From NCBI GenBank assembly GCA_964577235.1, contig CAZNYH010000078.1, positions 1 to 27,243 on the forward strand: a stretch of DNA of 27,243 bases, in the 5' to 3' direction. The notes beneath the pieces are model-generated. The model did not search any database. It saw only the letters and a program-made list of their open reading frames with translations, and was not told the DNA's origin. This document shows, piece after piece, positions 1 through 27,243 of the stretch. The stretch comes from an uncultured archaeon (GTDB taxonomy: Archaea > Iainarchaeota > Iainarchaeia > JAADDC01 > CAZMYQ01). The position numbers and the translations under genes were made by a program. How positions within the stretch are numbered: position 1 is the first letter of the stretch; every line of letters begins with the position of its first letter.

Positions 1-3
1 CTA

Positions 4-876
4 ATGAAAGTCTGGTACAACGGAAAAATTGTTGAAGATTTGAAAATTCCAATAACAACTCATGCATTACACTATGGAACTTCTATTTTTGAAGGAATAC
101 GGTGTTATAAATTAGTTAATGGTAAATTAGGAATTTTCAGGCTAAGAGACCACATAAAAAGATTTTTTTATTCAGCAAAATGTTTGGAAATGAATTTAAA
201 ATTTTCTGAAGAGGAAATAATAAACGCATGTAAAAAAATAGTAATCGAAAATAATTTAGAAGATTGTTATATAAGACCAATAGCATTTTATAATTTTGGG
301 AAAATTGGTTTAAATGTTTTAAACGAAAATGTAGATGTTGCTATTTTTGCATTGCCTTTTCCTAAATATTTAAATGAAGAAGTGAAAGTTATAATATCCT
401 CTTATAAAAGAATTTCGCCTTATCAAACTTTTGTAAATGCTAAAATAGGAGGACATTATGTAAATTCAGTATTATCTACTATAGAAGCTAGGAAAAAAGG
501 GTTTGATGAAGCTTTATTACTTGATATGGAAGGATATATAGCAGAAGGCCCAGGTGAGAATATATTTTTCATAAGGGATAACGTTTTATATACTCCAACT
601 GAGCATTCGATTTTGCCAGGAATTACAAGAGATACTGTAATTAAATTTGCTAAAGATTTAGGATATGAGGTTGTGATTAGACCGATAAACGTATATGAAT
701 TAGAATATTTTGAAGAAGTTTTCTTTACAGGAACTGCTGCTGAAATTACCCCAATAAAACAAATAAATGACATTAAATATTCTACTAAAAAATCAAGAGA
801 AATAAGAGACTATTACTTAAAAATTGTGCGTGGAAAAGTTGAAAAATATTTAGATTGGATAGACGTATTATATTGA
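4..876 (+). CDS. ilvE: Branched-chain amino acid aminotransferase (PLP fold type IV)
   Basis: HALHYGTSIFEGIRCY, YIRP, NAKIGGHYVNS (PLP lysine), EGPGENIF, ILPGITRDTV and FFTGTAAEITPI motifs. Confidence 0.95.
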   Translation: MKVWYNGKIVEDLKIPITTHALHYGTSIFEGIRCYKLVNGKLGIFRLRDHIKRFFYSAKCLEMNLKFSEEEIINACKKIVIENNLEDCYIRPIAFYNFGKIGLNVLNENVDVAIFALPFPKYLNEEVKVIISSYKRISPYQTFVNAKIGGHYVNSVLSTIEARKKGFDEALLLDMEGYIAEGPGENIFFIRDNVLYTPTEHSILPGITRDTVIKFAKDLGYEVVIRPINVYELEYFEEVFFTGTAAEITPIKQINDIKYSTKKSREIRDYYLKIVRGKVEKYLDWIDVLY

Positions 877-3021
877 CAAAATGTTTCTTACGAACTCGTC
901 ACATCTGTTTTGAGCGATATTTTCAATATCTTGAATAGATTCTACATTCATGTTTCTCCAGGCTCTTTTGATAATTTGAGCAGTAAACCCAGCTCTTCCG
1001 CTCAAAACAGGAGGATAAACTCCACTTTTTAATCTTGAGTAAATATACTCTTCTTTTATAAATACTTCTTTTACCGTGTAAAAACTTAATTTGTAAAATG
1101 CTCGAATAGTACTTATATCTTGATATATTTCTCTTAAAGAGTTGTAATTTTTAGGTAATATGGTAAACTCTTCTTTCGCTCCTTTTTTTTCTTTTAAATC
1201 GAGAAGTATGTATCTATTCCAAAGTGTTGCCAGTGCATAGGCTGAATATATTAAATATTTAGCCAAGATTTTTTCTATTTCTTTTTTTCTTTTTTCTTCA
1301 TCAAGACCACTGGTATCAACTTTCATAATTTCTGATTGTGCAATCCCTACAGCATTTCTAACATTTAATATAAGAGATTTCAATAACAATCCTGCCCCAA
1401 TTTCTGAACTTGTAGGTACAATGGGAAATTCACTCACTTTTTCTGAAATACTTTCTACCCGTTTTGAAATAAGGTTGTTCCAAATTTCATCTTCACGTAT
1501 AGCTCCAGAAATTGTATATCGATCTATATTAAAAGTTGTTTGTTCTCCAAATATATAATTAAAGAAGCCCCTTGCATTATCACATATACTTATTAATTCA
1601 GGGTTTCCCTGTAATGCTTTTAATTCTGATTCACTTTTACCCATATAATCTAAAATTTTTCCTACAAATTCCACCCAAGCAAAAGCATCAAATATTTCCC
1701 TTACAGGAATCAACCCATCAACTAATAAAAAGTTAAACCTTCTCTTAAAAGCAGGGTCAACATCTCCTGAATAAGGATATTTATTTGTAGTTAGAAACAC
1801 AAAATAATTATATCTAAAATCTTCATCAATTAACTTTTCTTCAGTGATTTTACTAAGTTCAGATTTAAATGTTGCTACTGTAGATTCAAATGCTATTGCT
1901 CCCGCTTCTCCACTCATTTGTCTTCCTGTAACCAATAGTTCAGCCTCATCAAATAAAATAATGTAAGGAACTTTTGCTTTTGCAGGTCCTTTTCCTTCAT
2001 TAAGTGTCCTTCTTAAAATTTTTTCAGATTCTCCTACATATTTAGACATGATATCAGGTAAAGATAATTCTTTTAGAGTTCCACCTATTTTATGATGCAA
2101 AATTCTAGCCATTGATGTTTTACCTGAACCTGGTGGTCCCCAGACCAAAAACAATCCATAATTTTCAGGAGATCCTGCTTTTGGTAGTTTAAAAACTATT
2201 GCATTTATAATTTCATCAACTTTTGGTGGATGGAAAATGTATAAATCATCTAAAAGTCGCTTATAAGCATCTCGATAAGAATCTTTTATATATTTTGGAA
2301 AGTTCAACAAATATCTGTCGATTAAAATTATTTGAGAATAAGGAGTAGATTTTGACATTAACAATAATCTTCCACCTAATGCTAAAAATCTTTCAATTTC
2401 TTTGACTATAAATTGCTCGTTAAATTTTAAATAATTATAAATATCCTGAATCATTTTAGGACTAAACTTAATTCCTTCATGTTCAAATTCTTCTAGACTA
2501 TTGCATATAGACTTTATATTATCTTCAACTTCCTTTAATATTTCATCGTGTTTTGGAATATCTATAGTTCCATTTACTTCAAATTTGGTTTTCATTCGCA
2601 TATATTGGCTTTTAAAAGTGTTATACGTTATACTATATTTTAAAAAAGTTACAAATAGTTCATAAGTTCTTGGAGTATTAATTAAACTTTTACTTAGAGT
2701 GTCTAACAATACATAAACAGCATAAGCATCTAAAGTAATGTCTAAACTAGCACATTTAAATGATAAATGTTTATAAACATCTTCTCTTCTATATTCTGGT
2801 GCAAAGTTAGGAGCAAATCGTCTTATGCTCAAAACTTTTCCCTTATCAAACACATTACCAATATCTCCTGTATTGTTTTCTACTATAGTTGAAGCTGGCT
2901 TTCGATATAAATCTCCTAAAATACCATGAGATAAAATATATATTCTATTTCCAATCTCATTTATTCTGTTAAAAACATTTAAATAAACTTTTATGGGCAT
3001 TGGTCTATTGTTAAATTCCAT
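868..3021 (-). CDS. AAA+ ATPase of the classic AAA clade with long unrecognised N- and C-terminal regions (717 aa)
   Basis: Walker A GPPGSGKT, pore loop IMSKYVGESEK, Walker B IILFDE, sensor 1 TTN, second region of homology DPAFKRRF; flanking regions not recognised. Confidence 0.85.
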   Translation of the reverse strand: MEFNNRPMPIKVYLNVFNRINEIGNRIYILSHGILGDLYRKPASTIVENNTGDIGNVFDKGKVLSIRRFAPNFAPEYRREDVYKHLSFKCASLDITLDAYAVYVLLDTLSKSLINTPRTYELFVTFLKYSITYNTFKSQYMRMKTKFEVNGTIDIPKHDEILKEVEDNIKSICNSLEEFEHEGIKFSPKMIQDIYNYLKFNEQFIVKEIERFLALGGRLLLMSKSTPYSQIILIDRYLLNFPKYIKDSYRDAYKRLLDDLYIFHPPKVDEIINAIVFKLPKAGSPENYGLFLVWGPPGSGKTSMARILHHKIGGTLKELSLPDIMSKYVGESEKILRRTLNEGKGPAKAKVPYIILFDEAELLVTGRQMSGEAGAIAFESTVATFKSELSKITEEKLIDEDFRYNYFVFLTTNKYPYSGDVDPAFKRRFNFLLVDGLIPVREIFDAFAWVEFVGKILDYMGKSESELKALQGNPELISICDNARGFFNYIFGEQTTFNIDRYTISGAIREDEIWNNLISKRVESISEKVSEFPIVPTSSEIGAGLLLKSLILNVRNAVGIAQSEIMKVDTSGLDEEKRKKEIEKILAKYLIYSAYALATLWNRYILLDLKEKKGAKEEFTILPKNYNSLREIYQDISTIRAFYKLSFYTVKEVFIKEEYIYSRLKSGVYPPVLSGRAGFTAQIIKRAWRNMNVESIQDIENIAQNRCDEFVRNILSI

Positions 3022-3028
3022 TAAATAA

Positions 3029-3241
3029 CTATTTTATTATTTTTACTTCAATGTTAAATCTTTTACCTGTTTCTAGTACTTCGTTTTTTATGAATTCAGG
3101 AATATTTCCTTTTACTATGATTATCCCAAATCTGGCTAAAATTATTTCACCACCTGCGTTTTTTAAAGTTTCCAAAATAGTATTAAATGCTTCTCTTTCA
3201 TTTTGAGCGTTAAGTTTTCCTCCAAACACAGAGCACAACAT
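3029..3241 (-). CDS. Small hypothetical protein (70 aa) with a predicted beta-alpha-beta-beta-alpha-beta pattern
   Basis: TAATG overlap with the rpoN stop, fills the gap to the AAA gene (7 nt spacer), typical residue composition. Confidence 0.7.
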   Translation of the reverse strand: MLCSVFGGKLNAQNEREAFNTILETLKNAGGEIILARFGIIIVKGNIPEFIKNEVLETGKRFNIEVKIIK

Positions 3242-3459
3242 TATATAAATTTAGCTGAAGGTTTTTCTATCTTGTGATATTTAATTACGTCTTTCATGAT
3301 TTCAACTCCAGATATAAACATTCTTCTACAACAGTATCTTTTTATTTTTAACCTTTTAAATGCTTCTTTTGGCCCAACTTTTTTGGATAACTCTAAATAT
3401 TTTTTCCATAAATGTCCAATAGGTTTTCCACATGTAAAACATCTTACAGGAAATAACAT
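3241..3459 (-). CDS. rpoN: DNA-directed RNA polymerase subunit N (Rpo10)
   Basis: MLFPVRCFTCGK and RYCCRRM zinc-binding signature. Confidence 0.97.
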   Translation of the reverse strand: MLFPVRCFTCGKPIGHLWKKYLELSKKVGPKEAFKRLKIKRYCCRRMFISGVEIMKDVIKYHKIEKPSAKFI

Positions 3460-3520
3460 AAAATTTTATATCAAAATTTATTTATAACCAAGAATTATAA
3501 ATATTAATAGAGGTGTTATT
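3460..3520. promoter_or_regulatory. Divergent promoter region for rpoN and rps17, with the rps17 SD
   Basis: 61-bp AT-rich spacer with TATA-like boxes on both strands (TTTATTTA/TTTATAAC 3477-3488 on +); GAGGTG at 3510-3515. Exact boxes are uncertain. Confidence 0.5.
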
Positions 3521-3814
3521 ATGATATGCAACGATGTACATTGCCCATATCATGGACATATTAAGGTTAGAGGGAAATTATTTGTGGGAAAAGTAATTTC
3601 AATAAAAAGGCATAAAACAGTAACAGTGCTAGTAGAACATATCAAAAAAATTCCCAAATATGAAAGATATGCCAGATACACTTCAAAAATTCATGCTCAC
3701 TTACCTCCATGTATAAAAGTAGAAGAAGGAGATATTGTGGAAATAGGAGAAACTAGAAAAATATCAAAAACCAAATCATTTGTAGTTTTAAGAGTACTAA
3801 AAAGAGGTGATTAA
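3521..3814 (+). CDS. rps17: 30S ribosomal protein uS17
   Basis: CPYHGHIKVRG, KYERY, HAHLPPCI, GETRKISKTKSFVV. Confidence 0.97.
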   Translation: MICNDVHCPYHGHIKVRGKLFVGKVISIKRHKTVTVLVEHIKKIPKYERYARYTSKIHAHLPPCIKVEEGDIVEIGETRKISKTKSFVVLRVLKRGD

Positions 3815-4213
3815 ATGAAAGCAATTTCAGCATCACCTGTAAAAGCAATTCAAGTTGGAACTATATTGGATTGCGCAGATAATAGCGGAGCTAGAAAGTT
3901 AAAAGTTATTGGAGTTTTGAGATACAAAGGAAGAAAAAGAAGACATCCTTGCGCTGGAGTTGCAGATGTAGTAATATGTTCAGTAATTGAAGGATCTCCA
4001 GATATTAGAAAGAAAAAAGTAAAAGCCATAATAATTAGACAAAAAAAAGAATATAGAAGAAAAGATGGAACTAGAATTTGTTTTGAAGACAATGCTGCAA
4101 TAGTTGTTAACGACAACTTTGATCCTATTGCATCTAAAATAAAAGGACCTGTTGCAAGAGAAGTTATTGAAAGATTTCCAAGTGTTGGAAGAAGAGCTTC
4201 GATGGTGGTTTAA
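3815..4213 (+). CDS. rpl14: 50S ribosomal protein uL14
   Basis: CADNSGARKL, RQKKEYRRKDG, FEDNAAIVV, KGPVARE; SD GAGGTGA at 3804-3810. Confidence 0.98.
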   Translation: MKAISASPVKAIQVGTILDCADNSGARKLKVIGVLRYKGRKRRHPCAGVADVVICSVIEGSPDIRKKKVKAIIIRQKKEYRRKDGTRICFEDNAAIVVNDNFDPIASKIKGPVAREVIERFPSVGRRASMVV

Positions 4214-4522
4214 ATGAAAAGCGCACAACCAAAAAAACAAAGAAAGTATTTGTATACTATGCCTTTACATAAAAGATGGCATTTATTTAATGCAAAAGTA
4301 TTCGATAAAGAAGGAAACAAACTTGGAAGAGATAGAATTAAAAAAGGAGTTTTAGTGAAAGTAATGCGAGGAAACTTTAAAGGACATATTGGAAAAGTTG
4401 TGAGAATAGATAGAAAAAAAGTAAGAGTTTATGTAGAAGGTTGTACAAGAAAGACCCAAAGAGGTACAGAAGTTTTAGTGCCAATTCATCCATCAAACTT
4501 ATGTATAATAAAAGGTGATTAA
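4214..4522 (+). CDS. rpl24: 50S ribosomal protein uL24
   Basis: QPKKQRK..PLHKR, KOW motif VKVMRGNFKG, PIHPSN. Confidence 0.96.
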   Translation: MKSAQPKKQRKYLYTMPLHKRWHLFNAKVFDKEGNKLGRDRIKKGVLVKVMRGNFKGHIGKVVRIDRKKVRVYVEGCTRKTQRGTEVLVPIHPSNLCIIKGD

Positions 4523-4523
4523 A

Positions 4524-5270
4524 ATGACAAGTATGGGCGGATCAAGACACTTAAAAAGGTTAGCAGCACCAAAATGTTTAAAAATAAAAAGAAAAGAATT
4601 TAAATGGATTATAAAACCATCTCCAGGACCTCATCCAAAAGATTTTTGTATTCCGTTGGGAGTTTTAATTAGGGATTATTTAGAATATGCTACCTGCTTA
4701 AAAGAAGTTAGATACATTTTAAATAAAGGATATGTTAAAGTTGATGGAACTGTTAGAAAAAGTTATAAATTTCCTGTAGGGATTTTTGATGTAATTGAAT
4801 TTGATAAGATAAATAAAACTTACAGAATAGTGGTTGATAAACATGAAAGGCTAATTCCAATAGAAATTCCTGAGAATGAAAAAACTATAAAAATTGGAAA
4901 AGTAATTAATAAACATACAGCAAAAGGAGGAAAAATTCAAATAACAACAAATGATGGAAGAAACTTTTTATTTGAAAAAACAGATTTAAAGCCTCATGAT
5001 GCTATTTTATATGAAGTTCCTTCCCAAAAAATAATAAAAGAAATTAAAATGAAAGAAGGAAATTTAGCATATATTTTATTTGGAGCATTTGCAGGCAAAA
5101 TTGGAAAAATTTTAGAAATTCATCCAGGGTCAATGACAAAACCCTGGATTGTAAAATTAGACGTAGGTGGGAAAGAAGTTTTCACTGTAAGAGATAAAAT
5201 AATTCCTATTGGAGAAAATACACCAGAAATTACAGTAGGTGATTTGAATGAATCCAATGAAACAAATTAG
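4524..5270 (+). CDS. rps4e: 30S ribosomal protein eS4
   Basis: HLKRLAAP, PSPGPH, VKVDGTVR, FPVGIFDVI. Start moved from GTG 4515 to ATG 4524 because AGGTGA (4513-4518) is the SD. Confidence 0.96.
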   Translation: MTSMGGSRHLKRLAAPKCLKIKRKEFKWIIKPSPGPHPKDFCIPLGVLIRDYLEYATCLKEVRYILNKGYVKVDGTVRKSYKFPVGIFDVIEFDKINKTYRIVVDKHERLIPIEIPENEKTIKIGKVINKHTAKGGKIQITTNDGRNFLFEKTDLKPHDAILYEVPSQKIIKEIKMKEGNLAYILFGAFAGKIGKILEIHPGSMTKPWIVKLDVGGKEVFTVRDKIIPIGENTPEITVGDLNESNETN

Positions 5271-5748
5271 AATTGAAAAAGTTACTGTAAATATAGGAGT
5301 TGGAAAAGATCTTGAAAGGTTAGAAAAAGCGAAAAAACTATTAGAAAGAATTACAGGACAAAAACCAGTAGAAACATTAGCAAAGAAAAAAATTAAACAA
5401 TGGGACATCTCAAAAGGAGATCCTATTGGAGTAAAAGTTACTTTAAGAGGAAAAAAAGCAGAGGAATTTTTAAAAGAAGTATTTCAAGCAGTAGATAAAT
5501 TAAGCAAAGATATGTTTTCAGATAGAAGTCTATCAATAGGCATAAAAGAGTATATTGAACTTCCAAGTGTAAAATATGATCCAGAAATCGGAATGTTTGG
5601 AATGGATGTTTGCATAACTTTTGAAAGGCCTGGATATAGAGTAATGAGAAGAAAGTTAAGAAAAACAAAAGTTGGAAAAAATCATAGAATAACTCCTGAG
5701 GAATGTATAGAATTTATAAGAGAAAAGTTTGGAGTGGTGGTTGAATGA
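5248..5748 (+). CDS. rpl5: 50S ribosomal protein uL5
   Basis: NPMKQIRIEKVTVNIGVG, PIGVKVTLRG, YDPEIGMFGMDV. Confidence 0.98.
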   Translation: MNPMKQIRIEKVTVNIGVGKDLERLEKAKKLLERITGQKPVETLAKKKIKQWDISKGDPIGVKVTLRGKKAEEFLKEVFQAVDKLSKDMFSDRSLSIGIKEYIELPSVKYDPEIGMFGMDVCITFERPGYRVMRRKLRKTKVGKNHRITPEECIEFIREKFGVVVE

Positions 5749-5993
5749 AACTGGAAGAATTAGCAAAATCACTTCCTAAAATAAAGAAAAAGAAAATACT
5801 TGAAAGATTACTCACTGGGAAAGGATTGAAAAAAAGAAGAAAAAAAGAAGCTAAATTTTTAGAAAGAGTTGAATCAAATAAAATAGTCTTTTGTAGAAGA
5901 TGTGGTACTCCAAAAGCAGTAATTAGAAAATATGGGCTATACTTATGTAGAAGATGCTTTCATCAAGAAGCTGAAAGAATGGGGTGGACATAA
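5745..5993 (+). CDS. rps14: 30S ribosomal protein uS14 (zinc-binding type) with a long basic N-terminal extension
   Basis: CRRCG..IRKYGLYLCRRCF; canonical position between uL5 and uS8. Confidence 0.92.
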   Translation: MKLEELAKSLPKIKKKKILERLLTGKGLKKRRKKEAKFLERVESNKIVFCRRCGTPKAVIRKYGLYLCRRCFHQEAERMGWT

Positions 5994-6385
5994 TGAAGCA
6001 AGATGCAGTGCATGATGGATTGATACAAATTAACAATGCTGCAAGAATAGGAAAAAAAGAGATACTTATAAATTTTGCATCTAAATTATTAATACAAGTA
6101 ATTGACGTAATGAAGAGATATGGCTATGTGGAAGATTATGAGCCAATACATATTTCACCGGAAATAATAAAAGTGAGAGTAGTCTTAAGCGGAAGAATTA
6201 ATGAATGTAAGCCAACAAAACCATATATGCCTGTAAAAGTTAAAAATCTACAAAAATATATTGAAAGACACCTTCCAGGGAGAGGTATTGGAATTTTAAT
6301 ACTTTCCACTCCCAAAGGAGTATTATCTCATGAAGAAGCAATTAAAGAAAATGTTGGAGGAATATTATTAGGATACGTATATTAG
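5993..6385 (+). CDS. rps8: 30S ribosomal protein uS8
   Basis: GRINEC, LSTPKGVLSHEEA, GGILLGYVY. Start set at ATG 5993 (TAATG overlap with uS14). Confidence 0.96.
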   Translation: MKQDAVHDGLIQINNAARIGKKEILINFASKLLIQVIDVMKRYGYVEDYEPIHISPEIIKVRVVLSGRINECKPTKPYMPVKVKNLQKYIERHLPGRGIGILILSTPKGVLSHEEAIKENVGGILLGYVY

Positions 6386-6394
6386 GTGAGAAAC

Positions 6395-6922
6395 ATGTAT
6401 ACTGTTGAAATACCTGAAAATGTGGAAGTAGAAATAAATTGGCCAAAAGTAACAGTAAAAGGACCAAAAGGAACTTTAGAAAGAGAATTTAATAATAGAG
6501 GAGTAGAAATAATTAAAGAAGAAAACAAACTTGTAGTAAAACCAATAAAAGAAAGGAGAAAATTCAAAGCGAATGCAGGAACAGTAGCAGCACATATAAG
6601 AAATATGATAATTGGAGTTACAAGAGGATGGAGATATATTTTACAAATACATTATACTCACTTCCCAATAAAAGTAGAAGTAAAAGGAAATGATATATAT
6701 ATAATAAACTATTTGGGAGAGAAACATCCCAGAAAAACATTCAAATATCCAGACGTTGAGGTTAAGATTCAAGGAGATAAAATTTATGTAGAAGGTATTA
6801 ATTTAGAACATGTAGCCCAAACAGCAGCAAACATTGAAAATCTTACAACACCTAAAAGATTGGATATTAGAAAATTCCAAGATGGGATTTACATAGTTGC
6901 AAGAAAGGAGGTAACTGAATGA
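6395..6922 (+). CDS. rpl6: 50S ribosomal protein uL6
   Basis: VTVKGPKG, GTVAAHIRNMIIGVT, HFPI, NYLGEK, FQDGIYI. ATG 6395 follows SD AGGTGA at 6384-6389. Confidence 0.97.
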   Translation: MYTVEIPENVEVEINWPKVTVKGPKGTLEREFNNRGVEIIKEENKLVVKPIKERRKFKANAGTVAAHIRNMIIGVTRGWRYILQIHYTHFPIKVEVKGNDIYIINYLGEKHPRKTFKYPDVEVKIQGDKIYVEGINLEHVAQTAANIENLTTPKRLDIRKFQDGIYIVARKEVTE

Positions 6923-7305
6923 TGATTAAAAAAGGGAAGTTAAAAAAAAGAAAAGTTCCTGACTTTGTGAGAATTATAGGCCCTAATAGAAGATCAAAAC
7001 CAGGACTGGATCCATATACATGGAGAAGACCAAGAGGTAAAAGAGCAAATAAACGATTAAAATTAAAAGAAGCAGGACCTGTTCCATCAATTGGATACAG
7101 ACAACCAAAAGAAGTGAGAGGATTACATCCTAGCGGATATAAAGAGATTTTAGTTTATAATCCAAAAGACTTAGAAAAAATAAATCCAGAAAAAGAAGCA
7201 GCAAGAATAGCTTCATGTGTAGGATTAAAAAAGAGAATAGAAATTATGAGAAAAGCTAAAGAATTAGGAATAAAAGTTTTGAATCCATTGAGGGGGGTTG
7301 AATGA
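6919..7305 (+). CDS. rpl32e: 50S ribosomal protein eL32
   Basis: WRRPRG, PSIGY, RGLHPSGY, VGLKKRIEI. Confidence 0.96.
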   Translation: MMIKKGKLKKRKVPDFVRIIGPNRRSKPGLDPYTWRRPRGKRANKRLKLKEAGPVPSIGYRQPKEVRGLHPSGYKEILVYNPKDLEKINPEKEAARIASCVGLKKRIEIMRKAKELGIKVLNPLRGVE

Positions 7306-7733
7306 AAGACTTGAGGAACTTAATTGCTAGAACTTTAGGAGTTGGAAAAAAGCGAATTAAAATATTAAACCCTAACGCAAAAATTACAACTAGACAAGAA
7401 GTAAAAGAAGCCTTAAAGCGAGGAGATATAGAAATTGTACAAATAAAAGGACAATACGGACATGCTGCAAAGATAAGAAGAATCCAAAAGAAAAAAGGTA
7501 GAAGAAGAGGATTAGGAAGAAGAAAAGGTAAAAAAACAGCAAGAAAATCCAAAAAAGAAGCATGGATGAGACAAATTAGAGGAGTTAGGAAATATTTAAG
7601 AAAATTAAGAGACTCTGGTATTATAACCAGAAAAGAGTATAGAAGATTATATATGCTTGCAAAAGGAGGATATATAAGAACTAAAAGAGCTGTAAAAGAA
7701 ACTTTAGAACTAATTAGAAGAGGTGCTCTATAA
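7302..7733 (+). CDS. rpl19e: 50S ribosomal protein eL19
   Basis: [41 protein letters not shown]. Confidence 0.97.
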
Positions 7734-8299
7734 TGAAATTAAAAAGAATCAGAGAAGGAAAGACAAATTATAAGAAAAGATATAAACTAGTTTTATCAGG
7801 CAAACCAAGACTTGTAGTTAGGAAGAAAAATAATTTAATAATAGCTCAAATAGTAGAATATAACCCAAAAGGAGATAAAGTACATGTCACTTTAACAACA
7901 AGGCATTTAAGAAAGTTGGGATATAAAGGGCATTTAAATAATCTCCCAGCAGCATATTTGTTAGGTTATTATATTGGAAAAATAGCAACTAAAAAAGGAT
8001 TTAATGAAGTTATCTTAGACATTGGATTACATACTCCTCATCATGGAGGAGCATTATTTGCTGTTTTAAAAGGTGCTGTTGATGCTGGAATGAAAATCCC
8101 TCATGATGAAGTTTGCCTTCCTTCAGAAGAAAGAATAAGAGGAGAACATATTAAAAATTATGCTCTATTATTAAAAGAACAAAATCTAGAAAAATACAAA
8201 AAGCAATTTTCAAAATATTTAGAAAGAGGCTTACCTCCTGAAAATATAGTAGAGCATTTTGAAGAAATAAAATCTAAAATTGACGAGGTGACTAAATGA
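7733..8299 (+). CDS. rpl18: 50S ribosomal protein uL18
   Basis: [37 protein letters not shown]. Confidence 0.97.
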
Positions 8300-8985
8300 G
8301 TTTACCTTCAATAAGTAAAATTGTAATTCAAAAAATTACTAAGAACTATGTTAATGTTGAAGAATGGGAACCAAAAACAGAATTGGGTAGAAAAGTCTTA
8401 GAAGGAGAAATAACTTCTTTAGATGAATTATTTACCCAACCAATAAGATACAGAGAACCTGAAATAATTTTAAAACTATGCCCTGATTTTTACTTCTCAA
8501 TACTAGATAAGGGAATTACTGTAAGAGTAACCGATAGTGGTAGAAGAAACTCTTTTCAAGTATTTAGCGTAGTTGGAAACCTAAACGGATATGTGGGATT
8601 AGGAATGGGAAAAGGAAAAGATATATTAACAGCAATTCATAAAAGTGTCAGAGATGCTTTATTAAACTTAATAAAAGTAGTGAGGGGGTGTGGTAGTTGG
8701 CAATGTGGATGTAATACTCCACACTCAATACCATTTAAAGTATTTGGAAAATGTGCTGCATCCAAAATTTGGTTATTACCAGCTCCTAAAGGAACAGGAT
8801 TGGTTATAGGAGATAAAGGAAAAGTGGTTTGTGCACTAGCAGGGATTAAAGATATTTGGAGTAGATCTATTGGAGAAACAAGAACTACAATGAATTACTG
8901 TGGAGCAATATTAGATGCTTTAAAGAAAACATATTATAATAAATATTCAGAAGAAGATCTAAAGAAAGTAGGTGGTAAAATATGA
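8296..8985 (+). CDS. rps5: 30S ribosomal protein uS5
   Basis: [39 protein letters not shown]; about 20 extra N-terminal residues. Confidence 0.97.
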
Positions 8986-9437
8986 TTTATGCCGTAGTTT
9001 TAATAAGAGGATTGGTTGGTGCTCCCCAACCAATAATTGATACATTAAAAATGCTAAATTTAACAAGAAAAAACCATTGTTCACTAGTAAAAAAAGAAAA
9101 TGAAGGTATGTTAAAAAAAGTAGAAGCTTACATTACTTATGGAGAAATAGATGAAGAAACTTTAAAAAAACTAATATTAAAAAGAGGGAGACTTCCTGGT
9201 GACAAAAGAGTTGATGAAGAATATTTTGAAGAATTTGGAGGAATAGACTCAGTAGTTAAGGAATTGATAGAGGGAAAGAAAAAATTAAAGGATTTTGGAT
9301 TAAAACCAATATTTAGATTGCATCCTCCAAGAAAAGGATTTGAACGAAAAGGAATTAAAAAATTTTATAGAGAAGGAGGAGCTTTAGGATTTCGACCAAA
9401 AGAAGCAATGATAGATTTATTAAATAGAATGATGTAG
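8982..9437 (+). CDS. rpl30: 50S ribosomal protein uL30 (long archaeal form)
   Basis: AVVLIRG, TLKMLNL, YITYGEID, FRLHPPRKG, GGALG. Confidence 0.96.
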   Translation: MIYAVVLIRGLVGAPQPIIDTLKMLNLTRKNHCSLVKKENEGMLKKVEAYITYGEIDEETLKKLILKRGRLPGDKRVDEEYFEEFGGIDSVVKELIEGKKKLKDFGLKPIFRLHPPRKGFERKGIKKFYREGGALGFRPKEAMIDLLNRMM

Positions 9438-9445
9438 GTGATTTA

Positions 9446-9841
9446 ATGGTAGTAAGACATAGAAAAAAGTATAGAAAAAGATTAGGAAGCAGAACATACC
9501 ATGGGGATACTAAAAATAGAAGAGGAGCAGGATGTAGAGGAGGAAGAGGAAAAGCAGGGTCAAGGTCGGGTCATAAATCAAGAATATTTAAAGTAGGGGC
9601 TGAATACAGACTAAAACCAAAGAGAAAATACATAGCCGCAATTAACATTGAAGAACTTGAAAAATTAAGTGAAAAGTTAAATACTAATGAAATTAATTTA
9701 ACTCAACTAGGGATAGAAAAATTATTAGGAAAAGGAAAAATAACTAAACCAATAAAAGTAATAGTAAAAAAAGCCTCAAAAAAAGCAATTGAAAAAATTC
9801 AAGAAGTTGGTGGAGAAGTTATAACGGAGGCGACTGAATGA
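9446..9841 (+). CDS. rpl15: 50S ribosomal protein uL15
   Basis: RRGAGCRGGRGKAG, IN, KLLGKG, ASKKAIEKIQEVGG. Confidence 0.96.
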   Translation: MVVRHRKKYRKRLGSRTYHGDTKNRRGAGCRGGRGKAGSRSGHKSRIFKVGAEYRLKPKRKYIAAINIEELEKLSEKLNTNEINLTQLGIEKLLGKGKITKPIKVIVKKASKKAIEKIQEVGGEVITEATE

Positions 9842-11229
9842 TGTTGTCATATTTTTTGGCAGTAATATTTTTGTCTATTTTGATGGCAATTTTAGCATAT
9901 AGATATGATATTTTCGAATTATTGGGTCGTTTATTACCTTCTGTTAAACCTCCAAAAAGAGTTCTATCTTTGGATGAAAGGGTTTTTTGGACAGCAATTG
10001 TGATAATATTGTATTTTGTCTTAGGTGCTGTAATTCCTATTGGGTTTAATTTGGAGGCTCCCAGAGCCAAAGAATTAGAAATACTCTCAATAATATTTGC
10101 ATCTAGATTAAATAGTGTTTTGGCATTAGGAATTAGTCCAATTATAGTGGCGTATATTTTAGTCCAACTTTTTGTAGGATCTAAAATAATTCCATTAAAT
10201 TTAGCAGACCCTAAAGACAGAGCAAAATATTCTACTATTGCAAAAGGATTTGCAGTTGTACTTTGTTTTGTAGAAGCAGCAATTTGGGTTCTTGGTGGGA
10301 GAGTTCCTACTATTCCAGGAATGGAGATGTTAGTTATAACTCAAATTGCTTTAGGATCTATACTTTTATTGTATTTAGATGAACTTACAACAAAATATGG
10401 AATATATTCAGCAATTTCACTATTCATTGCAGCAAATGTTTCTCAATCTTTAGTTGCTAGAGGTATTCACGCTTTTGGAGAAATTATTAATTACTATATG
10501 AATCAAGAATTTTTGTTAATGTTAGTTCCTGCCACTTCTATATTGGTGACTATAGGGGTGTTTTTATTAGTTTGTTATCTAGAAAGTATGTATGTGATTG
10601 TCCCTATAATAATAGATTTCACCCAAGCAGCTATGAGTAGAGGATTTCCCTTAAGATTGCTTTATGTTTCGAATATTCCAATTATTTTTGCAGCAGCCAT
10701 ATTTAGTTTAATAATGGTATTTTCTCAAAACTTTCACTATAAAGTATTTTACGATTTCTTTTCCCCACCTGGTTTTAAAATGGGAGAATATAATTTCCCT
10801 GCAATGTTAGAAATGATATTTTCAGGAAATATAGATATTTATTACATTTTTATGACTATTTTACATATGGTGTTGTATTCAATAGGTCTTATTGGATTAG
10901 CAATTATATTTGGACTTTTATGGGTTGATGTTTCTGGACAAGGTCCTGAAGGTATTGCGGAACAATTAATTGCAAGTAGAGCAGGTATTCAGGGAGTTAG
11001 AAGAAATAAAGAACTAATATTAAGAATTCTCAGACAGTATATTCCACCTTTAGTGTTTGTTGGATCTATTTTGGTAGCAATTTTAGCAGCCATAGCAGAT
11101 TGTTTTGGAGCTTTGGGTAGTGGTACTGGTATTTTATTAGCAGTATCTATAATATGGAATGTAGTCAATTTGTTCAAACAAATGCAAATATTAGAGAAAT
11201 ATCCACAATTGAGTAAAATAATATTTTAG
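9838..11229 (+). CDS. secY: Preprotein translocase subunit SecY (Sec61 alpha)
   Basis: LGISPII, ELTTKYGI, SLFIAAN, LLYVSNIP, GSGTGILLAV; multiple transmembrane segments; follows uL15. Confidence 0.96.
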   Translation: MMLSYFLAVIFLSILMAILAYRYDIFELLGRLLPSVKPPKRVLSLDERVFWTAIVIILYFVLGAVIPIGFNLEAPRAKELEILSIIFASRLNSVLALGISPIIVAYILVQLFVGSKIIPLNLADPKDRAKYSTIAKGFAVVLCFVEAAIWVLGGRVPTIPGMEMLVITQIALGSILLLYLDELTTKYGIYSAISLFIAANVSQSLVARGIHAFGEIINYYMNQEFLLMLVPATSILVTIGVFLLVCYLESMYVIVPIIIDFTQAAMSRGFPLRLLYVSNIPIIFAAAIFSLIMVFSQNFHYKVFYDFFSPPGFKMGEYNFPAMLEMIFSGNIDIYYIFMTILHMVLYSIGLIGLAIIFGLLWVDVSGQGPEGIAEQLIASRAGIQGVRRNKELILRILRQYIPPLVFVGSILVAILAAIADCFGALGSGTGILLAVSIIWNVVNLFKQMQILEKYPQLSKIIF

Positions 11230-11262
11230 TATTTATTTTCAAAAATTTTAAATAAAAATAAA
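11230..11262 (+). terminator. Possible T-rich terminator after secY
   Basis: TTTATTTT right after the stop codon, with a complementary A-rich tract downstream; AT-only, weak evidence. Confidence 0.3.
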
Positions 11263-11341
11263 GTAGTTCCTATATACAAGGATATAGATTATATATATTG
11301 TTATGTGTAATTATTAATGCCCTAAAATTGGGGGGGGTTAA

Positions 11342-12169
11342 ATGAAAGAAAAAGCTAAAACTTTTGAAGTGGATGGACCTTTGTTTGAAGAGGTTTTAAA
11401 AAAATTAGAAGAAAGAGGGTTTTTAAAGAAAATTGAGCTAAAAACTGACGAATTTGCTCTATACGGCATAGGAAGTAAACAATATCTAAAAAAACTAGAA
11501 AATGTTTGGGATAGTCCAGAGATTAGACTTATAAGAAAAAATGTTGAGGGAATTATTAACGAAATGTATCAAGAAGAAGTTGCTATTGGTGTTATAAAGG
11601 TTTCTGGGGATATTTTAAAGAAAGAAGGTTCTAAGTTAGTACTTCCTATGATAATCAATAGTCTTGTTAAAAAATGCCAAAAGGAAGTATTTATAAAATT
11701 TACATATGGAGATATAGATCATTTAAAACATATTGTAGGACTTTTGAACGATGTCAAATTAAATAAAGCATTTATTAAATTCGAAGGAAATGTTACTAAC
11801 TTAATGCTAGTAGGCTTAGGAAAAAATAGCAAAATAAAAGAGGTGACAATAAATAACTGTAGAATTTTTGATTTTATGTTTGATGGAAAAGTTAGAGTAG
11901 AAAAAAGTACAATACATGGTAAAGTTGAGGCTCCTAGGATACAATTAGTTAATTCTAATGTTTGGGGATGCGAAATAAAATGTTCAACTATAACAATTGA
12001 AAATAGCAAAGTAGAACACTCAGAAATAGATACGCATCATATTGAGATAATTAATAGTAAAATGGATAATACCCAACTCAGGTACGAGACAATTTACGCT
12101 TATGGAACGCCTTTATCAGGAAAGATACTCAAAAAAGATTCAAAAAATGTTATTATAGTTGCATGTTAA
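11342..12169 (+). CDS. Hypothetical protein (275 aa) with a probable C-terminal parallel beta-helix
   Basis: About 10-residue periodicity in I-x-I/L-x-N-S-x-V/I repeats (VTINNCRI, VRVEKSTI, IQLVNSNV, ITIENSKV, IEIINSKM); G-rich SD upstream. Confidence 0.6.
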   Translation: MKEKAKTFEVDGPLFEEVLKKLEERGFLKKIELKTDEFALYGIGSKQYLKKLENVWDSPEIRLIRKNVEGIINEMYQEEVAIGVIKVSGDILKKEGSKLVLPMIINSLVKKCQKEVFIKFTYGDIDHLKHIVGLLNDVKLNKAFIKFEGNVTNLMLVGLGKNSKIKEVTINNCRIFDFMFDGKVRVEKSTIHGKVEAPRIQLVNSNVWGCEIKCSTITIENSKVEHSEIDTHHIEIINSKMDNTQLRYETIYAYGTPLSGKILKKDSKNVIIVAC

Positions 12170-12210
12170 TTTCTTAATTTTTATTATTTAGTAAAGATTA
12201 TAAAACTTTA

Positions 12211-12810
12211 ATGATTCCTCTGGAGGAAGCCATAAAAATAATTCCTGATGAAGGAAAAGTTGCAATAGGAGATACTAAACTAGATTACATTTTACTTGAT
12301 GCTATAAAAGAACTACAAAATTTAGGAAAAAATGTAATTGCAGTACCTCTATTTACTTATCAATTGCAATATTGTAAAGAAAAAGAAATAGATTTTAAAG
12401 TAACATATAATTCTGATTACTTAATCACAGATATTAACTATTTTGACGAGATTTCTTTTGTGAAGACTTCTTTTCATTCTGTTATTTCAGAAAAACTTTA
12501 TTTTATGAGAAATCCTAACGTGATAGGAATTCAAAATTCCAATGAAAGAATTTTTTCAATAGAGTGTTTAAATCAATATCTTTCATTTACTAAAAGTTAT
12601 ATAAGAGTTTATTGTGATATCTTAAATTCTAGAAATTCTTATTTGGGGTTTACAATTTTAGATGTAAAACCAATTTCTGATAAAATTATTTTGGAAGACC
12701 TTTCCGATATCTTAAAGAAGTTGCCTACTATTATAGAATGTTCAGTTTTCGAAGTTTCGCCATATAGGGTGTTCAAAATAAAGGAAAATAAAATAATTGA
12801 AATTAAGTAA
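12211..12810 (+). CDS. rpiA: Ribose-5-phosphate isomerase A-like protein, strongly degenerate
   Basis: Colinear remnants of RpiA blocks: VAIG, VIAVP, FVK, SEKL, SIE, GFTILD, LKKLPTIIECSVF; glycine-rich substrate motifs are lost. Confidence 0.6.
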   Translation: MIPLEEAIKIIPDEGKVAIGDTKLDYILLDAIKELQNLGKNVIAVPLFTYQLQYCKEKEIDFKVTYNSDYLITDINYFDEISFVKTSFHSVISEKLYFMRNPNVIGIQNSNERIFSIECLNQYLSFTKSYIRVYCDILNSRNSYLGFTILDVKPISDKIILEDLSDILKKLPTIIECSVFEVSPYRVFKIKENKIIEIK

Positions 12811-12818
12811 TAATTTTT

Positions 12819-13298
12819 ATGATAATAACTACCTCTAAAAAACCAGGAAGGAAAACCAGAGCATTTTGTAGAGAATTATCTCTTGTACTACCCACAGCAA
12901 GATACATTTTAAGAGGAAAAAAAGCGCTAGTTGATGTTATTAATATGGATGAAAAAGTGTTAGTAATAGATGAATTAAAAGGAAACCCTTCAAGAATTAG
13001 AGTTTTCATTAATGGAATTTGGAAATTTTCTATATTAATTAAAGGAGTTCAACTTCAACATGAATTACTTAAGAAGAGAATTTCGTTAAATGCATTTGGT
13101 AGTTTTTCAAGAGATAAATATTTAAATATTGCTTTTGGAGAAGGATTATATGATGACTTAGTAGAGGTAAAAATAATGAACAACAAAGTAGGATTTTATT
13201 ATGATAATAATTTTTATCCTCCTTATTTTAAAATAAGGCGAATAAAAAGTCCTGATGGAACTACTATAAAGGAATATCTACAGGTTCAATCAAAGTAA
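12819..13298 (+). CDS. Brix-domain (Imp4-like) ribosome biogenesis protein
   Basis: IITTSKKPGRKTRAFCREL, YILRGKK, ELKGNPSRI. Confidence 0.88.
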   Translation: MIITTSKKPGRKTRAFCRELSLVLPTARYILRGKKALVDVINMDEKVLVIDELKGNPSRIRVFINGIWKFSILIKGVQLQHELLKKRISLNAFGSFSRDKYLNIAFGEGLYDDLVEVKIMNNKVGFYYDNNFYPPYFKIRRIKSPDGTTIKEYLQVQSK

Positions 13299-13548
13299 TT
13301 TTCTCTCCAACCAACAACATTCCTTCTGAGTAAATTCCCTTTATCTTTTTTGGTTCTATGTTATACAAAAACAAACATTCTTTGCCTAAAATTTCCTCTT
13401 TTTTTAAATGTTCCTTGATTCCAGCAATTATTGTTTTAATTTCTCCCCCAAAGTTTACTTGTAGTTTATATAATTTATCTCCAAAATCCTCAACTTTTTC
13501 AATTTTGCCCCATTTTAATTTTAGTTTTAAAAAACTATCTTTGTACAT
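13264..13548 (-). CDS. Stand-alone tRNA-binding OB-fold protein (MetRS C-terminal / Trbp111 / CsaA-like)
   Basis: GKIEKVE, KLYKLQVNFG, TIIAGI, NIEPKKIKGIYSEGMLL; SD AAGGTGA upstream. Confidence 0.9.
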   Translation of the reverse strand: MYKDSFLKLKLKWGKIEKVEDFGDKLYKLQVNFGGEIKTIIAGIKEHLKKEEILGKECLFLYNIEPKKIKGIYSEGMLLVGEKITLIEPVDIPL

Positions 13549-13551
13549 AAC

Positions 13552-13579
13552 ATCACCTTTTTTTATAAAGGTAATTATT
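13552..13579 (-). promoter_or_regulatory. SD-masking hairpin / 17-nt shared element upstream of the tRNA-binding protein gene
   Basis: On -: ATTACCTTT-ATAAAA-AAAGGTGAT, 9 bp with one G-U; AATAATTACCTTTATAA is identical to 25328-25344. Confidence 0.5.
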
Positions 13580-13583
13580 TTTA

Positions 13584-14408
13584 ATGAGGATATTGCTATT
13601 TATAACAGTATTTATAACAATATGTTTTGCGTTTCCTTTTTTTAACACAAAAAAAATTTGGATTTATGAAGTTAATGGTGTAATTGGTAAAGATGTGTTG
13701 CCTAAAGATTTAAAACCTATAATTGATAAATTAGAAAAAGACAGAGATGTAAAATATTTCGTGTTAAAAATTAGTTCTCCAGGAGGAGGCGTTGTAGATT
13801 CATTTGAAATTTATCATATGCTAAAATCGTTAAAATTAAAACGCCCAGACTTAAAAATAGTCGCTTATATTTATAGAGGAGGATATTCAGGAGCCTATTT
13901 GATTTCATTAGGAAGTGATGAAATTGTTTGCCACCCAGGATCATCTTTGGGAAGTATAGGGGTGATTGGAAGTTTCATCTCATTAAAAGAGTTATTTAAA
14001 AAAATAGGAATACAAACTTATGTAATGCGAACTCCTGAAACCAAGGCGTATCCTACAATTTATGATGATTTGAATCAAGAAAAACTAGAAGAATTATATA
14101 GACCATTGATTAAATATTATTATAATATTTTCCTAAATACAGTTAGAAAAGAAAGACATATTAATCCAGAAAGATATGCTGGAAAAATATATTCTTGTTT
14201 AGAGGCGGTTGAATACAAACTTGCTGATAGACAAATGTATTATTACCAATTTATTGAATATTTAAAAGAAAAATTAAAAAGAGAAGGATACAATCCTGTT
14301 GTAGAAAATGTTACTCCTAAAAAAGATTGGTTTGAGGAAATGTTTGGAGAGGTGTTTACATGGTTAAAGTATATATTTGTGGGTCCACAATTGAGTATGA
14401 TGACTTGA
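13584..14408 (+). CDS. sppA: S49-family signal peptide peptidase (SppA-like)
   Basis: N-terminal hydrophobic anchor, ISSPGG, GYSGAYLIS (catalytic Ser region), GSIGV, ETKAY (Lys). Confidence 0.85.
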   Translation: MRILLFITVFITICFAFPFFNTKKIWIYEVNGVIGKDVLPKDLKPIIDKLEKDRDVKYFVLKISSPGGGVVDSFEIYHMLKSLKLKRPDLKIVAYIYRGGYSGAYLISLGSDEIVCHPGSSLGSIGVIGSFISLKELFKKIGIQTYVMRTPETKAYPTIYDDLNQEKLEELYRPLIKYYYNIFLNTVRKERHINPERYAGKIYSCLEAVEYKLADRQMYYYQFIEYLKEKLKREGYNPVVENVTPKKDWFEEMFGEVFTWLKYIFVGPQLSMMT

Positions 14409-16192
14409 AAATAGGAGAATTATATAAAGGAAAAATAGTAGCAAAAGTAAAGTTAGGTTATTTAGTAAGACTTAATCCTATCCTAAAAGGATTGCTAAAA
14501 TTTGTGGATTCAAAAAGAATCCACGAAATTGGAGATGAAGTAATTGTAAAAATTATAGCAATAAGGCCAGAATTAGGAGAAATTGACTTAGTTGAAGAAA
14601 CTCCAGAAAATGTTGAAGAAGAATTAATTGAGAAAGAAGTAGATGTTATAAAAATAAAAGATGTTTCAGAGGGTTTAGTAAGAATTAGAGGGCAAGTTAT
14701 TAACATTATAATTACAGGTCCCACTGTTTTCACAATTACAGATGGAACTTCAATTATTTGGGCTAGTGCTTTAGACGTACCTGGATTAAAAGCATATCCT
14801 GAAATAAATGTCGGTGATTATGTAGAAGTTATTGGAAGAGTAGGATATCACGCTGAGAGACCTCAAATTTTAATATCATCGATGAAAAAATTGGAAGGAA
14901 TAGAAAAAGAATTAGTAAAGAAAGAAATTGAAGAAAATTTAGAAAAATTGAGCCAACCTGAAAAAATAGAGTTCTTGATTCAATCAGAAACTCTTGAAAA
15001 GTTAAAAGATAAATTAGTATTAGCAGCAAAATTAATTAGAAAAGCCATATTTACAGGAAAACCTATTTTGATAAGACATCATTATGATTGTGATGGAACT
15101 TGTGGTGGTTTAGCATTGGAAACTGCAATTCTTGAATTAGTAAAAAAAGTAAATCCACATCCAGAAGCTGAATGGTATTATATAATCAGAAAACCTACTA
15201 AGGTGCCATATTATCATGAAGAAGATGTAATTAAAGATATTGTAAATGCTTTTGAAGATAACTTAAGATTCAATCAAAAATTGCCTTTAATAATTGTAGT
15301 TGATAATGGATCTGGAAGTGAGGATATACCTGCTTATAAAAGGTTAAGAAATTTGGGAATAGATATAATTGTTATTGATCATCATAAGCCATATATTGAA
15401 AATGGAAAATGTCCTGTTGATGATTATGTTTTATGCCATGTAAATCCAAGATTACATAACCTTTCTGGAGATTTTACAGCAGGAATGTTGGCAACTGAAA
15501 TAGCCTTGTTAGTAAATCCTAATATAAAAGAAAAAATTAAACATTTGCCAGCATTAGCTGGAACGGGGGATAGATCAGAACATCCAGATTATGAAAAATA
15601 CTTAAAAATTGCAGAAGAAAAAGGATATAATAAAGAATTTTTGAAGAAAATTGCAGAATGTATGGATTATGAAGCATTTTATTTAAGATTTATGAGTGGT
15701 CGAGGTTTTGTTAATATTATTGCTGGATTAGAAGATTATGAACTATGCAAAAAATACGTAGAAGATTTATATAAAATAGTTAAATCTAGACAAGAAAGAC
15801 AATTAAAGGTAGTAATTCCTCATGTTGTAGAAAAAACAATTGAAGATTGGAAAATTATCTTCATAGATGTGGAAAAATACGCTTATAAATTTGAATATCC
15901 AGCTCCTGGAAAAACAGTTGGATTAGTAAAAGATTATTTTGATGGAGATTATCCATTAGTTACAATAGGTCATGGGCCAGATTTTATAATAATTAGAGCT
16001 AATAAAAAAGCAGTTGAAAAAGGATTTGATGTAACCGATTTATGCAACTTTTTAGATAATTATGTCAAAGATGCTGGTATCTTAGGAGGAGGACACGAAG
16101 ATGCAGGTTCTATAAAGTTTATTGAAGGAAAAAAAGATGAGGTTATACTTGGAATTGAAGAATACTTTAAAACTAAGATTACTAAGATATAA
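14360..16192 (+). CDS. RecJ-like DHH phosphoesterase/exonuclease with S1 and OB domains (HAN/COG1107-like, no N-terminal Zn finger)
   Basis: RHHYDCDG, VVDNGS, IDHHKP, VNP, AGTGD, GGGHEDAG; S1-like GKIVAKVKLGYLVRL; OB TGPTVFTITDG; SD GAGGTG upstream, inside sppA. Confidence 0.88.
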   Translation: MVKVYICGSTIEYDDLKIGELYKGKIVAKVKLGYLVRLNPILKGLLKFVDSKRIHEIGDEVIVKIIAIRPELGEIDLVEETPENVEEELIEKEVDVIKIKDVSEGLVRIRGQVINIIITGPTVFTITDGTSIIWASALDVPGLKAYPEINVGDYVEVIGRVGYHAERPQILISSMKKLEGIEKELVKKEIEENLEKLSQPEKIEFLIQSETLEKLKDKLVLAAKLIRKAIFTGKPILIRHHYDCDGTCGGLALETAILELVKKVNPHPEAEWYYIIRKPTKVPYYHEEDVIKDIVNAFEDNLRFNQKLPLIIVVDNGSGSEDIPAYKRLRNLGIDIIVIDHHKPYIENGKCPVDDYVLCHVNPRLHNLSGDFTAGMLATEIALLVNPNIKEKIKHLPALAGTGDRSEHPDYEKYLKIAEEKGYNKEFLKKIAECMDYEAFYLRFMSGRGFVNIIAGLEDYELCKKYVEDLYKIVKSRQERQLKVVIPHVVEKTIEDWKIIFIDVEKYAYKFEYPAPGKTVGLVKDYFDGDYPLVTIGHGPDFIIIRANKKAVEKGFDVTDLCNFLDNYVKDAGILGGGHEDAGSIKFIEGKKDEVILGIEEYFKTKITKI

Positions 16193-16665
16193 TGCCATAT
16201 TTTTTCTTGGGTGTAGATTCAGGAATATCATTAGGAGTCGCTTTGATTGATATAAATGGTAATTTAATATATAAAAATACATACAGGAACTACAAGTTAT
16301 ATGAAGTTTTTAAAGACATATCAAAATACGGGAAACCAATAATAATATGTTCTGATAAGAAAAAACCACCTGAATTAATAATTAAAATGTCAAAATATTT
16401 TAACTGTCCTTATTTTAAATTAAAAAAAGACCTATATAAGCATGAAAAAGATGATTTGGTTAAGAATTTTGAAATAGAGTTAACAGAACATGAAAAAGAT
16501 GCTTTGGCGTCTGCATATTATGTTTATAAGCGATATCTTCCAAAAATTTTGAAAATAAAGAGAATTTGTAAAGAAAAAAAATTTAGTGAAGAACTTGTTG
16601 GAAAAATCTTATGCGATTTGGTGAAAGGAATTAAGATTTCTTCTTCGATATATGATAAATTTTAA
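16192..16665 (+). CDS. Stand-alone DUF460-like RNase H-fold (YqgF/RuvC-like) protein
   Basis: LGVDSG..GVALIDINGN, YGKPIIICSD..PP, EHEKDALASAY; TAATG-coupled to the upstream nuclease. Confidence 0.72.
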   Translation: MPYFFLGVDSGISLGVALIDINGNLIYKNTYRNYKLYEVFKDISKYGKPIIICSDKKKPPELIIKMSKYFNCPYFKLKKDLYKHEKDDLVKNFEIELTEHEKDALASAYYVYKRYLPKILKIKRICKEKKFSEELVGKILCDLVKGIKISSSIYDKF

Positions 16666-17348
16666 TCAATTTCTACGATAAAATATTTTTCTGCATCATA
16701 TATTTTGGCATTTGGAAATTCTTCTTTTATATCTTCAATTGTCCATCTGTGAGATATAAATCTATAATCATCAACCCAAATAATTACATCTCTATTTTTT
16801 GAGTCAAACCAAAAATTTGGAATTTTTCCATACTTTTTTATAGCAAAATCCCAAACAAAATCTAAATAAGCATAAGAAGATAACGTTTCTATCATTTTGT
16901 CGTAACTTTTAACGTCTTTGTATTTTGTAAGTGAAAGAATTATCTTTTTTGCATAAGATTTCCATAATTTTAAAATAGATTTTCTCTCTTCTTTATAAAA
17001 ATTTCCAAAAGTATTATTTAAGCATATAATTACATAATTATCCTCTTTTTCAGGTTTCCATATTGTAAAATCAGCCTCAATAACTTTCGTTTTAGGGTAT
17101 CGTTTATTTTTTAAATATTCTATAAAAAGTTTATTTTTATCTATAGCCCAAATTTCTTTAATATTTTTGATGTTATAAAACCACTCTATTTCTTTTCCCG
17201 GTCCCGCACCCATATCTATTAAAATACAAGGATATTTAATTCCTTCCAAAATATTTCTAATGATTTCTTTTTCTTTGTTTCTCCATTTTCCATACCATTT
17301 ATCTTCGTAATTCTTAGGGTCTGAATAAATTTCGTAAGTGTCTTTCAT
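16662..17348 (-). CDS. Class I SAM-dependent methyltransferase, substrate unknown
   Basis: Motif I LIDMGAGPG, motif II WAIDKN, IEADF, NNTFGNF. ATG 17348 preferred to GTG 17366. Confidence 0.82.
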   Translation of the reverse strand: MKDTYEIYSDPKNYEDKWYGKWRNKEKEIIRNILEGIKYPCILIDMGAGPGKEIEWFYNIKNIKEIWAIDKNKLFIEYLKNKRYPKTKVIEADFTIWKPEKEDNYVIICLNNTFGNFYKEERKSILKLWKSYAKKIILSLTKYKDVKSYDKMIETLSSYAYLDFVWDFAIKKYGKIPNFWFDSKNRDVIIWVDDYRFISHRWTIEDIKEEFPNAKIYDAEKYFIVEID

Positions 17349-17353
17349 TAAAA

Positions 17354-17956
17354 TTATTTGAACCACTTTAAAACTCCTTCTTTATATTCTTTATCATAAT
17401 CAAAATTTATAGGTTCAAATTCAACAAAACTTGAAATTGGAATTACAGTTACAGTATGAGAAGCTTTAACCCAACCAGTTTGGGCTATTTTTGAACATAA
17501 TTTTGTTAATTCTTCTAATGAGTTAGTATACGTAATCATAAGAATATCCCACTCTGTTCCTTTAAGAAGTAAAATAGCCCTTACTATGTTTGTTTTCAAA
17601 ATTTCTCTATCTATTTTTAGAATTTCATTTACGTAAAATTTAGATTCCCATCCAGTTGGATAAGAGTCAGGTGGTCTATAGATTGGAGGTTCTATTCTCA
17701 CTTTTAGAAATGTTAGATATATCCTATCAAAAACATTTAAAGGATTTATAGTTGTAACTTTTTCAGCAACTATTATGTTTTTTTCCTTCAATTTCTTAAT
17801 TGATTTTTTTACCTCTTCTTTTGTAATTTTTAATTCATTGGCAATTTTTTCTATTTCATCTTCAGACAAGTTTTTTGGTTTAGTTAAATAATTTAACACT
17901 TTAACATCAGTTTCTGAGAGTTGATTTATAATTGCTCTATCCCATACTTTTTCCAT
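17354..17956 (-). CDS. Lrp/AsnC-family transcriptional regulator
   Basis: LSETDVKVLNYL, HTH IANELKITKEEVKKSIKKLKEKNII, C-terminal RAM-like GTEWDILM..NSLEELTKL..VKASHT. Confidence 0.78.
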   Translation of the reverse strand: MEKVWDRAIINQLSETDVKVLNYLTKPKNLSEDEIEKIANELKITKEEVKKSIKKLKEKNIIVAEKVTTINPLNVFDRIYLTFLKVRIEPPIYRPPDSYPTGWESKFYVNEILKIDREILKTNIVRAILLLKGTEWDILMITYTNSLEELTKLCSKIAQTGWVKASHTVTVIPISSFVEFEPINFDYDKEYKEGVLKWFK

Positions 17957-18015
17957 TAATTACTTTAAAAAAGCAGAAACTTAATATTTTAATGATTAAA
18001 AGAGAATGGTGCAAA

Positions 18016-18870
18016 ATGGCTCTAAAAGAACTTAAGAGTATAGTTCCTTTTTTTAAACCATTATTTTCTGCTTGTAGAAAATATTTAGTATATACTGGAT
18101 GGGGAATCACTGTAAATGAATATACTGCTTTTTCTTTAATTGCTGCGTTAATAGTTTCTTTAGTATTTTATGCACTTGTTTATACTGTTATTTTGGCTCT
18201 AACACAAAACATTTTTATAAGTTTAGTGTTTGGGTTTGGTGGATCATTGTGGGGTTTTTTAATTGGAATTTTAATTATGATGTATTTACCCAGATACACT
18301 TACATTTCATTAGGAAAAAGAATTGATGTTGAGTTGCCATATGTAACTGCTCACTTTTCTACAATTGCAGGGGTAGGTATTCCTATTCCTACTGTGTTGA
18401 AAATAATGAGTTCTTTTGAAGAATATAAAGTGTTAAGTAAACGATTTTATGAGATGTATAAAAACATTTCTATTATGGGAACCGATTTATTTTCAGCTTT
18501 AGAATATGAAGCAAAATTAACTCCAAGTAAAAAATGGGGTGAAATACTATATGGAGTATTATCCATTTTAAAAACAGGGGGAAATATAAAGATGTTTTTG
18601 GAAGAAGAAGCTGAAAAATTGCTGGAAGAAAAAAGAATGCTTGAGCGAAAATTTATAGAAACCTTAAATTTAATTACGGAAGTTTATATGGTTGTTTTTG
18701 TGGTAACTCCAATTATGATTATAATTGCTGTAGCGATAATGGGAATGATAGGAATGAGTGGAGATATAAATTTAAAGGCTATTTTATGGGCTTTTGTGTA
18801 TATAGGAATGCCATTTATTGCATTTATGTTTGTATTAATAATTAATCTTTTAAGACCAGCAGAAATTTAA
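18016..18870 (+). CDS. Type II secretion system F / TadC-like pilus membrane platform protein
   Basis: IDVELPY, IAGVG, GTDLFSALE..TPSKKW, LKTGGNI..FLE, EVYMVVFVVTP; transmembrane segments at both ends. ATG 18016 follows GGTG. Confidence 0.85.
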   Translation: MALKELKSIVPFFKPLFSACRKYLVYTGWGITVNEYTAFSLIAALIVSLVFYALVYTVILALTQNIFISLVFGFGGSLWGFLIGILIMMYLPRYTYISLGKRIDVELPYVTAHFSTIAGVGIPIPTVLKIMSSFEEYKVLSKRFYEMYKNISIMGTDLFSALEYEAKLTPSKKWGEILYGVLSILKTGGNIKMFLEEEAEKLLEEKRMLERKFIETLNLITEVYMVVFVVTPIMIIIAVAIMGMIGMSGDINLKAILWAFVYIGMPFIAFMFVLIINLLRPAEI

Positions 18871-18891
18871 TTATGTATCATATTTTGTTAG

Positions 18892-18909
18892 AATTTTTAT
18901 TGAAAAATT
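18892..18909. terminator. Possible bidirectional T-rich terminator between convergent tadC and SUI1
   Basis: AATTTTT-ATTG-AAAAATT inverted repeat giving T-runs on both strands. Confidence 0.35.
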
Positions 18910-18918
18910 TAAAAAATA

Positions 18919-19233
18919 TTAAGTAACTTCTATATCTTTATATCCTATTTGTTTTAACAATGCATATACTTTAATTCTGTGATCTCCTTGTAATTCTAAA
19001 GTGTATGTTTTCGTATTTTGATCAAAATCATAAGTTCCCCCACATCCAAATTTCTTCTTCATAGTTTTTAATAAATTTTTAATTTCACTTTCATTTCCAT
19101 AAATTCCTTTTATAATAGTTACTATTTTTCTTCTTTTTCGCATTTCTGTGTAAATGTATATTTTTGAAGTTTCTTTTCCTAAAAATTCATAACTTTCAGA
19201 GACTCCGAATAATTTATCTAATTGGTCTTTCAA
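18919..19233 (-). CDS. sui1: Translation initiation factor SUI1 (aIF1)
   Basis: RKRRKIVTIIKG, LKTMKKKFGCGGT, ELQGDHR; canonical slot after uL29. Confidence 0.95.
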   Translation of the reverse strand: MKDQLDKLFGVSESYEFLGKETSKIYIYTEMRKRRKIVTIIKGIYGNESEIKNLLKTMKKKFGCGGTYDFDQNTKTYTLELQGDHRIKVYALLKQIGYKDIEVT

Positions 19234-19424
19234 GATTCACCCCTCTCTTTAAGTATCGTTTTCACCCTTGCTATTATTTTTTTAATATTCTTTGTTATAC
19301 TAGATTTTTTTTGAGGTGTTGTTAACTCCTTCCTCAATTCATTGTATGCTTGATTCAGAATCTCCTTCAGTTCTTCTGTCTTCATTTCCCTCAACTTCTC
19401 CGGCTTGTAATCTTTTGGCTTCAT
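19230..19424 (-). CDS. rpl29: 50S ribosomal protein uL29
   Basis: LREMKTEEL, IKKIIARVKTILKE; perfect SD GGAGGTG before ATG 19424, inside the rps3 coding region. Confidence 0.9.
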   Translation of the reverse strand: MKPKDYKPEKLREMKTEELKEILNQAYNELRKELTTPQKKSSITKNIKKIIARVKTILKERGES

Positions 19425-20013
19425 CTATTACACCTCCTAAATCAATAGTATCTACCGTGTTTAAATCAGGAGGTACTATATATACTTTTACTCCAATTAT
19501 TCCTGATTTTGTTAAGGCAGTATCAAAACCTCTACTTACTAATTTTGCATACCCTCCTGTTTTAATCATATATCCTGCCGTGAATCTCCTAGTAATAGAT
19601 CTTGCTCCTTTTTTCCCTAATTTTCCTGAAATTACTACTTCTATACCTTTTGCCCCTGCATTTAATACTCTATTTATAATTCTTCTAACTACAGCTCTTT
19701 CTCTTTCTCCTCTTTCTAAAGCTCTTGCAATTCTTGCTGCTTGAATTTGTGCATCTAATAATTCGTTTTCCACTAATTTAACAAATACTCTGACTTCATC
19801 TTTTAGCATGTTTTTTAAATCTTCTATTACTTTTCTTATTGTATCTTTGTTAGCTATTACTCTTGGTCTTCTACACCAAACAAAAATTCTATATTCTGTT
19901 ACGGTTCTCACTAAATCTACTCTTGAAATAAGAGCTTCTGGGAATTCTCTTTTGAAATAGTCTTCTACTATCAGTTTTTTTACACCTTCATCAACAAATT
20001 CTCTTTCTTTCAT
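19339..20013 (-). CDS. rps3: 30S ribosomal protein uS3
   Basis: KH domain, LDAQIQA, GAKGIEVVISGKL, RGFDTALTKSGIIGVKV. Confidence 0.96.
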   Translation of the reverse strand: MKEREFVDEGVKKLIVEDYFKREFPEALISRVDLVRTVTEYRIFVWCRRPRVIANKDTIRKVIEDLKNMLKDEVRVFVKLVENELLDAQIQAARIARALERGERERAVVRRIINRVLNAGAKGIEVVISGKLGKKGARSITRRFTAGYMIKTGGYAKLVSRGFDTALTKSGIIGVKVYIVPPDLNTVDTIDLGGVIDEAKRLQAGEVEGNEDRRTEGDSESSIQ

Positions 20014-20447
20014 TCTCTCACCCCTAAGATAATTCTTAAGTGAGTTCTTTTTTTAACTCTTGTTAAATTTCTAAATGCATGTCTTTTATAATAAATCAAT
20101 CCAGTTCTTCTAATATTTATTATTTTTTGTCCTTTTCCTACCCAAACTTCTTTTATATATAATTTCCCTTCAATTCCTTGGTTTTTAGCATTGTTTAGTG
20201 CTTGTTTTATTAGTTTTATAAAGTATTTTGCTACTTTAACTGGATATCTTCCAGATTTCACTCCTTCTTTAACTCCTTTTCTATGCGCCACTTTTTTGTT
20301 ATATCTTTTTATTGGAATCCATTCTTTTAGTTTTATTACATCTTCTAAAATTTTTAATGCCTTATCTACATCTTTACCTTTAATATATCTTCCTACTTCT
20401 ACAGCAAACTTTCTAGATATAGGAGCATTTTTAATCATGGCTATCAT
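20010..20447 (-). CDS. rpl22: 50S ribosomal protein uL22
   Basis: PISRKFAVEV, VAHRKG, GRYPVKVA, THLRIIL. Confidence 0.96.
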   Translation of the reverse strand: MIAMIKNAPISRKFAVEVGRYIKGKDVDKALKILEDVIKLKEWIPIKRYNKKVAHRKGVKEGVKSGRYPVKVAKYFIKLIKQALNNAKNQGIEGKLYIKEVWVGKGQKIINIRRTGLIYYKRHAFRNLTRVKKRTHLRIILGVRE

Positions 20448-20455
20448 TCAATCAC

Positions 20456-20893
20456 CTACTTTCCTACATGTCTTGTACTTCTGGATGCTCCTTGTCCAAA
20501 TCCTCCGTGAGCTACTTTCTTTCTAGTTGGGACAAATTCTCCTAGTCTGTGACCTAACATTTCTGGTTTTATTTCAACAGGAACGAATTCTTTTCCGTTG
20601 TGTACATATATTGTCATTCCTACCATTTGTGGCAATATTGGCATACTTCTATAATGGGTTTTAATTTTCTTTTTAAATGGTTTTCCTTCTTTCATTGCTT
20701 GCCATGCTTGAGCAATTTTTATTATTAATTTTCTCGCTTTTTGATCAGTATTTATTTTTTTAATCAATCTTAATATACTTCTTCTTATTCTCGCAGGACA
20801 CAATTTAGCAAATTCTTCCAAATCCATTTGTTGAAGTTGCTCTAAAGTATAGCCTCTAAACGTAAATTTTTTAGGTTTACCTTCATATTCCAC
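20456..20893 (-). CDS. rps19: 30S ribosomal protein uS19
   Basis: [38 protein letters not shown]. Confidence 0.97.
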
Positions 20894-20897
20894 TTAA

Positions 20898-21614
20898 TCA
20901 CCTCTTCTTTCTTCCAGTTCTTCTTGCTGCTATATGGCCAACTTTCCTTCCAGGTGGTGCGTTTCTTGAAACACACGTTGATTTCCCAGGATGATGTTCT
21001 TTCCCTCCAAATGGGTGTGATGCTGGAACCATATGCACTCCTCTTACTTTTGGATAATATTTGTTTCTTGCTTTACAAAAGTGGAATTTCTTTCCTGCTT
21101 TCATAAATGGTAATTCCGTCCTTGCTCCACCTGCTATGTTTCCAATTATAGCATAGCATTCTGGGTCCAACTCTACTGTTCTTCTTGATGGGAGGGTTAC
21201 ATAAACACATTCTTCTGATTTTGCGCTTACTAACGCATAAGTACCAGATGTCCTTGCTAGTTTTCCACCATCAAATGGAACTTTTTCTATGCAACATATA
21301 GGAGTACCTTCAGGGATTTTTTTCAATGGCAATATGTTCCCAATTTTAATTTCAGCCTCTTCTCCTATTTTGATTTTTTGTCCAACCTCCAACCCTTCTA
21401 CTGCTGGAATATAATACTTTTCACCATTTTCTAAAGTAATTTCAGCTACTGGATATAATCTAGCTCTATCATCTATTAAGTCAGTTACTTCTCCTATTAT
21501 AGTTCCCTCTTTTGGGTGTGGAAGGCATATTTTTGGTACTTTATAATGATGGTCTGGTACTCTAAACACATTACTTCCTTTTCCTAATCTTTGGACTAAA
21601 ATTTTCTTACCCAT
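20898..21614 (-). CDS. rpl2: 50S ribosomal protein uL2
   Basis: QRLGKG, DGGKLARTSG, GGARTELP, KVRGVHM..HPFGG, PPGRKVGHIAARRTG. Confidence 0.98.
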   Translation of the reverse strand: MGKKILVQRLGKGSNVFRVPDHHYKVPKICLPHPKEGTIIGEVTDLIDDRARLYPVAEITLENGEKYYIPAVEGLEVGQKIKIGEEAEIKIGNILPLKKIPEGTPICCIEKVPFDGGKLARTSGTYALVSAKSEECVYVTLPSRRTVELDPECYAIIGNIAGGARTELPFMKAGKKFHFCKARNKYYPKVRGVHMVPASHPFGGKEHHPGKSTCVSRNAPPGRKVGHIAARRTGRKKR

Positions 21615-21623
21615 ATAACCACC

Positions 21624-21893
21624 TCATATTGGAATTCCTAACATTCTTCCTATTTCCATAGCATCTTCAGGATTTTCCATTCTAACATATGCTTTCTTTA
21701 TAATTTTTTTTCTAAATCTGGTTATAGCAGTATTTACTTTTTTTACTTTTTTTCCATATAATTTTTCTATAGCTTCTTTTATTTGTGGTTTTGTAGCATT
21801 TAAAGGCACTTCAAAAGTGATAATTCCTTTACCTAACAAATTATAGGTTTTTTCAGTAAGTATGGCTCTAATTATTATTTTTTGATAATCCAT
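21624..21893 (-). CDS. rpl23: 50S ribosomal protein uL23
   Basis: TEK, TFEV..ATKPQIKEAIE, VKKVNT, KKAYV. Confidence 0.95.
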   Translation of the reverse strand: MDYQKIIIRAILTEKTYNLLGKGIITFEVPLNATKPQIKEAIEKLYGKKVKKVNTAITRFRKKIIKKAYVRMENPEDAMEIGRMLGIPI

Positions 21894-21897
21894 CTAA

Positions 21898-22701
21898 TCA
21901 CCCCGTGAATAAATTGTATAGTTTTTCTATTGCTCCTTCTGTCCATACAGTTAACCTTCCTGGTTGTCCTCCAGGTGCTAACACTTCTGCATTTAATTTA
22001 TCTACACTTACCACATCTACTCCTTCTAAATTTTTAACTGCTTTAATTAAAGGGCATTTACCACTTACTACAAATAAAATACTTTTCTTTCTTTTATATT
22101 TTCTCCCTCTTCTTTTTCCTTTTCCTGCTCTTACTCTTTTTTTACTCATTGCATATTCAATATCTTCCCATATTCTTAGTTTTTTTAGTAAATCCCTTAC
22201 TTCTTTAGTTTTTGATATTTTTTCATATTCTTTATCTATAATTATTGGTAATTCTATATCTTCAGGGATTTTGTGTCTTTCTAATATTAGTTCTTTAACA
22301 GCTGTTGCTGCAATTGCACTTCTAATTGCTTTTCTTCTTTCTTTTTTGTTTATTTTTTCATAAATTTTCTTTTCTACTTTTGGAGGATGCGCTACTGGCC
22401 CTCCTACTGCTTGAGGTACGTTAGCAACGAATCCTCTTACTGGGTCATTATCAATGTGTTTTGTTCTTGGTAGTCTATTTAATCCCCTTGTCATAGCACA
22501 TCTAGGATCATCTCTTCTTCCAATATATTCTGCGGTATAATCTCTTCCTGCTTTTGGTCTTACTCCTTTTGGTTGAAATCTATGAGTCCAAATTGCAATT
22601 ACTGCTCTCCTTATTAAATCTGGTCTAACTTCTTCTTCAAAGTGGGGAGGCAACTCTATTTCTTTCCACTCTCCGTTTATAGTATATACTTTTGCTTTCA
22701 T
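21898..22701 (-). CDS. rpl4: 50S ribosomal protein uL4
   Basis: RPDLIRRAV, GGPVAHPP, INKKERR, RAGKGKRRGRKY, LAPGGQPGRLTVWT. ATG 22701 overlaps the uL3 stop (ATGA), SD GAGGTG. Confidence 0.97.
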   Translation of the reverse strand: MKAKVYTINGEWKEIELPPHFEEEVRPDLIRRAVIAIWTHRFQPKGVRPKAGRDYTAEYIGRRDDPRCAMTRGLNRLPRTKHIDNDPVRGFVANVPQAVGGPVAHPPKVEKKIYEKINKKERRKAIRSAIAATAVKELILERHKIPEDIELPIIIDKEYEKISKTKEVRDLLKKLRIWEDIEYAMSKKRVRAGKGKRRGRKYKRKKSILFVVSGKCPLIKAVKNLEGVDVVSVDKLNAEVLAPGGQPGRLTVWTEGAIEKLYNLFTG

Positions 22702-23666
22702 ACATTGCACCTCACAAATTGTCTTGCACTATCAATATATTCTATTCTCTCAATTGCTCTTAATTTTCCTTTTCTAACTGGAAATCTCATTCCAATTAAT
22801 CTTTTTTGAGGTCCTGGCACTGAGCCTAAAATTATTACATAATCATTTCTGATTACTCCATAATGTGGCCATCCTGATTTAGGATTTATGTTAAGTTCTT
22901 TTGGGTTCGAAATTAAAACAATTTGCTTATTAAATTCTGTCCTAGTATGGTATCCCATTTGTCCAGGCATTGGAACAGTCCACATTGTGTATCCAGGAGT
23001 AAATTGACCAATTGCTCCTACGCCTCTTTTGGTTTTATCTTTTATATGACTAAAGTCAAATACTCCGAATCTTTTCACTGCCCCTTGAAATCCTTTACCT
23101 TTAGCAACTGCTTTAACATCAATTAATTGATTATTATTGAATACATCTGAAACTCTTATTTCTTTACCTAATAATTCAAAAGCTTTTTGCTTTTTTTCTT
23201 CTAGATTTCCTCCCAACGCTATTTCGACAACTTCACATTTTTTCTTTCCAATGGTAGTCAATTTTGGTTGAGTACAACAAATTATCCTAACTTCATCAGC
23301 GTTTTCTAAAATCTTTTCAAAATCTTCTTTATTGTGTTCTTTTTTAATTTTTGGAATTCTTCTAAATATTTCTTTTGGCAAATTAGTTGTCCAAAATTCT
23401 CCTAATGTTTTTAATCCTAATTTTGTCTTTTTATATGCTCTAATTGCAACTACTTTCATAGGAGGGCATTCAATTATAGTTACGGGATAACAGTATTCCT
23501 TAATTTCTTTTCCTACTTTTTCTTTTACTAATATATGAGTCATCCCTACCTTGTATCCATAAAATGCTAATGGTTTACATTCTTCTACTTTTGGCCATGA
23601 TTTAAATCTTGGAGTTTCTGTTTTCGCTCTCTTTCTAGGATAATATGCCATTGATCCTCTTCTCAT
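22698..23666 (-). CDS. rpl3: 50S ribosomal protein uL3
   Basis: AYYPRKRA, GYKVGMTH, PVTIIECPP, KGKGFQGAVKRFG, GQMGYHTRTEFNK, GSVPGP. ATG 23666 follows SD GAGGTGA; the ORF-track start at 23720 is rejected. Confidence 0.97.
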   Translation of the reverse strand: MRRGSMAYYPRKRAKTETPRFKSWPKVEECKPLAFYGYKVGMTHILVKEKVGKEIKEYCYPVTIIECPPMKVVAIRAYKKTKLGLKTLGEFWTTNLPKEIFRRIPKIKKEHNKEDFEKILENADEVRIICCTQPKLTTIGKKKCEVVEIALGGNLEEKKQKAFELLGKEIRVSDVFNNNQLIDVKAVAKGKGFQGAVKRFGVFDFSHIKDKTKRGVGAIGQFTPGYTMWTVPMPGQMGYHTRTEFNKQIVLISNPKELNINPKSGWPHYGVIRNDYVIILGSVPGPQKRLIGMRFPVRKGKLRAIERIEYIDSARQFVRCNV

Positions 23667-23700
23667 ATATTCACCTCGTATTATCTTATTAAAAATCAAA

Positions 23701-23712
23701 CTTATATATAAG
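23701..23712 (-). promoter_or_regulatory. Probable TATA box of the rpl3 operon
   Basis: Palindrome CTTATATATAAG about 35-46 nt upstream of the uL3 ATG; BRE side is poor on -. Confidence 0.45.
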
Positions 23713-23722
23713 CAAAACACTT

Positions 23723-23729
23723 AAAAAAA
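23723..23729 (-). terminator. Oligo-T terminator after tRNA-Val
   Basis: T7 on - about 58 nt downstream of the tRNA 3' end. Confidence 0.4.
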
Positions 23730-23786
23730 CCTACATTTTTTTAGTATATTTTCAACTTTTAGATTTGTTTTTTAGAAATTATTACA

Positions 23787-23858
23787 TGGGGCCGCTGGGA
23801 ATCGAACCCAGGACCTCCGCCTCGTCAGGGCGGCGTCATACCACTAGACCACGGCCCC
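23787..23858 (-). tRNA. tRNA-Val(GAC), intronless, CCA not encoded
   Basis: GGGGCCG acceptor stem, D arm GTCTAGTGGTATGAC, anticodon arm CCGCC-CTGACGA-GGCGG, T arm CTGGG-TTCGATT-CCCAG, discriminator A; 72 nt. Confidence 0.97.
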
Positions 23859-23873
23859 TTATTATACAATATA

Positions 23874-23898
23874 CAAAAACTTATTTAAATATTTTTCG
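23874..23898. promoter_or_regulatory. Palindromic TATA box with A-rich BRE-like flanks on both sides (bidirectional promoter for tRNA-Val and ORF 23919)
   Basis: TATTTAAATA at 23882-23891 is self-complementary; CAAAAAC precedes it on +, CGAAAAA precedes it on -. Confidence 0.65.
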
Positions 23899-23918
23899 AA
23901 AATGACATTATAAAGTTT

Positions 23919-24617
23919 ATGACATTAAAAGCCAAGGAAATTAATAGTTTTTTTCCATATTTCGAAGTGTTAAGATCAACTGCTAAATACAGGGAAATAA
24001 TAGAAAAAATTCATAAATATTCTGGAAAAAATAATATTATTGAATTTTGTGAGTGGTGTTTGAAAAATGAAAAAATTGTGAACAAATATACTAGGGCAAA
24101 GTATTTGCTTACAGCATGTAAATGGATAATAAACAATCAAGAAAAAGTTGAAGAAATAATAAATAAATATAAAAATGTTCGATTTCCTGAAATAATGAAT
24201 CTCCCACATAAATGGGTTATTATTATTTTGCAACATTTTGGGTTTTTAGAGATTACAGAAAATGGTTTAAGGGAACGAATTATACACAGAGTGTATGTAA
24301 AAGCATATAGAAAAAATCCTAATATTAAAGTTAAAAATAAATTTGACCAACTATTAGAGTACTTATCTCAAAATAATGATAAAGTTTCTAATCACTTGCG
24401 TAGAATAATTCAAGGAGAATTATATTTTGAAGAGTTTAAAATATTACTCAAAGAAGGCGTTTTGGAGATAAGTCATGTATCATTATCATACCAATTATTC
24501 AGAATTTTGAGAAAATTTGGATTCGTAGAATTAGAGAGATGGTCTCTAGGCAGAGTTAGAGTATACTTAACAGATAAAGAAGAATTTAAGAAATTATTTA
24601 GAAACTTAAATCCCTAA
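23919..24617 (+). CDS. Hypothetical protein (232 aa), possibly tandem winged-helix
   Basis: Two related motifs IILQHFGFLEI and RILRKFGFVEL; the second is followed by a wing-like RVRVYLTD. Confidence 0.6.
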   Translation: MTLKAKEINSFFPYFEVLRSTAKYREIIEKIHKYSGKNNIIEFCEWCLKNEKIVNKYTRAKYLLTACKWIINNQEKVEEIINKYKNVRFPEIMNLPHKWVIIILQHFGFLEITENGLRERIIHRVYVKAYRKNPNIKVKNKFDQLLEYLSQNNDKVSNHLRRIIQGELYFEEFKILLKEGVLEISHVSLSYQLFRILRKFGFVELERWSLGRVRVYLTDKEEFKKLFRNLNP

Positions 24618-24624
24618 TATTATT

Positions 24625-25278
24625 ATGAAAGAAGTTCAGGAAATAACATCTGCACTTTCAAATTATTACAAATCTATTTTAAAATTGTGGGCTACATTAA
24701 ATGAAATAGAATCTATAGAAAAGTTAAAAAATAATTTTATGGATGATTATTTTGAGTTGAAAAGGCACAAAGATAAGGAACTATTTGAATCTTTATATTT
24801 AACATTTGAATATAGAGACACTATTTTAGACTTATCTAAAAACTCAAAAGAAAAATGTGAAAAAATAATTTCTATTTTGGAAGAAATAAAAACATCCTTA
24901 GAAGATATAATTTCCACATTAGAAGAAAAAAATCCCAACATTATAATTGAAGACCCTCTATCTATTGACTTGGGAAAATTAGAAGATTTATTTAAAGAAG
25001 ACTATATTGAGGTAAAACCAGTAATTTTTAGCGAAAAAACTATAAATTTGTTATTAGAATTTCCAAATAGTAAAAGAAAAGAATTTTCAGTGATAATTCC
25101 AAAAAAATCATTGAAAGATATAATTTTGTTTTGCTTTTCAAATAAATTAGGAGTTTTTGTAGAAGGTTCAGAATTGAGAATGTATATAAATCCTTACGCA
25201 AACATATTAAAGATAGAAAGTGACAAAAAAGAGGTGATTTTACGCACTTTAAAGAAGAAGAAAATCATAAAAAAATAG
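24625..25278 (+). CDS. Hypothetical protein (217 aa), N-terminal helical/coiled-coil region and C-terminal alpha/beta region
   Basis: Long ORF 7 nt after the previous gene; heptad-like E/K/L-rich N-half; no family recognised. Confidence 0.6.
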   Translation: MKEVQEITSALSNYYKSILKLWATLNEIESIEKLKNNFMDDYFELKRHKDKELFESLYLTFEYRDTILDLSKNSKEKCEKIISILEEIKTSLEDIISTLEEKNPNIIIEDPLSIDLGKLEDLFKEDYIEVKPVIFSEKTINLLLEFPNSKRKEFSVIIPKKSLKDIILFCFSNKLGVFVEGSELRMYINPYANILKIESDKKEVILRTLKKKKIIKK

Positions 25279-25327
25279 CCCTAATATATACTTTAGGATG
25301 TATATGTTTAATAATATTTATTTATGC

Positions 25328-25353
25328 AATAATTACCTTTATAAGGTGATTAT
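25328..25353 (+). promoter_or_regulatory. SD-masking hairpin upstream of rps19e
   Basis: ATAATTACCTT-TAT-AAGGTGATTAT: 11 bp (one G-U), ending immediately before ATG 25354. Confidence 0.55.
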
Positions 25354-25782
25354 ATGAATATATTCGATGTGCCAGCAGACAAATTAATAGAAGAAGCAGC
25401 AAAAGAATTAGAAAAAAAGATTGAAATGCCAGAATGGGCATTTTATGTAAAGACAGGTCCACATAAAGAACACCCTCCGGTTCAAGACAATTGGTGGTAC
25501 ATCAGGGCTGCTTCAATATTAAGAAGGCTATATAAATTTGGAAGACCTATTGGAATTCAAAGATTAAGGAAATTTTATGGTGGAAGAAAAAATTACGGAA
25601 CTGCCCCAGAACATAAAGTAAAAGGTTCAGGAAAAATTGTGAGAACAATATTACAACAATTAGAACAAGTAGGATATGTTAAAAAAGTTCCAGGTGGAAG
25701 AATAATAACTCCAGCAGGAAAATCTTTTCTAGACAAAATTGCTTCAAAAATATGGAGGGAAATGAATGAAGCCAAATCTTGA
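25354..25782 (+). CDS. rps19e: 30S ribosomal protein eS19
   Basis: PEWAFYVKTG, NWWYIRAASILR, YGGRK, GSGKIVRTILQQLE, GRIITPAG. Confidence 0.97.
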   Translation: MNIFDVPADKLIEEAAKELEKKIEMPEWAFYVKTGPHKEHPPVQDNWWYIRAASILRRLYKFGRPIGIQRLRKFYGGRKNYGTAPEHKVKGSGKIVRTILQQLEQVGYVKKVPGGRIITPAGKSFLDKIASKIWREMNEAKS

Positions 25783-25957
25783 TTTAATTTTGTTAAGAAA
25801 ACTAGAAAAAGATGCTTATGAAAGATTAATGAGAATTAAGATGATTAACCCACAATTATATCAAATGGCTGTTCAAGTAATATTAAACATAAATACTAAT
25901 GAAAAAATTACCGATGATGAATTGAAGAGTATATTAATAAGACTTAGAGGTGGTTAA
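25766..25957 (+). CDS. PDCD5/TFAR19-like DNA-binding protein, minimal core only
   Basis: AYERLMRIKMINP, KITDDELKSIL; canonical position after eS19. Confidence 0.85.
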   Translation: MKPNLDLILLRKLEKDAYERLMRIKMINPQLYQMAVQVILNINTNEKITDDELKSILIRLRGG

Positions 25958-26143
25958 ATGGCAAAATATAAATCTCTTCAAAAGAAAATACTATTATGTA
26001 GTTTATCCCGATCTGGAAGAGGTGCACCACTACAATTTGCAGCAAAGTCTAAAAAATTCACAATAAGATATCATCATAAGATTACTTACTGGAGAAGAAC
26101 TAAACTAGGTAAAAAAGTTGAAAGGGTGATGAGAAATGACTGA
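25958..26143 (+). CDS. rpl39e: 50S ribosomal protein eL39 (divergent)
   Basis: MAKYKSLQKK, YWRRTKL; position before eL31. Confidence 0.85.
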   Translation: MAKYKSLQKKILLCSLSRSGRGAPLQFAAKSKKFTIRYHHKITYWRRTKLGKKVERVMRND

Positions 26144-26438
26144 ATATAGAAGGTATATAATTCCTTTAAGGAAAGCTTTTGAAACAGCACCACACACAAA
26201 AAGAGCTCCAAAAGCAATAAAAGTATTGAGAGAATTTGTAAAAAGACATTCAAAAATGGAAGAAGTTATAATCTCAAACAAAGTTAATGAATTTATTTGG
26301 AAACATGGCATTAGGAACATTCCAAGAAAAGTAGAAGTAATAGTTTCTATTGATAAAAATTTAAATAAAGCATTTGTATATTTGCCGGAAGAACTAGAAA
26401 AGGTGGCTGAAAATGAAGGTCAAAAAAGTGAAGGATAA
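26136..26438 (+). CDS. rpl31e: 50S ribosomal protein eL31
   Basis: YIIPLR, KRAPKAIKVLREFVKRH, VNEFIWKHGIRNIPRKVEV. Confidence 0.96.
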   Translation: MTEYRRYIIPLRKAFETAPHTKRAPKAIKVLREFVKRHSKMEEVIISNKVNEFIWKHGIRNIPRKVEVIVSIDKNLNKAFVYLPEELEKVAENEGQKSEG

Positions 26439-27021
26439 CTTAGGTTATTATTTCACTTGTAATAACAAATATTGTATCGGGAATTTTTCGAAATATTTTG
26501 AAGATATAAAAAATTATTTAGAAGTGGACATCGTTCCTATAACAATAAATCGTTCTCAATATTGTGGATTGTTTAGTAAAATTATAGAAAATTGTCTAAT
26601 TGTTCCTGATTTGTTTCCAGACGAGGAAAAAACAGTTAAAGATTATGGATTAGAAGTTATTAAAATAAATTCTAAATATAATGTTTTAGGAAATTTTATT
26701 TTAGAGTATAGAGATTACTTATTTGTAAGTCCTCTTCTAGAAGATGAACTTACAGTATTAAATAAAGAGATTATAAAATGTAAGGATGAATTAGTTGGAA
26801 GTAAATGTATAGCAAATAGCAAAGGGATTTTAGTTTCCCCTCTTTTAGAAGAAGAGGATTATAATACTATGAAAGAAATTTGCAATAATATTGAAATAAC
26901 TACATTAGGGTTTGGAAATCCTTTTTTAAGCGCATGTGTTTTAATGAATGATAAAGGAGCCTTAATAGAGCAAAGTTCCACAGCTCTAGAATTATCGTAC
27001 TTTGAAAATGTATTTCTATAA
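26413..27021 (+). CDS. eif6: Translation initiation / anti-association factor aIF6 (divergent, shortened)
   Basis: Pentein repeats: LGNFIL, LVGSKCIANSKGILVSP, GFGNPFLSACVLMNDKGALI..STALEL; position after eL31. Confidence 0.85.
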   Translation: MKVKKVKDNLGYYFTCNNKYCIGNFSKYFEDIKNYLEVDIVPITINRSQYCGLFSKIIENCLIVPDLFPDEEKTVKDYGLEVIKINSKYNVLGNFILEYRDYLFVSPLLEDELTVLNKEIIKCKDELVGSKCIANSKGILVSPLLEEEDYNTMKEICNNIEITTLGFGNPFLSACVLMNDKGALIEQSSTALELSYFENVFL

Positions 27022-27023
27022 AA

Positions 27024-27242
27024 TTAATTATGGGCAAATCTAACTCTAACATAACATCCCTCATTCTTTTCAATTCTCCCAAATCCGAATCGCTCCATTT
27101 GAATAATTTCTCCTTCTTTTAATTCAGTAATATAATATTCAAAATACCCTCTAACAATATCTCCATTTGGCATTAAAACCTCCCCCTCTACATATTCGTG
27201 ATTTACCCAATGAATTATTGGGTAATCTTTTTTATCAAATCC
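27024..27242 (-). CDS. gltX: Glutamyl-tRNA synthetase, C-terminal 72 aa (5' part lies outside the window; absent from the ORF track)
   Basis: Manual translation: GFDKKDYPIIHWVNHEYVEGEVLMPNGDIVRGYFEYYITELKEGEIIQMERFGFGRIEKNEGCYVRVRFAHN*. IIHWV, IIQ.ERFGF.R and AH match the archaeal GluRS C-terminus. Confidence 0.85.
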   Translation of the reverse strand, partial: GFDKKDYPIIHWVNHEYVEGEVLMPNGDIVRGYFEYYITELKEGEIIQMERFGFGRIEKNEGCYVRVRFAHN

Positions 27243-27243
27243 A

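Follow-up and report, generated by a model that had tools for sequence, protein, structure and literature searches.

The window analyzed here is a stretch of 27,243 nucleotides (positions 1–27,243 of contig CAZNYH010000078.1, assembly GCA_964577235.1) from an uncultured archaeon of the Iainarchaeota. It carries a large ATPase gene close to rpoN, which raises the question of what type of AAA+ protein is encoded and whether it serves RNA polymerase. The original prediction, made from the letters of the window, was of a classic-clade AAA+ ATPase with unrecognized flanking domains, perhaps acting in the assembly or recycling of RNA polymerase or in interaction with a host.

The P0001 open reading frame

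P0001 is encoded on the reverse strand at nt positions 868–3021. The open reading frame is complete, starts with ATG and has a translated sequence of 717 aa followed by a stop codon. Analysis with Pfam shows PF00004 at aa positions 292–431 (E-value = 2.3e-18, 67 bits against a cut-off of 21.2 bits) and no other family above threshold. The base composition of the gene is that of the rest of the contig, and P0001 is a resident gene in this contig.

Searches for a signal peptide and for a transmembrane segment found neither in P0001, and the maximum Kyte-Doolittle score is 1.35. For lack of a transmembrane segment a membrane or secreted protein is ruled out, and P0001 is predicted to be soluble. 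Nothing here supports the proposed role in host interaction. The RNA runs of the source study contain no sequence words of the P0001 gene. P0001 is also absent from the metatranscriptome contigs of that study, where the sole matches are to a Lys/Glu-rich low-complexity stretch and belong to other organisms.

The AAA core

The AAA alpha/beta core is at residues 286–436 (nt 1714–2166, reverse strand), as seen with PF00004, hhalign, AlphaFold and Foldseek. Comparison by hhalign with an AAA-domain alignment gives a probability of 99.8% over residues 291–436. The AlphaFold2 model, made with a composite alignment that included trimmed AAA cores, displays pLDDT values of 79–95 in the core, and Foldseek matches the core to p97 D1, Rix7 and Vps4. 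Because the core pLDDT comes from an alignment to which known AAA cores had been added, these Foldseek matches are not independent evidence.

The only other full length member of the family is P0002, a protein of 730 aa from the same GTDB genus and also from a hydrothermal vent. The two sequences are colinear over their full length with 38%–39% identity; the AAA core is 58% identical whereas the flanks are 21%–42% identical. Walker A (GPPGSGKT, residues 295–302, nt 2116–2139), Walker B (IILFDE, residues 354–359, nt 1945–1962), the sensor-1 Asn413 within FLTTN (nt 1783–1785) and the arginine fingers R427 and R428 within DPAFKRRF (nt 1738–1743) were read from the sequence, all on the reverse strand, and are invariant in P0002. 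Pore loop 1, K327-Y-V-G330 (nt 2032–2043, reverse strand), is KYHG in P0002, and both versions have the aromatic-hydrophobic-Gly form of classic AAA+ proteins. Together with the alpha/beta core, the Walker motifs, sensor-1 Asn and arginine fingers place P0001 in the classic clade. The one intact AAA module of the original prediction is thus present and its motifs are kept in P0002, a conservation that, with two sequences, is weak evidence.

The region after Walker B had been described as atypical, and this is borne out by the fact that most family and PDB profile alignments end at about residues 365–400. Between Walker B and sensor 1 there are about 10 residues more than is usual. The second region of homology (SRH) is of the RRF type, without the usual RPGR, and the SRH half of the core alone matches no AAA protein in the PDB.

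The N-terminal and C-terminal regions

The N-terminal region of P0001 (residues 1–285, nt 2167–3021, reverse strand) is predicted to be all-helical and has no family match. Pfam shows nothing for residues 1–288 even at E <= 10, and the N-terminal piece finds nothing at E <= 10 among 5.8 billion clusters. Identity with P0002 in this region is 36%–42%. A helical bundle with a small beta-hairpin (positions 180–185) is modeled at residues 117–225 (nt 2347–2673, reverse strand) with pLDDT values of 80–93, from an alignment depth of two sequences only. This segment, for which a separate Foldseek match was not seen, is a candidate substrate- or adaptor-binding subdomain.

The C-terminal region (residues 437–717, nt 871–1713, reverse strand) is likewise predicted to be all-helical, with about 11 helices, and Pfam is empty for residues 429–717 even at E <= 10. 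The best conserved C-terminal block is at positions 536–612 (AG.L..SL..N...AVG and KY..YSAYAL..LW.R).

Neither flank of P0001 (about 285 residues at the N-terminus and about 280 at the C-terminus) matches a Pfam or NCBIfam model or a PDB sequence profile, and Foldseek searches of the PDB and BFVD matched the AAA core only. The flanks were said to be unlike the Cdc48 N, PAN, MIT and FtsH domains, and no match to any of these was found. Since Pfam shows nothing at E <= 10 on either side of the core, the description of the flanking domains as unrecognized stands.

AAA proteins depend on their lid for nucleotide sensing and for contacts within the ring. Pfam does not match the canonical four-helix lid AAA_lid_3 (PF17862) in P0001, and hhalign against 142 lids gives a probability of 0.3%, i.e. 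no canonical lid in residues 420–717. An expanded lid with two lid-like segments had been proposed, and this is unconfirmed; the AlphaFold model of the lid-candidate C-terminal part is of low confidence, with pLDDT values of 31–72. AlphaFold with the two-sequence alignment gave a pLDDT of 36, and the composite alignment brought an improvement in the core and in a part of the N-domain but not at the C-terminus. The lid function must reside within residues 437–717, and P0001 may have a divergent lid. As the lid is not recognizable, the oligomeric state and even the ATPase competence of P0001 can be stated only conditionally.

The absence of a recognizable lid is compatible with P0001 being a non-threading nucleotide switch or scaffold, i.e. 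a pseudo-unfoldase in which the ATP site serves to regulate binding and does not drive translocation. The segment of about 10 additional residues between Walker B and sensor 1 also suits this reading. An MDG-type inter-subunit signaling motif is usual at this location in classic AAA proteins and is not seen there in P0001. However, despite 61% divergence, P0001 and P0002 have each kept the Walker B Glu, the sensor-1 Asn, the pore-loop Tyr and the two arginine fingers. Such retention is not expected of a pseudo-enzyme, and a switch of this kind is very unlikely.

Distribution of the family

A profile HMMER search of 1.84 billion representative proteins gave 11,724 matches, and P0001 and P0002 are the sole full length members among the best 150 of these; weak matches to the flanks alone may lie further down. 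Full length members beyond these two were not found in 5.8 billion clusters, and GTDB species genomes and JGI metagenomes yielded the sister species only, or nothing. On public data the family is restricted to two species of one genus of vent archaea, in agreement with the prediction of a lineage-specific classic AAA+ ATPase. The genus consists of DPANN-type hydrothermal-vent archaea with small genomes of about 0.5–0.6 Mb.

The same gene is present in a second metagenome from another study, with three synonymous changes and one conservative change (I655T), and this is counted in favor of purifying selection on P0001 at the population level.

In the sister genome the P0002 gene is accompanied by two canonical genes of the Cdc48-like type and by one other AAA gene, and the source genome has a canonical AAA fragment (...DPALLRPGRF...GYTGAD...) at a contig end. 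P0001 is an extra paralog. Since canonical copies exist, P0001 is ruled out as a replacement for Cdc48.

Gene neighborhood

The neighbors of P0001 in the source genome are an aminotransferase gene, ORF70 and rpoN. ORF70 (nt 3029–3241) and rpoN, which encodes Rpo10 (nt 3241–3459; PF01194, E-value = 4.8e-24; NF003089 above its cut-off), are both upstream of the AAA gene on the reverse strand. The tight spacing noted from the sequence is confirmed. The rpoN and ORF70 genes overlap by 1 nt in TAATG at position 3241, and there is a 7 nt gap between ORF70 and the AAA start. Three genes on the same strand with this spacing fit a single transcript in the source genome, and this favors an unfoldase that is co-expressed with rpoN and ORF70 and that assembles or recycles RNA polymerase.

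However the rpoN linkage is absent in the sole other species with the gene, which is the outcome that the original prediction had itself named as refuting it. The P0002 gene is located between a signal-peptidase-like gene, which precedes it on the same strand, and a PCMT methyltransferase gene, and rpoN is absent from its contig (5.3–5.6 kb). The signal-peptidase-like and PCMT genes are on other contigs in the source genome, and these genomes have undergone heavy reshuffling of gene order. ORF70, which had been taken as a small partner, is an orphan with no family match and no homolog in 20 relatives, sister species included. Because rpoN is not near the P0002 gene and ORF70 has no homolog, the proposed role with RNA polymerase fails and must be considered extremely improbable. 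The adjacency of rpoN in the source genome is most likely incidental. As it is not conserved, P0001 is probably a lineage-specific remodeler rather than an RNA polymerase factor.

Relation to known AAA+ families

From Walker A to Walker B, P0001 is most similar in sequence and fold to Cdc48/VAT/p97, Rix7/NVL and Afg2/SPATA5. P0001 resembles the Cdc48 type in having a K-Y-x-G pore loop followed by an ESEK motif and in its overall length. Unlike the Cdc48 type, it has one AAA module and not two, and displays no double-psi-barrel N-domain, RPGR-type SRH or canonical lid. P0001 does not belong to Cdc48/VAT, with a score of 42 bits against the TIGR01243 cut-off of 802, no PF02359 or PF02933 and no second AAA module.

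A decayed Cdc48 paralog, in which one AAA module was kept and the N-domain and the other module eroded past recognition, would be in keeping with the chain length of 717 aa and the position of Walker A at residue 295, which resemble the Cdc48 N-D1-D2 arrangement. D1 of the CDC48 model is matched to residues 291–367, and an affinity to Cdc48 is not rejected by the AU tests given below. Such lineages also evolve rapidly; from one species to the other, identity is 72% for PCMT as against 37% for the P0001 family protein. However a second AAA fold was not found in the flanks by hhalign, which gives no AAA remnant in residues 1–285 (probability 0.7%) and, for residues 420–717, a probability of 16% that reflects the SRH edge only, as against 99.8% for the real core. 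Both flanks are predicted to be all-helical, without beta-sheet, and the absence of PF02359 and PF02933 is a further point against this origin, which is quite unlikely.

CdvC/Vps4 and the meiotic group (spastin, ATAD1/Msp1) have a single module, as does P0001, and have in common with it the arginine-finger motif D-x-A-x-x-R-R-F without Pro-Gly. Of the family models, that of CdvC aligns over the greatest length of P0001 (residues 291–430), however the score of 45 bits is for the core only and the NF041006 cut-off is 650. P0001 lacks the MIT domain and the Vps4_C helix of CdvC/Vps4, and the best tree keeps it apart from these proteins. True CdvC was found in none of 41 related genomes.

PAN and the proteasomal ATPases are similar to P0001 in the classic-clade core, in the single module and, for PAN, in archaeal occurrence. 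P0001 is not a PAN protein; it scores 34 bits against the TIGR01242 cut-off of 500, and the coiled-coil/OB N-domain is unmatched. The C-terminal ends of P0001 (...LSI) and P0002 (...DLL) do not have the hydrophobic-Tyr-X (HbYX) tail by which PAN docks to the proteasome, and a proteasome activator is ruled out for this reason. FtsH membership is not indicated either, as there is no transmembrane segment and no PF01434 (M41 peptidase). The score with the PADLOC TRIP13 model is 36 bits and comes from the AAA core alone, and no partner gene adjoins P0001.

In the best ML tree the family falls into a group with P0101, P0106, P0109, P0111 and P0113 (support 98/94), and this grouping is the same with or without the Vps4, spastin, ATAD1 and PAN references. 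The neighboring sequences are uncharacterized bacterial ATPases that score best against the IetA/IteA models; the genomic contexts of two of them are heterogeneous and uninformative. The phylogeny called for by the original prediction has thus yielded a best tree, with an IetA-like sister group, but AU tests do not reject placements with Cdc48 D1 (p = 0.17), D2 + PAN (p = 0.15) or Vps4/spastin/ATAD1 (p = 0.06). With a family stem of 1.86 substitutions per site, and with IetA-like branches that are long as well, long-branch attraction is likely.

The tree raises the alternative that P0001 descends from an IetA-like bacterial ATPase by horizontal transfer, with a conflict/defense or other accessory role and not housekeeping proteostasis. 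In addition to the ML grouping and the model scores of the tree neighbors, IetA-like proteins have the same SRH pattern (TTN...D-P-A-F-x-R-R-F), a single module and a long unmatched N-terminal region, and the narrow distribution and fast evolution of the family suit an accessory gene. However, apart from the AU results and the probable long-branch attraction, the IteA score of 21 bits (26 bits in PADLOC; cut-off 510) is below that of CdvC (45) or CDC48 (42), and P0001 is not an IetA member. Neither species has an IetS protease gene, or any other partner gene, next to the AAA gene. The AAA module of IetA-like proteins is C-terminal and is not followed by the 280-residue tail of P0001, the N-termini are unrelated, and hhalign finds no match between the P0001 flanks and the N-termini of the tree neighbors. 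The native base composition also does not favor transfer, and an IetA-like descent is unlikely.

Possible function

P0001 is probably a ring-forming, substrate-threading remodeler, i.e. a competent single-module AAA+ ATPase of the classic type, as in Cdc48, PAN, Vps4 and FtsH, that is an extra, fast-evolving paralog of one genus. P0001 would assemble into a ring and, driven by ATP hydrolysis, would thread a protein substrate through its central pore, or remodel it, by means of the Lys-Tyr pore loop. Choice of the substrate or of an adaptor may fall to the helical N-terminal domain, and the helical C-terminal region would provide a very divergent lid and an extension. Whether P0001 is also the founder of a new classic-type family of AAA+ unfoldases, with helical flanks that are new folds and a lineage-specific task in a host-dependent vent genus (e.g. 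a symbiosis-related or surface-assembly substrate), is more doubtful.

The practical yield with respect to RNA polymerase is negative, as the attractive link does not hold. With two sequences and no conserved neighbor, the putative remodeler P0001 is not yet tied to any process. Reduced genomes of this type commonly contain orphan paralogs that diverge fast. It is recognition by the accessory domains that defines an AAA+ unfoldase, and the two large unmatched flanks of P0001 could reveal a new substrate-recognition module. P0001 perhaps points to a lineage-specific process in these poorly understood, ultra-small archaea.

The AAA module and its flanking regions

The P0001 gene is an open reading frame of 717 residues at positions 868–3021 of the minus strand. 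Pfam finds PF00004 alone in the translated sequence, at residues 292–431 (E-value = 2.3e-18), and the NCBIfam matches are partial and far below threshold, i.e. CdvC 45 bits (residues 291–430), CDC48 42, PAN 34 and IteA 21. Walker A is at residues 295–302, the pore loop is K327-Y-V-G330, Walker B is at residues 354–359, sensor-1 is N413 and the arginine fingers are R427/R428. A Pfam search of the terminal pieces, residues 1–288 and 429–717, gives no match when relaxed to E ≤ 10. The original prediction of a single AAA module with these motifs and unrecognised flanks is upheld.

P0002, a 730 aa orthologue, is found in a sister species of the same GTDB genus. When the P0001/P0002 pair is compared by hhalign with 154 aligned AAA domains, residues 291–436 match with a probability of 99.8%, and the second region of homology is exactly where the match stops. 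By hhalign the flanks resemble neither AAA nor lid sequences, thus the expanded lid that had been proposed stays putative, and a divergent lid may be present. Because neither flank shows AAA similarity, a decayed second AAA module in these regions is unlikely, and the same result speaks against the less likely reading of P0001 as a decayed Cdc48 paralogue.

AlphaFold2 with the two-sequence alignment gives a mean pLDDT of 36. This rises to 61 with a composite alignment to which 33 AAA cores, trimmed from Walker A −45 to +160, were added, with depth gained in the core alone. In the composite model the core (residues 290–435) has a pLDDT of 79–95, residues 117–225 form a helical bundle and a small hairpin (80–93), and the C-terminal 280 residues are all-helical at just 31–72. 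Foldseek searches of PDB and BFVD match only the core, to p97 D1, Rix7, Vps4 and viral AAA proteins, at a TM of ~0.2 normalised to the query; since AAA cores had been added to the alignment, these matches are not independent evidence.

Distribution

Across 5.8 billion protein clusters searched by word index, P0002, from a hydrothermal-vent metagenome, is the sole full-length relative (38% identity, 97% coverage); other matches span just 11–39% of P0001, which is the AAA core, and the N-terminal piece alone has no match at E ≤ 10. When 1.84 billion representatives were scanned with a HMMER profile built from the two sequences, only P0001 and P0002 were full-length among the matches listed (best 150 of 11,724), the rest being multi-AAA proteins matched via the core. 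One of 41 related genomes, that of the sister species (G001), has the protein (E-value = 2e-145); genomes of the same order or class show Cdc48- or PAN-type core matches only. With one genome taken for each GTDB species, a pattern scan matched the G001 contig alone, and no homologue was found in a scan of JGI metagenomes. In the data searched the protein is therefore lineage-specific as predicted, full-length in two species of one genus.

A subsurface metagenome run from a different study contains the same organism, near-identical over positions 396–3866 at ~3–5x depth; in the P0001 gene it differs by three synonymous substitutions and a conservative one, I655T. The organism is thus not confined to its source sample.

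Gene neighbourhood and expression

The gene rpoN (3241–3459, PF01194), the small reading frame ORF70 (3029–3241) and the P0001 gene lie in this order on the minus strand, with a TAATG overlap followed by a 7-nt gap. On the plus strand, a class-IV aminotransferase gene (4–876) converges on the P0001 gene with a 9-nt overlap of 3′ ends at 868–876, and space for separate terminators is absent.

In the sister species the P0002 gene (positions 1960–4152 of its locus) begins 22 nt after a signal-peptidase-like gene on the same strand (1257–1937, 226 aa, motif VPTPSMVPTI) and is followed by a convergent PCMT methyltransferase gene. The contig, of 5.3–5.6 kb, also carries Alba and three unknown open reading frames, and rpoN is absent from it. 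ORF70 has a homologue in none of 20 relatives. The rpoN linkage is therefore not conserved, an outcome that the original prediction had set as its own refutation, and the proposed association with RNA polymerase and ORF70 is not supported. The lineage-specific distribution and unfoldase-like features in that proposal are supported. That P0001 is an RNA polymerase factor is accordingly a less likely reading, in spite of the adjacent rpoN. The pairing with the signal-peptidase-like gene is not conserved either; in the P0001 genome, homologues of this gene and of PCMT sit on contigs other than that of P0001. The signal-peptidase-like homologue, 51% identical, is on contig C24.

No expression signal for the P0001 gene was obtained from the metatranscriptome runs searched. 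Positions 1269–1305 (residues ~573–584, EEKRKKEIEK) are a Lys/Glu-rich, purine-rich low-complexity stretch that draws 31–245-nt contigs of unrelated organisms from DNA and metatranscriptome runs alike. The false depth spike there may be mistaken for expression.

Other AAA ATPases

The P0001 bin is 609 kb (~80% complete, 29% G+C), of which the present contig is 27 kb. Genomes of its GTDB class are 0.4–1.3 Mb, sizes taken to mean a class of DPANN type. Of canonical classic AAA (Cdc48/PAN-type) sequence the bin has just a 139 aa C-terminal piece (contig C37, 1–421, minus frame), ...DPALLRPGRF...TEGYTGADIEAICRRAG.... It lies at a contig end, so the seeming lack of Cdc48/PAN reflects a gap in the assembly, not gene loss. 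Besides the P0002 gene, G001 has two canonical genes with tandem AAA modules and one more AAA gene. Unlike PAN, P0001 and P0002 end in LSI and DLL, without the proteasome-docking HbYX motif. P0001 is not the cell's Cdc48 or PAN. True CdvC is found in none of 41 relatives.

The bin also holds Orc1/Cdc6, three archaeal ATPase paralogues (contigs C66, C4 and C2; FVGR..EL..L...GRRRIGKT..., 275–465 aa), of which two are extended at the C-terminus, and a McrB-like AAA_5 protein (560 aa, C53). The three paralogues and the McrB-like protein in a genome of ~0.6 Mb show that this reduced genome keeps several accessory NTPases.

Phylogeny, divergence and possible function

A maximum-likelihood tree (LG+C20; 47 cores, 164 columns) included Cdc48 D1 and D2, Rix7, FtsH, bacterial single-module proteins and four references, which were compared with PDB entries. 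Yeast Vps4 is 100% identical to 6bmf by alignment; for M. jannaschii PAN (3h4m), human spastin (5z6q) and human ATAD1 (8vxt) the comparison used the full-length bit score alone. In this tree P0001/P0002 join bacterial "DPAF-RRF" proteins (support 98/94), whose top scores are to IetA/IteA models, below threshold, and whose genomic contexts are heterogeneous. An IetA-like accessory ATPase acquired horizontally would fit this position, and is a less likely origin. The stem of the family measures 1.86 substitutions per site, and in AU tests none of the alternative unions is rejected, whether with Vps4/spastin/ATAD1 (p = 0.06), Cdc48 D1 (p = 0.17) or D2+PAN (p = 0.15).

Between the two species, identity is 72% for PCMT, 61% for Alba, 51% for the signal-peptidase-like protein and 37% for P0001/P0002. 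Within the latter pair, identity is 58% in the core, 36–42% in the N region and 21–38% in the C region, and the catalytic and pore-loop residues are kept (KYVG vs. KYHG). A non-threading switch is a less likely reading of this protein. Since every ATPase and pore-loop motif is strictly kept against a fast-changing background, P0001 is most likely an active remodeller that forms a ring and threads its substrate, and an accessory, lineage-specific paralogue. Assembly into a ring, passage of the substrate through it and the parts played by the flanks would follow the established behaviour of classic AAA+ proteins. The architecture of P0001 is new, in a family of two sequences, and its AAA+ kind is well known.

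Follow-up and report, generated by a model that had tools for sequence, protein, structure and literature searches.

Two conserved gene slots for RNase P proteins are empty in a divergent vent archaeon, most likely through reshuffled gene order

In many archaea, the genes for two RNase P proteins hold conserved places beside ribosomal protein genes, with rpp29 between SUI1 and rps17 and rpp21, accompanied by a YhbY gene, upstream of rps19e. The window analyzed here, a stretch of 27,243 nucleotides that forms part of a 38.5-kb scaffold, contains both places and neither gene, and it raises the question of whether this organism has lost RNase P or has moved the genes for its proteins. The ribonucleoprotein enzyme is reported to be near-universal in Archaea, with Nanoarchaeum equitans as the single known exception (PMC6380272; PMC3491384). 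True absence of RNase P would make this only the second cellular lineage known without it, after N. equitans, with tRNAs transcribed without leaders, possibly of independent origin and in a genome that still has long ribosomal operons; it would also allow a test of repeated leaderless-tRNA evolution in reduced hyperthermophilic symbionts. An earlier note on this DNA proposed such a loss from three supports, namely the Rpp29 vacancy, the Rpp21 vacancy and the geometry of a tRNA promoter. Our analysis finds the RNase P slots empty in both places, with reshuffled gene order as the most likely cause; at present the finding amounts to a local break in synteny.

The organism, an archaeon of hydrothermal vents, has a low GC content (~29%) and many lineage-specific ORFs, and its lineage has ~40-45% ribosomal-protein identity to everything except one other MAG. 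The best named matches of S17 and S19e (58-67% identity) come from Aenigmatarchaeota, Diapherotrites, Altarchaeaceae and Thermoprotei, and N. equitans is not within the top 120 matches of these proteins. A scan of a genome collection with S3 returned two distant Woesearchaeota-like loci only (33-36% identity), and exact-protein look-ups recovered the same scaffold plus short strain variants only. Judged by these protein similarities, the organism is a deep-branching, probably DPANN-type archaeon.

A gene map built from the ORF listing, Pfam and NCBIfam (Table 1) places the ribosomal superoperon in two parts, of which the minus-strand genes from L3 to L29 are the S10-like half. As the earlier note had described, a convergent TadC-like gene lies 48 bp past the end of SUI1; direct reading of this spacer shows terminator-like oligo-T runs on both strands, and it corresponds, at the SUI1 end, to the place that rpp29 has vacated. 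The divergent rpoN that had been reported ahead of rps17 is indeed there, 61 bp away, and this second spacer, which has no room for a gene, contains TATA-like runs and, ahead of the S17 ATG, the ribosome-binding site GAGGTG. The canonical placement of rpp29 between SUI1 and rps17 is absent from the studied locus. Misassembly at the two junctions is ruled out by their recurrence in independent assemblies: the SUI1-tadC junction is also found in L001-L003 and the rpoN-S17 junction in L006 and L008-L011 (rpoN itself in L006 and L008-L010, just an unannotated cut ORF at its position in L011), and these loci derive from two samples, assembled separately, and from further metagenomes, at 99.4-99.9% nucleotide identity. 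The 100-N gap of the ENA scaffold lies between the ORF u199 and the Brix gene, away from both junctions.

Table 1. Features of the window at and around the two empty slots.
Feature	Position	Strand	Basis and remarks
rpoN	3241..3459	-	PF01194, E 4.8e-24; divergent from S17, away from usual gene cluster
rpoN-S17 spacer, 61 bp, AT-rich	3460..3520		direct sequence reading
rps17	3521..3814	+	PF00366, E 5e-26; opens S17-to-SecY unit; upstream without rpp29
S17-to-SecY unit	3521-11229	+	rps17 is first gene
TadC/FlaJ-like membrane protein, T2SSF domain	17932..18870	+	PF00482, E 4.2e-13; convergent with SUI1
tadC-SUI1 spacer, 48 bp between stops	18871..18918		direct sequence reading
SUI1/aIF1	18919..19233	-	PF01253, E 3.3e-20; closes L3-to-SUI1 unit
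L29	19230-19424	-	PF00831
L29, S3, L22, S19, L2, L23, L4, L3	19230..23720	-	ORFs; Pfam labels of same genes in L001
L3	22698-23720	-	ORF; start of minus-strand unit L3, L4, L23, L2, S19, L22, S3, L29, SUI1
tRNA-Val(GAC)	23787..23858	-	ARAGORN; Rfam 72 bits; sequence
box A + BRE-like promoter region of tRNA-Val	23882..23898	-	sequence
box A TTTAAATA, -31 to -24 from tRNA +1	23889 to 23882	-	sequence
A-rich BRE-like CGAAAAAT ahead of box A	23898 to 23891	-	sequence
ORF u232, 232 aa	23919..24617	+	no significant Pfam, NCBIfam or PDB sequence match
ORF u217, 217 aa	24625..25278	+	directly upstream of S19e; no Pfam, NCBIfam or PDB sequence match
rps19e	25354..25782	+	PF01090, E 2.7e-52; then dsDNA-binding protein, L39e, L31e, eIF6

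Among the three supports for RNase P loss, the Rpp29 vacancy alone is unusual. The Rpp29 locus is the most conserved among RNase P gene loci (PMC4919917), and the expected arrangement was reproduced in other loci, with Rpp29 flanked by SUI1 or L29 on one side and S17 on the other in six of the seven other lineages examined; positive controls with SUI1-Rpp29-S17 are L004, L005, L015, L019 and L022, and L106 has L29-Rpp29-S17, SUI1 not being called. An empty Rpp29 slot is, on this count, uncommon. In a locus labelled Aenigmatarchaeota (L107), S17-L14 lies amid unrelated genes with no adjacent Rpp29, and Aenigmatarchaeota are scored as possessing RPP29 and RPP21; in L018, Rpp29-S17 is severed from the remainder of the operon. 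In the sole close relative of the studied organism (L014, ~73% ribosomal-protein identity), S17 is likewise preceded by non-coding, AT-rich sequence, at least 130 nt long. A sensitive-word search with Rpp29 of L015 as the query gave no candidate for a relocated rpp29 from these vent samples, but with 7 matches its reach is low and it is too insensitive to serve as evidence of absence; the two matches inspected both belong to other organisms and have the SUI1-Rpp29-S17 order intact.

The Rpp21 vacancy fails as support for loss when other archaea serve as a control. The grouping of rpp21 and a YhbY gene upstream of rps19e was reproduced in other loci, with rpp21 upstream of S19e in 24 of 61 archaeal loci, and the slot is empty in the other 37 (61%), which makes vacancy the commoner state. 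In two loci (L032 and L038), the rpp21-yhbY pair lies downstream of S19e instead, 3.5-4 kb away. In the studied locus, rps19e is directly preceded by neither rpp21 nor yhbY; the two unrelated ORFs previously described ahead of it are present and encode proteins of 217 and 232 aa without known relatives. The 232-aa product of u232 consists largely of helices, perhaps with a winged helix at the C-terminus, has no homologue among 717 kb of sequence from other loci and is a lineage-specific protein to which no function is assigned; negative HMM searches rule it out as Rpp21 or YhbY. The u217 protein has an acidic and helical N-terminal half, and it contains two Cys only and no zinc ribbon, so it is neither Rpp21 nor YhbY. 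Single-sequence AlphaFold (AF2) models of both proteins were too poor for use (pLDDT 53 for u232 and 46 for u217). Searches of u232, u217, orf70 and u199 by Pfam up to E 10, NCBIfam, PDB sequence search and custom HMMs were all negative, and these ORFs were rejected as diverged forms of Rpp21, YhbY, Rpp29, Rpp30 or HARP.

The promoter geometry of the tRNA gene likewise fails its control as support for RNase P loss. The single visible tRNA gene, tRNA-Val, starts with G1, does not encode CCA and is a stand-alone transcription unit, in a sample of one. Its box A is part of the palindrome TATTTAAATA, and its TTTAAA ends 26 nt upstream of the purine at +1. In this one gene box A ends at -24; tRNA genes at ten control loci with an Rpp21 gene of their own have it at -22 to -25 and fit a fixed distance equally well, which makes the spacing ordinary. 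No sequence of this scaffold was found in the study's metatranscriptome (RNA) runs.

The searches for RNase P components cover the 38.5-kb scaffold as their portion of the genome. Over its whole length, Pfam, NCBIfam, custom six-frame HMMs and Rfam found no Rpp29, Rpp21, YhbY, HARP or RNase P RNA, and the earlier statement that no ORF resembles Rpp29, Rpp21 or YhbY holds by HMM, Pfam and NCBIfam on 38.5 kb. The custom HMMs for these three proteins, run in six frames over the window and the rest of the scaffold, gave no match (best E-values 0.3-1.2, versus 1e-32 to 1e-35 in positive controls), and in permissive E-value mode tRNA-Val was the sole Rfam match on the scaffold, with no RNase P RNA. 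Pop5 and Rpp30 were also not found on the scaffold, and it does not include the loci of Pop5, Rpp30 and RNase P RNA. The step from absence in the slots to absence in the genome is not supported within the 38.5 kb visible; empty slots by themselves are no indication of RNase P presence or absence, and the earlier note's own caveat, that the genes simply moved, is the more likely reading than loss.

The explanation we favor, with a probability of roughly 0.6, is a synteny break in a fast-evolving lineage, the RNase P protein genes being elsewhere in the genome. No rpp29 is present at either end of the break and no rpp21-yhbY pair adjoins S19e. In this lineage, the S10-spc superoperon has been cut at the SUI1/rpp29/S17 joint, leaving halves that are now 15 kb apart, in opposite orientation and separate transcription units, of which the L3-to-SUI1 unit terminates in the oligo-T runs toward tadC and the S17-to-SecY unit has its own AT-rich promoter region and ribosome-binding site. 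This would be a remodelling of gene order such as is frequent in archaeal genomes that are small and fast-evolving (probably DPANN-type); rpoN, too, is gone from its usual cluster here, and the RNase P protein genes would most likely be in portions of the genome beyond the scaffold and may have diverged. The recurrence of both junctions in independent assemblies, the broken contexts in relatives (L107 and L018), the frequent vacancy of the Rpp21 slot, the ordinary box A spacing and the near-universality of the ribonucleoprotein enzyme in Archaea all favor this reading. Against a synteny break stand the usual retention of rpp29 in the SUI1/L29-Rpp29-S17 order (6/7 lineages) and the similar non-coding AT-rich sequence before S17 in L014. 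In addition, a single cut leaves rpp29 on one flank and here it is on neither, so the scheme calls for one or more additional events (deletion or transposition).

A first alternative is that ribonucleoprotein RNase P was truly lost, as in N. equitans, with box A at a fixed distance and leaderless tRNAs, in which case transcription would start at the mature 5′ end of every tRNA with no leader to remove. The absence of rpp29 on both flanks of the break and of rpp21-yhbY at S19e fits this proposal, as do the same empty region upstream of S17 in the closest relative, the low GC and richness in lineage-specific ORFs of this vent archaeon, and a stand-alone, G-starting tRNA-Val whose TTTAAA ends 26 nt upstream, as reported in N. 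equitans (PMC3491384). However, the view of the genome is limited to 38.5 kb, the promoter spacing is non-specific given its presence in ten Rpp21-encoding loci, and most of the archaeal loci surveyed have an empty Rpp21 slot as well. A clean loss also keeps the neighbours adjacent, as in the Aquifex rpmH-yidD-yidC order (PMC10941002), whereas here the operon is broken, and with one known archaeal case the prior for loss is very low (PMC3491384; PMC6380272). Complete loss of the enzyme is a doubtful reading, and that the lineage lost ribonucleoprotein RNase P, or at least the Rpp21-Rpp29 pair, seems unlikely.

The Rpp21-Rpp29 pair binds the specificity domain. It is conceivable, if improbable, that this pair was lost or diverged unrecognisably along with a shortening of the RNA, while Pop5-Rpp30 and the catalytic core were kept, and such a reduced form would exceed both type T of Thermoproteaceae, which is without RPP21 and has a short specificity domain (PMC4919917), and the degraded enzyme of the nanoarchaeon Nst1, which has a short RNA and is without POP5 (PMC3655853). 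Both partners of an interacting pair are missing from their usual places and there are these precedents for partial reduction (PMC4919917; PMC3655853), but there is no positive evidence for a reduced enzyme, Pop5, Rpp30 and the RNA being also unseen with their loci off the scaffold, and every known reduced form keeps Rpp29. A protein-only HARP enzyme in place of the ribonucleoprotein is very improbable, as nothing in the data favors it beyond a vent habitat and low GC that loosely recall the Aquifex setting, no PIN_5 (PF08745)/HARP match occurs among the scanned ORFs or the precomputed Pfam labels of the scaffold, the sole unannotated HARP-sized ORF (12211-12810) has just a PDB match at chance level (E 0.5), to the metallophosphoesterase MJ0936 and not to a PIN domain, and HARP is reported to be lacking in every DPANN genome and never to occur in Archaea without the ribonucleoprotein's proteins (PMC6380272).

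A general lesson follows for archaea: RNase P loss can be read neither from an empty Rpp21 slot nor from a box A that lies ~24-26 nt ahead of a tRNA gene. In practical terms, the locus points the way to a complete genome bin for this very divergent archaeon of the vents.

When compared with known systems, this archaeon resembles N. equitans (Randau et al., 2008; PMC3491384) in being low-GC and hydrothermal, and its single visible tRNA gene has a TTTAAA that ends 26 nt before a purine +1. In N. equitans, however, RNase P absence is genome-wide, all tRNA spacings are uniform and RNA-Seq served to map the 5′ ends of the tRNAs, whereas the studied organism, known here from sequence alone, offers one tRNA in 38.5 kb and retains long ribosomal operons. 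As in Aquifex aeolicus, which uses HARP, an RNase P protein gene is missing from a conserved ribosomal-gene neighbourhood, but Aquifex shows a clean deletion with adjacent neighbours and a HARP gene, while the neighbourhood here is broken and the scaffold has no HARP-like gene. Type T Thermoproteaceae and Nst1 are precedents for partial archaeal loss of RNase P proteins and differ in that both retain Rpp29. Relative to the Rpp21-YhbY-S19e cluster (seen in L026, L033, L037, L046, L056, L057, L060, L063 and L101), the run of S19e, dsDNA-binding protein, L39e, L31e and eIF6 is conserved, and two lineage-specific ORFs plus tRNA-Val occupy the upstream side. Finally, the canonical S10-spc superoperon with SUI1-Rpp29-S17 (PMC4919917) is here cut at the rpp29 position into inverted halves 15 kb apart, with rpp29 off both ends, tadC facing SUI1 and rpoN facing S17, but the internal gene order within each half, L3 to L29 plus SUI1 and S17 to L15 plus SecY, is the same.

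The arrangement of genes at SUI1/tadC, rpoN/rps17 and rps19e, mapped from an ORF listing with Pfam and NCBIfam matches, proved to be correctly described in every statement of the earlier note, which had read the empty rpp29 and rpp21 slots as a sign of an archaeon lacking RNase P or using the protein-only enzyme HARP (see the table). The SUI1-tadC and rpoN-S17 junctions were both found again in independent assemblies, which rules out chimeras or other assembly errors at these points. The ribosomal genes form two separate transcription units; the one running from L3 to SUI1 terminates in T-runs that face tadC, and the one from S17 to SecY starts behind an AT-rich spacer that carries TATA-like runs as well as the ribosome-binding site GAGGTG.

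Gene map of the window, from the ORF listing and family matches
Feature	Position	Strand
Class IV aminotransferase	4-876	+
AAA ATPase	868-3021	-
70-aa ORF, no known relatives	3029-3241	-
rpoN	3241-3459	-
61-bp spacer	3460-3520	
S17, L14, L24, S4e, L5, S14, S8, L6, L32e, L19e, L18, S5, L30, L15, SecY	3521-11229	+
Unrelated genes: two unknown ORFs, Brix, tRNA-binding protein, SppA, HAN nuclease, DUF460, methyltransferase, HTH protein	11342-17956	mixed
TadC-like gene	17932-18870	+
48-bp spacer	18871-18918	
SUI1, L29, S3, L22, S19, L2, L23, L4, L3	18919-23720	-
tRNA-Val(GAC)	23787-23858	-
ORF u232	23919-24617	+
ORF u217	24625-25278	+
S19e, dsDNA-binding protein, L39e, L31e, eIF6	25354-27021	+

The rpoN gene lies apart from the usual ribosomal/RNA-polymerase cluster, and the 70-aa ORF after it, which had no match in any library, is kept beside it in all strain variants. 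S14 (5745-5993) has 82 aa, whereas its counterparts in L015 and L106 (two loci fetched for comparison) have 56 and 50 aa; it shows a Lys-rich N-terminal extension, a retained CxxC...CxxC zinc motif and a weak Pfam match. At 14360-16665, a Hef-associated nuclease (HAN, DHH/OB; NF053577, E 1.7e-155) is followed at once by a short DUF460 protein (157 aa), and the two may be a functional pair.

Exact-protein look-ups place the window (~29% GC) on a 38.5-kb hydrothermal-vent metagenome scaffold (ENA ERZ23491583), and further assemblies of run ERR2021503, like three JGI metagenomes, contain shorter strain variants of 99.4-99.9% identity; the sequence was absent from the RNA runs examined. Its ribosomal proteins are ~73% identical to those of the sister MAG GCA_964570545.1 (L014) and only 40-45% identical to those of all other fetched loci, a search of genome collections returned distant relatives only, and the best named database matches of S17 and S19e are to DPANN groups and Thermoprotei (58-67% identity). 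As judged from these comparisons, the organism is treated as a deep-branching vent archaeon, probably of DPANN type. Between window and ENA scaffold, the u232 protein is 94.8% identical, versus 99-100% for neighbouring genes, which marks u232 by sequence as a locally fast-evolving gene without known relatives. On L006 (ENA scaffold_134), a 100-N gap with a 55-bp overlap at its flanks (19322-19421) separates u199, an ORF without annotation (window 12211-12810), from the Brix-domain gene; because the window closes this gap (~12787-12841), it is taken as an assembly artefact, and an insertion there was rejected. Upstream of the window on the same scaffold, a 477-aa gene (L006 251-1684) joins a PolD large-subunit catalytic piece to LAGLIDADG/homing-endonuclease matches, suggesting an intein-containing or split PolD DP2.

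The premise that rpp29 lies between SUI1 and rps17 in many archaea holds, as Rpp29 (PF01868) is encoded between SUI1 (or L29) and S17 in L004, L005, L015, L019, L022 and L106, and among RNase P gene loci this one was described as the best conserved (Samanta et al.; PMC4919917). Exceptions were L107 (labelled Aenigmatarchaeota), in which S17-L14 lies among unrelated genes without Rpp29, and L014, in which the stretch before S17, up to the contig end, is AT-rich and non-coding over at least 130 nt. Aenigmatarchaeota have been scored as possessing RPP29 and RPP21. The sole unusual fact is that rpp29 lies at neither edge of the SUI1/S17 break; since a single cut would leave it with SUI1 or S17, the arrangement calls for a second event, either deletion or transposition.

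The companion premise, that rpp21 and yhbY lie just upstream of rps19e, stood for a minority of loci and not as a general rule. Among 61 metagenomic S19e loci that extend at least 700 nt upstream, Rpp21 (PF04032) was found no more than 1.6 kb upstream of S19e in 24 (39%), nine of which also have YhbY (PF01985), so finding the slot empty is more usual than finding it filled and says almost nothing. Unrelated genes precede S19e in L104 and in L012, the genome with the most similar S19e (67% identity). The rpp21-yhbY pair has clearly relocated in two unrelated metagenomic archaea, where it sits downstream of S19e at a distance of 3.5-4 kb (L032 9356-9957; L038 9991-10622).

That no ORF resembles Rpp29, Rpp21 or YhbY was confirmed across the scaffold. 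No unassigned ORF matched any of them in sequence searches of Pfam (E up to 10), NCBIfam and the PDB, and HMMs made from sequences of other loci, run on six frames of all 38.5 kb, gave best E-values of 0.3-1.2, versus 1e-32 to 1e-35 for positive controls. Permissive Rfam searches matched only the tRNA, and no RNase P RNA, and the 48- and 61-bp spacers are too short for a gene. Single-sequence structure models of u232 and u217, the ORFs upstream of rps19e, were too poor for comparing folds.

Given the displaced rpoN and the 7.7 kb of unrelated genes between SecY and SUI1, this lineage has clearly been rearranged several times. The RNase P protein genes are probably encoded elsewhere in the genome, possibly in diverged form, and the empty slots are best classed with a familiar kind of event, the fragmentation of operons in reduced archaeal genomes.

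The window's solitary tRNA gene, tRNA-Val, forms a unit of its own in which BRE and box A are well placed; TTTAAATA lies at -31 to -24 from G+1, after an A-rich BRE-like stretch. This promoter matches the one described for Nanoarchaeum equitans, in which box A (TTTAAA) precedes the start by 26 nt (PMC3491384). As a control, TATA-like 8-mers were located in front of each of the other 44 tRNA genes that the fetched loci contain. Such a box has its end at -22 to -25 in L031, L035, L036, L040, L041, L042, L050, L058, L071 and L075, loci that all encode Rpp21 and belong to GC-rich genomes in which the box is clearly distinguishable. Therefore, this spacing is usual in loci that also carry an RNase P protein gene, and it does not point specifically to RNase P loss. 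In the Thermoprotei-like controls L035, L036, L042 and L050, a tRNA-His gene follows tRNA-Ala at a distance of a few nt, and the two must be separated by processing. The tRNA-Val box A sits within a perfect palindrome, TATTTAAATA (23882-23891), 24 nt from the tRNA +1 (23858) on one strand and ~28 nt from the divergent u232 ATG (23919) on the other; this may be a bidirectional promoter, in which case the u232 mRNA would be nearly leaderless.

Because two of three lines of evidence fail controls, RNase P loss has less support than it first seems to have. In favour of a genome-wide loss with leaderless tRNAs are the absence of rpp29 from both edges of the break and the empty region upstream of S17 that the sister MAG seems to share; against it are the repeated rearrangements and the reported near-universal occurrence of the RNP enzyme in Archaea (PMC6380272). 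A slot empty in ~1/7 of relatives and a prior of 1-5% give a rough posterior of ~7-27%; with 15% adopted, loss is unlikely, a modest lead worth checking with the full bin. A further reduced RNase P without the Rpp21-Rpp29 pair is possible, perhaps less so than loss, and HARP ranks last; it is reported to be missing from every DPANN genome surveyed and never to occur in Archaea without RNP proteins (PMC6380272).

A comparison with Aquifex also speaks against loss: there, clean loss of an RNase P protein gene left its neighbours adjacent (PMC10941002), whereas here they are parted. One tRNA gene is at hand here, while the N. equitans case convinces through a spacing that is uniform across its whole tRNA gene set, together with the G-1 extension of tRNA-Tyr and the mapping of 5' ends.

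Follow-up and report, generated by a model that had tools for sequence, protein, structure and literature searches.

The window analysed here, the whole 27,243-nt stretch, is contig C78 of an archaeal assembly that comprises 609 kb in 120 contigs, with a GC content of 27% and a completeness of ~80%. The sole tRNA gene found in it by ARAGORN is that of tRNA-Val(GAC), located on the minus strand. The acceptor stem of this tRNA is formed by GGGGCCG and CGGCCCC, with U8 in register and A as the discriminator base, and CCA is not encoded. The six bases 5' of G1 read TAATAA (T-6, A-5, A-4, T-3, A-2, A-1) on the minus strand. Upstream of them lie a TATA box and an A-rich, BRE-like element, followed by an ORF that runs in the opposite direction (Table 1).

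Table 1. Features of the tRNA-Val(GAC) locus, in window coordinates
Feature	Position	Strand	Basis or remark
tRNA-Val(GAC)	23787..23858	-	72 nt; G1 at 23858; ARAGORN with sequence and U8 register check
Predicted 5' leader AAUAA	23859..23863	-	First T of TTTAAATA is 26 nt from the predicted start
Initiator-like T/AAT (T-6, A-5, A-4, T-3)	23861..23864	-	TATA-anchored alignment of 16 tRNA promoters
Mirror A-rich CAAAAAC, candidate BRE	23874..23880	+	Predicted; upstream of the same palindromic TATA
TATA box TTTAAATA	23882..23889 (-31..-24 from G1)	-	8/8 match to TTTAWATA
BRE-like A-rich CGAAAAA	23892..23898 (-40..-34)	-	TA separates CGAAAAA from TATA
Divergent 232-aa ORF	23919..24617	+	ORF list; ATG 60 bp from G1 of tRNA-Val(GAC)

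The original prediction for this locus described CGAAAAA and the TATA 8-mer at -31 to -24 on the minus strand, a pyrimidine-purine step at -3/-2, and a purine at G1. All of these sequence statements are right, with T-3/A-2 and the purine G1 both in place; base -1 is A. Its claim of a BRE/TATA promoter immediately beside the tRNA is also borne out, and any leader is very short. The layout CGAAAA-nn-TTTAWATA is common to the upstream regions of tRNA-Lys and tRNA-Val(TAC) of the same genome, and the enrichment of A at -38 to -34 across its tRNAs fits a BRE directly 5' of TATA. With an EM-derived 16-mer BRE+TATA matrix, whose training set includes the site itself, the tRNA-Val(GAC) site scores 11.0 bits; scores of at least 10 bits occur at a rate of 9.5e-5 per position genome-wide. 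Judged by these sequence features, the element belongs to the ordinary archaeal BRE/TATA class of promoters served by TBP and TFB, and transcription would proceed from the predicted site.

The palindromic TATA box and the divergent ORF

The 8-mer TTTAAATA sits within a perfect 10-nt palindrome, TATTTAAATA (23882-23891), and on the plus strand it starts at 23884. T/A steps are found 26 nt out on both sides of TATTTAAATA, at 23864/23863 and at 23909/23910, the latter 26 nt downstream of the plus-strand start of TTTAAATA. The gap between BRE and TATA is 2 nt, the consensus value, in the minus-strand arm and 4 nt in the plus-strand arm. The palindrome, with its A-rich arms on both strands, suggests a single TBP site used bidirectionally, for tRNA-Val as well as for the 232-aa ORF. 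The ORF probably shares the palindromic TATA, and its predicted 5' UTR would then be 9 nt long. Similar divergent tRNA/ORF pairs are present at tRNA-Lys (contig 46) and tRNA-His (contig 39).

The perfect palindrome, the A-rich arm on each side of it, and the T/A step at 26 nt on the plus strand would also be expected if the box served mainly the 232-aa ORF, with the tRNA transcribed from elsewhere, for example from a second TATA-like 8-mer, TTTATAAT, located at -56 to -49 of tRNA-Val(GAC), with a leader of ~30 nt. We consider this very unlikely, as it is the minus-strand arm that has the consensus BRE gap, and as the box at -56 lacks a BRE and overlaps the beginning of the divergent ORF. In addition, the placement at -31 is seen again at tRNAs lacking a divergent partner, among them Gly-TCC and Glu-TTC, which trail another tRNA.

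TATA placement and the distance to the start site

In the whole assembly, ARAGORN finds 36 tRNAs, of which 35 have enough flank to be scored after correction of their 5' ends by the U8 register. When these are aligned on +1, T occupies -25 in 26/35 and -6 in 24/35. Matches of at least 7/8 to the TATA 8-mer start at -31 in seven of the 35 tRNAs, and 15 such hits, in ~13 of the 35, fall at -33 to -29; only one tRNA has a match of this quality at -26. When the upstream sequences were randomly rotated in 5000 trials, a single-offset peak of 7 appeared in 0.02% of them (P=0.0002), and 15 hits in a 5-nt window were never reached. The EM 16-mer (A-rich BRE plus TATA), with a matrix trained on the tRNA set itself, starts at -36 in 9/35 tRNAs and at -38 to -34 in 16/35; since the TATA 8-mer begins 5 nt inside it, these 16 tRNAs have TATA starts at -29 to -33.

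As the clustering at -31 beats the rotation null, the promoter is taken to be real and its placement to be selected. TATA-like 8-mers are common in a genome of 27% GC (exact TTTAWATA is found 654 times in 1.2 M strand positions, a rate of 5.4e-4 per position), and further near-matches lie at -19 and -8 of tRNA-Val(GAC), as might be expected if the match at -31 were chance AT-rich sequence with no promoter function. Against the enrichment at -31 and the co-occurrence of BRE and TATA, an explanation by chance is extremely improbable; moreover, this is the only BRE-bearing candidate in the 60-bp divergent intergenic region that must hold the promoter of the tRNA.

The spacing is not invariant, with the mode taking in 7-9/35 genes and the 5-nt range 16/35. 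Roughly half of the tRNAs lack a box at -33 to -29, two of these trailing another tRNA by 4-5 nt. It had been proposed that a tight, fixed distance from TATA to G1 over all tRNA genes would support initiation at the mature 5' end; what is found is a variable spacing (-29 to -33, the other tRNAs having no box in that range), which argues against it.

The tRNAs of G001, a genome of the same genus, have a very strongly conserved promoter, AAC-WW-ATATATAT-YAC. The 16-mer starts there at -36 to -42 in 24/33 tRNAs with the mode at -39, corresponding to a TATA 8-mer at ~-31 to -37 with the mode at -34, and the mRNA hexamers of G001 are found at -26 to -30. By these positions, the leaders of G001 would be ~3 nt longer than those of the window's genome and would vary over 7 nt. 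The spacers in its tRNA clusters are 3-5 nt long. A near-identical cassette of ~30 nt (AAC-WW-ATATATAT-YAC-AAAGAATATAAT-like) precedes more than 20 different tRNA genes of G001 (loci L010-L039), and these cassettes are far more uniform than the promoters of the window's genome. In the same-order genome G002 (44% GC), TTTAAA is located at -31/-32 before many tRNAs; its apparent leaderless mRNAs are too few and too widely spread (-26 to -33) to serve as a ruler.

The leader of 0-2 nt originally proposed for tRNA-Val(GAC) was derived from the rule that archaeal TATA boxes lie at about -30 to -23 from the start site. This rule fits Methanocaldococcus jannaschii, in which 23 +/- 2 nt separate the start site from the 8-nt TATA box, measured at its 3' edge (PMC2699501), but it fits neither Nanoarchaeum equitans (-26) nor the leaderless mRNAs (-27) and the RNase P RNA gene (-26) of the genome studied here. 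N. equitans is the only organism known for which transcription of tRNAs without a leader has been demonstrated. According to Randau, Schroeder and Soell (2008), whose work is described in PMC10100707 and PMC3491384, its tRNAs start at +1 and carry 5'-triphosphates. Their box A, TTTAAA, is placed "26 nucleotides upstream" in one source (PMC3491384), and another puts the promoters 26-27 nt upstream and has transcription begin at +1 or -1 (PMC10100707). In the 40-nt upstream sequences of Additional file 2 of PMC3491384, the 26 counts from the first T (e.g. sRNA12, sRNA16, sRNA21). The same script, run on the N. equitans genome (AE017199.1), places the start of TTTAWA at -26 in 20/27 tRNAs, with a range of -28 to -25. 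In tRNA-Val(GAC) of N. equitans the box is at -26 and T is at -1, whereas the first T is at -31 and A is at -1 in the tRNA described here.

The mRNAs of the genome itself provide a second calibration. ORFs of 80 codons or more were searched 5' of their first ATG for sites to which the tRNA-derived matrix gives 8 bits or more, a score reached at a genome rate of 6e-4 per position. The hits peak very sharply 32 nt 5' of the first ATG, with 13 compared with 0-3 at neighbouring offsets, and in these leaderless mRNAs the TATA 8-mer begins 27 nt before the A of ATG (-27). Because the transcript must include the start codon, transcription can begin no further than 27 nt from the first base of TATA. 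The ATGs that were checked are true starts, one being followed by a class III signal peptide at residues 3-25, another by a signal-like N-terminus, and a third by a permease domain from residue 5; among the 10 ORFs submitted to Pfam for this check, seven gave no N-terminal information. The 8-mer TATAAATA is found at -27 to -20 before an ATG, yet at -31 to -24 before tRNA-Arg(TCT), Gly(TCC), and Gly(GCC). Box A of N. equitans is equally distant from the AUG (-26 to -28) and from the tRNA +1 (-26); in the genome studied here, the tRNA +1 sits 4 nt further from TATA than the leaderless AUG. In front of the RNase P RNA gene, the distance from the beginning of TTATATAA to the first G of helix P1 is 26 nt, and a T/G step is present there. 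By this ruler of 26-27 nt, a start at G1 would require the TATA box of tRNA-Val(GAC) to be 4-5 nt closer to the gene.

The geometry of Methanocaldococcus, as well as that of Thermococcus kodakarensis, in which the distance from TATA to the start is ~23 bp (PMC4247193), would lead to another result. Applied to a box at -31 to -24, which it matches exactly, it gives a start at G1 or -1. If transcription started at G1 or 1-2 nt upstream, the tRNAs with a box at -31 would need little or no 5' processing, and RNase P would be kept mainly for the tandem tRNAs. The purine at G1 is in keeping with this, and so is the recurrence of the -31/-32 mode in the 44% GC genome of the same order, as are the boxes of Glu-CTC and Arg-TCG near -25, leaderless even under the 26-nt geometry. 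We nevertheless regard it as unlikely, since the box of N. equitans is at -26 and not at -31, and since the leaderless mRNAs and the RNase P RNA gene of the genome itself give 26-27 nt. In addition, A is the base at -1 in 9/16 tRNAs of the modal class, compared with T or C in 21/28 tRNAs of N. equitans, a T/A step is conserved at -6/-5, and the spacing differs by several nucleotides within the genus. The Methanocaldococcus/Thermococcus geometry was also tried as a ruler for the mRNAs, where it would place the starts of leaderless mRNAs downstream of verified start codons, and for that reason it was set aside. Counted from the first base of TATA, the distance to the start is 26 nt in N. equitans and ~31 nt in M. 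jannaschii (PMC2699501). Such a 5-bp difference between archaeal lineages bears on all attempts to predict leaderless transcripts solely from sequence.

The bases around the predicted start favour the shorter distance. When 16 tRNA promoters are aligned on TATA, the columns T25 (13/16), A26 (11/16), A27 (14/16), and T28 (11/16) stand out, and a T/A step is present at the predicted start in 10/16, including T-6/A-5 of tRNA-Val(GAC). In genes that are off the mode, the T/AAT motif tracks TATA and not the tRNA, as in Pro-TGG (leader of 3 nt), Glu-TTC (4), and Ser-TGA (6). From the geometry of N. equitans, of the leaderless mRNAs, and of the RNase P RNA gene, we infer that tRNA-Val(GAC) starts at A-5 (23863), with A-4 (23862) as an alternative. 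The register of TBP on AT-rich runs is ambiguous by 1-2 nt, and the choice of start can shift by +/-2 nt. The calibrations of 26-27 nt, together with the T/A step at -6/-5, thus predict a leader of 5 nt, AAUAA, in place of the proposed 0-2 nt. The same AAUAA leader is predicted for five tRNAs: Val(GAC), Val(TAC), Lys, Gly(TCC), and Leu(CAA). The choice of start site at tRNA promoters could differ by several nucleotides from that at mRNA promoters.

In tRNA-Glu(CTC) (contig 49) and tRNA-Arg(TCG) (contig 75), the best BRE/TATA match is 5-6 nt closer to the gene, with the 8-mer at ~-25. Under the 26-nt geometry, these two would start at ~+1, and a minority of the tRNAs may be truly leaderless.

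RNase P and 5' processing

The gene of RNase P RNA is located on the minus strand of contig 62 (9169-9379; L001:1501-1711). It is 211 nt long, has 53% GC in a genome of 27% GC, scores 95.5 bits with RF00373 (gathering score 84), and conserves CR-I to CR-V. This RNA keeps both domains, with the P3 region and a stretch of 37 nt in the model shrunk to a few bases; the corresponding RNAs of relatives are 224-330 nt long. RNase P RNA was detected in 28 of the 31 genomes searched (this one and 30 relatives), including the genome of the same genus.

Two of the protein subunits are recognizable. Rpp29 is encoded by an intact 80-aa ORF (66.5 bits), and the likely Rpp21 is a 100-aa zinc-ribbon protein that scores 28.9 bits in Pfam (cut-off 29.3) and has E=4.8e-10 for component 4 in NCBIfam. 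The Rpp21-like gene lies on contig 39 (2218-2520), ~500 bp from tRNA-His (3022-3094) and away from the rps19e neighbourhood of the window, and the Rpp29 gene on contig 83 adjoins an enolase-like ORF. Both genes are thus outside their usual ribosomal-protein contexts. Neither Pop5 nor Rpp30 was detected in this genome (80% complete) or its sister species, whether by Pfam or by a Pop5-like query from the sister family, in which divergent versions of Pop5 and Rpp30 exist. The sole hit, a weak Rpp30-like candidate, is the 143-aa ORF at ~14179-14607 of the minus strand of contig 11 (L120:1456-1884), which matches the divergent Rpp30-like protein of the sister family at 3e-7 and 19% identity in pairwise BLASTP. 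It is followed by an overlapping 136-aa ORF in the position that Pop5 has in the relative; Pfam gives no hit for either the 143-aa or the 136-aa ORF. A search of the same 80% complete genome for HARP, the protein-only form of RNase P that could act as a substitute (PF08745, PIN_5), yielded only partial PIN-domain matches of at most 21 bits, with the cut-off at 27.

Tandem tRNAs separated by 4-5 nt occur twice, as the pair Gly-GCC/Ile-GAT and as an intron-containing tRNA followed by Tyr-GTA, and tRNA-Tyr starts with C. Close spacing of tandem tRNAs has been used as an argument for the need of a 5' endonuclease in Aquifex (PMC10941002), and the spacing of 4-5 nt found here implies the same need. 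The idea of an organism free of RNase P is refuted by the genes of RNase P RNA and protein elsewhere in the assembly. With RNase P RNA, Rpp29, and the likely Rpp21 encoded, and with tandem tRNAs 4-5 nt apart, the view that 5' processing is unnecessary does not hold, and the sequences indicate that such processing is not dispensable in this genome. The accompanying caveat, that short leaders also occur in archaea possessing RNase P, was right.

The reading that we consider probable is a standard TBP/TFB promoter with the start most likely at A-5 and a 5-nt AAUAA leader cut by RNase P. For tRNA-Val(GAC), we infer the exact start site and the processing steps as follows. The A-rich BRE and TTTAAATA would recruit the standard TBP/TFB machinery within the 60-bp divergent intergenic region, and RNA polymerase would initiate at A-5 (23863), in the T/A step that lies 26 nt downstream when counted from the first T of TATA. 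The resulting pre-tRNA-Val would carry the 5-nt AAUAA leader and a 3' trailer; RNase P would remove the leader, and CCA would be added after 3' trimming. With a predicted leader of ~5 nt and with RNase P encoded, the arrangement is compact but ordinary.

A near-uniform AAUAA leader, an RNase P RNA of 211 nt, and Rpp29 and Rpp21 as the only clearly detectable proteins point towards another possibility. We can speculate, with little confidence, that this vent-type genus is an intermediate on the road to the state of N. equitans, with leaders of 3-7 nt and some tRNAs leaderless, or that the modal class starts at G1 beside a retained RNase P.

As found, the locus matters little in itself: a compact genome carries a tRNA promoter of the normal archaeal kind. 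The ruler is of wider use. In the proven leaderless layout of N. equitans TTTAAA starts at -26, whereas the quoted rule of -30 to -23 fits Methanococcales, so that boxes at -31 to -24 in small AT-rich archaea need not mean leaderless tRNAs, and the leaderless mRNAs of a genome offer an internal calibration for its start sites. If the uniform 5-nt leaders are real, they would make the genus a source of substrates for studying how minimal leaders are dealt with by a reduced archaeal RNase P.

Comparison with known systems

Leaderless mRNA promoters of archaea, among them those of Sulfolobus, use the same basal promoter as the tRNA genes described here, with the same distance from TATA to the start, and the leaderless mRNAs of the genome itself served as a ruler. 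They differ in that the first base of a leaderless mRNA is the A of AUG, whereas the functional 5' end of the tRNA is 4-5 nt downstream of the predicted start. Haloferax provides another example of such promoters (PMC4983044).

Ordinary archaeal tRNA promoters are represented by those of Thermofilum pendens, located 30-49 nt upstream of the mature 5' ends (PMC3218864), of Pyrobaculum, which combines short leaders with a reduced RNase P (PMC13462272), and of Methanococcus vannielii, whose tRNA-Val promoter is the model used in PMC2699501. As in these archaea, BRE/TATA lies within a few tens of nucleotides of the tRNA, the leaders are short and variable, and RNase P is kept. With 3-7 nt, the leaders predicted for the genome studied here are nevertheless among the shorter ones, and their sequence is unusually uniform, with AAUAA in five tRNAs. 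In contrast to the type T RNA of Pyrobaculum, the 211-nt RNase P RNA has lost neither of its domains.

The resemblance to N. equitans extends to a tiny AT-rich archaeal genome and to individual tRNA genes that each have an A-run, two bases, and a TTTAAA promoter immediately upstream. Another common feature is the association of a tRNA with a small RNA, as in the tRNA-sRNA dicistrons of N. equitans, since tRNA-Gln is followed by SRP RNA in this genome. The tRNA-Gln(TTG)/SRP RNA locus is found on contig 72 (12217-12530; L071:1436-1749), where the tRNA ends at L071:1507 and the match to SRP RNA (RF01857, 107.6 bits) begins at the end of the tRNA or within 2 nt of it. The pair looks like a dicistron, in which cleavage at the tRNA's 3' end would create the 5' end of SRP RNA.

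The differences from N. equitans concern the features that define its leaderless layout. Box A at -26 is nearly invariant there (20/27), whereas here the mode is at -31 and the spread is broader, and the pyrimidine at -1 in N. equitans corresponds to A at -1 of tRNA-Val(GAC). N. equitans has no RNase P, whereas RNase P RNA, Rpp29, and the likely Rpp21 are encoded here, and this genome, unlike that of N. equitans, contains tandem tRNAs 4-5 nt apart. Thus, none of the four features of the leaderless layout that were compared (position of the box, its invariance, a lack of RNase P, and a lack of tandem tRNAs) is shared by the genome that carries this tRNA-Val(GAC).

Follow-up and report, generated by a model that had tools for sequence, protein, structure and literature searches.

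An identical 17-nt word precedes the Shine-Dalgarno (SD) sequence of two translation-related genes, one for ribosomal protein S19e (site 1) and one for a free-standing tRNA-binding domain protein (site 2), in a 27,243-nt stretch of DNA from an uncultured archaeon (GCA_964577235.1 CAZNYH010000078.1:1-27243; the whole stretch is referred to as the window). At both sites, a complementarity of 8-9 nt exists between the word and the SD next to it, and the combination of shared 17-mer and SD-masking pattern is real, statistically unusual in its context and unlikely to be chance. The reading preferred here, held tentatively at a probability of about 0.38, is that both leaders may contain an SD-sequestering hairpin. 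According to this model, the anti-SD-like AUUACCUU, which in both leaders precedes the SD (A)AAGGUGAU at a distance of 3-6 nt, would in the mRNA pair intramolecularly with the SD, compete with the 30S subunit and lower translation initiation. This model rests on the inference that the mRNA includes the left arm, that cells at >=80 °C contain the folded hairpin and that translation is affected by it.

The window has a GC content of 29 % and harbours ~45 tightly packed genes, leaving a non-coding share of only 3.6 %. It contains two ribosomal-protein clusters, SecY, RpoN and tRNA-Val (Table 1); the archaeal ribosomal-protein superoperon is split and inverted, with its halves ~8 kb apart. Two divergent gene pairs are separated by spacers of exactly 35 nt (13549-13583 and 17957-17991), and in both spacers the TATA-like element of each gene abuts or enters the start of its neighbour, representing extreme promoter compaction. 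Near-identical or identical sequences were seen in several deep-sea hydrothermal-vent metagenomes; the samples underlying ERR2021503, ERZ23491583 and JGI 3300007771 contain this population. The best-scoring matches of uL2 were the archaeal ribosome entries 9sra, 4v4n/4v6u and 6skf, of which 4v4n, 4v6u and 6skf are presumably those of Methanocaldococcus, Pyrococcus and Thermococcus, respectively. The PolD DP2 subunit is encoded on the extended scaffold, where the large-subunit (DP2) fragment (L263, 18256-19689, past the window start) carries LAGLIDADG/Hom_end (intein) signatures and adjoins an assembly gap with duplicated flanks. The lineage is isolated, its best genuine S19e relatives being 67 and 63 % identical. 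The IVYWREL fraction of the encoded proteins amounts to 0.457 in a sample rich in ribosomal proteins, a value that by the linear relation of Zeldovich and co-workers reportedly corresponds to ~93 °C, as read from this ribosomal-protein-rich sample. Together with the GC-rich tRNA-Val, this fraction points to a hyperthermophilic host, and the source archaeon is accordingly predicted to be a hyperthermophile.

Table 1 Coordinates of the features discussed (negative positions are counted from the ATG of the respective gene)
Feature	Position	Strand	Details
17-mer, copy 1	25328-25344	+	AATAATTACCTTTATAA, anti-SD-like core ATTACCTT; exact match to copy 2
Site-1 hairpin	25329-25353	+	ATAATTACCTT-TAT-AAGGTGATTAT; arms 25329-25339 and 25343-25353, loop 25340-25342
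S19e gene	25354-25782	+	PF01090, E = 2.7e-52
S19e-led cluster			S19e, dsDNA-binding (PDCD5-like) protein, 61-aa gene, L31e, aIF6
Upstream ORF	25298-25357	+	19 codons, MYMFNNIYLCNNYLYKVII; crosses hairpin, stop overlaps S19e start (ATGA)
Conserved block upstream of S19e	25284-25335 (52 nt); L254 555-607	+	TAGGATGTAT...ATATTTATTTAT..A.TAATTA
S19e promoter candidate TATATA	25285-25290 (-69)	+	TTTATA aligned in relative
S19e promoter candidate ATATTTATTTAT	25314-25325 (-40 to -29)	+	conserved in relative
17-mer, copy 2	13563-13579	-	in 35-nt divergent spacer 13549-13583
Site-2 hairpin	13552-13575	-	left arm 13575-13567 AUUACCUUU, loop 13566-13561, right arm 13560-13552 AAAGGUGAU = SD
Gene for free-standing tRNA-binding domain protein	13264-13548	-	94 aa; PF01588, E = 1e-16
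tRNA-binding-domain promoter candidate TTAAAA	-36	-	in 35-nt spacer; predicted start ~-8 to -10
Two perfect TATA-consensus boxes TTATAAATA	13617-13609, 13605-13597 (-69, -57)	-	within 5' coding part of divergent peptidase gene
Loose third copy TAATTAC-TTTAAAA	17957-17970	+	-35 to -22 of ATG of SD-less T2SSF gene, BRE/TATA position; no hairpin
tRNA-Val(GAC)	23787-23858	-	69 % GC vs 29 % GC of genome
L3-L4-L23-L2-S19-L22-S3, then SUI1 gene	19339-23666	-	
S17-L14-L24-S4e-L5-S14-S8-L6-L32e-L19e-L18-S5-L30-L15-SecY	3521-11229	+	

Copy 1 of the word is located in a 75-nt intergenic region (25279-25353). The sequence-only reading had described here an 11-bp stem that buries the SD and ends at the S19e AUG; its sequence, coordinates and fold were all found to be correct. 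The stem includes one G-U and only 2 G-C pairs, and the SD GGTGAT (25345-25350) lies inside its right arm, followed by the ATG of S19e at 25354. The left arm had likewise been proposed to mimic the 16S anti-SD; AUUACCUU departs from the inferred 16S tail AUCACCU by one U opposite G. In ViennaRNA, the hairpin by itself (25 nt) reached -8.8 kcal/mol and a 41-nt stretch -10.7 kcal/mol (z = -3.7, equalled by 0 of 200 shuffles). The longer fold includes, at 37 °C, a further helix outside the stem (25320-25325 with 25354-25359), by which the AUG is covered too. The N-terminus of the S19e protein, MNIFDVPADKL, fits the conserved (V/I)(Y/F)DVP of its homologs, so the ATG is the true start. Within the S19e-led cluster, the 61-aa gene has no Pfam match and is by its position in the operon L39e.

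At site 2, the predicted fold consists of a 9-bp stem and a 6-nt loop (-8.5 kcal/mol, z = -2.5). The second copy was indeed found where it had been reported (13579-13563, minus strand), but it does not stand directly before the SD as had been stated: five extra A's intervene, followed by GGTGAT-GTT-ATG. The best PDB match of the 94-aa protein is the methionyl-tRNA synthetase (MetRS) C-terminal domain, followed by Trbp111. Its only database relatives are a 99 % identical strain copy and one 50 % homolog, the latter adjoining a MetRS gene within a MetRS operon. Both copies thus precede translation genes, as proposed, i.e., S19e (PF01090) and the MetRS-C-terminal-like tRNA-binding-domain gene (PF01588). 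A 159-aa ORF (12819-13298) convergent with the tRNA-binding-domain gene shares 35 nt (13264-13298) with the 3' end of the latter. On the other side of the spacer, the S49 peptidase gene comprises in its initial codons a tandem 12-nt repeat (TGTTATAAATAC twice, minus strand, 13597-13620) encoding FITVFITI; read on the opposite strand, this repeat yields the two perfect TATA-consensus boxes directed towards the tRNA-binding-domain gene. An interpretation of the site-2 palindrome as two divergent SDs, with AAGGTAAT serving the peptidase, was rejected: its AGGT is positioned at -15 (usual, -10 to -12) and its core contains a mismatch.

Across the whole window, 3 independent pairs of exact repeats of >=17 nt were detected compared to a mean of 1.24 in dinucleotide shuffles, and 60 % of the whole-window shuffles hold at least one such pair, in agreement with the earlier rough estimate of about one expected 17-nt match. 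The two other repeats (18 and 17 nt; 5442-5459/12908-12925 on the plus strand and 16966-16982/24670-24686) are both coding and consistent with chance. Restricted to intergenic DNA, however, a shared word of >=17 nt was obtained in only 1 of 300 dinucleotide shuffles, and the next-longest word common to the real intergenic regions measures 10 nt. The sequence-only reading had stressed the location of both copies in the scarce intergenic DNA; there, the pair is an outlier. In addition, both copies agree in orientation and in the 3-nt spacing from SD to ATG, and inspection of the regions upstream of rps17 and rpl3 bore out that these lack the word. A chance or historical duplicate without selected function (e.g., a copied leader module) that lies in an AT-rich spacer and complements a common SD is, in view of the intergenic null, the translation-related nature of both genes and the agreement in orientation and spacing, somewhat unlikely yet plausible; the whole-window expectation and the two other repeat pairs in coding DNA speak in its favour.

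The frequency of the word elsewhere also bears on this explanation. Over ~36 kb of the genome, made up of the window and 8.4 kb of additional scaffold, the word occurs twice exactly and once in loose form, without further copies in the scaffold part; this small number favours an absence of function, as does the choice of the feature after the fact, and it counts against the hairpin. The loose pattern, which was fitted post hoc, has 3 matches versus 0.01 expected. The loose copy at 17957 was discarded as a significant occurrence in its own right, since an equally loose match appears in 16 % of shuffles. A genome collection searched with TTACCTTTATAA-N(0-6)-GGTGAT returned at least 118 matches in unrelated bacteria (this organism was absent among the matches listed), and a metagenome scan with the exact 17-mer returned at least 120 unrelated contigs, with 3 of the matches listed preceding an SD-like word. 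The two counts conform to a word without function; as chance background, they are uninformative on the remainder of the genome.

For the 27 SD-led genes of the window, we computed how probably the SD core is paired. Provided that the hairpins are transcribed, the SDs of S19e and the tRNA-binding-domain gene rank first and second of 27 in masking at 60-80 °C, and first and third at 37 °C. The probability of the SD being paired is 1.0, 0.94, 0.70 and 0.38 at site 1 and 0.98, 0.84, 0.62 and 0.38 at site 2 (37, 70, 80 and 90 °C, respectively), the ViennaRNA parameters being extrapolations at 60-90 °C; the minimum-energy structure of site 1 is open from 80 °C upward. With SD and start codon kept fixed and the upstream 30 nt drawn from a Markov model of the window's intergenic DNA, random upstream sequences achieved equal masking at 70-80 °C in 0.2-0.4 % of trials for S19e and in 1.7-1.8 % for the tRNA-binding-domain gene, the two p-values not being independent because the same word is present in both. 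These values (p ~0.002-0.02 per site) argue against a word without function; like the intergenic p-value, they stand without correction for the open-ended discovery of the feature.

According to the modelled folds, the AU-rich stem would melt between ~60 and 90 °C, so that masking would be strong at temperatures under the growth range and partial at growth temperatures, i.e., thermometer-like; alternatively, a bound factor might stabilise or relieve the hairpin. In its most specific form, this idea envisages a thermometer-like throttle, in which the 17-nt module closes both SDs outside the niche of 80 °C and above and reopens them on return, thereby making, if true, the production of translation components dependent on temperature through RNA; this form is regarded as quite improbable. 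Structured RNAs of hyperthermophiles are normally GC-rich (PMC3849170), and an AU-rich stem with 2 G-C pairs in a predicted hyperthermophile consequently counts against the hairpin and for an absence of function. Marginal helix stability is, on the other hand, what a thermosensor would need.

Two properties of the paired sites are informative on the kind of element involved. Loop and 5' flank are identical as well (17 of 17 nt), a match that the stem does not call for and that weighs against the hairpin; it implies either common descent of the two leaders or sequence-specific recognition. The pairing tolerates a 5-nt insertion (loops of 3 and 6 nt), and an RNA stem therefore suits better than a fixed dimeric operator: the distance between the centres of the TTACC and GGTGA half-sites amounts to 12 bp at site 1 and to 17 bp at site 2, a difference of about half a helical turn. 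This variable spacing speaks against a palindromic operator of a dimeric factor. The DNA operator put forward as an alternative in the sequence-only reading is thus disfavoured in its palindromic form but keeps its standing as a non-palindromic word.

In a wider version of this alternative, the 17-mer would be an untranscribed core-promoter or operator word between TATA box and start near the SD, to which the basal machinery or a non-palindromic repressor binds, and the hairpin potential would be a by-product of the adjoining SD. Archaeal repressors usually bind between the TATA box and the start site, which is compatible with such a role. In the archaeal core promoter, the TATA box (TTWTAW) is centred ~26-27 bp upstream of the start and preceded by an A-rich BRE (PMC5316973). 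The 17-mer contains the consensus hexamer TTATAA together with an AT-rich 5' part (PMC5316973, PMC4247193). Moreover, TTTATAA is intergenic in 7 of 44 occurrences and ATAATTAC in 3 of 6, corresponding to an over-representation relative to the 3.6 % intergenic share, and the loose third copy, though non-significant by itself, occupies precisely the place of the BRE/TATA before an SD-less gene.

Promoter geometry was derived from the window's own genes. The tRNA-Val promoter is a textbook one, CGAAAAA-TA-TTTAAATA (BRE/TATA, CGAAAAATATTTAAATA), and its TATA box begins 31 nt ahead of the 5' end of the mature tRNA; the same box also faces a divergent SD-less gene at 23919. In two SD-less genes, TTATAA or TTTAAA starts at -28 from the ATG, while the SD-led first genes S17, L3 and orf275 possess TATA-like boxes at -39, -45 and -53. 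The boxes at 39-45 nt before the ATG in SD-led first genes imply leaders of 11-17 nt, as in Thermococcus (PMC5316973), which is in line with an untranscribed word. In Thermococcus, the TATA box is located at -30 to -20 and the SD ~6 nt from the start site, and SD-using hyperthermophiles have a median leader of 11-16 nt (PMC5316973, PMC4247193); ribosomal-protein mRNAs of the Thermococcales belong to the long-leader class (PMC4247193, PMC3849170). Measured against this geometry, the hexamer of the 17-mer is found at -15/-20, i.e., 8-13 nt nearer to the start than the TATA boxes of SD-less genes and >=19 nt nearer than those of SD-led genes. It would thus be downstream of the start of any SD-containing mRNA, and a BRE/TATA promoter of the own gene was rejected. 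Further, the upstream TTACC is no A-rich BRE, unlike that of tRNA-Val, at site 1 a promoter on the opposite strand would find no divergent gene to transcribe, and a promoter role leaves the complementarity of 8-9 nt to the SD unexplained. Taken together, a DNA element is considered distinctly unlikely.

The position of the transcript start is decisive for the hairpin, and the candidates allow both outcomes. From TATATA at -69, a ~40-nt leader holding the whole S19e hairpin would result. From ATATTTATTTAT, which has the 10-mer ATTTATTTAT in common with the S17 promoter region, the mRNA would start at ~-10, at the SD, leaving the left arm outside the transcript; such a start fits the median leaders of 11-16 nt of SD-using hyperthermophiles (PMC5316973, PMC4247193). 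At site 2, the candidate TTATAAATA boxes would give starts at ~-29 or -41, and the mRNA of the tRNA-binding-domain gene would then begin with the left arm or close to it; the same 9-mer constitutes the TATA-like element 28 nt before the SD-less RpoN gene (3459). No run of >=5 T was observed between S19e and its two co-oriented upstream genes. Since archaeal termination relies on oligo-T runs, read-through mRNAs, if made, would carry the whole hairpin. The locus was absent from three small metatranscriptomes of the same study.

Strain contigs from eight samples are 99.8-100 % identical without a SNP at any site, and with every strain copy identical no stem covariation was found. Only one relative is informative, a 28 % GC organism from the same vents with a 63-64 % identical S19e (L254-L256). 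It shares the 52-nt block upstream of S19e (Table 1), with an alignment score of 52 compared to a shuffle mean of 25.5 (sd 4.5, maximum 46; 0 of 1000 shuffles as high) and an ungapped identity of 42/54 versus 70 % for the S19e coding sequence and 57 % for third codon positions. The block spans both S19e promoter candidates, stops within the left arm just before CC and probably represents a promoter plus regulator site or a conserved leader. In the relative, AAA replaces the ACC of the anti-SD core while A.TAATTA is kept, the SD (GGAGGT) sits ~26 nt farther on and is unpaired in every predicted fold, and an all-AU palindrome occupies the homologous place in a different register, clear of the SD. 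With the core replaced and the SD unpaired, SD masking is not conserved at such distance, which counts, as weak evidence from a single relative, against the hairpin. The loss of core and masking conforms to a word without function, the more so as the relative's own palindrome indicates that such AU palindromes arise readily here. The DNA element also gains, as A.TAATTA is conserved at a fixed distance from ATATTTATTTAT and the ACC core is not. Conservation in relatives, which the sequence-only reading had named as a refuting test, is accordingly split: the upstream block is kept, the ACC core and the masking are not.

Other relatives contribute little. Those with 67 and 61 % identical S19e are GC-rich and have unrelated upstream regions, the 67 % one appearing leaderless. 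An apparent 81 % S19e homolog (L007; JGI 3300006083 contig) was dismissed as an assembly chimera of an AAA-ATPase-like N-terminus, the central part of the present S19e and the S19e C-terminus of the P0004 organism. The relative's ortholog of the peptidase next to site 2 is N-terminally truncated and has a different neighbour.

A further explanation applies to site 1 only and invokes the 19-codon upstream ORF, whose translation would melt the hairpin and let the ribosomes initiate again at S19e. This ORF is present with its ATGA overlap, and at site 2 (minus strand) a 31-codon GTG ORF reads the 17-mer in the same frame as the site-1 upstream ORF (NNYLYK) and stops within the SD; sharing one of two open frames is, however, unremarkable, and a 19-codon open frame is not rare (roughly estimated at ~15 % per frame). 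The site-1 ORF moreover has no properly spaced SD (an AGG abuts its ATG), and neither peptide nor arrangement is conserved in L254, where the ORF ends 47 nt before S19e and all five amino-acid differences are non-synonymous. Such coupling is very improbable.

Compared to known systems, the two predicted hairpins resemble fourU, ROSE and other anti-SD/SD hairpins in being short, in standing before the start codon and in pairing the SD with a pyrimidine-rich strand. An SD-complementary upstream strand in a stable local stem, the hallmark of this generic type, was found at both sites (stems of 11 and 9 bp). The masking strand differs from those of fourU and ROSE, as it consists of ACCUU, which nearly reproduces the 16S anti-SD, with neither a U4 run nor UYGCU. 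Membership in either family was therefore rejected: the strand is AUUACCUU(U), with the G's of the SD pairing with C, C and U rather than with a U4 run, and a ROSE thermometer (multi-hairpin 5' UTR, UYGCU anti-SD, bulged G) found no Rfam match. Overall, Rfam searches, ROSE families included, gave no match at gathering score in the window, nor any with E up to 10 for 25230-25420. Reminiscent of bacterial RNA thermometers are the G-U and many A-U pairs, the marginal stability and the modelled melting across the inferred physiological range; unlike these, the present host is archaeal and a predicted hyperthermophile, and the hairpin is an unconserved one known from modelled folds. The literature searched contained no report of a natural archaeal RNA thermometer.

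Bacterial ribosomal-protein leaders contain rRNA-mimic operators, e.g., those for S15, L20 and L1. They share with the S19e leader the placement of a structured element over the ribosome-binding site of the operon's first gene. The element studied here also occurs before a gene for a non-ribosomal protein, which autoregulation through one ribosomal protein does not predict.

Few cases of cis-acting control of translation are documented for archaea; those found here are the L7Ae k-turn and the fluoride riboswitch (PMC5539422, PMC8241225), the latter the only experimentally determined natural archaeal riboswitch (PMC8241225). If the preferred hairpin reading is true, bacterial-style SD occlusion would work in archaea at extreme temperature and govern ribosomal-protein synthesis, and a small part for the engineering of thermophiles would become available; its present value is that of a lead, i.e., a statistically odd candidate in an uncultured lineage without close relatives. 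L7Ae of Sulfolobus acidocaldarius binds a k-turn in its own 5' UTR next to the SD, which it is proposed to mask (PMC5539422). Like the S19e leader, this leader combines a hyperthermophilic archaeon, a gene of the translation apparatus and a short element beside the SD (PMC5539422). The L7Ae system requires a protein-bound k-turn (3-nt bulge plus tandem G-A pairs; PMC5539422), which is absent here, and a k-turn/L7Ae operator was rejected because both stems are continuously Watson-Crick or G-U paired, without a bulge or GA/AG tandem. In further contrast to L7Ae, the SD itself is one strand of a plain stem, and one word serves two unrelated genes. By analogy, the L7Ae k-turn leader is the nearest archaeal precedent for SD masking.
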